DNA of 64,000 bases, taken from Desulfatiglandales bacterium. Lineage in GTDB: Bacteria; Desulfobacterota; DSM-4660; Desulfatiglandales; Desulfatiglandaceae. The notes under the pieces are model-generated. The model made no database searches. It was not told where the DNA came from and saw only the letters and a list, made by a program, of their open reading frames with translations. Positions within the stretch are counted from its first letter, which is position 1; the number at the start of each line of letters is the position of its first letter. A program made the translations under genes and the position numbers. Shown here in pieces: positions 1 to 64,000 of this stretch. The DNA lies in contig OY762721.1 in the NCBI GenBank assembly GCA_963666345.1, forward strand, positions 2,784,001 to 2,848,000, read 5' to 3'.

Positions 1-462
1 AGCCTGGACGAGACAAGGAGGGATGAGGACCCTTGGAGGGAAAAGGAGCCCTTCGAGCCTCTGACCGCGGAGGTTGCAGTCAAACCCACGCCGGAGCTTG
101 ATTTAATCGGAAGCGCGGGATGGAATCATTATGCCCACGAGTTTACGCAGGCGGATCTTTCTGTTGGTCTTGCACTGCCGGGAAGGGGCTCAGGCATTCA
201 TACCTTTGAACTCGATTATACCTATGAAAAGGATATGGAAGAAAGCCTGAGCCTGGCATTGGGTCTGGATTTAGGCAGGGGATTTTCCGTCGGGACCTCC
301 CTGAGCAGGGAGATGGATGACAGTGAGGATATCTCCAGGACATACTGGACAGGCTATGACAGCCAGTGCTGGGGCGCAAGATTTATTGCCGAGAGAAGCG
401 ATGAGGACACAAGTCTGATGGTCGTCATCAAACTCACCGGGCTCGGAGAAATAGGCTTCTAG
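1..462 (+). CDS. lptD: LPS-assembly outer-membrane beta-barrel LptD, C-terminal fragment (begins before window)
   Basis: Frame is open from base 1 to the stop at 462; alternating beta-strand pattern ending in Y-x-SQCWG...IKLTGLGEIGF, typical of LptD C-termini. Confidence 0.7.
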   Translation, partial: SLDETRRDEDPWREKEPFEPLTAEVAVKPTPELDLIGSAGWNHYAHEFTQADLSVGLALPGRGSGIHTFELDYTYEKDMEESLSLALGLDLGRGFSVGTSLSREMDDSEDISRTYWTGYDSQCWGARFIAERSDEDTSLMVVIKLTGLGEIGF

Positions 463-490
463 AGAGCCTTTATCATAGACGATATACCGT

Positions 491-1270
491 TTATGTGAAA
501 ACGATCAGGGCAAGCCCCGCCGCCCAGCAGTATGGGGCGAAATATGAAAGGTGCCCTTTTTTCACCATACCCATCAGGATGTTAAGCGCGAAAAATCCGA
601 CCAGCGCCGAGGTAAAAAAACCGGTAACAAGTGCGGAAAGTCCCACCCTTGAAACGGCTTCCATGTCAAACTGAAGAACAAGCGCGCCTATGATCGCCGG
701 TATGGAGAGAAGAAAGGAAAACCTGCCGGCAAGCTCCCTGTCAAGGCCTAGAAACAGGGCGCAGGCGATCGTGGCCCCTGATCGGGATATGCCCGGTATT
801 ATGGCCAGCCCCTGTACGGTCCCTATGGCAAGCGCGTAAAGAACCCCAAAGGTCTTCCTTGATCCGTAGCCTGACGGAATCAGCCTGGTCGCCCCGATTA
901 TCAGACCGGTCGTGATGAGCATGAACCCGACAAAATGAACCGAGGAGAAAAGTCTTTCGAGCGGGGTCATAAAGACCAGTCCTATTACGGCGGTTGGAAT
1001 CGAACCGACAATGATCCGGAAAAGAAGCGAGGTATGGTCGCTTTTGAAATCCTTTTTGCGTACCGCAGAGGTCATCTCGGACAGGTCACGGCGGAAATAG
1101 ATGATAACCGCCGTCAGGGTGCCCAGATGAAGCGAGATATCCAGCAGGATTTCAGGTTCACTGAATCCCATAAGATGCTGGAAAGCGACAAGGTGACCGG
1201 AACTGCTTATAGGAAGAAACTCGGTCAGCCCCTGGATTATTCCAAGAAAGACAGCGGCGATTTCAGACAT
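491..1270 (-). CDS. uppP: Undecaprenyl-diphosphate phosphatase (BacA/UppP)
   Basis: QGLTEFLPISSSGHL and PGISRSGAT motifs; hydrophobic protein. Confidence 0.95.
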   Translation of the reverse strand: MSEIAAVFLGIIQGLTEFLPISSSGHLVAFQHLMGFSEPEILLDISLHLGTLTAVIIYFRRDLSEMTSAVRKKDFKSDHTSLLFRIIVGSIPTAVIGLVFMTPLERLFSSVHFVGFMLITTGLIIGATRLIPSGYGSRKTFGVLYALAIGTVQGLAIIPGISRSGATIACALFLGLDRELAGRFSFLLSIPAIIGALVLQFDMEAVSRVGLSALVTGFFTSALVGFFALNILMGMVKKGHLSYFAPYCWAAGLALIVFT

Positions 1271-1378
1271 GATGAATTTACCTTTTAAATCTGTGAGATA
1301 TCAGATGGCGCAGCAGATATGCAAGCTCAATCTTTATGGTCGGCCGTGCGGTTTGGCCGCTTCCCTCTTCTTATGTTT

Positions 1379-1915
1379 GGTTCTTCTCCAACTTAGTTGT
1401 CGAAGAGGGTCCAAGGAGTCAAGGGTTCCAGGAATCAAGGGTTTACTTTCAAGGGATTTGATTATCACTTTGAGCATTGCCCCGACATCCCCTGTTTTCC
1501 TTCTTAATTTTCAAAGCCTTTCTTCTTTCAAATAACCCAGGTAAGCTGATGTTATGTACCGGGTTTCCAGTTCACAGGCTGAACCTTATGCAATATAGAG
1601 AAATCTCACAGACTCTATAGCCGTTTTTTTCCCATACCCTTAGGCGGTATCCCTTGATACGAAAACAGCGGATCTTCTGATTCGGGAGGTAAAACAGTAT
1701 TGTTCATTTTCAAAAAAACGTTTCGTTTCTTTATACATATGCAAACAAGGTGTATGCGATTTTTTTCTTAACGGTTAACCGGCTATAATCTTTAAGCTTT
1801 TCACTCGACCCCTCGACCCCTTGAAACCGGGAACCCGCTGCGAAGCAGTGGGACTGAGCGAAGCGTAAGCGGAGCAAAGAAACCTTTATTTAGACCAACT
1901 CTTTTGGAGATGACC
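1379..1915. mobile_element. Small non-autonomous cassette with imperfect terminal inverted repeats carrying a decayed four-helix-bundle gene
   Basis: Left end ggttcttctccaacttagttgtc versus reverse complement of right end ggtcatctccaaaagagttggtc; degenerate 8-nt tandem repeats in opposite orientation inside both ends. Confidence 0.6.
1439..1799 (-). pseudogene. Four-helix-bundle protein (23S rRNA IVP / TIGR02436-like) pseudogene
   Basis: Manual translation: KLKDYSRLTV../..CLHMYKETKRF..NEQYCFTSRIRRSAVFVSRDTA*GYGKKT..RFLYIA*GSACELET..AYLGYL..L*../MLKVIIKSLESKP; three stops and two frameshifts. Confidence 0.8.
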
Positions 1916-1957
1916 TTTATGTTTTAACCTCTTGATTTCGGGGCGGGGTTACCTTGC

Positions 1958-1986
1958 TTGACAGTGCAGGGTCCTTCCAGTATATT
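1958..1986 (+). promoter_or_regulatory. Sigma70-type promoter for the PFK gene
   Basis: TTGACA-N17-TATATT upstream of a GGAGG RBS and the ATG at 2030. Confidence 0.65.
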
Positions 1987-2029
1987 TTTTCTCCTGAGTC
2001 TTATAACCTAGAATACCCCGGAGGTATAA

Positions 2030-3133
2030 ATGAAAACAAAAGTGGGGGTCTTGTCTGCCGGCGGCGACTGCCCGGGAATAAACAGCGCCATTCGATGGCT
2101 GGTCTATTCTGCGATGGATAAAAGCCTTGTTCCCGAAAGGGGGATGATGTTTGAGGTGCTTGGAATCAGAGACGGGTGGAGGGGCCTGTGCGAGGTAAAA
2201 CCTGATAAAAAGGACAGCCTCAAGCGCTGGACTACGCCTCTGGACCCGGATATAGTCCGAACCTGGGACCGATACGGCGGAACAAGGTTGGGGACCAGCA
2301 GGGTAAATCCCTATAATCCGCAGAATGATAGATCGGAGCTGCTTATTCAGAACTTCAAGAAGCTGGGCCTGGATGCGCTGGTGGTGATAGGTGGCTTTGA
2401 CAGTATAGGCGTCTCCTACAAGCTGTTCAAGGAAGGAGTCAAACTGGTAGGTATCCCGAAGACCATAGACAGAAATCTGTCTGAAACGGACTATTCCCTG
2501 GGCTTTGATTCGGCACTTAACATAATAACGGATGACGTTGACAGAATAAGGATAACGGCCGGTTCACACAGCCGTATTTTTGTGGTTGAGTGCATGGGAA
2601 GAAACGCGGGTTGGTTGGCCCTGGAGGGTGGGGAGGCTACGGGGGCGGCTCTTATACTTATCCCGGAGCATGATTTCGTAGTCGAAAGGGTAATTGAATT
2701 ACTGAAACAGAGGAAGAAATCCGGAAAGAGATATTCGATAGTAATGGTCTCCGAGGGTGCGAAACCGAGGGGTATGGAAGAGATACGCGAAAAACGGGGC
2801 AGAGACGGCTTCGGTCATTACTATCTGGGGGGAGTGGGTGGCTTCCTGGCCGAGGAGATTCAAAGACATACCAATATGGAGGTACGATATGTCGCCTTGA
2901 GGCATCTCCAGAGGGGAGGGGCTCCAACCGCTTATGACCGCAGGATGGGTCGAAGATTCGGAATCGCCGCCATCGATATGATCGTAAATGAGGATTTCGG
3001 GCGTTTGGTAAGTCTCAAAAACGGTGAAATTACCAGTGTGCCGATGAAGAAGACCCTGGAGAGGCTGAAACTGGTTGATGTGGAAAAATATTACAATACC
3101 AGGGACTATAAGAGCCTCGATCGCATACTTTAG
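2030..3133 (+). CDS. pfkA: 6-phosphofructokinase family protein (PfkA, mixed-substrate/PPi-type signature, divergent active site)
   Basis: GGDCPGIN, GGTRLGTSR, PKTID, VECMGR, HLQRGG motifs. Confidence 0.88.
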   Translation: MKTKVGVLSAGGDCPGINSAIRWLVYSAMDKSLVPERGMMFEVLGIRDGWRGLCEVKPDKKDSLKRWTTPLDPDIVRTWDRYGGTRLGTSRVNPYNPQNDRSELLIQNFKKLGLDALVVIGGFDSIGVSYKLFKEGVKLVGIPKTIDRNLSETDYSLGFDSALNIITDDVDRIRITAGSHSRIFVVECMGRNAGWLALEGGEATGAALILIPEHDFVVERVIELLKQRKKSGKRYSIVMVSEGAKPRGMEEIREKRGRDGFGHYYLGGVGGFLAEEIQRHTNMEVRYVALRHLQRGGAPTAYDRRMGRRFGIAAIDMIVNEDFGRLVSLKNGEITSVPMKKTLERLKLVDVEKYYNTRDYKSLDRIL

Positions 3134-3137
3134 GGAT

Positions 3138-3749
3138 TTATTTGTTCAGAGGGATTCTGCTCTTCATCGCATGGGTAAGGGTCATGGGATCCGTGTATTT
3201 CAGATCGCCCCCCATGGGCACTCCAAGGGCTATCCTTGTTACCTTTATGCTCCCATGCCTTTCCGATATAAGACTTGCCAGAAACGAGGCGGTGGCTTCA
3301 CCCTCAGTGGTGGGGTTGGTCGCCAGTATGACCTCCCGGATGTTTTCCCTCTTTAATCTGGAAAGAAGTTCCCCTATCTTTAGATCTCCGGGCCCTACCC
3401 CGTCAAGGGGTGAGAGGGCACCATGCAAAATGTGATACCGGCCCCTGAATATGCCTGATTCCTCTATCGCCAGTTGATCACCCGGTCCCTCTACAACGCA
3501 GATCGTTCCGTCGGCGCGTGATTCATCTTCGCAGATGGAGCAGGGGTCCCGGTCGGTCAGGTTAAAGCAGATGGAACAGAACTTTATGCTTTCTTTTACA
3601 TCCATGAGGCTTTCAGCAAGATTTTCCGCAAGCTCTCTTTTACTTCTGAGTATATGGAGGGCGATTCTGGCGGCCGATTTCTGGCCTATTCCCGGGAGCC
3701 TTGAAAGGGCTTTTATGAGCTTTTCCAGGGAAGGAGGATATATTCCCAT
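3138..3749 (-). CDS. recR: Recombination mediator RecR
   Basis: LPGIGQKSAARIA HhH motif, C4 zinc finger, TOPRIM NPTTEGEATA; start moved to MGIYPPS, which has an AGGA RBS. Confidence 0.95.
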   Translation of the reverse strand: MGIYPPSLEKLIKALSRLPGIGQKSAARIALHILRSKRELAENLAESLMDVKESIKFCSICFNLTDRDPCSICEDESRADGTICVVEGPGDQLAIEESGIFRGRYHILHGALSPLDGVGPGDLKIGELLSRLKRENIREVILATNPTTEGEATASFLASLISERHGSIKVTRIALGVPMGGDLKYTDPMTLTHAMKSRIPLNK

Positions 3750-3910
3750 AAGATATTCCTGTGGGTTAAGGAAGAACCTTAACAAAAAGATTGAATTGCA
3801 AGATCTGCCCGGCAAAAGTTCCGGAGTCTTTTTAGCGCTCTTGATTTAACTGCTTAAACGGGTACTGCGGTTTCCGTCCAGAAACGGTCCTGTTGCCGGG
3901 CCTTATGAAT

Positions 3911-4240
3911 CTAGAAAAGACCCGGAAGACCTGGGATATTCATGCCTTTTGTCAGTTCTCCCATCCCATCGTTCATCATTTCCTTGGCCTTTGACATTGC
4001 GTCATTAACTGCCGCTATTATCAGATCCTGAAGCATTTCCGAATCACCGGGGTCTATGACCTCATTATCGATACTGAGGGATAATAACTCCTGTTTGCCG
4101 TTGACCACTACCGTTACCATGCCTCCGCCGGATGATGCCTCTACGGTCTTATCTCCAAGCTCCTCCTGTAATTTGGCCATTTTTGTCTGGAACTGCTGGG
4201 CCTGTTTCATCAGTTGACCCATATTGGGTATCCCCTTCAT
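3911..4240 (-). CDS. ybaB: YbaB/EbfC nucleoid-associated protein
   Basis: SGGGMVTV, EMLQDLIIAAVNDA; lies between dnaX and recR. Confidence 0.93.
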   Translation of the reverse strand: MKGIPNMGQLMKQAQQFQTKMAKLQEELGDKTVEASSGGGMVTVVVNGKQELLSLSIDNEVIDPGDSEMLQDLIIAAVNDAMSKAKEMMNDGMGELTKGMNIPGLPGLF

Positions 4241-4299
4241 TATGCTACCTCCGGATTAATCTTTTTCATTTATCAAGACGCTATCTTCCCTTTCAGGAC

Positions 4300-5931
4300 C
4301 TATTTCTCATCCAGGATCTTGCCCTGAAAGACATCCAGTACCTCTTTTACCGGATCGGGAAGAGTCGAATTGTCTTTCCGTTTTCTTATTTCCGTTTGCG
4401 TTTTCGGTTTATTATCGTGATCAGAAACGGATCTGCTGTTTCGTCTGATTATTATCTTGATCCGTTCATTGAAAAATTGTCTGCAAAGGCTGCAGAACTG
4501 ATCATACGTATCTTTATCATCAAAATAATCGGAAGAAAATGATTTTGTTCCATTGTTTATTTCCAGGTGCCCCTCCTCCAGGCCGATCAGTTCCCAGTCC
4601 TTAAGCACACTGTACATCAATCTGTTTTTGGATGAGAGAAAGTCCAGAAAATCCTCCCATCCCTTTTCAGGAAATGCGGGGGGGGGGTCCGCTTTGATGT
4701 CACTTTTTTCATCCCCGGTTGTTCGTTCATCAACATCAGGTGCCGGGTCATGTCTTACCTCTTGAGGTTTAATATCTACCGGGGTGCCGGCCAGTCTCTT
4801 TTCAAGGGCTTCGATCTTTTCTATCAGTTCCTGAAAGGAAAGATGATCACCAACCCGGCAGAGCCTTATCATGGTTGTCTCAAGATAGAGGCGGGGATTG
4901 GATGAAAATTTCAGCGCCTCTTCCCTTGCTATCATCAAATCCAGGAGCATGTGAAGTTTCGATGTACCGGCCCCTTTTGCCAGATCGATTATTTCATCCT
5001 TGTCAGGACCTATGAAATCGACGAGATAATCTTCAGGTGTCAGCAGGCAGACAAGGAGATCCCTTAATTGTTCCATGAGATTGTGGTAGAACGTCCTTGT
5101 GTCATATCCATAGGTATAGATCCTGTCAATAAGTTCAAGGCACCTCTTTGCCGAGCCGTCTATTAGGGCACGGCATGCGTCAAGTATCACGCCCCTGTCG
5201 ATTATTCCCAGTATCTCGGTTACATCTTTTTCACTGACCCGGTTTCCACTGAACGAGACTACCTGGTCAAGGAGGCTTTCGGCATCCCTCATGCTCCCTT
5301 CCGATTCCCGCGCGATAAGCGCCAGGGAAGACCTGGGAATTTCGAGATCCTCTTTCAGGGTTATCTTTTCAAGGTGCTCAATGATTCTGGCAGGAGTGAT
5401 TCTCTTGAAGTCAAATCGTTGACAGCGCGACAGGATCGTAACAGGCACCTTATGGGCTTCGGTCGTGGCAAAAATAAATTTCACATGCTCCGGGGGTTCT
5501 TCAAGTGTCTTGAGGAGCGCGTTAAAGGCGGCGAGGGTCAGCATATGGACTTCATCGATTATATAAACCCTGTATGGGCTGCTTGAGGGGGTGTATCTTA
5601 TACCCTCCCTCAATTCTCTGATCTCATCTATGCCGCGGTTTGAGGCGCCGTCTATTTCCTGGACATCCATGGATGAGCCCCTGGTAATTTCAATACATGA
5701 AGGGCACTTGTTGCATGGGGCCCCGGGTTCACCCTGTGTGCAGTTTATCGATTTGGCCAGTATACGGGCAACGGAGGTCTTACCCACCCCCCTTGGTCCG
5801 CTGAACAGATAGGCATGTGCAAGCCTGTTGCTTTTAATGGCGTTTATCAACGTTTTTGTAATGTGTTCCTGCCCGATGACATCCTCGAATCTCTGAGGGC
5901 GCCACTTTCTGGCCAATACTTCATATGACAT
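4300..5931 (-). CDS. dnaX: DNA polymerase III subunit gamma/tau
   Basis: LARKWRP, GPRGVGKT, IIDEVHML, SRCQRF motifs. Confidence 0.97.
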   Translation of the reverse strand: MSYEVLARKWRPQRFEDVIGQEHITKTLINAIKSNRLAHAYLFSGPRGVGKTSVARILAKSINCTQGEPGAPCNKCPSCIEITRGSSMDVQEIDGASNRGIDEIRELREGIRYTPSSSPYRVYIIDEVHMLTLAAFNALLKTLEEPPEHVKFIFATTEAHKVPVTILSRCQRFDFKRITPARIIEHLEKITLKEDLEIPRSSLALIARESEGSMRDAESLLDQVVSFSGNRVSEKDVTEILGIIDRGVILDACRALIDGSAKRCLELIDRIYTYGYDTRTFYHNLMEQLRDLLVCLLTPEDYLVDFIGPDKDEIIDLAKGAGTSKLHMLLDLMIAREEALKFSSNPRLYLETTMIRLCRVGDHLSFQELIEKIEALEKRLAGTPVDIKPQEVRHDPAPDVDERTTGDEKSDIKADPPPAFPEKGWEDFLDFLSSKNRLMYSVLKDWELIGLEEGHLEINNGTKSFSSDYFDDKDTYDQFCSLCRQFFNERIKIIIRRNSRSVSDHDNKPKTQTEIRKRKDNSTLPDPVKEVLDVFQGKILDEK

Positions 5932-6173
5932 GACAGACCTGCATCTGTTTATTTTATTTCGGAAAACCTGGTCTTCCGAGCAAGGCAGGGAAAACGGTCC
6001 TGCAAAGGATAATGATCCCAGCTAAAAGGTATGGACGGATCATCAAAAAAATATCGCGCGTAACAGTGAAACCGCCAAAAAGGTCCTAATAACCGGCGGC
6101 CGGAAGTCTTTTCAGGTGGATCCTGAGAATATGGAAGGGCGCCTTGGCGAAAAAACAGCAGGTCGGCAATTAA

Positions 6174-6268
6174 TGGCGGAGAGAGAGGGATTCGAACCCT
6201 CGGTGCCGCTTTGTAACAGCACACGCGATTTCCAGTCGCGCTCCTTCAGCCAGCTCGGACATCTCTCC
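6174..6268 (-). tRNA. tRNA-Ser(GGA)
   Basis: Reverse complement GGAGAGATGTCC...CGCGA-CTGGAAA-TCGCG...GTTCGAATC...CTCTCCGCCA; long variable arm; encoded CCA. Confidence 0.95.
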
Positions 6269-6340
6269 TTTATTTAATTCCTAATCACCCCGCCTTTTTG
6301 ACAAAAAGATAAATCAGGAGGCCTGGTATCCCAAAACCCT

Positions 6341-6436
6341 TGGCGGAGAGGGTGGGATTCGAACCCACGTGCCCCGCTATTCACGGGACAAATCGATTTC
6401 GAGTCGATCCCGTTACGACCACTTCGGTACCTCTCC
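6341..6436 (-). tRNA. tRNA-Ser(CGA)
   Basis: Reverse complement GGAGAGGTACC...ATCGA-CTCGAAA-TCGAT...GTTCGAATC...CTCTCCGCCA; long variable arm. Confidence 0.95.
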
Positions 6437-6916
6437 ATGGGTTATTTCTCTGTTTTGAACCTCCCTGCGGCCTTTGAAAAATATCTTCATCAAGGCCCTG
6501 CACTGCTCTTCCAGAATTCCCCCTGTCACCTCGATTCTGTGATTCAGGCGGGCATCTGCAGCAAGATTAAAAATAGAGCCTGCAGCACCCCCTTTGGGAT
6601 CAGAGGCACCGAAAACCAATCGGGAAACCCTGGCGTTGAGAGCCGCACCCATGCACATAAGGCAGGGTTCTATTGTAACAACTAAAACAGATCCGGTCAG
6701 CCTGTAGTTGTTATACAAAAGAGATGCCCGTCTCATGGCGAGGATTTCAGCATGTGCCGTGGGGTCGTTTAACGCAATAGGTTGATTATGCCCCCTTGAG
6801 ACTATTCGGCCCTCCGGATCAATGATAACGGCACCCACGGGAACCTCGCCTTCGGATAAGGCCTTCTCCGCCTCTTTAAGCGCCTGCCTCATTGAATGGT
6901 AAAGATCAAATTTCAT
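6413..6916 (-). CDS. tadA: tRNA adenosine(34) deaminase TadA
   Basis: EVPVGAV, PTAHAE, EPCLMC deaminase motifs. Confidence 0.93.
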   Translation of the reverse strand: MKFDLYHSMRQALKEAEKALSEGEVPVGAVIIDPEGRIVSRGHNQPIALNDPTAHAEILAMRRASLLYNNYRLTGSVLVVTIEPCLMCMGAALNARVSRLVFGASDPKGGAAGSIFNLAADARLNHRIEVTGGILEEQCRALMKIFFKGRREVQNREITHGEVPKWS

Positions 6917-7304
6917 TTACGCATTACTATCACATTTATTTTTCTAACGTCAACACGATAGTTATCAACCGGATCGGTATAATGGCATAATCAGTTTTAT
7001 GAAGCGGTTCTGCTCGAATTTATCCTGAAACAAAGGGTTAAAGGGTTACGATCGAAATGAGCTTGCCCTTAGGATGAGGGAGTCCTATAATTTATTATAG
7101 AAACGGTTCTGAAACTCTGGCTGGGGAAAAGGCGCATGTTGAAACCCCGTATAACAGTCTTGTTTAAGCTGTAAACCAATGCCCTGTGTCGTGGCCCGGG
7201 CTTTACATCTTTTCATGGAAGGTCACATGAAACTGCAGGCTGTCTCGCGTCCGTACCGCCTTTAAACGGGGGGAACCTGCCGTGAAATGAAGAGAGAAGG
7301 ATTT

Positions 7305-7604
7305 ATGTCTGGCTGGATGGAATTTGTAAGCGAAGAAGAGGTCAAGAGGGAAAAAGAGAAGGCAAGAAGGCTGAGAAAGTCGAACTGGTGGAACAGCCGG
7401 ATAGAACCTGGAGTATGCTATTACTGCAATAGTAACGTTGGGAGGGAAAATCTTACAATGGATCATGTCGTGCCTCTCAGCCGGGGAGGAAAAAGCAAAA
7501 AGGGAAATATCGTGCCGGCCTGTAAGGAATGTAACAGCAAAAAAAAGTATCTTCTTCCTCTGGAATGGGAGGAGTACCTGGCAGGGCTGAAGGAGAAATC
7601 CTGA
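7305..7604 (+). CDS. Small HNH endonuclease-domain protein
   Basis: CYYC..TMDHVVPLSRGG..NIVPACKECN; start probably ATG 7305 (AAGGA RBS), with 7287 as an alternative. Confidence 0.85.
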   Translation: MSGWMEFVSEEEVKREKEKARRLRKSNWWNSRIEPGVCYYCNSNVGRENLTMDHVVPLSRGGKSKKGNIVPACKECNSKKKYLLPLEWEEYLAGLKEKS

Positions 7605-7613
7605 GTGCCTTGA

Positions 7614-8429
7614 TCATATATGACGCCTTATGCTTACCTTTATATCATGAGCCTCCTTTTTCTCCACTCCCGGCAGGTCGGATGCCCTTCCCTGATTTAC
7701 TGAAATCTCAAGAAAGCCTGAACTGCCTATGAGGGCGAGAGGTTTTCCTTTTTCGACGTCGCAATAGGTTTTTGAAAGACCCTGGATCTCTGTCGGACCG
7801 ATCCTTAAGACAGGCCTCTTTCCCCGCAGGAAGCCTTTCAGCATATCTTCTTTTATATCGGTAATAATGTTTCCGAACCTGTCGACCCTTACAGCCGCCC
7901 CATGGAGCTGTTCGCCGGTTTTTTCAGGAACGGCGGGTTCTGATACCACAGGGTCGTCAACAGGTTCTCCGAAATCAAGCGGGCTTGCTCCGATCGACAG
8001 ATGGGCGGCCGCAGGTGCGAAGATATCTCTGCCGTGAAAGGTGGAACTTACAGCGGGAAGGGTGTATTTCCTTTTTGTTATGGCCCTGATCGATATCTTT
8101 CCCAGACTTTGCGCTGCGGGCAGAAGTACCCCGTTATCCGGTCCCACAAAAAGATGCCCGCGCGCCTCTATGATTATCGGGCGCCTCTTCCCCCCGACAC
8201 CGGGATCGACTACAACCAGATGGATCGTGCCGGCCGGGAAAAACGGGACCGCCTCAAGCAGTATGGCAGAGGCCTCTGTGATGGAACCTGGTGCGATACC
8301 GTGACTTATGTCTGTAATGGATGCCTCGGGGTTTATGGAAAGGATAACGCCTTTCATTATTCCCACATAAGGGTCTGTAAGACCGAAATCGGTTGTAAGG
8401 GTTATTATGTTTGAGGCGTCTTTTCGCAT
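7614..8429 (-). CDS. SAM-dependent halogenase / SAM hydrolase family protein (DUF62)
   Basis: ITLTTDFG, VVVDPGVG, VGPDNG, STFHGRDIFAP, VDRFGN motifs; start set at MRKDAS. Confidence 0.9.
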   Translation of the reverse strand: MRKDASNIITLTTDFGLTDPYVGIMKGVILSINPEASITDISHGIAPGSITEASAILLEAVPFFPAGTIHLVVVDPGVGGKRRPIIIEARGHLFVGPDNGVLLPAAQSLGKISIRAITKRKYTLPAVSSTFHGRDIFAPAAAHLSIGASPLDFGEPVDDPVVSEPAVPEKTGEQLHGAAVRVDRFGNIITDIKEDMLKGFLRGKRPVLRIGPTEIQGLSKTYCDVEKGKPLALIGSSGFLEISVNQGRASDLPGVEKKEAHDIKVSIRRHI

Positions 8430-8704
8430 TGGCCTGGCTTGGCAAGTATGAGAGCCATGTAAATGATTCTGGCATGGTTTGTCTGAAAATGATTTTACGG
8501 GACAAGAATATCCCGGAGTAGGCTTCAAGTCAATAAGAGGCTCTTAAAAGAGGATTCAAGGATTGAATGAAATTTGACAGCCAACCTTCCATTGCGTAAT
8601 ATCCCTGTGGCAGGTCGGCCTGCGGCACTCAAGGCCTGGAGACCGCAGTGCCGGAATAAACCGAAGCTTTCCCGGTCACGGCTTAAAGCCGGTGAGATTA
8701 GACT

Positions 8705-10702
8705 ATGATCCCTCAAAGAGAGCTGTTCTGGAATATCCAGGGGGTTTGGATATTCTATCTTCTTGTATCTGTATCCATCCTTATATTCGCAGCCGGTATG
8801 CTGGCCCGTGTTCTGTCCTGGGCAAGGGGCGGAAGAGGACTGAAGTATTCCTTCAGCCTCAACTGCCTTTCAGACCTCCTGCTCGACGTCTTTCTGGGCA
8901 GGCGCATTTTCCGGAACGATCCCGGTGCAGGCACATCTCACCTTCTGGTCTTATGGGGATTTCTGGGTCTTTTTGCCGGCACCTCCATGCTGATGGTGGA
9001 TCACTATCTCTATCACTGCCTTACCGGGCTAAGCTACCTGCTATTTTCTTTCTTGATGGAGCTGTTCGGTCTGATGCTTATATCGGGCCTTTGCTGGGGA
9101 CTTGTCAGGAGGTTTATCTTTAAGATAGGCCGTCTGGAAAAAAGATGGGCGGATCTGGTTGTACCGTTATGGCTTTTGGTCGCGGCCTTGTCGGGATTTC
9201 TTTTAGAGGGCAGCCGGATGGCCGCCCAGGAGCCCGCCTGGGGTGGCTGGTCATTCGCAGGACTTCTGACAAGTTATTTGTGGGGCGGTCACGACGCGGC
9301 ACTTAGTTCATACAGAATAATCTGGTGGGCGCATGCCCTGGTGAGCCTCGGGTTGATCGCTGCCCTGCCTTTCACGAAATTATTTCACATGCTCGCCTCC
9401 CCAACGGCACTGTACATGTCGGCCCTGCCTGAGGAGGCCTTTTTGCCGGAACAGACAGTGAAGGCAGGGCAGGCCCTTTCAAAGCGCGCCCTTGTCTTTC
9501 TGGATGCCTGCACGCGTTGCGGCCGCTGCACTGAAGTGTGCCCGTCGGCAGCCTCGGGAGAGGATTTTTCACCCCGCCGGTTTCTCTTATCAGCCAGGAA
9601 AAGAGAGGCCGTGAATTACGGAACCCTTCCGGCCGCCTTTCTGTTCGGAAAAAGAGATGTCCCGGCTGAATCGGGAGAGTCCATTTACAACCGGATCTGG
9701 AACTGTACGACCTGCGGCGCCTGCGCGGATGCGTGCCCTGCAGGAATCTCCACAATCGAGGTAATAAACTGCATAAGGTCGGAGGCGATAGAAGACGGAA
9801 CGGATGTGCCGCAGCTTCTTGCAAAGACCCTTGAAAGTCTGACAAAACATGACAATCCCTGGGGGGCGCACAGGAAGAAACGCTTTGAGTGGTCACAGGG
9901 CCTGTCGGTTCCATCCATTTCTGGTGCGAACCCGCCTGACGGGTTGTGCTATTTTGCGGGCTGTACCACCTCATTTGATACGCGCGCCCAGATGATCGCG
10001 CGCTCATTCGTGTCTATCCTCGATCAGGCGGGGGTAAATTTTTTCTGTATCGGCAAGGATGAGCCATGCTGCGGTGACATAGCCAGGAGGGTTGGAGAAG
10101 AGGGCCTTTTCCAATTCCAGATGGAGAACTGTGTCGAATTGTTTGAAAGATGGGATATCAGGGATCTGGTGACATCTTCCCCTCACTGTTTTAATAGCTT
10201 TAAAAACGATTACCCCCTTTACATGAGCCGTGACGACTCTCAAAAGGCCGGTTCCTTCAGGGTACGTCACTATACCCAGCTGCTTAAAGAGCTGCTGGAG
10301 CAAGGTAAAATCAGGTTCGAAAGATCCATCCCAAGCAGGGTCACCTTTCATGACCCATGCTATCTTGGAAGATATAACAACCTGTTCGATGCGCCGCGTG
10401 AGATCATTTCCGCGATACCTGGGGTCGAGATGGTCGAAATGGAACATTACGGAGCAGACAGCCTTTGCTGCGGAGGCGGAGGGGGCAGGATGTGGCAGGA
10501 GGATATGACATGCAAGGTCACAATCTCAGAGCGGAGGATAGCAGAGGCGGATGCGGCAGGTGCACAAATGGTCATAACGGCCTGTCCCCTTTGTCTCATC
10601 ACGCTTGAAGATGCCGTAAAGACGGCAGGGCTTGAACAGACCCTGAGGGTTCTTGATCTGAATGAACTAATACTGCTGGCCATGGGCAAAAGGGAAAAAT
10701 AA
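8705..10702 (+). CDS. Membrane-bound Fe-S oxidoreductase (NarI-like TM domain + 2x4Fe-4S + two CCG domains; ETF:quinone oxidoreductase type)
   Basis: TM helices with His residues, CTRCGRCTEVCP, CTTCGACADACP, CCG, HDPCYLGR, CCGGGGG; directly upstream of etfBA. Confidence 0.85.
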   Translation: MIPQRELFWNIQGVWIFYLLVSVSILIFAAGMLARVLSWARGGRGLKYSFSLNCLSDLLLDVFLGRRIFRNDPGAGTSHLLVLWGFLGLFAGTSMLMVDHYLYHCLTGLSYLLFSFLMELFGLMLISGLCWGLVRRFIFKIGRLEKRWADLVVPLWLLVAALSGFLLEGSRMAAQEPAWGGWSFAGLLTSYLWGGHDAALSSYRIIWWAHALVSLGLIAALPFTKLFHMLASPTALYMSALPEEAFLPEQTVKAGQALSKRALVFLDACTRCGRCTEVCPSAASGEDFSPRRFLLSARKREAVNYGTLPAAFLFGKRDVPAESGESIYNRIWNCTTCGACADACPAGISTIEVINCIRSEAIEDGTDVPQLLAKTLESLTKHDNPWGAHRKKRFEWSQGLSVPSISGANPPDGLCYFAGCTTSFDTRAQMIARSFVSILDQAGVNFFCIGKDEPCCGDIARRVGEEGLFQFQMENCVELFERWDIRDLVTSSPHCFNSFKNDYPLYMSRDDSQKAGSFRVRHYTQLLKELLEQGKIRFERSIPSRVTFHDPCYLGRYNNLFDAPREIISAIPGVEMVEMEHYGADSLCCGGGGGRMWQEDMTCKVTISERRIAEADAAGAQMVITACPLCLITLEDAVKTAGLEQTLRVLDLNELILLAMGKREK

Positions 10703-10715
10703 AGGGGCGAATATT

Positions 10716-11510
10716 ATGACCGACACTATTGTTTGCATAAAACAGGTGGCCGAGGTTGAAGATGCGGATATCGTTTTAAACGACGATAAAACCGGAGTCC
10801 TCAAGGATGATCTGGTAATGGGCATTAACGAGTGGGACAGCTACGCACTTGAGGAGGCAATAAGGATAAAGGAGTCATCCGGAGGAAAGGTGGTTGCACT
10901 GAGCCTTGGGGACGAAGATTGTCAGGATATCCTCAGAAGGGCCCTTGCAATGGGCGCTGATGAGGTTGTCCATATAGACAAAAACGGTTTTGAGGGATCG
11001 GATGCCGTGGGTGTGGCAAGGGGGCTGGCATCGGTCATCGGAAAGCGCCACTTTGATCTTCTGCTTACCGGGGTGCAGGGCTCGGATGACGGATGGGGAC
11101 AGGTGGGGATAATCCTGGCGGAAATTCTTGATCTTCCATTTGCCTCCCTCGTTGTAAGGCTTGAAAATCATGAAGATCATCTCACCGTGTACCGGGAACT
11201 GGAGTCAAACACGCAGCAGATAGTGGAATTGCCCCTGCCGGGGGTCGTGACCATACAGACCGGCATTAACATCCCTCGCTATGTATCGATTATGGGAATA
11301 AGAAGGACCCGGAACCTTCCAATCGCTGGGACAGGGGCCGGGCAACTGGGGCTTATGAACTCGGAGATAGGGACCGAGGGGTCTTGTGTTGAGTCAAGAC
11401 AGCTCTTTATCCCGAGTGACGAGGCAAACGCGGAGATGCTGGAGGGGACCCTGAGCGAGGTCTGCGAAAAGGCCCTCAGTATAATAAGGGAAAAGGGGGG
11501 AACAGATTAG
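10716..11510 (+). CDS. etfB: Electron transfer flavoprotein beta subunit
   Basis: VCIKQV, NEWDSYALEEA, ALAMGAD, INIPRY. Confidence 0.93.
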   Translation: MTDTIVCIKQVAEVEDADIVLNDDKTGVLKDDLVMGINEWDSYALEEAIRIKESSGGKVVALSLGDEDCQDILRRALAMGADEVVHIDKNGFEGSDAVGVARGLASVIGKRHFDLLLTGVQGSDDGWGQVGIILAEILDLPFASLVVRLENHEDHLTVYRELESNTQQIVELPLPGVVTIQTGINIPRYVSIMGIRRTRNLPIAGTGAGQLGLMNSEIGTEGSCVESRQLFIPSDEANAEMLEGTLSEVCEKALSIIREKGGTD

Positions 11511-12482
11511 ATGAAAGACATACTTGTCCTTGCCGAGCATATGAGAGGCGGGTTGCGGGAGATAACCTATGAACTGCTTGATGCCGCGAATCAGCTGGCC
11601 GGGGAAAACGGTCTTTTGTCAACCGCGCTGCTGCTCTGCGGAAATGCCCAGGGGATGCCGGACGATCTTGGCCCCTTCTGCGATAAGGTGCTTGTCATGG
11701 AGCACCCTGAACTGGAAAACTACAATGCGGACCCCTATTGTAAAGCCCTTGAGCGGGTCATTTCTCTGAAAAGGCCTTTTCTCACCTTGATCGGTCATAC
11801 CGCAAACGGCATGGATCTCATCCCTTCCATTTCATACCGGCTCGGTATTCCGGCCGTGACCGATTGTCTGGAAATAGTGCTGAAAGGGGATAGGCTCGAA
11901 TGCATGAGACAGATATATGGAGGGAAAATCTTTGAGAGGATTCGTCTTAAAAATTCGGATCAATACATGCTGAGTCTAAGGCCGGGCGCTTCCGCAGGCA
12001 GGGGATTAGCAGGGAAGGAGGCTGAGCTTGAACATGTTCCGCCTCCCGACTGGGGTGGCCTCAGAGGCAGAAGGTTTATCTCCCTTTATGAGCCGGAGAT
12101 CGATGACGTGGATATATCAACGGCCGATGTTCTTGTCTCGGTGGGCCGCGGCATAGGAAAGCCTGAAAATATTGGGGTCGTAAAAGATCTTGTTGAAGCC
12201 CTGGGCGCTGTTCTTTCCTGTTCAAGGCCGGTTGCGGACAAGGGGTGGCTGCCCAAAAGCAGGCAGGTGGGGACATCCGGAAAGACAGTAAAACCGAAGG
12301 TATATGTCGCCCTCGGTATCAGCGGCGCATATCAGCATCAGGAAGGCATGAAAAATGCCGGAACCATCATCGCCGTTAACAAGGATCCACGGGCTCCGAT
12401 ATTCAAATTCGCCCACTACGGGATTGTTGCCGACATCATGAAAGCGGTCCCGCTGCTCAAGGAACTGCTGGATAAAAATTAG
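11511..12482 (+). CDS. etfA: Electron transfer flavoprotein alpha subunit
   Basis: SRPVAD, QVGTSGKTV, GISGAYQH, AVNKDP. Confidence 0.93.
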   Translation: MKDILVLAEHMRGGLREITYELLDAANQLAGENGLLSTALLLCGNAQGMPDDLGPFCDKVLVMEHPELENYNADPYCKALERVISLKRPFLTLIGHTANGMDLIPSISYRLGIPAVTDCLEIVLKGDRLECMRQIYGGKIFERIRLKNSDQYMLSLRPGASAGRGLAGKEAELEHVPPPDWGGLRGRRFISLYEPEIDDVDISTADVLVSVGRGIGKPENIGVVKDLVEALGAVLSCSRPVADKGWLPKSRQVGTSGKTVKPKVYVALGISGAYQHQEGMKNAGTIIAVNKDPRAPIFKFAHYGIVADIMKAVPLLKELLDKN

Positions 12483-12585
12483 CCGGAGGCGGGACCTTTT
12501 TCAATTTACAGAAAACCACCGTTAATCTATACTTTTTTAGGTTTCACTATTTACCCTTTTTATCCCTGCCAAGAGGAAATCTCCT

Positions 12586-15162
12586 ATGATACCTTTGACC
12601 AATCTCTTTAAATACTGGACTTTTCAGGTTTTTTCACCAGGGACGATTCTCAGGGAAAAGTATGAGGCCTTTAAGGCCCTGTTGAGGCATGATAAACGGG
12701 CCCATGAGCTCATGGCCGAGCTTGAGGAGATACATCACGACCGGATAAAGGTGGATTTCAGGGTAATCGAAGACAAGTATGCGGAGTTCGCCAGATCCGT
12801 GTCAGGGATGGTGGAGATGCTCTCAGTGATGCGACCCTCCCAGTATCTCAGCCTGAGAGACTATTTCAAGAAATTCGATTTCTATATCAAGTTTATGCTG
12901 GCCCCTCCGGACTATGACTTTGCTCCTCCCTTTTCAATGGGGCTAAAGGATATATCAGAAAAGGACAAAGATGTCGTGGGAGGCAAGGCCTATAACCTGT
13001 CGGCCATAGGCAGGGACCTCGATATTGCCGTCCCCAGAGGGTTTGTGGTAACGACCAATGCATTTTACTATTTCATCGAATATAACAACCTGAGAAGGCT
13101 GATAGATGACAGGCTCAAGGGCCTGGATATCTCCTCTTCCTCCTCCATTGATTCCGTCTCGAAAGAACTGAGTGAAGCGATCACGAGCGCCCGGATGCCT
13201 CCTGATATTGAAGTGGCGATATCGGAGTCTTTCCGTACTGTTTTTGGAAGTGAAAATGAGACCCTGGGTTTTGCCGTAAGAAGCAGTGCGGTAGGAGAGG
13301 ACGGCAAGGCATCATTTGCCGGTCAGTACAGGACCGTTTTAAACGTGAGTCATGACGGGATAGTGGATGCCTATAAAAAGGTAATCGCAAGCAAATATGG
13401 CCAGCAGGCCCTTTATTACAGAGTAAATTACGGACTGTCTGATCTTGAAACGCCCATGGCGGTGTTAGTCCTTGAAATGATAGAGGCGTCATCCAGCGGC
13501 GTTATCTACACCAGGGACTTTGAAGACCCTGAAACGAGTAACATTGTTATACATTCGATATGGGGTTTAGGAGAGCTCCTGGTAGGCGGAGACCTGTCAC
13601 CGGATATCATAAAGGTGAAAAAGGGTGAGAAACCGGAGATCAGGGAAAGAAACATAGGCAGCAAGCAATCGGTTATGCCCTATTCGGCGGACAATTCCAC
13701 CGAGATTTTCCAGCTTAATGAGCAATTACGTGGGGTCAGCTCCCTTGTCGATGCCTCAGCCCTGAAGCTGGGTGAATGGGGGAGTATCCTGGAAAAATAT
13801 TTCGGGGAGCCCCAGGATATAGAGTGGTGCGGTGACACAAAGGGTCATCTGTATATCGTCCAGTCAAGGCCTCTCAGATGGGAGGATGAAGGCGGGGATT
13901 CAATCCGTCAGGAACCGGTCGTCATAGAGGAGGCTCCGATCATCTCAGGCGGGGAAAGGGCCTCCGGCGGTGCCGGGGCAGGAAAGGTGTTCAAGATCGA
14001 ACAGGAATCCGATCTGCTTGACTTTCCTCAGGGCGGGGTGTTGGTGGCAAAAAACGCCTCCCCCACATATGTGAAGATCATGGACAGACTGAGTGCGGTT
14101 GTAACCGACACGGGCAGCAGGGCGGGTCATTTTTCCTCCGTGGCAAGGGAATTCGGTGTGCCGGCCCTGGTAAACATGAAGACGGCGACCGGGAGTCTTT
14201 CCCCGGGGCAGGAGGTTACGGTTGATGCGGATGTAAGGGCCGTATACAATGGAATTATCGAACCATTGATCGAGAAGGCCCGTTCCAGAAAAAATCTTAT
14301 CTCGGACAGCCCGTTTGCAAGAAAACTTGAATACATTATGAGTTTTATTTCACCTCTGAGGCTCGTTGATCCCCTCTCCGATATCTTCGTCCCTGAGGGA
14401 GTCAGGTCTCTGCACGATATATTGCGGTTCTGTCACGAGAAGGCAGTTGAGGTGATGTTCCACCTTGGCGACAGAAAGCTCGGGAGAAAGGGGGGGGCAA
14501 AAAAACTTGTTTCAGATATCCCCATGCTGTTTTATGTGCTTGACGTGGGAGAGGGAATAAGTGAAGGGGCCGCAACCGGTAACACGGTCAGGATCGAAGA
14601 CATCGTAAGCATACCCATGACGCAGGTCTTTAAGGGATTGAATCATCCGGATATCCACTGGTCTCATTTCACGCATTTTGACTGGGCCGAATATGACAGG
14701 ATCGTAATGAGCGGAGGTATCGTAAGCGCGGATTCCGCGATGTTTGCCAGCTATGCGGTGGTGTCTAAGGAATACTTCAACCTCAATCTGCGCTTCGGTT
14801 ATCATTTCGTGATCATAGACAGCATGTGCGGAGAAGATGCCTCTGGCAACTATATCCTCTTCAGATTCTCAGGCGGGGGGGCTGATATGGAAAAAAGGAC
14901 CTTGAGGGCGATGTTTCTAAAGGGGGTCCTGGAGAGACTCGGATTCGAGGTTGAAAAGAAATCGGATCTGATAGACGGTCAGCTGAACGGCAGGGAAAAA
15001 GATGAAATGGAACATATCCTTGACATTATAGGCAGGCTTCTGGGGGCAACGAGACTCATGGATATGTATCTGAAGGATATCGATATGGCAAAGGATTATG
15101 TGGATGAGTTCATGCAGGGAAGGTACCGCTTTGAATCGGTACAGGAGGATGCCGAGGGATGA
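12586..15162 (+). CDS. PEP-synthase/dikinase-like protein (ATP-grasp + swivel phospho-His domain + non-canonical C-terminal domain)
   Basis: GGKA, VRSSA..ED..SFAGQY, DIEW, QSRP; swivel GSRAGHFSSVAREFGVP; C-terminus lacks pyruvate-binding barrel motifs. Confidence 0.85.
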   Translation: MIPLTNLFKYWTFQVFSPGTILREKYEAFKALLRHDKRAHELMAELEEIHHDRIKVDFRVIEDKYAEFARSVSGMVEMLSVMRPSQYLSLRDYFKKFDFYIKFMLAPPDYDFAPPFSMGLKDISEKDKDVVGGKAYNLSAIGRDLDIAVPRGFVVTTNAFYYFIEYNNLRRLIDDRLKGLDISSSSSIDSVSKELSEAITSARMPPDIEVAISESFRTVFGSENETLGFAVRSSAVGEDGKASFAGQYRTVLNVSHDGIVDAYKKVIASKYGQQALYYRVNYGLSDLETPMAVLVLEMIEASSSGVIYTRDFEDPETSNIVIHSIWGLGELLVGGDLSPDIIKVKKGEKPEIRERNIGSKQSVMPYSADNSTEIFQLNEQLRGVSSLVDASALKLGEWGSILEKYFGEPQDIEWCGDTKGHLYIVQSRPLRWEDEGGDSIRQEPVVIEEAPIISGGERASGGAGAGKVFKIEQESDLLDFPQGGVLVAKNASPTYVKIMDRLSAVVTDTGSRAGHFSSVAREFGVPALVNMKTATGSLSPGQEVTVDADVRAVYNGIIEPLIEKARSRKNLISDSPFARKLEYIMSFISPLRLVDPLSDIFVPEGVRSLHDILRFCHEKAVEVMFHLGDRKLGRKGGAKKLVSDIPMLFYVLDVGEGISEGAATGNTVRIEDIVSIPMTQVFKGLNHPDIHWSHFTHFDWAEYDRIVMSGGIVSADSAMFASYAVVSKEYFNLNLRFGYHFVIIDSMCGEDASGNYILFRFSGGGADMEKRTLRAMFLKGVLERLGFEVEKKSDLIDGQLNGREKDEMEHILDIIGRLLGATRLMDMYLKDIDMAKDYVDEFMQGRYRFESVQEDAEG

Positions 15163-15239
15163 GGCGATCATAAGTTGTCAAAACTGATTTTGAAACCCGG
15201 TTATAAACATCAGCCTAATTCTGGGCATGAGAAAACAAT

Positions 15240-16322
15240 ATGTCAGGTTATGATCTTACATGGGTTACAAAGGATCTGGCTGTGGGTTATGCGCCGATGT
15301 CCTATGCCGACCTTGAGGATATAAGGGCAGAGGGTGTAGATGCCATAGTAAACCTCTGCGCCGAATTCTGCGACCTTCATGAAATTGAGGAAAAAAGCGG
15401 TTTTGAGGTCTATTATCTGCCCATACCGGATGAGTGCGCTCCCGATATGGAGGAGATAGAAAAGGCGCTTGACTGGCTTGACGAGGCCATCTATGTGGGC
15501 AAGAAAGTGCTTGTTCACTGCCGGTTCGGCATAGGCAGAACAGGTACGTTTGTCACTTCATATCTGATAAGAAAGGGGCTGGGCCTGAAGGTGGCTTCGA
15601 AAAGGCTGAAACATACCCGTTCAGCTCCGTCAAGCTACAGCCAGTGGAAACTCCTCAGGGCATATGGAAAAAAATCGGGCAGACTGAAGATAAGAGAGCC
15701 TTCTCTTGAAAGCAACAATGTAGTTGATCTGGGGGATTATTTTTCAGAATATGAGGCCCTTGTAAAAAAGATCGAAGAGGAGATAAAGGGTTTCGAAGAT
15801 TCAAACGGTGCATTTCAAAGATGCGGTCTGGACAGGGATGATTGCTGTTACAGATACTTCGAACTTCCGTTCATAGAAGTCATATACATACACAACAAGA
15901 TGAACCGCGCCCTTACGAGCGGGCAGCGCAAACTGCTTATCCAGAGGACGGTTGAGGTCAGAAAAAAGGCCAGGTCACTCAGGGGCCGTATAACCTACAA
16001 AGGGGATGATCCTTTAAAGAGAAAGTTGGCGAAAAACATTGTCTACGGCCAGGAAAAGATCCTTTGTCCTCTCAGCAGGGATTCCAGGTGTACACTTTTT
16101 GAATTCAGGCCTATAGGTTGCAGGCTGCACGGTCTGAAAGAGGGAGTGGTTGACAGAATGGAGGTGAAAAAGACCCTCTTTGAGATTTCAAGGCATGTCT
16201 TTTTTGCCTTCTGCGGGGTATTCCTGGAAGAGGGGACTTTCAATTTTACACCGGCGGATACTGTTTCGGGCCGCTTTATACAGAAATATTTTTATTATCT
16301 CGCCTCTATCGCTGAAGATTAA
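15240..16322 (+). CDS. Dual-specificity protein phosphatase fused to a YkgJ/CxxCxxCC-like cysteine-cluster domain
   Basis: PIPD loop and VHCRFGIGRTG P-loop; C-terminal CG..DDCC...CPLS..RCTLFEFRPIGCR. Confidence 0.8.
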   Translation: MSGYDLTWVTKDLAVGYAPMSYADLEDIRAEGVDAIVNLCAEFCDLHEIEEKSGFEVYYLPIPDECAPDMEEIEKALDWLDEAIYVGKKVLVHCRFGIGRTGTFVTSYLIRKGLGLKVASKRLKHTRSAPSSYSQWKLLRAYGKKSGRLKIREPSLESNNVVDLGDYFSEYEALVKKIEEEIKGFEDSNGAFQRCGLDRDDCCYRYFELPFIEVIYIHNKMNRALTSGQRKLLIQRTVEVRKKARSLRGRITYKGDDPLKRKLAKNIVYGQEKILCPLSRDSRCTLFEFRPIGCRLHGLKEGVVDRMEVKKTLFEISRHVFFAFCGVFLEEGTFNFTPADTVSGRFIQKYFYYLASIAED

Positions 16323-16464
16323 AGGCCTTGTGAAAGGTCCAGTTGCCGTTCAAGTGGTTCACGGCATTTGAGCCTTTTACTGTAAGGGGTGAATTCTGAA
16401 TTCTATGGATGCGCAAGGATCGGACGGGTGTATTACTCCTGCAGGCCTTTAATTTATCCCGCAA

Positions 16465-16836
16465 TTATTGTCGCGTGTTATTTCCAAGTACCTTTTCGAC
16501 CTTTTCTTCAAGCTCATCCTTGTCGATCGGTTTCACACAGTAATCCACGGCACCAAGTTTTTGGGATTCCCTTGCCGTTTCAAGAGTCGGATAACCGGTA
16601 AGCATAAGTGCCTTGGTAGCGGGTGAGGCCTTTCTGATCTCTTCCAGCACCTCGATGCCCGTCATTTTTTTCAGCTTTATATCCAGTATGGCAAGATCCG
16701 GTTTGTTTGATTTTACATAATCGAGGGCCTCTTCCTCCTCGGTGAACGCTATGACTTCGTAGCCCTTCTTTTCCAATATCTTCTTTACAAGTATCCCTGC
16801 ATCCATTACATCATCAAGCACAATTACCTTGGACAT
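16465..16836 (-). CDS. Single-domain response regulator
   Basis: LDD, ILDIKL phospho-acceptor, MLTG, VKP. Confidence 0.93.
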   Translation of the reverse strand: MSKVIVLDDVMDAGILVKKILEKKGYEVIAFTEEEEALDYVKSNKPDLAILDIKLKKMTGIEVLEEIRKASPATKALMLTGYPTLETARESQKLGAVDYCVKPIDKDELEEKVEKVLGNNTRQ

Positions 16837-16839
16837 ATA

Positions 16840-18009
16840 CTACTCCTTGGGGGTGTTTTCCGGGTTCTCATCAGAAAAGGGAAGCCTTATGATAAAAAGG
16901 GTTCCTTTTGCCTCAAGATCCTCTTCTCCTCCCCTTGACCATGGAGGACTCTGAACTTCGATCCTTCCGCCTAATTCCTGTATTATGCTGAATGAAACCG
17001 ACAGGCCCAGACCGGTACCGCTGCCTACCGATTTGGTGGTAAAGAAGGGGTCAAAAATTCGATCAAGAATGTCGGGAGATATCCCAGCTCCCGTATCTGA
17101 TACGCTGATTTCAACCTCTTTATTATCCCTTCTTATTTCGGTCCCTACGGTTATGGCGCCTTTCCCGTCAATGGCATCCCGCGCGTTGCTCAAAAGATTC
17201 ATGAGGACCTGTTTCAATTTGTCCCTGTCAGCCCTTATAAAAATCTCCTCACGGCTGTAGCGCTTTTTTACGACAACGTTTTCCTGATCAAACAGGTGCT
17301 CAACAACGGAAACCACCTCTTCTATCGTCTGATTGAGATCTATCAGGGCGAGATTGCTCTCGGTCTGGCGGGAAAATCTGAGCAGGTCCGCAACAATCTT
17401 TCTGCAGATCTTGGCCTGATTTTCAATAACCTCAAGCCCCTCGTATATCGTGTCCCTTTTCCCGGCTTCTTCCTTAAGAAGCTGTGAATAACCGAGTATG
17501 ATACCCAGAGGCGTGTTTATTTCATGCGCAATACCGGCCGCAAGCGGTCCCATGGATTCCAGCTTCTGCAACTGTACGAGTCTGGATTTAAGGAGTTTGA
17601 ATTCAGTGATGTCTCTCAGCCGCCATAAGACTGCCGCCGCGCCCTCTTTGGTTTCATAAACAGGCCTTCCGAGAATATGCCACGATCTTTTATTGCCGGA
17701 GATTTCGAGTTCTTCTTCATCCTCTGCGGGCAGGCCGGTATCTAAAACCTTTCTGCTTTCTCTTTCAACCTTTTCAGCGAGCTTTTCCGGTATAAGCTTC
17801 TCCAGTGTCTTATCAAGGGCATCTTCCCGTTGTATGGAAAAAAAACCGCGGAAGGCCTCATTTGCATATCTACAGGATAACTGCTTATCAAGTATCAAAA
17901 AAAGATCATCAGAGTCATTGAGCAGGCTCCCTAAAAGCGGATCTTTTTTTTCAATCCCGGTAAAGGGGTTTTTATCCCCTTTTGTCATTTTTACCTTCTG
18001 ATCTTTCAT
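16840..18009 (-). CDS. Cytoplasmic PAS-domain sensor histidine kinase (NtrB-like)
   Basis: AGIAHEINTPL H-box, NLLSNARDA, DTGAGI, FFTTK, GTGLGL; start placed at ATG 18009 (AAGGA RBS) because the longer ORF runs through a repeat. Confidence 0.88.
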   Translation of the reverse strand: MKDQKVKMTKGDKNPFTGIEKKDPLLGSLLNDSDDLFLILDKQLSCRYANEAFRGFFSIQREDALDKTLEKLIPEKLAEKVERESRKVLDTGLPAEDEEELEISGNKRSWHILGRPVYETKEGAAAVLWRLRDITEFKLLKSRLVQLQKLESMGPLAAGIAHEINTPLGIILGYSQLLKEEAGKRDTIYEGLEVIENQAKICRKIVADLLRFSRQTESNLALIDLNQTIEEVVSVVEHLFDQENVVVKKRYSREEIFIRADRDKLKQVLMNLLSNARDAIDGKGAITVGTEIRRDNKEVEISVSDTGAGISPDILDRIFDPFFTTKSVGSGTGLGLSVSFSIIQELGGRIEVQSPPWSRGGEEDLEAKGTLFIIRLPFSDENPENTPKE

Positions 18010-18064
18010 GGTCCTTATGATAAAGGCGCGATAAGACTCTGTTCGGTAAAACGGCCTTTTTAAT

Positions 18065-18150
18065 GATGGCGGCTTCGTAAAAAGACCGGTTGCCACGCCA
18101 TGGCGGGATAATTTCCGCCATGGCGTGGCAAATTTTTTCAAGAATGCATC
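18065..18150. repeat. REP/MITE-like element with a perfect 17-bp hairpin
   Basis: ttgccacgccatggcgg-N8-ccgccatggcgtggcaa at 18090-18131; flanks resemble the ends of the 20226-20376 element. Confidence 0.6.
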
Positions 18151-18604
18151 AAAAGTAGTTTCCAGAGGATATGTCATTACGATTTATCCATCAAGAAAAT
18201 TTGCCTTTTTAATGGCTTAATCGAATCGGCCTGTTATCCTTTTTTGCTTGAAATCTTAAATGTATTATTTATATATTTCATTAAATAATCAATCTCAAAT
18301 CATGAAAATTGTTTCAGGAACCTCAACCTAGAGCGAAGACCTTGCCTTGATATTTATTCGGTGTCTCTGTCTCAAGGGAGGGCCGCAGTCAAAATGAGAC
18401 GGCGCCCATCCGGAAACCGAATCAAGGGCACTGATAAGTTTCCGGATGGAAACGAGATGAGACGCGAGTTGCGTTTGTTTCATTATTGAAAACCCGGTTG
18501 TATGAGCCGGACCGGGGAAAATGGTACGACTTCTTTGTTTTGGGGGCTCAAAAGCCCGGCACCTTTTACTTGACCGGGCGATTACAGGCATATGATAAGG
18601 TCGG

Positions 18605-19477
18605 GTGAATCTGTTGACCGATAAAAAAGCCGTTTTAGGACCTGATAAAGAAAGGTACACTGCCAATCGCATAATCCGTGGCGATCAGGCCTCGGTGCCC
18701 CTGAATGCGGCGATCGTAGGCGGCGGGAAGGCTTGCTACAACCTTTTGAATATACTTGATAAAGATCGCCTTTCCGTGCTCAATATGAAGATCCTCGGGG
18801 TGGCTGACGTTGATTCGGAGGCGCCCGGTCTTGCGTACGCACGTGAGATGGGCCTTTTTACCACTTCCGATTTTGAAGAACTCTTCGGACTGGAGGGCCT
18901 TAATCTGCTGATAGAGCTTACCGGGTCGACAAAGATAAGGGAAGCCCTGATACGCAAGAAACCTATAGAGATATCCTCCATAGACCATCGAGGGGCCAGG
19001 CTTCTGTGGGATCTAATACAGATAGAGATCGAAAAGACCGAACTCCAGAAGGAACGACTCAGGGCCGAAAAGAAGAGAAAGGATCACATCCAGGTGATAC
19101 TGGATTCTCTCCCCTATCGCATCATGGTGGTAAATCTCGATATGACCATTGATACGGTTAACAGGACCTTCCTGCAGGGATTCGGGTTCAAGAGAAGTGA
19201 AGTGATAGGGGAAAAGTGCCACCAAATAAGATACGGAAAAAGCAGCCCTTGCAGCGAAACAGGCACTGCATGTATCCTGCAACATGGTATTGAGGAATTA
19301 AAAAGGCAGGGGCTTTTCAGCACTATGAAGGAGTATAGGGACAGGGAGGGAAAGACAAGATTCGACGTTATTACCATTGCACCTATCTTTGATGATGATG
19401 GTAATATCGTTCAGATCCTGGAGACATCAAGGGATGTCACGGGAAGGATCAAGACCATGACCGGGACCGGTCAATAA
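18605..19477 (+). CDS. Rossmann-like (GGGK) domain + PAS protein with no output domain
   Basis: AAIVGGGKAC..ILGVAD N-terminus, coiled linker, PAS/PAC (ILDSLP..VN..GEKCH..SRDVT), stop right after the PAC; start uncertain. Confidence 0.75.
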   Translation: MNLLTDKKAVLGPDKERYTANRIIRGDQASVPLNAAIVGGGKACYNLLNILDKDRLSVLNMKILGVADVDSEAPGLAYAREMGLFTTSDFEELFGLEGLNLLIELTGSTKIREALIRKKPIEISSIDHRGARLLWDLIQIEIEKTELQKERLRAEKKRKDHIQVILDSLPYRIMVVNLDMTIDTVNRTFLQGFGFKRSEVIGEKCHQIRYGKSSPCSETGTACILQHGIEELKRQGLFSTMKEYRDREGKTRFDVITIAPIFDDDGNIVQILETSRDVTGRIKTMTGTGQ

Positions 19478-19628
19478 CGGAAACTTGATTCGTTTTAGCC
19501 TTAATACCATGCAGTTTGCCGAAGGGGGGTGTATTCCGGAAAGGGGGTGAAAAGGGTTTAAATCGTAAGGTCTTCTGTTTTCTTCACAATCTTATCCTGT
19601 ATTAAAAATTGAACTAGGAGAGTTGAAA

Positions 19629-20204
19629 ATGAAAAAGATACTGCTTTTTTCTTTTGCTTTGATTTTTGCGTTAAGCGGGATTTCTCTTGCAGGCACGGAC
19701 TACAAATACCCTGTTAAGGCTTGCCATGACGGCGGTGACATCACCCCGGCCAAGGCCCATGAAATGGTTTCAAAGGATCAGGCTCATACCTTCATAGTTG
19801 ATTGCAGGACAAGGGCTGAGTATGAATTCGTGGGTCATCCTGAGGGCGCTTATAATATCCCTCTTCAATTTTTGACCAACAAACTGGGGAAAAAGGGCTA
19901 TGACAAGGTAGCAAACGAAAACTTCGGAAAGGATCTTCTTTCCCGTTTCAACCCGAAGACCGATACCCTTATCTTTATGTGCCGGAGCGGTAAAAGAAGT
20001 TGCATGAGCTGTTGCGAGGCCGCAAAGGCAGGGTTTTCAGCCGACAAGCTCTTTAATATGATGGGCGGATTTGAAGGAGACAAGGTTTCATATAAAGGAA
20101 GCGCCTATCATGGTAAGAGAAAGGTCGGGGGATGGCGAAATGAAGGCCTTCCCTGGAGTTACCATATGGATGCAAAGCTTGCCTATCAACCGGCTGCAAA
20201 ATAG
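19629..20204 (+). CDS. Secreted rhodanese-domain sulfurtransferase
   Basis: Sec-type signal peptide; DCRTRAEY..GHP.GA.NIP, CRSGKR active site, GGFEG, GWRNEGLPW. Confidence 0.88.
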   Translation: MKKILLFSFALIFALSGISLAGTDYKYPVKACHDGGDITPAKAHEMVSKDQAHTFIVDCRTRAEYEFVGHPEGAYNIPLQFLTNKLGKKGYDKVANENFGKDLLSRFNPKTDTLIFMCRSGKRSCMSCCEAAKAGFSADKLFNMMGGFEGDKVSYKGSAYHGKRKVGGWRNEGLPWSYHMDAKLAYQPAAK

Positions 20205-20225
20205 ACGCACCCTGTAATCATTTTT

Positions 20226-20376
20226 GATGCATTCGCAAAAAGTCAAAATTGAGACGGCACAGTAGAAAGTTCAAATGCAAGGCTTGCAAATCTTGAGGAA
20301 TGAGGAGTACATATAGTACGCCGCAATGATGAAAGATGAAGCATAACGCAGCAGTTGGACTTTCTACTGTGCCGTC
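20226..20376. repeat. MITE/REP-like repeat with 22-bp terminal inverted repeats
   Basis: gacggcacagtagaaagttcaa (from 20253) and ttggactttctactgtgccgtc (to 20376), 1 mismatch; extra end-like copy gatgcattcgcaaaaagtc at 20226. Confidence 0.8.
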
Positions 20377-20625
20377 ATTTTTGAAAGGTCTGTTATCTCT
20401 GCGATGGCGGGCCTTTCAATTTTTCATGATCTCCTTGTCTTCTTCAAGCGCCCCTCAAGCCGGCCGCTTTTTCCGCCGTAATGTCTTCGCAGATTTAAAC
20501 GGTAAATCCTCAGCCCGTTAGCCCCGGATCCGCATAAAGGCCTATGATCAGATTTCAGATAATTTAGGTCCGTCTGAGGTTGAACCTGCCTTAAACCCGT
20601 TGACATGAAGTGACCTTTCGGCTAA

Positions 20626-21960
<1,335 letters not shown>

Positions 21961-22056
21961 TATAAAAGGATTGTTCCTTTTTTAGACTATGGTCCTCAGG
22001 AGCATTTCCTGTTGAAGTAGTGTTTCACGAGGACCGGCCTGCTTTACTGAAATCTG

Positions 22057-23958
22057 GTGAAAATGTCTAACTTCGACAAGATCTACGATGTTATAGTGGT
22101 GGGAGCCGGCCATGCCGGCTGCGAGGCCGCCCTGGCCTCCGCCAGGATGGGCCACCCGACTCTCCTTTTGACCATAAATCTGGACAATACAGCCGCCATG
22201 AGCTGCAACCCCGCCATAGGCGGGCTTGCAAAGGGTCACCTGGTAAAAGAAATCGACGCCCTGGGCGGAGAAATGGCCAAAAACGCCGATCACACGGGCA
22301 TTCAGTTCAGGCGGCTCAATACCAGAAAGGGACTGGCTGTTCAGGGTTCAAGGTCTCAAAACGACATGGATCTGTATCGAAGGAGGATGAAATCGGTCCT
22401 GGAATCGCAGCCGAATCTCGACATTCGCCAGGCAATGGTTGAAAGGCTTCTGATCAAAGATGACACGGTCCGCGGGGTTGAAAATCAGTTCCATGAAAAA
22501 TTTCCGGGCAAGACCGTTATCCTTACCGCGGGCACATTCCTGCGGGGGCTGATCCATGTCGGCCTTGATAATTTTCCCGCAGGCCGTCTTGGGGATCCTC
22601 CGGCATTGGGATTATCCCGGCAGTTGAATGACCTGGGATTTGATCTGGGAAGACTCAAGACAGGCACAACACCGAGACTGAACGGGAGAACGATCGATTT
22701 TAAAGGCCTTACAGAACAGAAAGGAGACAGGGATCCAAGGCCCTTTTCCTTTTCAACAGAAAAACTCCCCTTGCCGCAGGTCTCCTGTTTTATAACCTAC
22801 ACGAATGAGAAGACGCATGAAATAATAAGGGAAGGCCTGAATCGTTCCCCGCTTTTCAGCGGCGTGATCGAGGGAACCGGTGCCAGGTATTGCCCGTCCA
22901 TAGAAGACAAGATAGTAAGGTTTAAGGAAAAAAGCAGGCACCAGGTCTTTCTGGAACCTGAGGGCCTTGATACGGTTGAGATTTATCCGAACGGTATCCC
23001 GACAAGCCTGCCCATGGATATACAGATAAGGATGGTGCGCTCGATTCAAGGTCTTGAAAAGGCGGAAATCCTGAGGCCCGGATATGCAATCGAATACGAC
23101 TATATCGACCCTATTCAGCTCAAACCCACCCAGGAAACAAAGCTTATAGGAGGGCTGTATCATGCAGGACAGATAAACGGCACCTCCGGATATGAAGAGG
23201 CGGCCGCTCAGGGTCTTCTGGCCTCTATAAACGCAGTATTGAAGATCCGCGGAGAACAACCCCTCATCCTCAAGAGGTCGGAGGCGTATGCAGGCGTCCT
23301 GATTGATGACCTTGTCACAAAAGGTACCAGGGAACCCTACCGGATGTTTACCTCCAGGGCGGAGCACCGGCTTCTTCTGCGCGAGGATAATGCGGATTTC
23401 AGACTGAGGGATCTGGGCCGCAGACTGGGCCTGGTATCGGATGATGTTTATGAGGATTTCCGCAGGAAGCGGGCCCTGGTGGATGAGCTTCTTGAACGCC
23501 TTGAAAGGGTCGTAATAAGGCCTGATACCTCTGTGAACGAAAGGCTGGCAGCCATCGGCACGGTAGAGGTGAAAAACACCCTTTCCCTGGCTCAACTCCT
23601 GAAGAGGACCGACATATTCTTTGAAGACCTGATCGGTTTTGATCCGGGATTGTCTGAAACGAGAAAAGATGTCTCCCTTGAGGTTGAGACCCGGATAAAG
23701 TATGAAGGCTACATCGACAGGCAGGAAAGACAGGTCGAAAAGATGGCCCGTATAGAGGCGGTAAATATTCCGCAGGATACGGATTACCAGGTAATCCACG
23801 GTCTTACCTCGGAAGTGAGAGAAAAACTGGGGAGAGTCAGACCCGTTTCGCTTGGACAGGCCTCACGAATATCAGGCATAACACCTGCCGCCATAATGGC
23901 GATACAGATCCATCTCAAAAGGGCCAGGTCGGAGCAGGCCGCCTCAGGGGATATTTGA
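22057..23958 (+). CDS. mnmG: tRNA uridine-5-carboxymethylaminomethyl modification enzyme MnmG/GidA
   Basis: [44 protein letters not shown]; start may be 22063. Confidence 0.97.
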
Positions 23959-24295
23959 GCAACCCGGTTTTTTTCCTTTGATCCTCTGGACATTTTTTAA
24001 CCGACATTGTAAAAATTAAACGGCATTTGCCCTGTGTGTCCTCTGTAACCGGTAAATGAGTGCGCCTTTGTCACATCGCAGTTTGTCTCATTGTAGAAGA
24101 TACGGTTTTTGGTGCAGGGTTGGGAAAAATGGTGTGGCCTTAATTGATCGGGAATAGTGCCTGAAGTTGTGGAGTCGCTTCACTGCGTTATCTTTAAAAA
24201 GAGCAATCTCCCTTTACTTTAGGTATCCCGGGCATTTGGCTAACTTTAGCCATTCTGAAACCGGGCATATATGGGTTATTCCAATGGAGGGGTGA

Positions 24296-24580
24296 ATGAA
24301 AGCCGACATAAGCAAAGACCAGTGGGTCTGGGTGGTCATACAGGATCCGGGAGAAAAGGAGCTTTTTCTTGGCCAGCATGATGAGGAGAAGGGGATATCC
24401 TATATCCCGATCTTTCTTGAAAAAGAGGCGGCCGGCAAGGGTATCAATTTCCTGGCCAAAGAAGAGGGACATAAGTATGAAATTCAGGCCATACAATACG
24501 GGCATCTGTTAACGGATGCCGTAAAGGCGGGCTTTAACATCCTGTTGATGGATGATTCCGGAAACCGGGTCGAAATATAG
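24296..24580 (+). CDS. Hypothetical protein
   Basis: GGAGGG RBS before the ATG; 94-aa ORF with protein-like composition. Confidence 0.65.
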   Translation: MKADISKDQWVWVVIQDPGEKELFLGQHDEEKGISYIPIFLEKEAAGKGINFLAKEEGHKYEIQAIQYGHLLTDAVKAGFNILLMDDSGNRVEI

Positions 24581-24648
24581 CAACCAAGGCCCGGACAAAA
24601 ATTATCGTGTGTCTTTTTCGACTTTTTCTTTTTTTAAAGGAGAGAGAA

Positions 24649-25290
24649 ATGGGCTGGTTCATCGGCAACTTTTCATCATCCATAGGCAAAAAGCAGGTTA
24701 TGGCCTTGACGGGCTTTCTTTTTTGTTCTTTTGTGGCGGTGCACCTTTTCGGAAATTTGAGCATATACGGAGGAAAGGAATTTTTCGGCTCCTATGCCGA
24801 GCACCTTCACTCCCTGGGAGTGCTTATAAATCTTGCGGAACTGGGCCTTTTGATCTCCGCTCTCTTCCATGTCGCACTTGCAGCGCTTCTCTATTTTGAA
24901 AACCTGCGTGCCAGACCGACCCGGTATGTAATGAAAAAAAATGCGGGCGGCCGCACGTTGAGTTCCTCGCTCATGCCCTATACGGGAGCCTATCTCATCT
25001 TTTTCGTATTGATACATCTTCTGACATTCCATTTTGTCGAGCATACCCCGGAAAACGTCTACGACCTTGTGAAGGATGTGTTTTCCAGCCTTGGCTACGT
25101 CGGATTCTATATCTTTTCCATGGTGGTGGTCGCGATTCATGTAAAGCATGGCTTCTGGAGCGCGTTTCAGACCGTGGGGGCCAATCACGGCAAGTATATG
25201 CCGTTCATAAGGTTCGCAGGCCTTGCGCTTAGCCTGCTCATCGGTGTCGGCTTTTCTTCAATTCCTTTATTTGTTTTTTCAAGGGGGTAA
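24649..25290 (+). CDS. sdhC: Succinate dehydrogenase/fumarate reductase cytochrome b subunit
   Basis: [13 protein letters not shown], five TM helices with His ligands, HGFWSAFQT. Confidence 0.9.
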
Positions 25291-25298
25291 GGAGATCT

Positions 25299-27212
25299 AT
25301 GCAACTTGATTCAAAGGTGCCTGGCGGTCCGTTGGAGGAAAAGTGGGACAAACACCGCTTCGAGCTAAAGCTTGTTAATCCCGCCAACAAGAGGAAATTC
25401 GAGGTAATCGTGGTCGGGACCGGGCTGGCAGGTGCATCAGCGGCCGCCAGTCTGGCTGAGCTGGGTTACAAGGTAAAGGTCTTCTGCATCCAGGATACCC
25501 CAAGGCGTGCCCACAGTATCGCAGCGCAGGGGGGGATAAACGCCGCGAAAAATTATCCCGGTGACGGCGACAGTATCTGGAGATTGTTTTACGATACCGT
25601 AAAAGGGGGCGATTTCCGGGCAAGGGAGGCAAATGTCTATCGTCTTGCCCAGATAAGTAACCACATTATCGATCAATGCGTTGCCCAGGGGGTTCCATTT
25701 GCAAGGGAATACGGAGGGCTTCTTGCGAACCGGTCTTTTGGCGGAGCCCAGGTGTCAAGGACATTTTATGCCAGAGGTCAGACAGGACAGCAGTTATTGA
25801 TCGGGGCCTACAGCGCGCTCATGAGGCAGGCGGCAAGCGGCAGGCTGGAGATATTCCCCCGCCGTGAAATGATGGATCTTGTGACAAAGGAGGGCAGGGC
25901 AAGGGGGATCGTGGTAAGGAATCTTATCTCGGGCCGGCTTGAAAGCTATTCGGCCCATGCCGTGATACTGGCAACCGGTGGATACGGCAATGCATATTTT
26001 TTATCGACAAACGGCATGAGCTCAAATGTAAGCGCCATATGGCGGGCTCATAAGAGGGGCGCCCTGTTCGCAAATCCTTCATTTGTCCAAATTCACCCGA
26101 CCTGCATCCCGGTTCATGGAGAATATCAGTCAAAGCTGACTCTTATGAGTGAGAGTCTGAGAAACGACGCCAGGGTCTGGGTTCCGAAAAAAAAGGGTGA
26201 TTCCAGACCTCCCGGTGAGATACCTGAATCGGAAAGGGATTACTATCTTGAAAGGAGATACCCAAGTTTCGGAAACCTTGTCCCACGGGACGTGGCATCA
26301 AGAAATGCCAAGCAGCAGTGTGACGAGGGAAGGGGTGTAGGCCCGACAGGATATGCCGTCTATCTCGATCTTAGAGATGCCATAGAAAGGGACGGCAGCG
26401 ATGTGATCAAAAAGAAATATGGCAACCTTTTCCAGATGTACGAAAGAATTACGGGCGAGGACCCCTATAACACCCCCATGATGATTTATCCCGCGGTTCA
26501 TTACGTCATGGGAGGGCTGTGGGTGGATTATAATCTGATGAGCACCATCCCTGGCCTTTTTGTCCTGGGGGAGGCCAATTTTTCAGACCATGGCTCAAAC
26601 CGCCTGGGGGCGAGCGCACTGATGCAGGGCCTGGCGGACGGATATTTTATTATCCCCTATACCTTGGGGGGGTATCTTGCCGGGACCGAATTTGCAAGCC
26701 TGGATGAAAACGACAGCGCCTTTAGAGATTCGGTGAATTCGGCATCTGAAGATATCAAGCGGCTTCTGTCGATCGACGGGAAAAGAACAGTGGATGATTT
26801 TCACAGGAAACTGGGGAAGATCCTCTGGGAACGGTGCGGCATGGCAAGGGATCAGGCCGGCATGCTGGAGGCAAAGGGCATTATCCCTGAACTGAGAGAG
26901 GAGTTCTGGGAAAACGTTACCATCCCGGGCAGTTCCGGCGAATTGAATCAGACCCTGGAAAGGGCGATCAGGGTGGCTGATTTTCTTGAATTCGGGGAAC
27001 TTCTTGTTGAAGACGCCCTGTCACGAGAGGAATCCTGTGGATGCCATTTCAATGTCGCCTGCCAGACGGAAGACCATGAGGCGCTAAGAAATGATGAAAC
27101 CGGTTGCTATGTTTCCGCCTGGGAGTTCAGAGGTGTGGGCAAAACCCCCGTTCTTCATAAAGAACCTCTTTCCTTTGAATTTGTCGAACTCACACAGAGG
27201 AGCTATAAATGA
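25299..27212 (+). CDS. sdhA: Succinate dehydrogenase/fumarate reductase flavoprotein subunit
   Basis: [37 protein letters not shown]. Confidence 0.95.
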
Positions 27213-27973
27213 GCGAAACCATCAATTTGACTCTCAAGGTATGGCGGCAAAAGGGACCAGAGGAAAAGGGAGGCATCAGGACATACGAGGCAAGGGATAT
27301 CTCAACGGACATGTCTTTTCTGGAGATGATCGATGTGGTCAATGAACGGCTTGTACTTGAGGGGATAGAGCCGATAGCCTTTGATCATGACTGTCGCGAG
27401 GGTATCTGCGGGATGTGTGGGGCGGTTGTGAACGGCATAGCTCATGGACCGCAAAAGGGAACTACCCTGTGCCAGTTGCACATGAGGCACTTCCAAGATG
27501 GCGACACAATCGTAATCGAGCCGTTCAGGGCGCGTGCCTTCAGGTTGATAAAGGATCTTGTGGTTGACCGAAGCGCCTTTGACAAGATCATTCAGGCAGG
27601 CGGCTATGTGTCCGTAAATACCGGCCAGGCACAGGAAGCCAATACTATCCCTATTGCGCCTGACAAGGTGGAGCTTGCCATGGACGCGGCAGCCTGCATA
27701 GGATGCGGCGCATGTGTCGCAGCCTGCCCTAACGCTTCAGCCATGCTGTTTACAGGCACGAAGATTTCACATCTGGCCTTGTTGCCTCAGGGAAAGGCCG
27801 AGGCATCGGCACGCGCCCTGTCCATGCTCAAGACCATGGATGAGATGGGGTTCGGCAACTGCAGCAATGAAACGGAGTGTGAGGCCGTATGCCCGAAGGA
27901 GATTTCCATCACGAATATCGCGCGATTCAACCGTGAGTTCTTAAAGGCTGCCATTGTTTCCTCAGAGAAATAG
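27209..27973 (+). CDS. sdhB: Succinate dehydrogenase/fumarate reductase Fe-S subunit
   Basis: [34 protein letters not shown]. Confidence 0.95.
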
Positions 27974-28130
27974 GGTGATCAGTTTATATTAAAAGACTGT
28001 AGGAAGCGCGGAAAATGAATATTAAGCAGATAATGAGGAACGTGCCGAAATGCCAGGATGATCGGATTGTTAAAGGACGTAATCCTTTGCGATACTTATA
28101 AAAAAGGGGTTTGGGGAGGACATTTTTTTC

Positions 28131-28159
28131 TTGACACCTCAATGCAATTTGTCTATAGA
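28131..28159 (+). promoter_or_regulatory. Candidate sigma70 promoter upstream of dsrT-dsrMKJOP
   Basis: TTGACA-N17-TATAGA. Confidence 0.5.
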
Positions 28160-28459
28160 GCTGCTTCAAAAGCAGTTGATTCTTACACGCATCCAAACCA
28201 ATTTTTGAGTCTTTCTTATTCTATTGACCGGCGATTTTCCGAAATGGAAGAGATGCTTTGCCATCCCGGAAGTTGACTTAAGGATAATGTCTAAGGAAGG
28301 CTTCTGGTTAGACCCTCAATATCTCCGCCTTAAGATAGATCGGGGCCTCAGTAGTTTTTTTTATTTTCGTGTTTAAGATTTCATCTTGAAAATTTCTTTT
28401 CAAAATGCAATTCATTGATCCTGTGATCTTTATGTGAGCCGATGCCCCAATACAGCAAA

Positions 28460-28975
28460 ATGGACTTAAAAACATATCTGGAACAAAATAGTGAAGCCAT
28501 TGTAAAAAAGTGGCGTGATGCGGTCGTTGATTCCTACCCAGGCGATTCTCGAAGGTTTTTGAGAAAGGAAAAGGATCAATTCGCAAATCCGGTCGGGCAT
28601 ATAATTACCAAGGACCTTGAAAGCCTGGTAAAAAGTCTGTCAGGGGATGAAACAATAGAAAACGCCTCCTTATGCCTTGAAAATATAATAAGGGTGAGAG
28701 CGGTTCAGGATTTCAAGCCTTCCGATGCGGTTGGATTTGTCATGGCCTTGAAGAGGATACTGAGGGAGTCCTTAAGGGAAAAAGGCATGGGTCAAGGAGA
28801 TGATTCCGAGATCCGTAAAGTCGAGGAAAGTATAGACCGGATGGCCCTTTTGGCTTTTGATATCTATTCGCAGTGCCGTCAGAAGATATTCGATATCCGC
28901 GTGAAGGAGGTCAAAAACCAGCTGGGAAAATTGCTGGAGCGTTCCAATTTGACATTTGAAATCCCCGAGGATTAG
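28460..28975 (+). CDS. dsrT: DsrT (RsbRD N-terminal-like domain protein)
   Basis: KDQFANPVG, IIRVRAVQDFKPS, AFDIY..CR motifs; position directly upstream of dsrM. Confidence 0.85.
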   Translation: MDLKTYLEQNSEAIVKKWRDAVVDSYPGDSRRFLRKEKDQFANPVGHIITKDLESLVKSLSGDETIENASLCLENIIRVRAVQDFKPSDAVGFVMALKRILRESLREKGMGQGDDSEIRKVEESIDRMALLAFDIYSQCRQKIFDIRVKEVKNQLGKLLERSNLTFEIPED

Positions 28976-29029
28976 ATTTTTTAAGGGGTGACAACAAAGA
29001 CAGTGCTATTTTAAGAGAGGTAGTGGTTT

Positions 29030-30103
29030 ATGAATTTCATACTGGGCATCCTCATTTCAGGCTTTGCAGTTACCTTGGTAGTCTTGATTCCATGGATCGG
29101 AGTGGCTGCTTTTGATCTGCGCACCTTTTTTGGGATCATAATACCTTATGTCGCCATGGCGACTTTTTTTATCGGGATAATCTACAGGGTTGTGGGGTGG
29201 GCCAGGTCTCCCGTGCCTTTCAGGATACCAACTACCGCAGGCCAGCAGTGGTCCTTCCCATGGATCAAGCCAAATCCGATTGACAACCCGAAAGGCGGGG
29301 GCGCCGCCCTGGTCAGGATGGTTTTTGAGGTACTCACTTTCAGGTCTCTATTCAGAAACACCAGACTGGAGTATCGAAGGGACGATGACGGGACACCCAG
29401 GGTCAACTACGAGTGGGAACTCTGGTTGTGGATTTCCGCGCTTGCCTTTCACTATTCGTTTTTTGTGATTTTTGTGAGGCATTTCAGGTTTTTCACCGAA
29501 CCTGTGCCATGGTTTGTTCATCTTCTGGAGAACCTCGACGGTTTCATGCAGCTCGGCTCTCTTCCCCTAAACGGTCTAGGGGTCCCTGGCATATACCTTA
29601 CGGACGGAATTCTGCTGGCTGCGGTGACATACCTTTTTGTAAGAAGGATCTATGTCGCTCAGACACGTTATATCTCTCTGCCTGCGGATTATTTCCCGCT
29701 TTTTCTGATACTGGCCCTCGGGTTGAGCGGGGTATTGATGAGATATTTTATCAGGGTGGATATCACCGCGGTAAAGGAACTGGCAGTCGGCCTCTTTAAA
29801 TTTAGCCCAAAGGCGCCTGAAGGAATAGGCGTGATATTTTATATCCATCTGTTTATAATAAGCGTCCTTATCGCATATTTTCCGTTCAGCAAACTTATGC
29901 ACTTCGCGGGAGTTTTCCTAAGTCCTACCAGAAATCTTGCCAATAACAACCGTTTTGTAAGACATTCAAATCCCTGGGATTATCCTGTTGAAACGCATAC
30001 CTATGAGGAATATGAGGATGAATTCAGGGGCCCCATGGTTGAGGCGGGCCTGCCCGTTGAAAAAGGGCTTGAGTCAACAGAAGAAAACGGAGAAAAGGAG
30101 TAG
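29030..30103 (+). CDS. dsrM: DsrM membrane cytochrome b
   Basis: SPVPFRIPTTAGQQ, FPFSKLMH, SPTRNLANN. Confidence 0.93.
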   Translation: MNFILGILISGFAVTLVVLIPWIGVAAFDLRTFFGIIIPYVAMATFFIGIIYRVVGWARSPVPFRIPTTAGQQWSFPWIKPNPIDNPKGGGAALVRMVFEVLTFRSLFRNTRLEYRRDDDGTPRVNYEWELWLWISALAFHYSFFVIFVRHFRFFTEPVPWFVHLLENLDGFMQLGSLPLNGLGVPGIYLTDGILLAAVTYLFVRRIYVAQTRYISLPADYFPLFLILALGLSGVLMRYFIRVDITAVKELAVGLFKFSPKAPEGIGVIFYIHLFIISVLIAYFPFSKLMHFAGVFLSPTRNLANNNRFVRHSNPWDYPVETHTYEEYEDEFRGPMVEAGLPVEKGLESTEENGEKE

Positions 30104-30105
30104 AA

Positions 30106-31734
30106 ATGGCAGATACACCGAAACCGGAAGAGACCGCCAAGATTGATCATTCCACTCCTCTTGGAAGGGGTTGGATGGAGACACCGGCGGAAATCAAACC
30201 GGGTATTTATTGCTATGCCTCGAAGCCTAAGAGCCTTGATTATGTGGGTATGCCAAACCCCAGGGAATGGAATCCCCTTGAGGAAGACTGGAAGCTGCCG
30301 GAGGATTGGGAAGAGACGATTCATAAAGGATTTGAGGACCGGCTGGGTAAGTTTCGCACCCTGAAGCTTTTCATGGATATTTGTGTGCGTTGCGGGGCCT
30401 GTGCCGATAAGTGCCACTTTTTTATAGGTTCCGGTGACCCAAAGAATATGCCTGTGCTGAGGGCGGAGCTGATAAGGTCGGTCTACAGGAAAAAGTTCAC
30501 CGCCAGCGGAAAACTCCTCGGGAAGTTGGCAGGTGCCAGGGATCTCACGGAGGATGTGCTCAAGGAATGGTGGTATTACCTTTATCAGTGTACGGAATGC
30601 CGGAGGTGCTCTCTATTCTGCCCTTACGGCATCGACACGGCGGAGGTCACCATCCTGGGGAGGGAGCTTACCAACCTTATAGGACTGAATACCGACTGGA
30701 TCGCGGCACCTGTTGCAAACTGCTACCGTACAGGTAATCATCTGGGCATACAGCCTCATGCCTACAAGGATATGCTTGACTTTTTTACCGATGAGATAGA
30801 GGACATCACAGGCCTGAGGATGGAGCCGGATTTTAACAGAAAGGGAGCTGAGATCCTTTTTATAACGCCGTCCGGCGATGTATTTGCCGACCCGGGTACA
30901 TATACCTGCATGGGCTATATGATGCTTTTCTATTATCTCAAGAGCATGGGCCTTGATATAACCTGGAGCACCTACGCTTCAGAGGGGGGGAATTTCGGAT
31001 ATTTCACTTCCCATGAAATGGCCAAAAGGCTGAATGCGAAGATGTATGCCGAGGCCAAAAGACTCGGGGTAAAATGGATACTGGGGGGTGAGTGCGGCCA
31101 CATGTGGAGGGTTATAAACCAGTATATGGATACCTTTAACGGGCCGGCCGAATTTCTTGAAGAGCCCGTTTCTCCGATCACGGGAACCAAGTTCGAAAAT
31201 GCATCACAAACCAAGATGGTCCATATCATTGAATTTACCGCCGATCTGATCAAAAACAACAAACTGAAGCTGGACCCAAGCAGAAATGACCATCTGAAGG
31301 TGACGTTTCACGATTCCTGCAACCCGGCAAGGGGGATGGGGATATTGGAAGAACCGAGATACGTGATCAAAAACGTCTGTAATAATTTCTACGAGATGCC
31401 GATAAACACGATAAGGGAGCAGACCTTCTGCTGCGGCAGCGGTGCCGGACTCAACGCCGGGGAAAATCTGGAACTGCGGATGAGAGGAGGGCTTCCCAGG
31501 GCCAATGCCGTAAAATATGTCCATGAGAAACATGGCGTTAACATGTTGTCCTGCATATGCGCCATTGACAGGGCCGTGTTCCCCAACCTTATGGAATACT
31601 GGGTCCCGGAGGTTGACGTCACAGGTGTCCACGAAATGGTCGGCAATGCCCTCGTATTTGAGGGGGAAAAGAAAAGGACTACCGATCTGAGAGGCGAAAC
31701 CCTTCCTGGAATGGAGGATGAAGAAGATGTATGA
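30106..31734 (+). CDS. dsrK: DsrK (HdrD-like Fe-S/CCG catalytic subunit)
   Basis: CVRCGACADKCH, CTECRRCSLFCP, GECGHMWR, HDSCN, CCGSG. Confidence 0.95.
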   Translation: MADTPKPEETAKIDHSTPLGRGWMETPAEIKPGIYCYASKPKSLDYVGMPNPREWNPLEEDWKLPEDWEETIHKGFEDRLGKFRTLKLFMDICVRCGACADKCHFFIGSGDPKNMPVLRAELIRSVYRKKFTASGKLLGKLAGARDLTEDVLKEWWYYLYQCTECRRCSLFCPYGIDTAEVTILGRELTNLIGLNTDWIAAPVANCYRTGNHLGIQPHAYKDMLDFFTDEIEDITGLRMEPDFNRKGAEILFITPSGDVFADPGTYTCMGYMMLFYYLKSMGLDITWSTYASEGGNFGYFTSHEMAKRLNAKMYAEAKRLGVKWILGGECGHMWRVINQYMDTFNGPAEFLEEPVSPITGTKFENASQTKMVHIIEFTADLIKNNKLKLDPSRNDHLKVTFHDSCNPARGMGILEEPRYVIKNVCNNFYEMPINTIREQTFCCGSGAGLNAGENLELRMRGGLPRANAVKYVHEKHGVNMLSCICAIDRAVFPNLMEYWVPEVDVTGVHEMVGNALVFEGEKKRTTDLRGETLPGMEDEEDV

Positions 31735-32200
31735 TGGAGGTAAGATTGTTGCCGGGCTCGTGATAGGAGTGGGCCTGCTGATGTTCCCTTTCTTCTACAA
31801 TGCGGGAAGGGCAGCCAAGGCGCCCGATCCCGTGCTTACGCCGAAGGCCAAAGAGGCCAAGGAATGCGTTGCCCCTACTCCCTATATGAAGGCCTACCAC
31901 ATGCAGCTTCTGGATGAATGGCGACACGAGGTCGTTCGTGATGGCGAAAGGTATTATACGACCGGGAAGAGGGGGGATAAGAGATTCGACAGAAAGCTGA
32001 TGGATATGGGCAGGCATTTCGCGGCCGGTGTGGGCGAGGATGATCAGATCGAAAGCGGCAAGGTATATTATAAAAGCCTTCAGGTGACATGCCTTGACTG
32101 CCATTCCAACAAGTCCAAGTTCTGCGATCAGTGCCACAATTATATGGGTGTCGCGCCCTATTGTTGGGATTGCCATATCGAGCCGAAGGAGAAAGAATAA
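31727..32200 (+). CDS. dsrJ: DsrJ triheme cytochrome c
   Basis: HMQLLDEWR; CLDCH, CDQCH, CWDCH; start 31727 or 31718. Confidence 0.93.
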   Translation: MYDGGKIVAGLVIGVGLLMFPFFYNAGRAAKAPDPVLTPKAKEAKECVAPTPYMKAYHMQLLDEWRHEVVRDGERYYTTGKRGDKRFDRKLMDMGRHFAAGVGEDDQIESGKVYYKSLQVTCLDCHSNKSKFCDQCHNYMGVAPYCWDCHIEPKEKE

Positions 32201-32994
32201 TGGCCATAGACAGAAGGAAATTTCTGAAAATAGCCGGGCTTTCCACGCTTTTTGGTATGAGTGCGAAAGCGGCTGTTGATATATTCGCCCCAGGGGAAAT
32301 TGAAGCCGCATTGCCCCCTCTGACTGAGGGCAAAAGGTGGGCCATGGTAGTTGATATGACAAAGATTAACGATGAGATAATGGAAAGCTGTGTCAAGGCC
32401 TGCCATCAGGAACATAATGTCCCCGATTTCGGGGATCCCAAAGTGGAAATCAAGTGGCTCTGGGAAGAGACCTATGAACACACCTTTCCCGGCCAGAAAC
32501 ATGATTACATAGGAGAGAAATACAAACACAGGAATTTCCTGCTGATGTGCAATCACTGTTCCAACCCGCCCTGCTGCAGGGTCTGCCCGACGAAATCAAC
32601 CTGGCAGAGGGAGGACGGCATAGTAATGATGGACCAGCACCGCTGCATAGGATGCAGGTTCTGTATGGCGGCCTGTCCTTTCGGGGCGAGGAGTTTCAAC
32701 TGGGGAGACCCGAGAAAGGCTCCCAAGGAACTCAATGACGGGTTCCCGGTCAATCTGGAGTATCCGACCAGGTCCAAGGGTGTGGTGGAAAAATGTACCT
32801 TCTGCGCGGAAAGGCTTGCAAAGGGCCTGCTGCCCGCCTGTGTGGAGGCGGCCAACAAGATTGAGGAGGGATCCCTTGTCTTCGGAGACCTGGAGGATCC
32901 CGACTCAGAGGTCAGGGAAGTACTAAGAAATCACTATACAATCAGACGTAAACCTGAACTCGGATCAAACCCGAACGTCTACTATATCGTGTGA
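32200..32994 (+). CDS. dsrO: DsrO periplasmic Fe-S protein (Tat signal)
   Basis: DRRKFLK Tat motif; CNHC..PPC..VCP, CIGCRFCMAACP, KCTFC. Confidence 0.93.
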   Translation: MAIDRRKFLKIAGLSTLFGMSAKAAVDIFAPGEIEAALPPLTEGKRWAMVVDMTKINDEIMESCVKACHQEHNVPDFGDPKVEIKWLWEETYEHTFPGQKHDYIGEKYKHRNFLLMCNHCSNPPCCRVCPTKSTWQREDGIVMMDQHRCIGCRFCMAACPFGARSFNWGDPRKAPKELNDGFPVNLEYPTRSKGVVEKCTFCAERLAKGLLPACVEAANKIEEGSLVFGDLEDPDSEVREVLRNHYTIRRKPELGSNPNVYYIV

Positions 32995-33001
32995 GGTTGT
33001 T

Positions 33002-34159
33002 ATGCTTGACAGGGCTTTAAGCGGCAGTCAGAAATATTGGGGGTGGTTGGCCTTTTTATTCGTCCTTATGGCGGTAGGCTTTTTTTGTTATCTTTATCAG
33101 TTCAAAATGGGCCTCAAAGTCACGGGCATGAGCAGGGACGTATCCTGGGGTTTCTATATCGCCCAGTTCACATACCTGGTCGGTGTTGCGGCCGGTGGGG
33201 TCATGGTCGTGCTTCCCTGCTATATGCATGATTACAAGGCCTTTGGAAGGATTACCATCTTGGGTGAATTCCTTGCCGTGGCCGCTGTTACAATGTGTCT
33301 GCTCTTCATATTCGTAGACCTGGGAAATCCGGTCAGGATTATGAATGTCATCATGTACCCTTCACCCAATTCAATCCTTTTCTGGGACATGATCGTCCTC
33401 AACGGATATCTTTTTCTCAATATTATCATAGGCTGGAACGTGCTGAGCGCTGAAAGAAAAGGGGTGCATTATCAGGGCTGGGTTAAGACCCTGATTTATA
33501 TCTCCATACCTTGGGCCTTCAGTATCCATACGGTAACGGCATTTCTCTACGCGGGACTTCCCGGAAGGCACTACTGGCTGACGGCCATAATGGCCGCCCG
33601 GTTTCTGGCCTCGGCATTCGCCGCCGGTCCGGCGCTGCTTATAATACTCTGTCTGATCGTGCGAAAGCTCACCAAGTTTGATCCGGGAAAGGAACAGATC
33701 AGGACCCTTTCCGGTATCGTGGCCTACGCGTTCATCCTGAATGTCTTTTTTCTGCTTTTGGAGGTTTTTACAGCTTTCTACAGCCAGATTCCGGGTCATA
33801 TGCACTCATTCGTTTATCTGTTCGTGGGTCTTGAGGGTCATGGGAAACTGGTTCCCTGGATGTGGGCTTCCGTGCTGTTCGCGGTGGTGGCACTTATACT
33901 GCTGATCGTACCTGGCACCAGAAGAAAGCTGGATACCCTGCTTATCGGGTGCATAGCGGTATTCCTTTCAACATTGATAGACAAGGGGCTGGGGCTTGTC
34001 GTAGGCGGTTTTGTCCCCAATCCATTTGACAGGGTATTTGAATACTGGCCAACCGCAATTGAGCTCTTAATCGCTCTGGGCGTGTGGGCGACAGGTTTCT
34101 TTGTGCTAACCATCCTCTATAAGATAGCGGTTTCGGTTAAAGAAGAGGTGGGTGCGTAG
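33002..34159 (+). CDS. dsrP: DsrP (NrfD-family membrane protein)
   Basis: TGMSRDVSWGFYI, SIHTVTAF, AARFLASAF. Confidence 0.93.
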   Translation: MLDRALSGSQKYWGWLAFLFVLMAVGFFCYLYQFKMGLKVTGMSRDVSWGFYIAQFTYLVGVAAGGVMVVLPCYMHDYKAFGRITILGEFLAVAAVTMCLLFIFVDLGNPVRIMNVIMYPSPNSILFWDMIVLNGYLFLNIIIGWNVLSAERKGVHYQGWVKTLIYISIPWAFSIHTVTAFLYAGLPGRHYWLTAIMAARFLASAFAAGPALLIILCLIVRKLTKFDPGKEQIRTLSGIVAYAFILNVFFLLLEVFTAFYSQIPGHMHSFVYLFVGLEGHGKLVPWMWASVLFAVVALILLIVPGTRRKLDTLLIGCIAVFLSTLIDKGLGLVVGGFVPNPFDRVFEYWPTAIELLIALGVWATGFFVLTILYKIAVSVKEEVGA

Positions 34160-34381
34160 AGTTAACGGATGAAATTGCCTATTTTTCATGTTTTACAGGC
34201 CTTTGCGTTTAAGATAAAAATGCTTGACAGGGCTATTCAGGCTCTGCTAAATATCGCGCTGCCCGGCTTTTTAAATACAGAAGCCGATTGCCCGCGATAT
34301 GTAGTTAAAATATGATTCAGTTATCTGGGTCTTATAGATGGGTGGTAAAAAATATATCTATAAATGAGGAGGGTCATACAA

Positions 34382-34570
34382 ATGGGTTACGAAGTAGTCG
34401 TTGATCATGACAAATGTGAAGGATGTGAAGAATGCGTAGAGGTTTGCCCTGTAGACGTCTATGAAATGCAAGATGGAAAGTCAGTACCTGTAAATGCTGA
34501 AGAGTGCCTGGGATGTGAAAGCTGCATAGAGGTATGTGACGCAGAGGCAATTACCGTTACAGAGGTCTAG
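34382..34570 (+). CDS. 2[4Fe-4S] ferredoxin
   Basis: CEGCEECVEVCP and CLGCESCIEVC; GAGGAGG RBS. Confidence 0.92.
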   Translation: MGYEVVVDHDKCEGCEECVEVCPVDVYEMQDGKSVPVNAEECLGCESCIEVCDAEAITVTEV

Positions 34571-34593
34571 ACACGTATCGCTCATTATAACGC

Positions 34594-34632
34594 AAAAAAG
34601 CGCCTTCTTTTAAAAGTGAAGGCGCTTTTTTT
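34594..34632. terminator. Bidirectional intrinsic terminator between ferredoxin and cytochrome c3
   Basis: aaaaaagcgccttc-loop-gaaggcgctttttt between convergent genes. Confidence 0.8.
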
Positions 34633-34667
34633 GTACCTTAATTTAAACTGGCAAAATTCTGGAAGTC

Positions 34668-35084
34668 CTATTTCTTGTTTCTCTTGTGACAGAAGTTGCA
34701 GGAGCCCATCTTTTTGTCCATTTTTCCCGCCTTTACCAGATCGCGGTGGCATTTCCTGCAATTGTCATGGTATGCATCCTCAAGACCGCCTTTTTTCAGT
34801 TCCGCCTTGTGGCATTCGTTGCATTTTTTGACCTGATCACACTCCTTCCAGATATTTTTGCCATCCTTGTATTCGTGGTGGCATTCGGTGCATCCGATCT
34901 TGTATTCTTCGCTGTGTTTCTTGTGATGAAAATCGGCAGGCCCGAACTTGTCATTCTCGTATCCGGGGTTTTCTATCACAATCTCTTCAGGCACCTCGGC
35001 TGCTGTAAGGGCTCCAACCGTCAGAAACATGACACAGGCAAAAGATGCCGCGGCTAAGGTTATAAACTTTTTCCTGATAGGCAT
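34668..35084 (-). CDS. Tetraheme cytochrome c3 (class III)
   Basis: Signal peptide, FHHKKH, four CxxCH motifs (CTECHH, CNECH, CRKCH, CNFCH). Confidence 0.92.
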   Translation of the reverse strand: MPIRKKFITLAAASFACVMFLTVGALTAAEVPEEIVIENPGYENDKFGPADFHHKKHSEEYKIGCTECHHEYKDGKNIWKECDQVKKCNECHKAELKKGGLEDAYHDNCRKCHRDLVKAGKMDKKMGSCNFCHKRNKK

Positions 35085-35219
35085 TTCCGTCCTCCTTTCG
35101 AATAAAATTCAGCAAAAATCAAATTATAGCAAAAAAGGTCATTTTTTACGGATACCAGCATAAACTATAGAAAAAACGGGCTTCCAAAGTCAAGGGAATT
35201 GAAATGGTTTTTCCGATTA

Positions 35220-38200
35220 TCATGCCTGGTTTATCATCGACATTATCTGGCATTGGTCGAATCCCTTGAGTCTGACCGCCCCTGATCTGCATGAGGACAC
35301 ACAAAGGCCGCACCCCTTGCATAGTACCGGGTTTATTTCAGCGGTGCCCTCAAGATGGCCGTTTTCTATCAAGGCGGGGGCGGAATAAGGGCATATGTCA
35401 GCGCATACCCCGCAACCGCTGCATCTAACAGCGTCAACTTCAGCCACGATTCCGCTGGCCATGATGCTGTCCTTGGCGAGCAGTGAGCCCGCCCGGGAGG
35501 CGGCTGAGAGTGCATGAGCCACAGATTCGTCTATTGATTTGGGATAGTGGCACATGCCGCAGAGAAACACCCCGTCTGTGGCGCATTCGGAAGGTCCAAG
35601 CTTCGCGTGTCGTTCAATGAAAAATCCGTCTTCATTTAAGGGGGCCTTGAAGAATCTTGCGATTTTCTCGTTACCCCTAGGGGCAATCGCCGATGCCAGG
35701 CAGAGAATATCCGCATCCAGGGAGATGCCCTCCTTTAGTATTTGATCAAAAAATTCGATACGAAGGGAGTCAGGCCCTTTAAATACACGTGGTTTAGCGG
35801 CCAGGGTATAGGGTATGAAAATTATTCCCTTGAGCCTTGCCTCTCTGTATAGATATTCCCGTTCTCCATATGTCCTTATATCCCTGAAAAAAATAAAGAT
35901 ATCCATGTCAGGATTAATCTCCTTGAGTTTGAGTGCCGTCTTGATGGAATGCGTACAACAAACCCTGGAGCAATAAGGCCTTGCAGGTTCGCGGGAACCC
36001 ACGCACTGAATAAAGGCCATGGTCTTCAGATTACCGATGGTGCTGTCTTGACTGATTATCATCCGGTCGAACTCGAGATGTGTCATTACCCGGTGGTCTT
36101 CGCCGTAAAGGTACTCGGAGGGTCGGGTCTCCTCGGCTCCGGTTGCCAGAATAGCTACGCCGTGATCTATGGTTTCCAACCCCCCCTTTTTTTCAAGGGT
36201 GGTGGTAAAATTACCTACAAACCCCTCGACCTTCGAGATAGTTGATTCCAGATGGATGCGTATGTTTCTGTCCGACTCTACTTGAGATATCATACCTTCC
36301 AGCCCCTGCCTGATATCTTCTCCCTGCCATGTGGTCAAAAGGCCCCTGGCCTGTCCTCCCAGTTGCGGCAGCCTTTCCACAATATTAACACTGTAACCCT
36401 GGGAGGATAGATTCCTGGCCGCGGCCATGCCAGCCACTCCACCTCCTACTATAAGGACGTCCTTGTTTATCCGTATCTTCGTCTCCTCAAGGGGCTCCAG
36501 AAGCGCAACCTTTGAAACGGCCATTCTAACGAGGTCCTTGGCCTTTTCAGTCGCAGCCTCAGGGTCATCCCGGTGGACCCATGAATCCTGATTGCGTATG
36601 TTTGCCATTTCAAATAGATAACGGTTGAGGCCCGCTTCAATAAGGGTATCCTGAAACAGGGCCTCGTGGGTCTTTGGAGTGCACGCTGCAACAACGATGC
36701 GGTTGAGGGCATTTTCACTTATCTCCCGGGCCATCGTCTCCTGAGTATCCTGAGAGCAGGTATAGAGGTTGTCTGTTACATATTCCACAAAAGGGAGTGC
36801 CTTTGCATATTCCCTGACCTTCGGGACATCTACCACCCCTCCGATATTTATGCCGCATTGACAGACAAATACCCCGATTCGAGGCCGTTGTCCCCCGACC
36901 TGCCTCTCTACGGGGGGCCTTTTTCCCCTTGTGAGGGTCCCTCTGGCCTCCATAAGCAGGGCGCTTGCCTCTGCTGCTGCGGATCCGGCCTCTATTACGG
37001 ACTGCGGTATATCCTTGGGACCACAAAAGGTCCCGCAGGCATATATGCCGTCGGCAGATGTCGAAACCGGATGAAATGCCCCGGTTTTACAGAATTTACC
37101 CTCTGTCAGATCGATATCCAGCCTTTTTGCGAGATCCAAGGTTTCAGAAGATGTCTCAAGCCCTACCGATAGTATGACCATGTCGAAATCTTCCTGTGCG
37201 GCCCTTTCATCTTCACCGGTATAGGAGACAGTGATCTGCCGGCTTTTGTCCAGAACCTCCACGGCCGGAGCCCTTGAGCGGATGAAACGGATTTTGTGCC
37301 TTTCCCTGGCCTCCTCGTAATATTTCTCGAAATCCTTTCCATGGGTTCTCATATCCATGAAAAAAATAGTGCATTCAAGATGTTTCCCCGCATGCTCCCT
37401 GGCGATGACGGCCTGCTTCATCGCGTACATGCAGCAGACGGATGAGCAGAATCCATTGGCTAAGGCATGAGAGTCCCTTGAACCTACGCACTGTATCCAT
37501 GCTATCTTATCCGGTTCTTTACTGTCGGAAGGTCTTATAAGATGCCCCATCGTAGGGCCTGAGGCGGACAGTATCCTCTCAAATTCCAGGGATGTCATTA
37601 TATCCCGACTCTTACCATAGCTGTAGGCGCTCAATTTTAGAGGATCAAACACGTCTGATCCGGGCGCAAGTATAAGCGCGCCGACATCAAGCTCTATGGA
37701 CCGGGGAAGTTGTGAATGCGTTTCAAGGGTTACCGCCCCAGCCTTGCAAGCCTCGACACATTGAAAACATTCCGAGCAGATTCCGCAGGAGATACATCTT
37801 TCAGCCTCGGCATGAGCCTGCTCCTCTGATAGGCCCAACTGAACTTCCTTGAAATTTTCCACCCTTTCAAAAGGGTCAAGCCTCGGCATGGCGACCCTTT
37901 TTTTAATCCTGTGGACATCAAGATCTATATCTTTAGCCGGGTCCCACAATTTATCACGGCCCTCAAACAGGTTTTGTCCATGTATATACCTGTCAATCGA
38001 TATGGCTGCCTGTTTTCCCGCCTCAATAGCCTCTACGACGGTCGCGGGACCCGTAACCGCGTCTCCTCCCGCAAAGATGTCGGGATCATCGCTTTGAAGC
38101 GTGATCTTATCTACTTTCAAGGTCCCCCATTCGGTGAGATTGCAGGCGCACTCTGGTCCGAGACAGGACCAATCCGCTTCCTGCCCTATCGCCTGTATTA

Positions 38201-39656
38201 CGCTGTCCACCTCAATAGTAAATTCCGAGCCCTCAACAGGAACGGGGCGCCTTCGCCCGCTTGAATCAGGTTCACCCAATTCCATCTTTACGCATTTGAC
38301 GGCCTTTACTCTCCCTGCTTCTCCAATAAAGCGGACCGGATTTGTAAGGGTGTGAATCTCTATACCTTCTTCATTGCATTCTTCGATTTCCTCCTGGTTC
38401 GCCGGCATTTCTTCAAGGCCTCTGCGATATATTATGAAGGCATTTCCGGATCCCGTCCTTCGAGCGGAACGAACAGCGTCCATTGCAACATTGCCTCCTC
38501 CCACGACTGCGACCCTGTCGCCCAGAAAGGGCTTTTCCCCCAGATTGATATGTCTAAGGAATTCCACTCCGGAGAAGACACCTTTCAGGTCCTCCCCCTC
38601 GATATTGAGGTTTTTGCATGCCTGAGAGCCGATACCGAGAAAGATGGCCTCATAGCCTTTATCACGAAGCCTCCGGATAGACAGGTCCTTTCCCACATCC
38701 ACTCCTGTTTCAATCTTTACGCCCATATTCGTGATAATCCGGATCTCGGCGTCTATGATGTTTCTGGGGAGGCGGTAGTCAGGAATGCCGAATGTGAGCA
38801 TGCCTCCGGGGATCGGGAGTTTTTCAAATATGGTCGTCTCATATCCCCTTTTTTTGAGAAAGTAGGCACACGACAGCCCCGCAGGTCCGCTTCCTATTAT
38901 GGCGACCCTGTGTCCATTCGGCTCTGAAACATCAGGCAGATAAATCTGCGCCGAGTTAAGATCCAGGTCGGCCACATAGCGTTTTAGAAAATTGATGGCC
39001 ACTGGTTGATCCAGTTTTCCCCGAGTGCAAACAGATTCGCACGGATGATGGCATACCCTCCCGCACACTGCGGGAAGAGGGTTTTCCTCCTTTATCAATC
39101 TCAGCGCGTCCATGAATCTTCCCTGAGCAATAAGGGCGATATAGCCTTGAACACTTATATGCGCCGGGCATGCGGCCCTGCATGGGGCGGTGCCGCTTTT
39201 GGAAATCGCAAAGGAACTCGGGATTGCCTGGGCGTATCTCTTATAGACCGCCTTTCTCTTTGTCATTCCCAGTTCGTATTCAGAGGGAAGAGAAACAGGA
39301 CATACCTCAATGCAATCGCCGCAGGAGGTGCACTTTGCCGGGTCTATGAACCTGGGATGCTGAGTCAGACTAACGTGAAAATTTCCTTTTTCACCCTCGA
39401 CCCTTTCCAGGCGGGCGGATGTGATCAGATTTATGTTCATGTGCCGGCCGACCTCGACCAGTTTGGGTGAAATAATTCACATTGCACAATCATTGGTAGG
39501 AAATGTCTTGTCAAGTTCGCTCATTACCCCGCCGATAGCCGAATCCCTCTCAATCAGATGGACATAATAGCCTGATTCAGCCAGATCAAGGGCTGCCTGC
39601 ATTCCGGCAATTCCTCCTCCAACGACCAGTATCGATCCATTCACTTTCTGTTTCAT
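35220..39656 (-). CDS. hdrA: Large HdrA/HdrL-type flavoprotein (HdrA + GltD-like NAD(P)H module + second HdrA), selenoprotein, 1478 aa
   Basis: Start at 39656 (GAGGAG RBS) reads MKQKVNGSILVVGGGIAG..LDKTFPTNDCAM-UGA-IISPKLVEVGRH in frame into the 1406-aa ORF; CVGSRD..CSSVCC; CGRVCHHPCE; GGGNVAMD. Confidence 0.92.
39444..39461 (-). promoter_or_regulatory. Bacterial SECIS hairpin downstream of the Sec UGA (39477-39479)
   Basis: mRNA CUGGUCG-AGGU-CGGCCGG stem-loop with a G-containing apical loop, 15 nt after the UGA. Confidence 0.75.
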
Positions 39657-39866
39657 CTGGATTCTCCTCTGAAATAAGTGGCTTCACCTTGAGCAGGCCG
39701 CTAGTGTGATTGCGGTGCTTTGCTGTAAACCCACTCTTGATCCGATCCCGGGACGAACTCCGGTGCTTCATTATATGAAGGTGTTTCTGGAATCTTCACC
39801 GGCCGCTCATCTGCACCTTGGTCGAGCGGTAGCGGTTTATGCAAACACCGGGCACCCTGTTTTCTA

Positions 39867-39910
39867 TTGATTAGTGGCTATATTATAATTATAATATAGT
39901 TATTGGGCAA
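39867..39910. promoter_or_regulatory. Symmetric divergent sigma70 promoters for hdrA(-) and hdrCB(+)
   Basis: Plus strand TTGATT-N17-TATAAT; minus strand TTGCCC-N17-TATAAT; both -10 boxes lie in the perfect palindrome ctatattataattataatatag (39878-39899). Confidence 0.7.
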
Positions 39911-39937
39911 TGATTTTATATTAAAATGAGGGGCCTA

Positions 39938-40420
39938 ATGGGCGAAGCAGCGCACAGAAAGATAGATACTCAGTTTATAAAGGAGCTTGCCGAGCTTCCT
40001 GGCGGTAATAAGATCAGGGCCTGCTTTACCTGTCGCACCTGCACGGCCAGCTGTCCCGTAAACGAGGTGAACGAGGCTTTCAATCCTCTTAGGATAATAC
40101 GAAAGACACTCTACGGTTTTAAAAAAGAGGTGCTTTCAGAGGGTTTTATCTGGTTATGTACAAGCTGCTACGCTTGCCAGGAGCGGTGCCCTCAGGGTGT
40201 GAATATCGCCGATTTTATGACCCTGCTAAAGAACATGGCGGTTGAAGAAGGTTTTATGCCTCAGGGAATCAGGGCGCAGAGGGATCTTGTCAAGGGGCAA
40301 GGCAGGATATATCCTATTGATGATTTTGATAACAAAAAGAGGGTAAAGGCGGAGTTGCCCGAGCTTCCGACAGGCTGCGGCGCGGTTAAGAAACTTTTTC
40401 CCCATGAGACGGGGAATTAG
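39938..40420 (+). CDS. hdrC: Heterodisulfide reductase subunit C-like
   Basis: CFTCRTCTASCP, WLCTSCYACQERCPQGV; GAGGGG RBS. Confidence 0.9.
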   Translation: MGEAAHRKIDTQFIKELAELPGGNKIRACFTCRTCTASCPVNEVNEAFNPLRIIRKTLYGFKKEVLSEGFIWLCTSCYACQERCPQGVNIADFMTLLKNMAVEEGFMPQGIRAQRDLVKGQGRIYPIDDFDNKKRVKAELPELPTGCGAVKKLFPHETGN

Positions 40421-40500
40421 TATTTAGAAGGGGTATGAGCGGCCTCTTCGTTGACAAACTATCCGGAACATGATTTTCAGATCGGGGTTGAATCAGATAA

Positions 40501-41376
40501 ATGGAGTATGCCTTTTTTCTGGGATGTACCATCCCTGCAAGAGCAAGAAACTATGAGATGTCCGCCAGGAGGATATGTGACCTCCTTGGTATCAGACTCG
40601 TTAACATAAAGGAATTCATGTGCTGCGGTTTCCCTATAAGGGCCAGTGACATGGCCGCCTCTGAAGTCATGGCGGCGTACAATATGTGCCTTGCCCAGGA
40701 TATGAATCTGGAGATACTGACGTTATGCAGCTCTTGCGCCTCGGCTTTAACCGAAGCAGGGCAAAGAATTGAAAATGACCCTGTCTTAAGACGAAAGGTC
40801 AATGAACATCTTGGAGGGGCCGGCCTTAAATACAGGGGAGGAGCCAAGGTCAGGCATCTAGCAAGGGTACTGTATGAGAATTTTGATGAAAATGCTATTC
40901 GTAAATACCTGAAAAGAGATCTGGGTGACCTGAAGATCGCAGTTCACTATGGCTGTCACTATCTAAAACCATCAGAAATTTATGAGGGTTTTGATGATGT
41001 GGAGGATCCTGTTTCAATAGAAAGACTAGTTGAATATACCGGTGCGCAAGTTGTAGACTATAAAAACAAAAAGAAGTGCTGCGGCGGCCCGGTACTCCCA
41101 GTTGATGAAGAAGTCGCCCTTTCAGTGGCAAAGGAAAAACTGGACAATGTCAAAGATGCGGGGGCAGACGCTCTTTGCCTCGTGTGCCCCTTCTGTTCGG
41201 TAATGTACGATGGAAATCAGAAAGGAATAGAGGCCGGCAGCGGCGAAAGCTATAACATTCCGGTACTCTATCTTACCCAGGTATTGGGCATTGCAATGGG
41301 TTTTGACAGGAAGGAGCTCGGCCTCAACATGAACGTTGTGAAGACAAAGAAACTCCTTTGCAGATATTTCGATTGA
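40501..41376 (+). CDS. hdrB: Heterodisulfide reductase subunit B-like
   Basis: FLGC, CCG twice, HYGCH, CPFC. Confidence 0.92.
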   Translation: MEYAFFLGCTIPARARNYEMSARRICDLLGIRLVNIKEFMCCGFPIRASDMAASEVMAAYNMCLAQDMNLEILTLCSSCASALTEAGQRIENDPVLRRKVNEHLGGAGLKYRGGAKVRHLARVLYENFDENAIRKYLKRDLGDLKIAVHYGCHYLKPSEIYEGFDDVEDPVSIERLVEYTGAQVVDYKNKKKCCGGPVLPVDEEVALSVAKEKLDNVKDAGADALCLVCPFCSVMYDGNQKGIEAGSGESYNIPVLYLTQVLGIAMGFDRKELGLNMNVVKTKKLLCRYFD

Positions 41377-41422
41377 TTCCAATTTTGAGGAGGGCCGATC
41401 GTTTTGCAATCGGAAAGATTTA

Positions 41423-44400
41423 TCAAAGTCGGCTAATTCGCCCTATGGCCTCATCAAATTTTCCGGCAATGAGCATCTCAAATTCCTTCCCAAAATAGGT
41501 CCTGTTGACTTTTAGAAAGGACTTTGTACTTTCCCAGTATTTTGCTATGGCTTTACTGTCATCAAGTTTCAGCAGGAAGTTGTCTATTTCAATTATCTTT
41601 TCATTTTTCAATGTTTCCTTCCTCAACTCAAAGAGATCTGTCAACCTGTTTATTTGTTCTCCAGACAGGCCAAGCTCCAGAGATTCTGTCAGAAAGGTTT
41701 TTACCAGCCGGTGAAGTTCTATGACATCCGTAATTGATTCCATTTCCCTTTTTGCCCGATCTAAAAGCCTGTCGTTGATTTCAACCATCTTTTTTTCAAA
41801 GGCATTTTCAAGTAAAAGTTCATAATCCTCTGTGTGATAGGTATGTTTTCTGAGAGATCTGAGCGTGCGATGAAAATAATTCTTTAACCGCTCCGGATCG
41901 TTGATTTTTTCCATGTAGGCGATCTTTTGCGGTATGTTAAACCTGTCCTGAAAATCAACTAAAATAACGTTGTGTCTTTTATCATACCGAAGAATAATTC
42001 CCCTTCTCACCTTGAAGAATCTTCGCAGGGAAGAATCGTCATTCCAGAGATTTTCAAGGGCAAGGTCGCTCAGTTCGGCGTTAATCGCTTCGTAACGCCT
42101 TTCTATCTTTTTACACATTTCCAGAAAATTGACAAATGTCGGGATATTTTGACTGCAGACCTTGTCCACACCCTTCAGGGCAAGAAGTATGAGTTTAATC
42201 TGATTTTCATAGTTAAGGTAGCCACAAACTTTTTCGTACCCGAATATCCTAACCTTATCGTCGGTTAGACAATTTAGAAGAAAATGCCTCTTTTCTTCTT
42301 CAAGCTCGTTGAGGGTATTGTAAATCCTGAAGGCCTCAAATAGTTCCTTTTCGAATGTGGAGTAGCCTATATTGGAAAAACTGCGCTTTTTGTATATGAA
42401 CTTCAGCGGGGTCTTCATGATAAAATCAGCAATTTCGGAAAACTCAATGTAATTAATGCCGCACAGTTTGAAGAAACGTTCCATTGAAAAGATCATTTTG
42501 CCTGAAGCGATTATGTCAGCCTGGGAGGGCTTTTTCCATTCAGGTGATTCAAGGAGTTCTGATTCGGAGACCCTCTTTTCAAGCCCTTTTTCCGTGTATA
42601 GGTCCAAAGCAAAATAAAGATAGCCTTTTTGTAAAAAAATTCGGCTCAAATGTTCATCAAGATCTGTTTCCTTTTTTATGACCCTGTGACACAGATGCAT
42701 GAGCGCAAATAATCGCTTTGCAAGATCCTCCATGATCAAGTCCTCTTTTATCGCGGAAAGCATTATAAAAGAGATAAGGAAGAAGGCCTCGCAAAGTTCA
42801 ATGTCCTCGGGGTCGGTTACTTCGCGGAGCGCGCACTGGCATATCTCTCCCCGTATTATGTGAAGGAGCAGGCTGTGATATCTGACCATGAAAATCAAGG
42901 CGTTTCCGCCTACAGGCCCCAGCCCGCATTTTGCTGCAATTTGTTCCTTTTCGATTATTACGGCGCCTGCATGGGCCATGTCAGCCGGGTTTATCGCACG
43001 GCTGTATTTTTTTCTCAGGCCTTCAATCCTGCCGATATCCTGATACACTAAGGCTCTGACAAATGCATCAAAAAGCTCCCTGTTATCTCTTAGCTTGGAT
43101 GTAATGTCTTCCAGTTTTTCTATCTGACTTTCACTAACTCCAACTATTCCGGTTGCCATCGGACCGAATTCTTTTTGGGCGATTTTGTGCAGGAAATGAA
43201 TGTTCTGGAAAGTTCTTCGCTCTTTATTCACAAGGGCCTGTAGCTTTTTAGTAGAGGTCAATATGTATTCAGTCGGTGAGCCTGTCATATATTTATGCCA
43301 TCTCAAATCGTATTCTTTCATCGCCATGAATTCGGGAATAATGAATTCCAGCAGGGAAGGCGCCTTTTCATAAAGAAGAGATAGGTTGGAGAATATTTTT
43401 TCCGGCACAAAGATAATTTGATATAATATTGATTTTAGTTTGGTTCTTAAGTTCCCCGCTCTTTTGAACCACTGTTTTTGCCTTTTAGGCATCTGAAAAT
43501 CAAATCTCTTCTGTTCCAGTATCAAAAGATGACTTTGATAGAAACTCTCCAGATCGGGAAAAAGCAGCGCAATGTTTTCGAGCTTTTCAGGCGGAATCGA
43601 TGGGCTGAGCCAGTCTTCGGATTTGTCCAGTAATGTGTTCAGCCGGTCTATTATTTTTTCCATATCCAGACAATCAATTTCCAGGGCATTTATTTCTTTG
43701 TTGAGCCTGAACTGAAAACCCGTTCCAACAATAAATGAAGAACCGTTTTGGAGCAGTTGCTGCCTGAACTGCTCCAGAAAGAGGCGTTCAAGATGCTGGA
43801 TGCTGATTTCCTCAGCCTCGAATTCAATTTTTGTGATTCTATCATTTATTTCGGATTGTTCGGTTTCCGCAAGAACAGGATTGAAATTAACCACTTCGCA
43901 AGGGGCGACATTTATCGCTATCCAAAGCAAGATAAATACATGCTTGCTGTTCATTTTTTCAAATAAGTGCCCTGTACCATGAAATTCCAGAGCAAGAAAT
44001 TTCCGGTAAAACGTAGGAAACTGAATGGGGTCGGAATGGAGATAGGTCCTTTCAAATCGATCAAGGGTGTTGAGAAGTCTTATTATATTTTCGATTCTTT
44101 CGAGGTTAAGTTTATCGTAGTCGGAGAGTGCCTCCTTTTCCATCGCCCCCTTCTCTTTCAATTCGCTCCAGTTGTCAAGAAACTCGAAGTGATTTATCAT
44201 CATGAGAAGTTTTCTGATAATTTTATTTTGGACGCCTCCGATTGCCGAAGTTTCTTCATCATGAATTCGGTCCCAGTCAAGGTTACAATTGGTAACAACT
44301 CTTATGGCGGATTCATATAATCGGAATAGTTCTCCCATTTCTTCCTGTGACAGTTCTGAACCTCTGGCCGCTTCTGTTTCGGCCATCGTCATGAGAAGAC

Positions 44401-46135
44401 AATAGCGAAGAATATTGGTGGCATCCTGGGTGTTGTAGGTCTTTGCGAGATCACAGGCCGCCCCCAGTGCCTTTTCGGACATCTTCCCCGAAATTATGCG
44501 ACCCATGGGGGTGTGGCCCAATATAATAAGAAAAATTTCCCGTAATTCTCCGTGAGTGAAACCGAAGAAGGGAAGGACCTCGAATTTTTCAAAAATACTG
44601 GTCCTTGTTCCCTCAATCATTTCAGGATTAAAGAGAGCTTTTATTCTTTCAAGAAGCCTTACTTTGCTTTTGAGGCTTAAGACATCATCTATTGCATAAA
44701 ATCTTTGTAATTTATTCTCAAAAGGTTGTCTAATACGATCGATAAAATATTTTGGCAAATTGTGATAATTGCCTTTTTCAAGCCTGTCAAGGGTTTTAAG
44801 GGTATCTATGACATATTCAAAGGAGTTTCTGTATTCAGCCAGAAGTTCAAAAGGGCACCCGGTCAATTTGGATTCTACAAGCTCATGAATAATTTCATGC
44901 AAAGTTACCTTGAGAGGTTTTTTTCTCCCCAGAAAGGTAAGCATATATTTGGGAGTGTATTCGGAAAAAGAATATTTTTGTTCCCATTCGTCCCTTATGT
45001 TTTGGGGAATTACGGGCCTCAGCAATATTTCATTAAAATAGGTGTGAAGAAGCCTTGACCAGTTTTTCTTCTGTTCCCCCAGAAAGGACAAAAGATTCAG
45101 TGGGAAATTGAGATATGAAAGCGAATTTAAATCTTCAAGGGTCAGGCCGTTAAGATCTTTTCCTTTTAACAATCGGTCAACTACTTCCTGCTCAATGTAA
45201 AAGCCCCCCAGATATTTCTGGAAATCAAAGATATTCACATCCAGGGTATTTTGCTCAAATTTGTACTTAAATTTTGTCCTGAAGATATGAGTAAAGAGGG
45301 CGAACTTTTTCTCCTCCTCGACAGAATTAAAGGTCACTCTGGCGGTTTTGTCGCCTTTTGGGGTGTGATGATCTGAAATAATGAATATCTCTCCATCCGG
45401 TTGGAGCAGGTTGTAGATTTTCCAGAAAAGATACATCGCATAATGGTTGATTACAGTCGTGGATGGTTTGCGTTGCGAAGGGGTCCTGAAGCGTTCCATG
45501 ATCATGATTTCAAAAGGGTCGGTGGTAAGGATGGCAAGATCAACTTTATCCTTTTCCGCTCTCAATCTTTCGATCGAGTCTATCAGCAGGAACTGGTGCT
45601 CTTTGAAGCGCAGGGAGAGCTCTTGAAGTATTAGATCGTCCTGATGAGATATGACGGCAATTTTCTGCTGTTCTTTGAGATATTTTTTACGGTGGGAAAT
45701 AATGACTTTGCTGATCTGATCAACCTTGGCCATTATATGTGTGAATGTATTTGATATGAGATGCCTGGGAATCAGATAGTAGATTTTTCCAAGTTTTGAA
45801 AATCTTATTAAAAGACCGATTTTTTTAAATATCGTGTTAAGCTCTTTGTAATTTTTTTTCAGTCCTTCCGCATCTTCTGCAGGAATATTGTAGAGCATTC
45901 CCAGATCCTTGGGGGAGAGTCTCTCTGATACCTCAAAAAGCCCGAGGCCGTAGGCGTTGCCCCCGAATCGGCTTTGAAGTTGAGAGGGGTGTTTCGATGC
46001 CGCTATCGTACCGACCGGGATGTCTGACGGGTCTATGCCGAATTTTTCGAAATTTTCAGGCTTGATGAATGCAAAGGGATCTTGCTGCCAGTAGGTCTTT
46101 GACGGGAGAAACGAAAGAAGGTCGGATTCAGACAA
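41423..46135 (-). CDS. Very large hypothetical protein (1570 aa) with a putative Rossmann/methyltransferase-like segment and degenerate HD-like helical modules
   Basis: Uninterrupted 4.7-kb ORF; TTG start with AGGA RBS; domain calls made by eye. Confidence 0.85.
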   Translation of the reverse strand: MSESDLLSFLPSKTYWQQDPFAFIKPENFEKFGIDPSDIPVGTIAASKHPSQLQSRFGGNAYGLGLFEVSERLSPKDLGMLYNIPAEDAEGLKKNYKELNTIFKKIGLLIRFSKLGKIYYLIPRHLISNTFTHIMAKVDQISKVIISHRKKYLKEQQKIAVISHQDDLILQELSLRFKEHQFLLIDSIERLRAEKDKVDLAILTTDPFEIMIMERFRTPSQRKPSTTVINHYAMYLFWKIYNLLQPDGEIFIISDHHTPKGDKTARVTFNSVEEEKKFALFTHIFRTKFKYKFEQNTLDVNIFDFQKYLGGFYIEQEVVDRLLKGKDLNGLTLEDLNSLSYLNFPLNLLSFLGEQKKNWSRLLHTYFNEILLRPVIPQNIRDEWEQKYSFSEYTPKYMLTFLGRKKPLKVTLHEIIHELVESKLTGCPFELLAEYRNSFEYVIDTLKTLDRLEKGNYHNLPKYFIDRIRQPFENKLQRFYAIDDVLSLKSKVRLLERIKALFNPEMIEGTRTSIFEKFEVLPFFGFTHGELREIFLIILGHTPMGRIISGKMSEKALGAACDLAKTYNTQDATNILRYCLLMTMAETEAARGSELSQEEMGELFRLYESAIRVVTNCNLDWDRIHDEETSAIGGVQNKIIRKLLMMINHFEFLDNWSELKEKGAMEKEALSDYDKLNLERIENIIRLLNTLDRFERTYLHSDPIQFPTFYRKFLALEFHGTGHLFEKMNSKHVFILLWIAINVAPCEVVNFNPVLAETEQSEINDRITKIEFEAEEISIQHLERLFLEQFRQQLLQNGSSFIVGTGFQFRLNKEINALEIDCLDMEKIIDRLNTLLDKSEDWLSPSIPPEKLENIALLFPDLESFYQSHLLILEQKRFDFQMPKRQKQWFKRAGNLRTKLKSILYQIIFVPEKIFSNLSLLYEKAPSLLEFIIPEFMAMKEYDLRWHKYMTGSPTEYILTSTKKLQALVNKERRTFQNIHFLHKIAQKEFGPMATGIVGVSESQIEKLEDITSKLRDNRELFDAFVRALVYQDIGRIEGLRKKYSRAINPADMAHAGAVIIEKEQIAAKCGLGPVGGNALIFMVRYHSLLLHIIRGEICQCALREVTDPEDIELCEAFFLISFIMLSAIKEDLIMEDLAKRLFALMHLCHRVIKKETDLDEHLSRIFLQKGYLYFALDLYTEKGLEKRVSESELLESPEWKKPSQADIIASGKMIFSMERFFKLCGINYIEFSEIADFIMKTPLKFIYKKRSFSNIGYSTFEKELFEAFRIYNTLNELEEEKRHFLLNCLTDDKVRIFGYEKVCGYLNYENQIKLILLALKGVDKVCSQNIPTFVNFLEMCKKIERRYEAINAELSDLALENLWNDDSSLRRFFKVRRGIILRYDKRHNVILVDFQDRFNIPQKIAYMEKINDPERLKNYFHRTLRSLRKHTYHTEDYELLLENAFEKKMVEINDRLLDRAKREMESITDVIELHRLVKTFLTESLELGLSGEQINRLTDLFELRKETLKNEKIIEIDNFLLKLDDSKAIAKYWESTKSFLKVNRTYFGKEFEMLIAGKFDEAIGRISRL

Positions 46136-46151
46136 TTGCTTCCTATTATAC

Positions 46152-46955
46152 CTACAACCAACGTTTCCTGCGTTTGTAGGATTTTACGTCTTTATAAGAT
46201 TTAAGTTGTCCCGAGGCGGCGGTCCCGAGGTAAAATTCTTTCACATCAGGATTTTCCCTCAAGTCCTCGGCTGTATTTTCCATGACTATTTTGCCGTTTT
46301 CCATGACATAGCCGTAGTGAGCGATCTGCAGGGCCATGTTGGCATTTTGCTCCACTACCATTAGCGTTGTTTTCTGTTCCTCGTTGATTCTCCTGATAAT
46401 TTGAAAAATTTCTTTTACCAAGAGAGGCGCGAGACCCAGGGAAGGTTCATCCAGAAGCAACAGGCTTGGATGGGCCATGAGTGCCCTGCCTATAACCAGC
46501 ATCTGAAGTTCACCACCACTGCAGTAGCCTGCCATTGCTTTCTTCCTGGCAAGTAAAGCCGGAAAATAATCATATACCATTTCCAGATCTTTTTTAAAAG
46601 GTTTACCCCATCTTGTTGCGGTTCCTACCCTGAGGTTTTCTTCAACGGTTAGGTATTTGAATTCCTGCCTTCCTTCCAGTACCTGGATTATCCCTTTTCT
46701 GGTAATCTGTTCAGGGGATGAATTTTGAATTGATTTGCCGTCATAATGTATAGACCCCTCGGTTACCTTGCCGTTTTCAGGCTTCAGCAGGCCCGAAATC
46801 GCCTTTAGCGTAGTAGTCTTGCCGGCGCCGTTACTGCCGAGCAGTGATACTATTTGGCCTTTTGGTATGGTTAGAGAAACTCCCTTCAGGACCTGTATCA
46901 CGTCAGAATATACAACGCTTATGTTATTTATGAGCAATCTGATATTATCTTCCAT
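46152..46955 (-). CDS. HAAT-family ABC transporter ATP-binding protein (LivF-like)
   Basis: GSNGAGKTT, SGGELQM, LLLDEPSLGLAP. Confidence 0.92.
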   Translation of the reverse strand: MEDNIRLLINNISVVYSDVIQVLKGVSLTIPKGQIVSLLGSNGAGKTTTLKAISGLLKPENGKVTEGSIHYDGKSIQNSSPEQITRKGIIQVLEGRQEFKYLTVEENLRVGTATRWGKPFKKDLEMVYDYFPALLARKKAMAGYCSGGELQMLVIGRALMAHPSLLLLDEPSLGLAPLLVKEIFQIIRRINEEQKTTLMVVEQNANMALQIAHYGYVMENGKIVMENTAEDLRENPDVKEFYLGTAASGQLKSYKDVKSYKRRKRWL

Positions 46956-46969
46956 AATCCGGAAACCTC

Positions 46970-48040
46970 TCAATATGAGAAAGGCCACAGTCTGAAACTT
47001 GATCGTACAATCCTCCAGACCTCTGCCAAGCCTTTTGGTTCAAATATAATAAATAAAACAATGGCCAGACCGAAGATGAATTCTCTCAAGGGGGCTATCG
47101 TAATAGCAACACCTGAGGAGGCCCCCACATTCATAAGAAATTCAGTAGCCAGACCGAGCAATTCGTTCAAGAGTACTATGAATGATGCGCCGAATACGGC
47201 CCCGGGGATACTTCCAAGGCCGCCTATGATTATCATGGCAATGAATTCGATTGAAAGCCAGAGGTTGAAAGGTTCCGGCGTAATACTCATCATGTAATGG
47301 GCGTAAAGTGCACCAGCGAATCCGGCATAAAAGGAACTTATTGCAAATGAAATGAGTTTATATCCGAAAACAGGTATTCCCATCCCTTCCGCCGCCCTGT
47401 CATTGTCCCTTATAGCTATGAATGCTCTGCCGAAACGAGTCCTTACAATATTTACCGCCATCCATGTCAGGATGACAAAACATATAAATATTACATAAAA
47501 AAAACGTTTGTCCGTTCCCAGGTCGAGTCCGAAAAAGTTCACCTCGGACACGATTATTCCCTCGGCTCCACCTGTAAGGCTCTCCCATTGAACGAAGACA
47601 TATTCGATGATGAACTGACCAGCAAGAGTTGCGATAAGAAGATATAGATGTTTGAGCCTGGCGGAGGGTAGTCCGAATATTATCCCGACAGCAGCGGTAA
47701 CTAATCCGGCAGCCGGCACCGCTAATATAAAAGGAAATCCTGCTTTCGTAGCAAGGATCGCGCCGGCGTAGGCGCCTACACCGAAAAATGCGCCGTGACC
47801 AAGTGAGATTTGTCCTGTGTATCCTATGAGTAGATTCAATCCAATTGCAGAAATAGAGAAAATTCCGATTGTATTTAAGATATATAAGATATACGGGCTG
47901 CTGATAAAAGGAATTATACCAAAAAGAGCTACCAAGCCTATGAGTGTCCAAAAACGACCGAAATCCGTTTCAAAAACCGTCAGTTCTTCGCGGTAGGATT
48001 CTTTGAAATTTCCGCAAGGGTGTAACTGGAACTTTCGCAT
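46970..48040 (-). CDS. HAAT-family ABC permease (LivM-like)
   Basis: GYTGQISLGHGAF, GRAFIAIRDN, IIGGLGS. Confidence 0.92.
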   Translation of the reverse strand: MRKFQLHPCGNFKESYREELTVFETDFGRFWTLIGLVALFGIIPFISSPYILYILNTIGIFSISAIGLNLLIGYTGQISLGHGAFFGVGAYAGAILATKAGFPFILAVPAAGLVTAAVGIIFGLPSARLKHLYLLIATLAGQFIIEYVFVQWESLTGGAEGIIVSEVNFFGLDLGTDKRFFYVIFICFVILTWMAVNIVRTRFGRAFIAIRDNDRAAEGMGIPVFGYKLISFAISSFYAGFAGALYAHYMMSITPEPFNLWLSIEFIAMIIIGGLGSIPGAVFGASFIVLLNELLGLATEFLMNVGASSGVAITIAPLREFIFGLAIVLFIIFEPKGLAEVWRIVRSSFRLWPFSY

Positions 48041-48065
48041 CTGATATCTGCCCTCCCTATATAGT

Positions 48066-48944
48066 CTAGACCCGCTCAATTTCTACAAGGCCAAAAAGTC
48101 CATAGGGCTTTATCATAAGTATAAGGACCAAGACAATGTATGGCACGACCTCTCTCAGGGAGGTTGAAATATATCCTCCTGTAAAGGTCTCCAGTAATCC
48201 TATTATTACTCCTCCAAGTATGGCTCCCCCGATACTGTCCAGACCGCCGAGAATTACAACGGGAAATACCTTCAGGCCGATTGAACTCAATTCGTGAACG
48301 TTTATTCCATTTATGATCCCGAGGACTATGCCGCTTATGGCCGCAACTATAAATGCAATAGCCCATGACAGGGCGAAGACCCTTCTTACATGGACACCGA
48401 GAGACAGGGCCGCAGGCTGATTATCGGCAACCGACCTCATGTATATACCCTGAGAGGAGTATTTGAAAAAAAAGCCGAATATGACAAGGAAAATAATCCC
48501 GATTATAAATGACGCTACATACACCGAAGGGATTTGGATGTAGCCCATGCTTACGGACAGCCCCTCAGGTAGAAACTTCGGATAATCGTGGATATCCCCT
48601 CCAAAGATGAATAGAAGCAGCCCTTTGAACATGATCCCCAGTCCCAGGGTAAGCATTATGACTTCGATCAGATTTTCACCTATCAGGGGCCTGAGAAAAA
48701 ATTTTTCAACAACAAATCCCAACGCGAACGTGCCGACCAGTGTAAGAGCAAAAGCCAGGATTATCGGAAGGTTAGCCCATGAGGATAAAGCAAGAAAAAG
48801 AAATGCGCCGATAGCAAGGAGTTCGCCATGGGCGAGATTAAGGACACTACTGGATTTGAATATCATTACAAACCCCAGTGCCGACAGGGCATAAAGAAAA
48901 CCCAAAGACAATCCGTTTACAAGCAATTGGAGAAAAAATTCCAT
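48066..48944 (-). CDS. HAAT-family ABC permease (LivH-like)
   Basis: NLAHGE, VVILGGLDS, KPYGLFG. Confidence 0.92.
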   Translation of the reverse strand: MEFFLQLLVNGLSLGFLYALSALGFVMIFKSSSVLNLAHGELLAIGAFLFLALSSWANLPIILAFALTLVGTFALGFVVEKFFLRPLIGENLIEVIMLTLGLGIMFKGLLLFIFGGDIHDYPKFLPEGLSVSMGYIQIPSVYVASFIIGIIFLVIFGFFFKYSSQGIYMRSVADNQPAALSLGVHVRRVFALSWAIAFIVAAISGIVLGIINGINVHELSSIGLKVFPVVILGGLDSIGGAILGGVIIGLLETFTGGYISTSLREVVPYIVLVLILMIKPYGLFGLVEIERV

Positions 48945-48963
48945 TCCCGTCTACTCCTTGTTA

Positions 48964-50913
48964 TTATACTGTCAATATCCTCACGAATGTTTCAATCGTA
49001 CCGACGTGTCCGTCTCTGTACCTGATCTGGCCTTTTACAGGCAGTTCCTTTTTGTCCGAGTACATCGCCTGTATAAGGTCTTTATACTGCTCAAAGACAA
49101 ATTTTCTTCTTACTTTTCCTGTCCTTGTCAGTTCTTCGTCATCCGCGTCGAGCAGTTTATATAAGATAATGATCTTGACAAGCTGCATCGGTTTCGGGAG
49201 TTGAGTATTAACCTCCTTTGTTTCATCTATGATAAGCCCTTCCACTTGAGTTTGCTGTGATAAATCGGTATAGGTGGTATAGGGTATTTTTCTATCCTCG
49301 GCCCAGTTTCCCACATTGCCGAAATCGATATTTATAAAGGCTGTAAGATATGGCTGCCCTTCTCCCCAGACTACCGCCTCTTTGATATAAGGACTGAATT
49401 TCAGCCTTGTTTCTATGAAGTCGGGAGAAAACGCTTCCCCCTCCTTCGTCCTTATTATATCTTCTTTTCTCCCGATAATAAGCAGATGCCCGTCTTCGTC
49501 AAAATATCCGGCATCTCCGGTATAAAACCATCCATCCCTTAAAGCCTCGGAGGTTGCTGCAGGATTTTCATAGTAACCCACAAAGTTGGATTTGCTTAGA
49601 ACGATTACTTCCTGATCTTCCAAGATTTTTACTTCAGTTCGCGGAAGCGGCGTTCCCACGGTTTCCGGTTTTACCTCGTCATCCGGCTGCACCTGAAAAA
49701 TCCCTGCAGATTCGGTTAGTCCGTAACATTGCTTTAAGTTAAGACCGTTCCCCCGGAAAAACCTTATCACGTCGGGACTGATGGGGTGACCGCCTGTATA
49801 GGCCGCCCTGAAATTAAAGCAGCCAATCCTGTCCATAAGGGGCCGTGATACGAGCCATTCTGTCATCCAGCTTTTTAATTTGAGGCTGAAAGGCGGGGGT
49901 TTTTTCACTGATTCCAGCTCGACAACCTGGGCACCTATTTTTTGAGACACCGCATAGAGTTTCCGTTTTATAAATCCGGCGTCAGCGATCTTCACCCTTA
50001 TCTTTGAGGCAAGATCCTCCCAGAACCTTGAGGATGTGACTATGACGGTAGGACCGATTTCCCTGAAATCCTCTGTCGCTGTTTCAAAGGTTTCAGGAAA
50101 ATTCATTATCATACCCCCGCACAGGGTTATCCCCACACCCCATATCTGGTCCACGATCCATGCAGTTGGGGTTATGGAGATCCAATTGTCACCGATGCCT
50201 ACGGGAGCTGTTTCCAGCCACTTGTGAGACATCTCGGTGAAGTTTTCATAGCTGAGCATGACAAGCTTGGGAAGTCCTGTTGTGCCGGATGTCATAAGCA
50301 TCAGGGCGATGTCTTCAGGCCTGCCCTCCCACAGTTCCTTGATGAACAGGTCGGGTTGCTCCTTATCCAGTTCCTCTCCAATCTCAAGAAGCTGCCTAAA
50401 GCTGATCAACCATGGATCGTCTCCATAGTTTCTCATGCCCGTGGGGTCGATATAAATCAAGCGCTGAATATGAGACAGTTCATCGCGGCGGGAGAGGAGT
50501 TTATCCACCTGTTCCTGGTCCTGTGCAAAGGCAAAGCTCGCTTTCATCCTGTTCAATCCGTAGACAAGCTCCTTAGCAACGGCAGAGGTGAACAGGTTTA
50601 GTGTCTCGCTGCCTATCGCCTGGGCACCCAACTCACTGAAAAGCCATTCAGGATGGTTATCTACAACCAAACCCACCTTTTGACCTCTCTTGAGTCCAAG
50701 TGAAATAAGCCCCAATGCCACACGTCTGGTATAAGTCAGATAGTCTTTCCAGCTGAAGGTCTGCCAGACACCGTAGGCTTTTTCTCTTATGGCGATATTA
50801 TCGTCACCCAACCTCTCCGCCTGTTTTGCAAGTATCTGCGGAAATGTAAATTTGGTCAGAGAGGATAGGGTTTCAGCATCAATACGATTGATTTTTGCGC
50901 TAATTGAATTCAT
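48964..50913 (-). CDS. Long-chain fatty acid--CoA ligase (AMP-binding)
   Basis: TSGTTGLPK, YGLTE, TGDAG, GRKEDII, ELTRTGKVRR. Confidence 0.9.
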   Translation of the reverse strand: MNSISAKINRIDAETLSSLTKFTFPQILAKQAERLGDDNIAIREKAYGVWQTFSWKDYLTYTRRVALGLISLGLKRGQKVGLVVDNHPEWLFSELGAQAIGSETLNLFTSAVAKELVYGLNRMKASFAFAQDQEQVDKLLSRRDELSHIQRLIYIDPTGMRNYGDDPWLISFRQLLEIGEELDKEQPDLFIKELWEGRPEDIALMLMTSGTTGLPKLVMLSYENFTEMSHKWLETAPVGIGDNWISITPTAWIVDQIWGVGITLCGGMIMNFPETFETATEDFREIGPTVIVTSSRFWEDLASKIRVKIADAGFIKRKLYAVSQKIGAQVVELESVKKPPPFSLKLKSWMTEWLVSRPLMDRIGCFNFRAAYTGGHPISPDVIRFFRGNGLNLKQCYGLTESAGIFQVQPDDEVKPETVGTPLPRTEVKILEDQEVIVLSKSNFVGYYENPAATSEALRDGWFYTGDAGYFDEDGHLLIIGRKEDIIRTKEGEAFSPDFIETRLKFSPYIKEAVVWGEGQPYLTAFINIDFGNVGNWAEDRKIPYTTYTDLSQQTQVEGLIIDETKEVNTQLPKPMQLVKIIILYKLLDADDEELTRTGKVRRKFVFEQYKDLIQAMYSDKKELPVKGQIRYRDGHVGTIETFVRILTV

Positions 50914-50935
50914 TTTCTATCTGGAGAATTAAAGG

Positions 50936-51766
50936 TTAGTCAATTTTGGAGGTATCTCCCAGATATGCCTTGATCACCTGGGGGTGGTTTTGTACGAAAT
51001 CTGGAGAACCTTCAGCGATTTTTACTCCGAAGTCCAAAACTGCAACTCTCTTGGATATGCTCATCACAATAGACATGTCATGTTCTACAAGGAGTATCGT
51101 CTGTTTCCACGCCTCATTAAGCTCAAGCAGGAATCGAACCATATCCTCTTTTTCCTCGAGGGTCATCCCCGCGAAGGGTTCATCCAGAACAAGCAGCTTT
51201 GGTTCAAGCGCGAGAGCACGTCCGAGTTCAACTCGTTTTCTCATCCCATAGGGAAGCGATCCAACCAAGCTTTTTCTGATTGACTGCATTTCGAGGAAAT
51301 CGATTAGTTCTTCCAGAACTTCTCTGTGCCGTACTTCCTCGTCTTTGACCTTTTTGGAAAAGATCGACGCCCGCCCAAGATCGTATTTACAGTGAACATG
51401 CCTTGCCAGAAGCATGTTGGAAAGAACGGTCATGCCTGGAAACAGTTCAATGTTTTGATAAGTTCTGCCTATGCCTGTTTTGGTAAGATGATGAGTAGAT
51501 AAGTGAGTGACATCTTCTCCATTGAAAAATATCTGGCCTTCCTGCGGCTTATAATACCCGGTAATACAATTCAGGAGGCTCGTCTTTCCTGCGCCGTTTG
51601 GTCCAATCAGAGCTACTAACTCCCCTGAGTGAACAGCCAGGTCGATCTTGTTAAGGGCGGTTATTCCGCCAAACATTAATGTCAGTCTCTTCACCTCCAG
51701 TTCCGCCCGTTTTTCTTCGGGTGAAACCGAGGCGAAGATGCTTGGTTCCCCTCGGAAGGCCTTCAT
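50936..51766 (-). CDS. HAAT-family ABC transporter ATP-binding protein (LivG-like)
   Basis: GPNGAGKT, LPYG, LDEPFAG, VEHDM, AYLG. Confidence 0.92.
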   Translation of the reverse strand: MKAFRGEPSIFASVSPEEKRAELEVKRLTLMFGGITALNKIDLAVHSGELVALIGPNGAGKTSLLNCITGYYKPQEGQIFFNGEDVTHLSTHHLTKTGIGRTYQNIELFPGMTVLSNMLLARHVHCKYDLGRASIFSKKVKDEEVRHREVLEELIDFLEMQSIRKSLVGSLPYGMRKRVELGRALALEPKLLVLDEPFAGMTLEEKEDMVRFLLELNEAWKQTILLVEHDMSIVMSISKRVAVLDFGVKIAEGSPDFVQNHPQVIKAYLGDTSKID

Positions 51767-52971
51767 TTTAGAATTTTAACCTTTTCTTTTCCCGGTTTCC
51801 AGAAGCTGGTGAGAGGTGTAAAAGTCTGATCTTCGTTAATCTTAACAATTCTTGCGGTAAAGGATGCGCTGTGGTCGGTTTCGGTGTAGGTGATGTTTGG
51901 TACAAGCCCTCCGAAGCTTTCATCCCTGAATGTTTCAAGGGCCTTATTTATTGTTTCGCTATCTACCTTGCCGAATTTTTCGTGTGCCCTGAGAAAGGCC
52001 TTTTCCATTATAGCGGCTATGGTTACACCCTCCCAGTAGGCGGTATCAAATTTTGACACGGTCTTGTATCTTTTCCATAATTCCTGAATCAGCTCCATCC
52101 CGGGCGTATTATCGGCGGGAAGACAACCGGGAAACTGCATATGCATGCGGTCCCTTATAGTGCCTTTACCCCTTTTGAAGAAATCGGGGTCAGTGGATGT
52201 CCAGGTGCCGAAAAAGGGAACGTCATATTTAGCCCTGTCAGAGGCTTGGAGTGCCATGATAATGGCGGAAGGCAGGCATTGCATAAAAATATACTCTGCT
52301 CCGGCATCCTTGAGCTTCAGAAGTTCTGTGTTGAGGTCAAGGGTTTTAGGGGGAAACTGTTCGATGCTTACTATGTTAATCCCGTGGGATCCCGCATATT
52401 CCTTGCTGGGGTCGTGGATGGATTTGCCATAGGCGTTATTGTAGGTCAAAAGCCCCACTTTTGGTGGGTTGCTGCCCTTGTGGATATTCTTAATATATTC
52501 CAGTACGGCGTAGCAATCCATGACGTAACTTCCGAAAGGCAGATAGGCGTAATTAACCGGAGGTTTTAGGATTCCTTGATAAGTGGAGTAATTTATATTC
52601 GGAATTTTGTACTTCTGGATTATGGGTTTGACCATTATTCCCGAGCCTGCGTCCCAGGTGGCTATCATGTCCATGTTGTCCTGAGTACAAAACTTTTTGA
52701 CATACTTAATTGCTTCAGGGACTTTGTAGGCGTGATCGACGACTGTCAGATCAATCTTCATCCCCGCAATTCCGCCCTTTACATCGTTGACATAGCGAAA
52801 ATAGTCCTGATGTCCTTTGGCATGGAACTGTCCCCATGTTGAGGCCGGACCGGTTAGATTAATCACTGCACCTACTTTTATGTCTTTCGCAGCGGTTCCG
52901 GTAACAGATCCTATAATGACCATCCCTACTACGGCTAACGAGACTGTTGCCAAAATACATAGCTTTCGCAT
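51763..52971 (-). CDS. HAAT-family ABC substrate-binding protein
   Basis: Signal peptide, IKVGAVINLTGP; operon context. Confidence 0.88.
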   Translation of the reverse strand: MRKLCILATVSLAVVGMVIIGSVTGTAAKDIKVGAVINLTGPASTWGQFHAKGHQDYFRYVNDVKGGIAGMKIDLTVVDHAYKVPEAIKYVKKFCTQDNMDMIATWDAGSGIMVKPIIQKYKIPNINYSTYQGILKPPVNYAYLPFGSYVMDCYAVLEYIKNIHKGSNPPKVGLLTYNNAYGKSIHDPSKEYAGSHGINIVSIEQFPPKTLDLNTELLKLKDAGAEYIFMQCLPSAIIMALQASDRAKYDVPFFGTWTSTDPDFFKRGKGTIRDRMHMQFPGCLPADNTPGMELIQELWKRYKTVSKFDTAYWEGVTIAAIMEKAFLRAHEKFGKVDSETINKALETFRDESFGGLVPNITYTETDHSASFTARIVKINEDQTFTPLTSFWKPGKEKVKILK

Positions 52972-53180
52972 TGCCTCTCCTCCTTTAATAAAGAGTTAAT
53001 TGCTTTTCCCCGAGGCCTATCTTCATTTATCACCTTCCTTTCCATAGTGGTTTAATTCCGATTGAATCTAGTTCAATATGACATTTTTTGTCAAGAGATA
53101 TTAAGCTATTTGTCGGCTATTTTTTTTATTTGCTACTAAAAAACCTTGACACATGCCAAATGGGGTGGTAATTCTTTCTT

Positions 53181-53200
53181 ATGAATGAATAGTCATTCAT
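53181..53200. promoter_or_regulatory. TetR/FadR-type operator
   Basis: atgaatga-atag-tcattcat palindrome just downstream of a TTGACA promoter (53146); matches the Bacillus FadR(YsiA) box form TGAATGAnTAnTCATTCA. Confidence 0.75.
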
Positions 53201-53224
53201 TATTACTTATATTGATAAAATAAA

Positions 53225-53815
53225 ATGAGTAAAAGAAAGAATAACATAAAGTATTTCAAAATAATAGATGCAGCCACTAAGGTTTTCGCAAAAAGAGGCT
53301 TTTATCAGGCAAAGATATCGGAGATTGCCAAAGAAGCCGGAATAGCCGATGGGACTGTGTATATTTATTTTGAAAACAAGGATGATATCCTGATTTCCCT
53401 GTTTGAGGAACAGATGAAATCTGTTCTGAATAATATGGTTTCCCGGATTTCCGAGGAGGATGACCCTGTTAGGAAGTTTGAGATATTTGCGCTGACCCAC
53501 CTCAGGTTGATCGAAGAACACAAGGATATGGCTGAGATCATACAGGTCGAATTGAGGCAGAGCAGCAAATTTATGAAAGAGTACCGCAACGAGAAATTCG
53601 CCCAGTATCTTGACATAATAGGTGAGATTATACTGGAAGGTCAAAAGGAGGGGACCTTTAAAAGGGATGTCGTTCCCGGTATAGCCAAAAGGGCTTTTTT
53701 CGGGGCTCTAGACGAGATGTCACGATTCTGGGTATTGTCAAGCAGAAAACAGTATGATATTAGGACTGCTGCAAGGCAGATAACCAGCTTTTTTTTAGAG
53801 GGAATCAGGGCATAG
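53225..53815 (+). CDS. TetR-family regulator, Bacillus FadR/YsiA-like
   Basis: IAKEAGIADGTVYIYFENKDDILISLFEE HTH; QVELRQS. Confidence 0.9.
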   Translation: MSKRKNNIKYFKIIDAATKVFAKRGFYQAKISEIAKEAGIADGTVYIYFENKDDILISLFEEQMKSVLNNMVSRISEEDDPVRKFEIFALTHLRLIEEHKDMAEIIQVELRQSSKFMKEYRNEKFAQYLDIIGEIILEGQKEGTFKRDVVPGIAKRAFFGALDEMSRFWVLSSRKQYDIRTAARQITSFFLEGIRA

Positions 53816-54118
53816 ATCATTTGCAGACCAAAGGGTCAATCTGCTCTCTATTTTTTATCGCACCTGCGCGAATTATACTTCTTGAAATAAGCGATCGCCA
53901 TCTATAATGTCGGTTTGATCCGAACCTAATCCGGTTTTCTATCCTAAAGGTCTGCATGAGAGTCTCCCGTGTTACAGCCGTTTGCCGGCAATGCCCCTTT
54001 ACATTTTGTAAAAATGATTGACAGTTCTGCCAGATAAATAATGTGTTACGCAGCATTAAATCCTTGAATCTTGGCTGTTCTCTTTAAGATAAAGGCCTTT
54101 TTGAATGTTCCATCCTTT

Positions 54119-54280
54119 GATGGTAAGTTAAAAAGGCAAGATTGAGACGGCACGGTAAGAGGTTCTAATGCAAATATTGAGAGCAATGATAAATAGTTAT
54201 CCCGCTTCCAGCGGGATTGCTGTGATGAAAGATCAAGCATACCGCTTGAGGCGGGACAGTCGGACTTTTACGAAGCCGTC
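54119..54280. repeat. Degenerate second copy of the MITE/REP-like repeat
   Basis: ttgagacggcacggtaagaggttc..tgatgaaagatcaagcata..ggacttttacgaagccgtc aligns by eye with 20249-20376; extra hairpins cccgcttccagcggg and ccgcttgaggcgg. Confidence 0.7.
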
Positions 54281-54286
54281 AGCCTT

Positions 54287-54302
54287 TGGCATATCATTTG
54301 CT
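54287..54302 (+). promoter_or_regulatory. Sigma54 (-24/-12) promoter candidate for the second etfBA
   Basis: TGGCAT-ATCAT-TTGCT with GG-N10-GC spacing. Confidence 0.6.
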
Positions 54303-54503
54303 GTATAATAGGGATATCAAAGGGGGAAAGGGTTTCTGCTGCAGTAAAAATTAAAACATTTTGACAAGGGGTGCTCTTGGTATTGGCCATTGGTATTTTG
54401 GTGGAAATTATGTCGGTGGGCCTGAATTCTTTTGCAATTTTATTGGCTCAATTGAATGTTGACGAAGGTTTTTAGAACTGATGCATGATGAAAGGAGGCT
54501 AAA

Positions 54504-55298
54504 GTGAATATTATTGTATGCTTGAAACAGGTGCCGGATACGGAAACCCAGATCAAAATTGCTTCTGACGGTAAGAGTATTGTTTCAGATGACATAAAAT
54601 GGGTAATGAACCCCTATGATGAATATGGAGTGGAAGAGGCCCTTCGGCTCAAGGAAAAATTCGGAGGCGAGGTGACGGTTGTAGGGCTGGGTCCGAAGCG
54701 GGTGACCGAGTCGATCAGGACGGCCCTGGCCATGGGAGCGGACAAGGGGGTTCTGATAAGCGAAGAGGCTCTGGAGGGAAGCGATTCCACTGCTACGGCC
54801 AAGGCGATTGGGGCGGCGATAAAAGATCTCGAATATGATCTTATTTTCACAGGTCAGAGAGGCGTGGATGATGATTCTGGTGTTGTGGGAGCGACTATTG
54901 CCGAATACTTGGGGATTCCTCAGGCCTCTATAATAACGAAGGTGGAGGTTGCGGAAGACGGTAAGTCAGTAAAGGTAACGAGGCCTGTGGAGGGAGAATC
55001 TCTCGTAATCGAATCGAGCCTTCCCTGTGTCATTACTGCGCAGAAGGGACTTAACGAACCGAGGTATGCATCATTGCCCGGCATTATGAAGGCGAAGAAG
55101 AAACCACTTGAAGAAAAGACCCTGGCGGATCTCGGATTGGATTCCTCGGAATTTGGTGAAAGCGCGCGCAAGTTGAAAATCCTTGAATTGATACCACCTC
55201 CGCAGAGGGAGGCCGGTAAGATCGTGGAGGGTGAGACACCCGAGGAAAAGGCCTCTGAATTGGCGAGATTGCTAAGGGAAGAGGCAAAGGTGATCTAA
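54504..55298 (+). CDS. etfB: Electron transfer flavoprotein beta subunit (second copy)
   Basis: VCLKQVPD, NPYDEYGVEEA, NEPRYASLPGIMKAKKK. Confidence 0.95.
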   Translation: MNIIVCLKQVPDTETQIKIASDGKSIVSDDIKWVMNPYDEYGVEEALRLKEKFGGEVTVVGLGPKRVTESIRTALAMGADKGVLISEEALEGSDSTATAKAIGAAIKDLEYDLIFTGQRGVDDDSGVVGATIAEYLGIPQASIITKVEVAEDGKSVKVTRPVEGESLVIESSLPCVITAQKGLNEPRYASLPGIMKAKKKPLEEKTLADLGLDSSEFGESARKLKILELIPPPQREAGKIVEGETPEEKASELARLLREEAKVI

Positions 55299-55391
55299 AT
55301 GTAGGCGGTGAGGTTAACCCTCAGATATTTCAAGCAGGAATGCGCAGGATCAGCTGAATGAAACCCAATTAATGTCGAGGAGATATACGAT

Positions 55392-56375
55392 ATGGCACAG
55401 GGAGTTTGGACAGTAGCGGAACAAAGAGACGGAGAGATAAGAAAGCTTACATATGAAATTGTGAGTGAAGGCCGACGTCTGGCAGATGCGATGGGCCAGG
55501 AACTGACAGTCCTTTTGCTTGGATCAAACATCAGGGAGAAGGCCTCTGAGTTGGGGAAATACGGGGCAGACAAGGTAATAGTAGCTGATGATCCGAGACT
55601 TGAAGTCTATACGACGGATGCATATGTCTCGGTCGTAGCCGAGCTGGCGGAGGCAGGCGAGCCCGCCTTTTTGCTCTTCGGCGCGTCGGTTCAGGGAAAA
55701 GACCTGTCGGCAAGAGTGTCCGCAAGGCTGGGAGTGGCAGTGGCACAGGACTGTACCGAGTTTTCAACCGAGGAAGGCAGACTGGTTGCGGTCAGACCTA
55801 TCTATGCGGGCAAAGCGTATGCAAGGGTTACCTTTGAGAACAGCTGGCCCAACATGGCTACGGCAAGGCCGAATGTGATGAGCATAGGCGAACCCGATAC
55901 ATCAAGGAGCGCTGAAGTAGTTGATGGGAGTTTCAGCCTGGACGACGGTGCGTTAAAGACCAGGGTGGTGGAGCGGCTCAAGGATGAAAGCGGTAAACTG
56001 GACCTTACAGAGGCTGACAAGATCGTGTCAGGCGGAAGGGGCATGAAAGGCCCTGAAAACTATGCGATACTTGAAGAACTGGCGGATCAGATAGGCGCCA
56101 CGGTGGGTGCCTCCCGTTCAGCCGTTGATGCGGGGTGGAGACCTCATTCGGATCAGGTGGGTCAAACAGGCAAGGTGGTTTCACCCAATCTCTATATCGC
56201 CTGCGGGATTTCAGGCGCAATTCAGCATCTGGCAGGCATGAGTACTTCCAAGGTAATAGTGGCGATTAACAAGGATCCGGACGCCCCTATCTTCCAGAAG
56301 GCCGACTATGGAGTCGTGGGTGATCTTTTTAATGTTGTTCCCGCCCTTAAAGAGGCTATAATCAAGATGCAATGA
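55392..56375 (+). CDS. etfA: Electron transfer flavoprotein alpha subunit (second copy)
   Basis: SGGRG, QVGQTGK, GISGAIQHLAGM. Confidence 0.95.
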   Translation: MAQGVWTVAEQRDGEIRKLTYEIVSEGRRLADAMGQELTVLLLGSNIREKASELGKYGADKVIVADDPRLEVYTTDAYVSVVAELAEAGEPAFLLFGASVQGKDLSARVSARLGVAVAQDCTEFSTEEGRLVAVRPIYAGKAYARVTFENSWPNMATARPNVMSIGEPDTSRSAEVVDGSFSLDDGALKTRVVERLKDESGKLDLTEADKIVSGGRGMKGPENYAILEELADQIGATVGASRSAVDAGWRPHSDQVGQTGKVVSPNLYIACGISGAIQHLAGMSTSKVIVAINKDPDAPIFQKADYGVVGDLFNVVPALKEAIIKMQ

Positions 56376-56760
56376 TGAAGGGGAGGGCTTCGATGGTCCA
56401 ATGTTCCGCCCCTGACCGGTTTATGCCTTGTCATGGGTAGTTGCGGACCGTTTAAGTTGGTCAACCAGCCATAAGGCTTTTGGTGCCGTGCTCATGAGGC
56501 CTTTTTGCCCCAAGCGCAGCGATTTACGGATGAGTCAATAATATCGAGCAACTTCTATAAAAGGCCCGGCCGCCCGTTATGAATCAATGCGGGCTGCAGG
56601 GCTTTTCTTTTTTCAGCGTGATTTTTGGGCCTTATCTTGCCTTTTGAGGGCATTTCTCCTTTAGCTGGAGATCGTACCGGTATTTTGTTAATATTATGCG
56701 GCATTATTTGATTGACAAAACAGAAGATTTTTATAGGATTGCACCTGTTATCCCTTTAAC

Positions 56761-56837
56761 GGCGGTGTAGCTCAGATGGTCAGAGCATGCGGCTCATATC
56801 CGCAGAGTCACTGGTTCAAATCCAGTCACCGCCACCA
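56761..56837 (+). tRNA. tRNA-Met(CAT), elongator type
   Basis: GGCGGTG/CACCGCC acceptor stem with G1-C72 paired, GCGG-CTCATAT-CCGC, GTTCAAATC, encoded CCA. Confidence 0.92.
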
Positions 56838-56923
56838 TTGAAAAATCTGGTCTCATCTATTGACATTTATCCCGGGGACCTTAATTTCTGCACGTGAGCC
56901 TTTCTGGTATATGAGGTACGACT

Positions 56924-57460
56924 GTGCAGTCATTTACTCCTAGTGAAATAAACGCTGTCAGTGACGCCTTGGAGGTCGCAGAAGAGGTGACAGCCAATTT
57001 TTATAAATTTTCCGGCGGCCAGTGGAAAAGGTTCCATTACGATATCAAAACGCTTCTTTCCCTCAAGGGGGAGGAGATTACAAATGACGCATTTGCCCTA
57101 TTGAACAAGGGCATAAGAGTAATCGACGAATTTGAATCAATAACAAAAAAGAGGGATTTTTATTATATATGCCTCCAGGATCATCAGATTTTGAAGGCAT
57201 TGAACAGAGATAATTATTTGGGGCTGTTTCCGCTTCTTGTCTATATATTGACTCATGAACTGGTCCATGTGGTGAGGTTCTGTAGCTATCTTCAGCGATT
57301 TGGACTTTCCAGCGAAGAGCGGGAAAAGGAGGAGCGTGTTGTTCATGCGACTACTTTTGATATTCTGAACGGTCTTCCGATGAACCGCTTGGGCTATGTC
57401 CTTGAATCTTATAAAGACCACAGATTATGCTCTTTCGGTTCCTGCAGCAACCCTAATTGA
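56924..57460 (+). CDS. Hypothetical protein with an HExxH (zincin-like) motif
   Basis: THELVH followed by a Glu-rich helix; GTG start with GAGG RBS. Confidence 0.7.
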
Positions 57461-57483
57461 TATACCATGGAGGCGAATTTCAA

Positions 57484-57771
57484 ATGCCGGTTTATGAATA
57501 TGAATGTACAAAATGCGGAAGTCACAAAGAGGCTATACAGAAATTTTCCGATGAACCTCTCACTGAATGCGAATTTTGCGGAGGGGAACTTAAAAAATTA
57601 ATTTCCCAAAGCACCTTCCATCTAAAAGGCACCGGTTGGTATGTAACCGATTATGCCTCTAAATCTTCTTCAAATCAGACGGGCCTTTCAAAGGCTAAAG
57701 AACCTTCCAAGGTCGAGACAAAGACGCCTTCCCAAAAGAGCGCCAAGAAGGAGACGAAAGATTCCCAGTAA
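57484..57771 (+). CDS. FmdB-family zinc-ribbon protein
   Basis: [31 protein letters not shown]. Confidence 0.9.
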
Positions 57772-57809
57772 TGGGATGGAAGACATTTAATTGAATGTAA
57801 GGATTTTTT

Positions 57810-58355
57810 ATGCAACCACGAGATACGGGTAGGGTTCAGGAAAAAATACTCAGACAACTGGAAAGGCAGGAGAAAAAACTTGCTTTTCAAAGGGACCGAT
57901 TCTTCAAGTTCAAACTACCGGAAATTCACAGCAAACTGACTCAGACGATCTTGATGAAAAAGGTGATTGAGACAGAAAACCCTGCTCTGTTATCCGATGC
58001 GATCAAAAAGGGTCTCAAAAAGGCCTTAAACAGCTCACAATTTGATTTTGATTATTTCATCGCCCCCCTCAGGAAAATCGTAACCCGTCCAAATCCCTAT
58101 TCACTCTATATGACCCAGTACATAGTGGAGATCCTGGTCGATGACCCGAACGTAATTGACGTATACGGGACAGATGAAGAGATATACCATATCGTAAACG
58201 AGGTATTCAGCCAGATCAATATCCAGTTCGAAAGGGCTGAGGAAGAGATAATCGGGAATCTGGCTCGAAACAAATCTCTTATGCCGGGAACAAGAGAGTA
58301 TGACATAGCCTTGGATGAACTTACCCGTAAAGCCTTTGGTAATCCGCAAAAATAA
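57810..58355 (+). CDS. Conserved hypothetical protein (possibly DUF507-like)
   Basis: Intact ORF in operon context; C-terminal PGTREYDI segment; family call tentative. Confidence 0.6.
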   Translation: MQPRDTGRVQEKILRQLERQEKKLAFQRDRFFKFKLPEIHSKLTQTILMKKVIETENPALLSDAIKKGLKKALNSSQFDFDYFIAPLRKIVTRPNPYSLYMTQYIVEILVDDPNVIDVYGTDEEIYHIVNEVFSQINIQFERAEEEIIGNLARNKSLMPGTREYDIALDELTRKAFGNPQK

Positions 58356-58382
58356 TACGGATATTAGAGATAGGAATTTTCC

Positions 58383-59330
58383 ATGAAAGAAAAAATCGCA
58401 TTTCTGTTTCCCGGACAGGGTTCTCAAGAAGTAGGCATGGGCCGGGACCTGTATGATAATTATTCTTCTTCAAAAGAGATCTTCCAGCAGGTGGACGAGA
58501 TCTGTAATAGGCCTATTTCAAGGATATGCTTCGAAGGTCCCATGGACAAATTGACTGTCACAGATACGCTCCAACCGGCTATAACCGCTGTAAGCGTCTC
58601 CTGCCTCACTGCCTTAAGGGAGTCGGGGGTGGAGGCGGATATTTCCGCCGGGCACAGCGTCGGCGAATACCCTGCGCTTGTTTCGGCCGGAGTAATAAGT
58701 GCCCGTGACTCTCTCAGGCTTGCACAAAAAAGGGGCGAGCTTATGAATCGGGAGGCCGTAAATAATCCGGGCGGAATGGCCGCAATAATAGGTATGGACA
58801 TGAAGGCCGTAATGGAGATAGTTGCCGAGGCCCGGGCCAGAGGTATTATCGATGTGGCAAACCATAATACGGCTCAACAGATAGTGATTACCGGGGAGAA
58901 AGAGGCCCTTGGCTATGCGGTTGAACTTGTCAAGGCAAGAAAGGCGAGGGCTATCCCACTGAAGGTAAGCGGTGCCTGGCACTCAAGATTGATGAAAGCG
59001 GCCTACAAGGATTTTGTTGATTTTTTAAAGGATATACCATTTTCAAGGCCGAAATCCCCGATGTTTTTCAATGCAACCGCCCAGGCGGAATCAGATCCTG
59101 AAACCATAAAAGGGATAATGGCAAAGCAGCTTCTCAGTCCGGTCAGGTGGTATGAAATAATTGTAAATATGCTTGAAGCGGGAGTCGTCACCTTTATTGA
59201 GGTAGGCCCCAAAAAGGTCCTTTCAGGTCTTGTGGGCAAGATAGTGCCCGATGATAAGAATGTGAAAATATACAACGTAAGTGGCTTGGAAGGCCTTGAA
59301 AATTTTTTGGCGGAATTCAAGAAGTCCTAG
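58383..59330 (+). CDS. fabD: Malonyl-CoA:ACP transacylase
   Basis: FPGQGSQ, GHSVGE, VSGAWHS, PVRW. Confidence 0.95.
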   Translation: MKEKIAFLFPGQGSQEVGMGRDLYDNYSSSKEIFQQVDEICNRPISRICFEGPMDKLTVTDTLQPAITAVSVSCLTALRESGVEADISAGHSVGEYPALVSAGVISARDSLRLAQKRGELMNREAVNNPGGMAAIIGMDMKAVMEIVAEARARGIIDVANHNTAQQIVITGEKEALGYAVELVKARKARAIPLKVSGAWHSRLMKAAYKDFVDFLKDIPFSRPKSPMFFNATAQAESDPETIKGIMAKQLLSPVRWYEIIVNMLEAGVVTFIEVGPKKVLSGLVGKIVPDDKNVKIYNVSGLEGLENFLAEFKKS

Positions 59331-59449
59331 ACTCTAAAAAAGATTACCCGTTAGTGAACGGACAAGCACTTTTCTCTTTCCAGGAGATATCTCTTTATCC
59401 TTATGCCACTTTTTTGTATGGGGCCGTATGATTTCTAGGCGTTCTCTTT

Positions 59450-60379
59450 TTATCCGCCGCTAGAAGATTTCCTGTAAAGCCTTCCCTGCCATGTGTCTCT
59501 CTTTTCAAGCATCTGTTCTATCAGTTTGAGGGTACCGTTTTTATCATTTGCCCAGCATGGAGCCAAAAGTTCCGATTTCAAGGGATCCCCGGTCAGCCTT
59601 TGAATAACCATGTCAGGCGGAATCAATTCCAGAAAATCCACCACGAGGCGTGCAAATTCATCCTGCTCAAGACATCTGAAATCCCCCTTTTTGTACATTT
59701 CGGCGAGCTCTGTCCCTTTTACCACATAGAGAAGATGCAGCTTTAAACCATGAATCGGAAGCCCAGCTATGAACCGTGCCGTTTCAAGCATCATCTGCCT
59801 TGTCTCGCCGGGCAGCCCTAGGATGACATGGGCGCACAGTGGTAGGCCGGATCGTTCAATCATGAGCGCGGCCCTTTCAAAGCATTTGACATCATGCCCC
59901 CTGTTGATAAGTTTCAAGGTTCGATCATGCGATGATTGAAGGCCCAGCTCGATCCAGGTCAGATAGTTTTCCTTATAGCCCTTAAGGATTTTCATGACAG
60001 GTTCACTTATGCAGTCAGGTCTTGTGGCTACTGAGAGTCCGACGATGTCATCGTGGCAAAGTGCCCTTTCGTAGAGTAACTTTAGTGCCGGTGGAGGGGC
60101 GTAGGTGTTGGAAAAGGACTGAAAATAGGCAATAAATTTGTGTGCCCCGTAGCGCTTTTTGATAAATGTCTTTGACCTTTCAATCTGTTCTTCAATGCTT
60201 AGGCCGTTTTTAATTAAGGCACCTGAACCGGAGCCCAGGCTGTTACAGAATATGCATCCCCGGCAAGAGATGGTGCCGTCCCTGTTCGGGCACCCAAGGC
60301 CTGCGTCAAGAGAAATCTTATGCACCCTCTGACCGAAATGTTCTCTCAAATAACCGCTGTAAGTCCTGAATCTTTTCAA
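59450..60379 (-). CDS. Radical SAM protein, YhcC/TIGR01212 family
   Basis: CPNRDG..GCIFC, YFQSFSNTY, TRPDC, ELGLQS. Confidence 0.9.
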   Translation of the reverse strand: MKRFRTYSGYLREHFGQRVHKISLDAGLGCPNRDGTISCRGCIFCNSLGSGSGALIKNGLSIEEQIERSKTFIKKRYGAHKFIAYFQSFSNTYAPPPALKLLYERALCHDDIVGLSVATRPDCISEPVMKILKGYKENYLTWIELGLQSSHDRTLKLINRGHDVKCFERAALMIERSGLPLCAHVILGLPGETRQMMLETARFIAGLPIHGLKLHLLYVVKGTELAEMYKKGDFRCLEQDEFARLVVDFLELIPPDMVIQRLTGDPLKSELLAPCWANDKNGTLKLIEQMLEKRDTWQGRLYRKSSSGG

Positions 60380-60696
60380 GTTTGATGCCTTTCAAAAATA
60401 GCATTGATATCCGAATTCATAATATGTAACCCATCAGAAGATAAGCTGTTGAATCCTTGTATCCTTAAGTTTTTTCTTCAGACAAGTTTTAGAAAAACCG
60501 GAAATATTTATAGGGGTGTAATTTTAACCGCTCCGGTCAGCTTTGCTCTTGATTAAAAGGGTCTTTCTGATACTATCAAATCCGCCTTTGAACGCAAACC
60601 GTTTTCATCCCGAGCCTTCGAGCCGATTGAGCCTGCAATATTTCTGAAGGTCTTTGCCTGTATTGAGGCTTTGACCTGCATAGGGGGTTGATTTTT

Positions 60697-62205
60697 ATGG
60701 AAATCTCTCAAAGTCAAACAGAGTTCCAGGGCCTGCCGTTTAAGTCCGCTTTCAGACCCGAATCGGTCGCCGTTATAGGTGCCTCTCCAACATTTTTAAA
60801 ATGGGGGCACATGATCCTGACCAACATCCTTGCCGGAGGGTATGAGGGCAGGGTGTTTCCCGTAAATCAAAAAGAGGATCTGATTTGCGGACTTTCCGTG
60901 TACAAAGAGATCGGTGATATTCCGGGTGCGGTTGATCTGGCCTTTATTACCATTCCGGCCGGGAAAGTGGCTGCCGCCCTTGAGCAGTGCGGCAGGAAGG
61001 GCGTAAAGGGGATCGTGCTTATTACCTCCGGATTCAGCGAGGCGGATGATGAAGGAAGGCGGCTCGAGGAGCGGATAGTAAAGATCTGCCGGCAATGGAA
61101 CATGCTCCTTATCGGTCCAAACACAATGGGGGTCATACTTCCGCACTCAAAACTCTTTGCAACCGCAACTCATGCAAGGCCGAGAAAGGGATCGGTCGCC
61201 TTTATCTCTCAGTCGGGAAATCTGGGAAATCAGCTTATCCTGTGGGCTCAGCAGCAGGGCATAGGTATTTCAGCTTTCGTGGGCTCCGGCAATGAGGCAA
61301 TGATAAACTGTATAGACTATCTCGAGTATCTTGAAAAAGATCCTTACACCAGGACCATCCTTCTCTATATAGAAAGCGTTGGTGACGGAAGGAAATTTCT
61401 TGAAGCAGCCAGGAGAATTAACAGAAAAAAACCTATTATTGTTCTTAAGGGAGGGCGGACCGAGGCGGGTAACAATGCCGCCGCCTCTCATACAGGCTCA
61501 CTGGGAGGTGAAGCAAACATTACTGAGGCGGCCTTCAGACAGGCCGGAATACTTACTTCCAAAGTTCCCTCCGAGCTGCTTGATTTTTCGATCGGGTTTT
61601 CTTGCCTCCCTCTTCCAAGGGGTAATCGGGTCGGTATCGTAACTCTGGGGGGCGGCTGGGGGGTGGTTACGGCTGACGGGTGCAATGAAAAAGGCCTTGT
61701 TGTCCCTCGTCTGCCCGAGCATATTATAGCAACGATCGGGAAATATCTTCCGTCGTTCTGGAGCAGGGGAAACCCGGTTGATCTTGTGGGCACAAGAGAT
61801 ATCGAGGTCCCTGTCGTGGCGGTTGAGGAACTGCTGAAGTGGGAAGGGATTGATGCGGTCATATGTCTGGGAATAGTAGGCAGGCATGAGCTTGTTCGTC
61901 TTATGATTGATTCGGCCCGAAGGAGCGATGAAAGGGCTGATTCCAAATTTCTGAACCAGGTGGAATCGATCAGCAGCGGATTTGAAAATGACTACATCGA
62001 ACGTGTGACGGAATTAATGGAGAAATATGAAAAACCGGTGATCGGAGTCTCTTTGGCCAGGTCAGACAAGGGCACCATCAGTCGCGTGGAAGGAAAACGG
62101 TACAAAGGAGTTTTTTACCAGACGCCTGAGGATGCGGTAAATGTGCTGGCAGGCATGGTCGGTTATAATTCTTTTTTGAGAAAGCGATCTTTTTACCCCT
62201 TATAG
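60697..62205 (+). CDS. NDP-forming acyl-CoA synthetase alpha-type subunit (CoA-binding)
   Basis: AVIGAS, GPNTMG, SQSG, GSGNEA, ASHTGSL phospho-His, NPVDL. Confidence 0.85.
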   Translation: MEISQSQTEFQGLPFKSAFRPESVAVIGASPTFLKWGHMILTNILAGGYEGRVFPVNQKEDLICGLSVYKEIGDIPGAVDLAFITIPAGKVAAALEQCGRKGVKGIVLITSGFSEADDEGRRLEERIVKICRQWNMLLIGPNTMGVILPHSKLFATATHARPRKGSVAFISQSGNLGNQLILWAQQQGIGISAFVGSGNEAMINCIDYLEYLEKDPYTRTILLYIESVGDGRKFLEAARRINRKKPIIVLKGGRTEAGNNAAASHTGSLGGEANITEAAFRQAGILTSKVPSELLDFSIGFSCLPLPRGNRVGIVTLGGGWGVVTADGCNEKGLVVPRLPEHIIATIGKYLPSFWSRGNPVDLVGTRDIEVPVVAVEELLKWEGIDAVICLGIVGRHELVRLMIDSARRSDERADSKFLNQVESISSGFENDYIERVTELMEKYEKPVIGVSLARSDKGTISRVEGKRYKGVFYQTPEDAVNVLAGMVGYNSFLRKRSFYPL

Positions 62206-62287
62206 GTTACTGAGGGGCACGAACCTGTATGCCGGGCGAAATGGTTATGACATAAAAAATGCTTGACAGATGAAAAAGCTTTCGGCA

Positions 62288-62309
62288 TGGTAAGACCCTG
62301 GTAAGACCA
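62288..62309. promoter_or_regulatory. Tandem GntR/FadR-subfamily-type operator boxes
   Basis: TGGTAAGACC-C-TGGTAAGACCA over the -10/+1 region of a TTGACA promoter (62263); similar boxes at 63308 and 63364. Confidence 0.65.
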
Positions 62310-62433
62310 GCATGAAGAAAATGAACTGTAAAGGGGCCCATTTCCTGCAGACAGGCAGGGGCCTGCGAAAATCTCTGATATTATTAGCCACTATTTATGT
62401 CTTTGATGGAAAAGGAAAAATGAGAGGTTCTAA

Positions 62434-63270
62434 ATGATAATTACCCTTACAACATTGTGTGAAAACACTGCCGTTGCCCCGGGTTTTTTTTCCGAATGGG
62501 GCTGGAGTGTGCTGATTGATATCGATGGAGAGAAGATACTTCTGGATACCGGAGCTGGTCGCTCCGCGATTTCAAATGCCGATAAAATGGGCATAAACCT
62601 TTCGTCAATTCAAAAAATCGTTCTCAGTCATGCCCATGCCGACCATACAGGGGGGCTCAGGGATATGCTCGTAAGGACTGGTGAGGTGGAGGTGATGGCC
62701 CATCCTGCAATCTGGGACAAAAAGTGCAAGATAATAAAGGAGGGCTCGCCGCCGGTCTATAATGGCGTGCCCTTTGCCAGGGAGGAGCTTGAAAAGGCAG
62801 CATCTTTCACCCTTAGCAGTGAGCCGGCAGAGGTCTCAAAATACGTAATTACAACCGGGGAGGTTCCCATGACCACCTCCTTTGAAAAACCTGAGCCCAA
62901 TTTTATGGTCATGAAAGACGGTTCTTTGACCAAGGACACCTTCCCGGATGATCTTGCCCTGATAATCAGGACTGAAAAGGGGCTTGTTATCGTTCTTGGC
63001 TGCGCCCACAGGGGGATGATAAATACGATACTTCATGCGCAGAGGCTTACGGGCGATGAGAGGGTCCATGCGGTAATCGGAGGCACGCATCTTTACCCTA
63101 AGTCAAGGGCCGATGTTGAAAATGCCGTTTATGCCCTGAAGGAAATAGGAGTCGAGAGGGTGGGGGTTTCTCACTGTACCGGTATAGAGGCAGCCATGCT
63201 TCTCAAGGAGGCCTTGGGGGATCGCTTTTTTATTAATAACAGTGGGAATTCTGTATCTATTGAGGCTTAA
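62434..63270 (+). CDS. MBL-fold metallo-hydrolase
   Basis: LDTG, SHAHADHTGG, GCAHRG, GGTH, SHCTG. Confidence 0.9.
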   Translation: MIITLTTLCENTAVAPGFFSEWGWSVLIDIDGEKILLDTGAGRSAISNADKMGINLSSIQKIVLSHAHADHTGGLRDMLVRTGEVEVMAHPAIWDKKCKIIKEGSPPVYNGVPFAREELEKAASFTLSSEPAEVSKYVITTGEVPMTTSFEKPEPNFMVMKDGSLTKDTFPDDLALIIRTEKGLVIVLGCAHRGMINTILHAQRLTGDERVHAVIGGTHLYPKSRADVENAVYALKEIGVERVGVSHCTGIEAAMLLKEALGDRFFINNSGNSVSIEA

Positions 63271-63408
63271 ACAGAACATCAAGAAATGCCTTACATAAAA
63301 AAAGATATGGTAAGGCCGAAATAGACAGGAAAACTGCTGAGGAAGGATTAACCTCATGTCCTATGGTCAGACCGCGGACATACCAGCATTCCAAAGGGGT
63401 ACGTCGAT

Positions 63409-64000
63409 ATGGAGAGAAACAGATCTCCTCTGGCACCTTCGCAAACGAGAATATTTGATAAAATTATCTCCTTTTTCAAAGAGATAATGGAGGCCGGAGA
63501 GCTGATGCCGGGCGACAGGCTTCTGTCCGAAAGAGAACTGTCCTCCAGGCTGGGTGTAAGCCGCGCCAGCTTGAGAGAGGCATTAAGGGCGCTTGAACTG
63601 TTCGGCCTTATCTCGGTTATTCCGGGTCAGGGCTCTTTTATCACACCGCCCAATTTCAAATCCCTATCCTCTGTATTCGAGCTGATGCTGACGCTGAAGC
63701 CCTCGATTTCAGAAAATGTCCTGGAAGTAAGAGTTCTCCTTGAAGTGGAGGCGGTGCGCCTTGCCACTAAGAGGGCGACTCCCGAAGAGTTAGCATTGAT
63801 AAAAGGCGTGCTTGAGAGGATGCCTCCAAGCCTGGACGGGGAGGACTTCGGAGCCCAGTCTGACTTTGAATTTCATAAGGCAATCCTTACTGCTACCCAC
63901 AATGATATCCTCATATTTATTTCAGATACGATTGAAGGACTCCTTAGAAAAAGTCATTACGAACGAAGAATATCCCTTTTTAACATAATCGATGAAAGGG
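63409..64000 (+). CDS. GntR-family (FadR subfamily) regulator, runs off window end
   Basis: Manual translation MERNRSP..GELMPGDRLLSERELSSRLGVSRASLREALRAL..GQGSF; FCD-like DFEFHKAI..ATHN. Confidence 0.9.
   Translation, partial: MERNRSPLAPSQTRIFDKIISFFKEIMEAGELMPGDRLLSERELSSRLGVSRASLREALRALELFGLISVIPGQGSFITPPNFKSLSSVFELMLTLKPSISENVLEVRVLLEVEAVRLATKRATPEELALIKGVLERMPPSLDGEDFGAQSDFEFHKAILTATHNDILIFISDTIEGLLRKSHYERRISLFNIIDER

Follow-up and report, generated by a model that had tools for sequence, protein, structure and literature searches.

Rifampin phosphotransferase (RPH) reuses the ATP-grasp and swivel-His parts of a dikinase for a non-pyruvate acceptor, which it reaches via a dedicated substrate-binding domain (PMC4844700). 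The only well-known pair in which a swivel-His dikinase and a dual-specificity phosphatase (DSP) write and erase the same phosphomonoester is glucan-water dikinase with SEX4, LSF2 or laforin (PMC13666283). That review also presents prokaryotes as being without known laforin or glucan-phosphorylating machinery, and reports some phosphate on E. coli glycogen. To our knowledge, and in these two sources (PMC4844700; PMC13666283), all characterized swivel-His dikinases phosphorylate a small molecule or a glycan, and none a protein side chain.

Here, we analyzed a gene cluster in a stretch of 64,000 nucleotides from a Desulfatiglandales bacterium (contig OY762721.1, positions 2,784,001 to 2,848,000; hereafter the window). 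The cluster is probably an undescribed phosphorylation switch, with a dikinase-like protein (DIK) and a DSP at its core. A previous sequence-only reading had described five adjacent genes, and all five open reading frames were recovered at 12586..19477 with the domains assigned to them. We found no biochemical or genetic data on any DIK family member in the literature.

DIK retains the ATP-grasp and swivel-His domains of PEP synthase

DIK is an 858-residue protein (12586..15162, + strand) for which Pfam domains and motifs gave the following layout: an N-terminal extension (residues 1 to ~115), a PpsA-type ATP-grasp (129–435), a swivel-His domain (480–549), and a novel C-terminal domain (~560–858). 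The Pfam scan matched PPDK_N (PF01326) at residues 129–435 (E = 1.4e-83), that is, an ATP-grasp of the PEP synthase kind, and the PEP-utilizers mobile domain (PF00391) at residues 480–549 (E = 2.1e-18). Together with the GSRAGHF motif, these matches bore out the claim that the protein keeps the ATP-grasp and the swivel His. The His of this motif, His515 (codon at 14128–14130), aligns with the catalytic His of the solved PEP synthase 8a8e; it is invariant in 72 family members, as are G132, K134, R232, S233, S234, E238, E413, Q426, and R428. The window copy retains 124 of the 127 columns that are at least 85% conserved among these members and departs from the consensus at V425, V606 (where 65 of 72 have Cys), and Q680.

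Similarity to PEP synthase ends after these two domains. The PEP/pyruvate TIM barrel (PF02896) gave no match in DIK, even at E ≤ 10. NCBIfam PEP synthase models aligned only over model positions 10–474 of 798 and scored below their cut-offs (NF005057, 342.5 bits against 598, E = 4.6e-102; TIGR01418, 333 bits against 739.75), and solved PEP synthases aligned only up to query residue 568 (8a8e, E = 4.5e-62). The RPH model NF041857, whose cut-off is 999, reached 224.2 bits, with only the ATP-grasp and His parts aligned. The HPr-binding domain of PTS Enzyme I (PF05524) was not found in DIK, and TIGR01417 scored 23.3 bits against a cut-off of 341.7. Pfam scans of the whole protein and of its ends detected no carbohydrate-binding module in DIK, nor was one found in the window DSP. 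Anti-phage models from PADLOC matched no family for DIK, the DSP, the histidine kinase, the PAS protein, or a 114-residue open reading frame, and gave weak generic matches for the receiver. In the alignment, DIK has Ala where PpsA has the Thr of its T-x-H motif, two positions ahead of the catalytic His; we take this Thr to be the regulatory site of PpsA. Some sources label DIK relatives 'pyruvate, water dikinase'. We are nevertheless confident that DIK is not a PpsA and that it carries a new acceptor module.

The C-terminal domain belongs to a large family without a name

The putative acceptor-side domain of DIK (residues ~560–858, nt 14263..15159, + strand) contains the motifs HDILRFCHE, RFGYHF, FRFSGGGA, and GRLLGATRLMDM. 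No Pfam family matched residues 560–858 at E ≤ 10, and a profile of the domain searched against PDB sequences returned a best E of 0.1. The predicted structure had been named beforehand as a possible refuter of the sequence-only reading; the AF2 model (pLDDT 74.8, pTM 0.73) showed an alpha+beta fold rather than a TIM barrel, and Foldseek matched it to nothing in the PDB at E ≤ 0.001, the best weak matches being YbjN-like and SycE-like. The proposed C-terminus of ~260 residues without a barrel was thus right as to the barrel, which is absent by Pfam, NCBIfam, PDB sequence, and predicted fold, and too short as to its length, which is about 290–300 residues.

The domain is a real, conserved, and large family. 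It comprises 963 clusters at 90% identity and 1164 clusters at 50% identity, was confirmed in 589 of 613 candidate stretches from species-representative genomes, and lies, in the 50%-identity clusters, almost always at residues ~550–850 of proteins of 820–870 residues. Within the module, 51 columns are at least 85% conserved, including H610, D611, R614, H617, E618, H740, R774, and D826. We noted that His, Asp, Arg, and Glu are frequent in these columns, which resemble an enzyme pocket more than a docking surface.

The extra N-terminus in the sequence-only reading also proved real and conserved. This extension (12586..12930, + strand) has no PDB sequence match, and its N-terminal ~105 residues occur in stand-alone proteins as well: P0269 and P0310, of ~390 residues, align to residues 4–105 and 568–847 of P0001, with nothing between. 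Ten such stand-alone clusters at 90% identity contain no Pfam domain. Because both parts occur together in a stand-alone protein, the N-terminal ~105 residues and the C-terminal domain form one module.

A Cys-based phosphatase follows DIK and is fused to it in two representatives

As had been proposed, DIK is followed by a CX5R phosphatase, an HCX5R protein of 360 residues (15240..16322, + strand) that joins a dual-specificity phosphatase to a Cys-rich domain, putatively of the CxxCxxCC type. The DSP domain spans residues 8–147, with the P-loop HCRFGIGR and catalytic Cys94; it scored 51.3 bits for DSPc against a cut-off of 33.5, and archaeal PTPs and DUSP23 are among its relatives in the PDB. 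Key residues are Asp64 and His93-Cys94-X5-Arg100, and the Cys clusters begin at residues 195 and 276. Among 44 orthologues, D64, H93, C94, G97, G99, R100, C276, R290, P291, and C294 show no variation, and C203 and C284 are at least 90% conserved. The YkgJ-type family PF03692 matched 27 of these 44 at E ≤ 1 (best 5.3e-5) and the window copy not at all at E ≤ 10. Some JGI records name the protein 'protein-tyrosine phosphatase/Fe-S-cluster containining protein'. In related loci the DSP is usually fused to the Cys-rich domain; 12 loci have a short DSP that is without this domain, and clustering of open reading frames identified the regulator in only two of them (L007 and L008).

An HCX5R DSP lies directly downstream of DIK on the same strand in 71 of 76 loci with at least 600 nt of downstream sequence, and in 66 of 69 with at least 1500 nt; the five loci without a DSP are L040, L057, L059, L063, and L066. 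The gap between the two genes has a median of 22 nt (n = 72). Furthermore, the 13 long representatives examined include two proteins, P0283 (1252 residues) and P0312 (1205 residues), that are natural fusions of DIK to an entire DSP with its Cys-rich domain (phmmer against P0002, 1.4e-102 and 5.6e-99). The fusions and the short gap lend independent support to a writer/eraser pairing, and we consider it fairly likely, on sequence evidence, that DIK and the DSP act antagonistically on one acceptor.

Two-component genes are linked to DIK in many, but not all, loci

Convergent with the DSP gene are, as first read, a single-domain receiver and a PAS kinase, both on the − strand. The response regulator (16465..16836, 123 residues) consists of a receiver only, with Asp8, Asp9, Asp52 (16681–16683), Thr80, and Lys102 all in place; these five residues are invariant in 39 regulators. 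The histidine kinase (16840..18177, 445 residues) has the architecture PAS-HisKA-HATPase_c with His218 in the H-box. It is a shortened form of orthologues of ~670 residues, aligning only to their residues ~309–670, and is without their sensor half. Judging by their adjacency, kinase and regulator are presumably a cognate pair.

Regulator orthologues were found in 46 of 80 related loci at 51–72% identity, mostly together with the kinase; paralogous receivers fell at 24–38%, with nothing between 39 and 50%. Where at least 7900 nt of downstream sequence was available, 31 of 44 loci had the regulator and 28 of 44 the kinase, leaving 13 of 44 without a regulator orthologue. The gene order is DIK> DSP> RR< HK< PhnD-like< in Desulfobacterales and DIK> DSP> sigma54-RR> u165> HK> RR> in Desulfobulbales, so the linkage between DIK and the regulator outlasts rearrangement. 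No PhnD-like gene is present anywhere in the window. In L059 and L063, the regulator is first in the operon and DIK last, with neither DSP nor kinase. We also noted that two-component genes are common in these genomes, and co-regulation alone could account for the linkage.

The cluster is old, and the PAS protein is not conserved within it

The arrangement recurs across sulfate-reducing bacteria, and because it recurs in related loci, it is far beyond chance. In the DIK tree, Desulfobulbales and Desulfobacterales fall into separate clades (SH-aLRT 99), so the cluster is old and has been inherited vertically. The gene-neighborhood survey upheld the expected linkage of DIK homologues to signaling genes, whose absence had been the other refuter named beforehand. 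The conserved set is also specific, since other genes flanking the cluster in the window (EtfA, EtfB, HdrD-like, SAM hydroxide adenosyltransferase, rhodanese, PurA, and MnmG) occur in none of the 80 loci. Separately, sulfur-oxyanion-type genes, encoding a PhsA-like molybdoenzyme, an FeS subunit, a GltD-like flavoprotein, or TauE, were present in 23 of 80 loci and hint at a metabolic role.

The fifth gene (18605..19477, + strand) encodes a 290-residue protein with a PAS domain at residues 158–284; its N-terminal ~150 residues gave only weak, sub-threshold matches to NAD-binding-type families. It had been counted as a member of the module, a view that the related loci do not support: its 11 weak matches in related loci (26–33% identity) are all to PAS parts of kinases, and it falls in no conserved cluster of open reading frames there. 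The writer–eraser and two-component interpretation hence survives in part, with the missing barrel, the conserved linkage, and the DIK–DSP fusions in its favor, and without the PAS protein.

Upstream of DIK, a sigma-70-like promoter match, by consensus only (TTTACA-17-TATACT, 10/12; 12505..12533, + strand), sits in the 103-nt gap. No sigma-54 promoter match lies ahead of the window DIK, and one weak match was seen in 64 upstream regions examined.

A model for a probable DIK–DSP switch

We lean, by a modest degree and from sequence, towards a swivel-His phosphotransferase and an eraser phosphatase that act on a non-pyruvate acceptor and are coupled to a two-component system. The core would be a two-gene phosphorylation/dephosphorylation unit of DIK and DSP. 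In PpsA-derived DIK, the ATP-grasp would load His515 from ATP, with AMP and Pi released (dikinase chemistry). The mobile domain would then swing to an acceptor site outside any pyruvate TIM barrel, putatively the new module made of the N-terminal ~105 and C-terminal ~290 residues, where an acceptor other than pyruvate, in the simplest case a hydroxyl group, would receive the phosphoryl group. The HCX5R phosphatase encoded downstream would take off the phosphate placed by DIK. Its putative CxxCxxCC domain probably binds a metal or an Fe-S centre and may render the eraser redox- or metal-responsive. The phosphorylated regulator, having no output domain, would dock on DIK or the DSP and set the balance between writing and erasing; alternatively, the regulator itself might be the acceptor. 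We give less than even odds to the idea that one of the two-component proteins is the acceptor or a direct partner. Domain content, the kept catalytic residues, the missing barrel, the size of the family, synteny, and gene fusion are observations; we infer catalysis, a single substrate common to both enzymes, the role of the regulator, and the nature of the acceptor.

Alternative explanations

The conserved, largely polar columns of the C-terminal module (51 in all) would suit a metabolic pair, in which a small metabolite, perhaps tied to the metabolism of sulfur or selenium oxyanions, is phosphorylated by DIK, the DSP hydrolyzes the product or a later phospho-intermediate, and the two-component system is only transcriptional. 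The swivel-His dikinases phenylphosphate synthase and PigC use small molecules. RPH does so too (PMC4844700). The genomic context offers further points: DIK ends the operon of PhsA-like, FeS, GltD-like, or TauE genes in L059 and L063, two of the 23 of 80 loci with such genes; a PurM/SelD-like gene adjoins DIK in three loci; and a rhodanese gene lies in the window at 19623–20204. However, the metabolic neighbors differ from locus to locus, and the window contains none of them; a kinase–phosphatase fusion (P0283, P0312) for one metabolite would, in the absence of tight regulation, amount to a futile ATPase. Moreover, the partner second only to the DSP in conservation is a single-domain regulator, unable to control transcription alone, and the search for sigma-54 promoters upstream of DIK gave no more than one weak match in 64 regions. 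We therefore regard the metabolic pair as rather unlikely.

Less probable still is that the DSP acts on DIK itself, removing a regulatory phospho-Ser/Thr or phospho-His in the manner of PSRP/PDRP control of PpsA and PPDK. Close adjacency and natural fusion would suit an enzyme with its regulator, and Ser511, four residues ahead of His515, is at least 85% conserved; with Ala in place of the PpsA regulatory Thr, DIK, if regulated, would need another mechanism. Yet nothing points to phosphorylation of DIK other than on His515, we know of no Cys-based DSP that acts as a phospho-His phosphatase, and the acceptor of DIK and the role of the regulator would be left unexplained.

The pairing of a dikinase with a DSP exactly matches the starch/glycogen precedent, and would suit a glycan dikinase with its glycan phosphatase, that is, a bacterial version of the plant pair of glucan-water dikinase and SEX4/laforin with glycogen or some other polysaccharide as its target. 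The account in PMC13666283, of prokaryotes without known glucan-phosphorylating machinery and of some phosphate on E. coli glycogen, is in its favor as well. An extension of ~200 residues was found in 11 of the 13 long representatives examined, and the three extensions scanned (of 11) matched ConA/LamG-like lectin families (Glyco_hydro_59_C at 30.1 bits for one, others weaker). Such domains bind proteins too, however, and no carbohydrate-binding module was found in the window DIK or DSP. Glycogen or polysaccharide genes are absent from the conserved neighbors, and the domain order is unlike that of glucan-water dikinase, so we consider this reading very improbable. Finally, an ordinary, merely divergent gluconeogenic PEP synthase with coincidental neighbors is scarcely credible: although PEP synthases score highest among named models and solved structures and some sources label relatives accordingly, the match is limited to the first two domains at scores far under curated cut-offs, the PEP/pyruvate barrel is absent by sequence and fold, and a phosphatase gene keeps its place beside DIK across loci and also occurs fused to it.

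Comparison with known systems

The preferred reading, a phosphotransferase and its eraser on a non-pyruvate acceptor, can be set against several described systems. PpsA has, in the order seen in DIK, the PPDK_N ATP-grasp and then the swivel phospho-His domain, and the catalytic His residues align. DIK differs from it in that the TIM barrel is replaced by an unrelated domain, alpha+beta in the predicted model, and in its conserved N-terminal extension, the Ala two residues before the catalytic His (Thr in PpsA), and its conserved phosphatase partner. RPH and its relatives PigC/RedH resemble DIK in the ATP-grasp part, where NCBIfam models score 200–224 bits, and the RPH, PigC, and RedH models match DIK only in the ATP-grasp and His parts. 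We know of no partner phosphatase for RPH or PigC/RedH. RPH carries its His domain at the C-terminus and its substrate domain in the middle (PMC4844700), whereas in DIK the His domain is central.

The glucan-water dikinase system differs from DIK/DSP in being eukaryotic or plastidial, in carrying carbohydrate-binding modules on both enzymes (none found here), in domain order, and in having no two-component partners. PTS Enzyme I has a swivel-His domain, as DIK does, and its phosphate goes to the protein HPr; in 4 of 80 loci, DIK has a PtsI gene upstream. Enzyme I is, however, loaded from PEP through a TIM barrel and has the HPr-binding domain PF05524, whereas DIK has an ATP-grasp and neither of those. 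PSRP/PDRP, HprK/P, and bifunctional histidine kinases have folds unrelated to DIK and DSP. What they may share with DIK/DSP is their logic, in which opposing activities are kept together or fused and their balance is set by an effector.

DIK carries an intact dikinase core and a C-terminal domain foreign to PEP synthase

The ORF listing and the Pfam/NCBIfam scans bore out the sequence-only reading in its claim of five adjacent genes and in the motifs that it quoted. The first gene (12586-15162, + strand) encodes the 858-aa dikinase-like protein, DIK, which has a PPDK_N ATP-grasp domain at residues 129-435 (E = 1.4e-83) and a PEP-utilizers mobile domain at residues 480-549 (E = 2.1e-18); its GSRAGHF motif contains His515 (codon 14128-14130). 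The second (15240-16322, +) encodes a 360-aa dual-specificity phosphatase, DSP, with its phosphatase domain at residues 8-147 and Cys94 within HCRFGIGR. On the minus strand follow a 123-aa response regulator, RR (16465-16836), which consists of a receiver domain with Asp52 and nothing else, and a 445-aa PAS-HisKA-HATPase_c histidine kinase, HK (16840-18177). Lastly, a 290-aa PAS protein (18605-19477, +) has its PAS domain at residues 158-284. No riboswitch or other RNA element was found at 12000-20700 (Rfam, E ≤ 0.1), and an anti-phage defence system was ruled out by a PADLOC model scan.

NCBIfam models of PEP synthase (PpsA) match DIK over model positions 10-474 of 798 and no further, scoring 342.5 bits versus a cut-off of 598 and 333 versus 739.75. 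The alignment of solved PEP synthases to DIK likewise ends at query residue 568, and DIK has Ala where solved PEP synthase has a Thr, two positions ahead of the catalytic His. Residues 560-858 matched zero Pfam families, even at E ≤ 10, and a profile of this C-terminal domain (18 sequences) found nothing among PDB sequences (best E 0.1). AlphaFold2, given an 18-sequence alignment, modelled the region (pLDDT 74.8, pTM 0.73; residues ~80-290 confident) as mixed alpha+beta rather than as an 8-fold beta/alpha barrel. The claims that the DIK C-terminus lacks the pyruvate-binding barrel and is non-homologous to PEP synthase therefore held, while its supposed size of ~260 aa gave way to a measured ~290-300 residues. 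Searched against the PDB with Foldseek, the model had no match at E ≤ 0.001; the strongest of the weak ones (TM 0.19-0.24) were to YbjN-like proteins and to SycE, a type-III chaperone, and a YbjN-family cluster (TM 0.36) was the sole outside structural neighbour in the ESM Atlas. We regard this YbjN/SycE-like resemblance of the predicted fold as a weak lead only. By the defining membership tests, DIK falls outside PpsA, rifampin phosphotransferase (RPH), glucan-water dikinase (GWD) and Enzyme I and, judged from its sequence, it is not a PEP synthase.

DIK belongs to a large family. When residues 560-858 were used in a word-indexed search, 963 clusters at 90% identity were retrieved, and PF01326 and PF00391 were present in all 120 of those listed. 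In an exhaustive HMMER search with the C-terminal domain, 1164 proteins representing 50%-identity clusters were recovered, 889 of them at E ≤ 1e-10; the domain nearly always occupies positions ~550-850 of 820-870-aa proteins. Source labels of relatives include 'hypothetical protein', 'PEP/pyruvate-binding domain-containing protein' and 'pyruvate, water dikinase'. Across a full-length alignment of 72 members, there is no variation in the ATP-grasp residues or His515, nor in H610, D611, R614, H617, E618, H740, G763, G764, R774 and D826 of the C-terminal part. This part contains 51 columns that are at least 85% conserved, equal to the count in the ATP-grasp domain, and the window's DIK retains 124 of the 127 such columns. 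We noted that its residue 606 (14401-14403) is Val, the position being Cys in 65 of the 72 members (motif PEGCRSLHD); loss of this Cys could matter if it is catalytic or redox-active. A description of the family was absent from the indexed, openly available literature searched.

The probable acceptor-side module also occurs alone and in fusions

Two proteins from the searches, P0269 and P0310 (~390 aa), align to DIK residues 4-105 and 568-847 with no intervening part, that is, to the N-terminal extension plus the novel C-terminal domain (N+C module). Querying with P0269 brought up ten clusters of this kind, 383-433 aa long and without a Pfam domain, one of them (P0394) from the cultured Dissulfurimicrobium hydrothermale. 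The stand-alone N+C proteins (P0269, P0310 and P0392-P0400) have no ATP-grasp or His domains, and none is from the window. Because such proteins exist, the N+C module appears to be autonomous, and the ATP-grasp and His unit to have been inserted into it or fused with it. The N-terminal 115 residues of DIK had no match among PDB sequences.

Thirteen representatives exceed 1000 aa. Two of these (P0283 and P0312) are DIK joined to the entire DSP plus Cys-rich protein, and the remaining 11 have an extra extension of ~200 aa. Three of the 11 extensions were scanned and match lectin families of the ConA/LamG type; one matched Glyco_hydro_59_C (30.1 bits), and the matches of the others were weaker, 3keto-disac_hyd among them. 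The lectin-extended candidates, 1023-1072 aa with the extension at the C-terminus, are P0339, P0344, P0350, P0356, P0359, P0360, P0368, P0372, P0377, P0386 and P0389.

DSP is an active-looking phosphatase with a Cys-rich C-terminus

Across 44 DSP orthologues, D64, H93, C94, G97, G99 and R100 are invariant; among solved structures, archaeal PTPs and DUSP23 are closest. Within the C-terminal 200 residues, C276, C294, R290 and P291 are invariant, and C203 and C284 are at least 90% conserved in the same set. The CxxCxxCC family PF03692 was matched at E ≤ 1 by 27 of the 44 orthologues (best 5.3e-5), the window's copy being unmatched, and some relatives bear the JGI name 'protein-tyrosine phosphatase/Fe-S-cluster containining protein'. 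The C-terminal 180 residues had no match among PDB sequences.

DIK is linked to DSP and two-component genes across related loci

To collect related loci, species-representative genomes were scanned once with an alignment of the C-terminal domain (7 sequences). At least 589 of 613 candidate stretches were confirmed, and the best 80 loci, nearly all labelled Desulfobacterales or Desulfobulbales, were searched by tblastn with the window's proteins. Cultured carriers among them include Desulfocicer vacuolatum DSM 3385 (L060) and Desulforhopalus sp. IMCC35007 (L074). A same-strand DSP gene lies within 500 nt downstream of DIK in 71 of the 76 loci with at least 600 nt downstream and in 66/69 with at least 1500 nt, 58 of the 69 having the full DSP plus Cys-rich form. 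The spacing between the end of DIK and the DSP start has a median of 22 nt (n = 72). DSP is absent downstream in five loci (L040, L057, L059, L063 and L066). Receiver matches were bimodal, with 46 at 51-72% identity (46/80 best loci), 33 at 24-38% and an empty gap between. Where at least 7900 nt are available downstream (n = 44), 31 loci have the orthologous RR and 28 the kinase. These DSP and RR counts confirm the proposed conserved linkage to signalling genes. The PAS protein, by contrast, had been taken for a module member and is ruled out: the best 80 loci gave no more than 11 weak PAS-domain matches.

ORF clustering revealed two layouts. In Desulfobacterales, DIK and DSP are followed by RR, an HK of ~670 aa and a PhnD-like gene on the opposite strand; in Desulfobulbales, DIK, DSP, a sigma54-RR, u165 (small membrane protein), HK and RR all run in the same direction. 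Among loci of at least 15 kb (n = 29), 26 have at least one clustered two-component gene and 15 have DIK, DSP, RR and HK together. A tree of DIK built on 72 rows, with 9 rows below 780 aa excluded, separates Desulfobulbales from Desulfobacterales (SH-aLRT 99). Short DSP marks one subclade and four DSP-less loci another; since each state groups in its own subclade, short DSP and DSP loss look like secondary changes.

Two EtfB/EtfA pairs are encoded in the window (8705-12482 and 54504-56372). The first is preceded by a membrane oxidoreductase (FeS/CCG, HdrD-like) and stops 103 nt short of DIK; this linkage is kept in 0 of the best 80 loci. EtfAB plus the HdrD-like gene were thus ruled out as part of the module; tblastn found EtfA, EtfB, HdrD-like, SAM hydroxide adenosyltransferase, rhodanese, PurA and MnmG in 0 of the 80. 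A sigma-54 regulator driving DIK was unsupported by the promoter scan (1 weak match upstream of DIK in 64 regions); the loci have only 7 strong intergenic sigma-54 matches, which lie upstream of u165, c20, c16, PyrRedox and TauE.

At least one of a PhsA-like molybdoenzyme, a TtrB/DmsB-like FeS subunit, a GltD-like flavoprotein and a TauE permease occurs in 23 of the best 80 loci. The PhsA-like match (518 bits, under the 694 cut-off) begins at model position 41, and a weak similarity (32 bits) links the PhnD-like protein to the TtrS sensor domain. In L059 (352-8843) and L063 (352-8828), RR, Mo-enzyme, FeS subunit, (u145), TauE, the u206 membrane protein and DIK lie in this order on one strand, DSP being absent after DIK, and the gene row suggests one operon. 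Such neighbours, none of them in the window, hint at sulfur-oxyanion physiology. In Desulfobulbaceae, L044 (5271-6281), like L052 and L056, has an AIRS/PurM-superfamily gene flanked by a PTS Enzyme I gene on one side and DIK on the other; the superfamily includes SelD, ThiL and HypE.

Peculiarities of the window

RR has the canonical D8, D9, D52, T80 and K102 (mean column identity 65%, 39 sequences). HK aligns to orthologue residues ~309-670 alone and so is missing the half with the sensor, membrane and HAMP parts; a PhnD-like gene is absent from the window too. Homology to orthologous kinases starts around ORF residue 75-103; therefore, the true start may lie further downstream. An inverted repeat in the first ~30 codons of the HK ORF (18090-18131; 19-bp stem with G-T pairs allowed, 4-nt loop) scored as terminator-like on either strand. 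The N-terminal half of the PAS protein (18605-19090, ~150 residues before PAS) has a GGGK motif and weak sub-threshold matches to NAD_binding_3 (E 0.18) and an acetaldehyde dehydrogenase model (E 0.0093), and could be a small domain that senses redox state or nucleotides.

Elsewhere, an RsbRD_N-domain protein precedes a putative DsrMKJOP-like membrane redox complex (28442-34156, +; NarI-like, FeS, Fer4_11 and NrfD subunits), and a class III cytochrome c is encoded at 34671-35084 (-). A 1406-aa multi-domain flavoprotein (35223-39440, -) has several Pyr_redox/FAD modules and ferredoxin domains; divergent from it are a small FeS protein and a CCG-domain protein (39926-41373). A 1570-aa ORF (41426-46135, -) without Pfam match at E ≤ 1e-5 occupies the lowest-GC part of the window (0.41-0.45).

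Discussion

The module is real, conserved and undescribed. Sequence comparisons establish a predicted PpsA-derived loading machine with its catalytic residues intact, a new and strongly conserved acceptor-side module formed by the C- and N-terminal parts, an active-looking Cys phosphatase that adjoins DIK and is sometimes fused to it, and a conserved two-component companion. In the simplest mechanism, phosphate would pass from ATP to His515 and on to a hydroxyl of the acceptor, DSP would remove it from there, and RR would connect the DIK/DSP pair to the sensor kinase.

As to the acceptor, we tentatively favour a protein of the signalling branch. A metabolite is a somewhat less probable acceptor. 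It is improbable that DIK itself is the DSP substrate, and a glycan acceptor is very hard to credit. The full protein-kinase reading is itself doubtful: DIK would be the first swivel-histidine dikinase to act as a protein kinase. It would convert ATP to AMP + Pi and O-phosphorylate a protein from its own signalling branch, with RR (conserved alongside DIK) or an RR partner as the likeliest target, and a dedicated redox- or metal-sensing DSP would be the eraser. If true, this would place a second, energy-charge-linked phosphorylation layer atop the His-Asp two-component system of sulfate-reducing and sulfur-disproportionating Desulfobacterota.

A protein acceptor would mean a new kind of protein kinase, whereas a metabolite or glycan acceptor would define a new phospho-intermediate or a new modification of a polymer in anaerobes. 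With a defined gene pair and natural fusions, the question lends itself to direct tests in vitro. Moreover, given the PpsA-like annotation of DIK, metabolic reconstructions may wrongly credit these environmentally important bacteria with a gluconeogenic PpsA.

Swivel-histidine dikinases are a small enzyme class, whose new acceptors opened gluconeogenesis, starch turnover, rifampicin resistance and prodigiosin synthesis; PigC and phenylphosphate synthase are re-targeted dikinases too. To our knowledge, GWD with SEX4/laforin is the only known pair of a dikinase and a dual-specificity phosphatase. Here we add a large family with an unnamed acceptor module lacking a solved structural relative, a dedicated phosphatase and a conserved two-component partner. 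Prokaryotes are without known GWD/laforin equivalents according to PMC13666283, and GWD, in the same source, is a re-targeted dikinase, as DIK would be. Similarly, RPH, according to PMC4844700, has the ATP-grasp/His machinery re-targeted to another acceptor, as appears to be the case in DIK.
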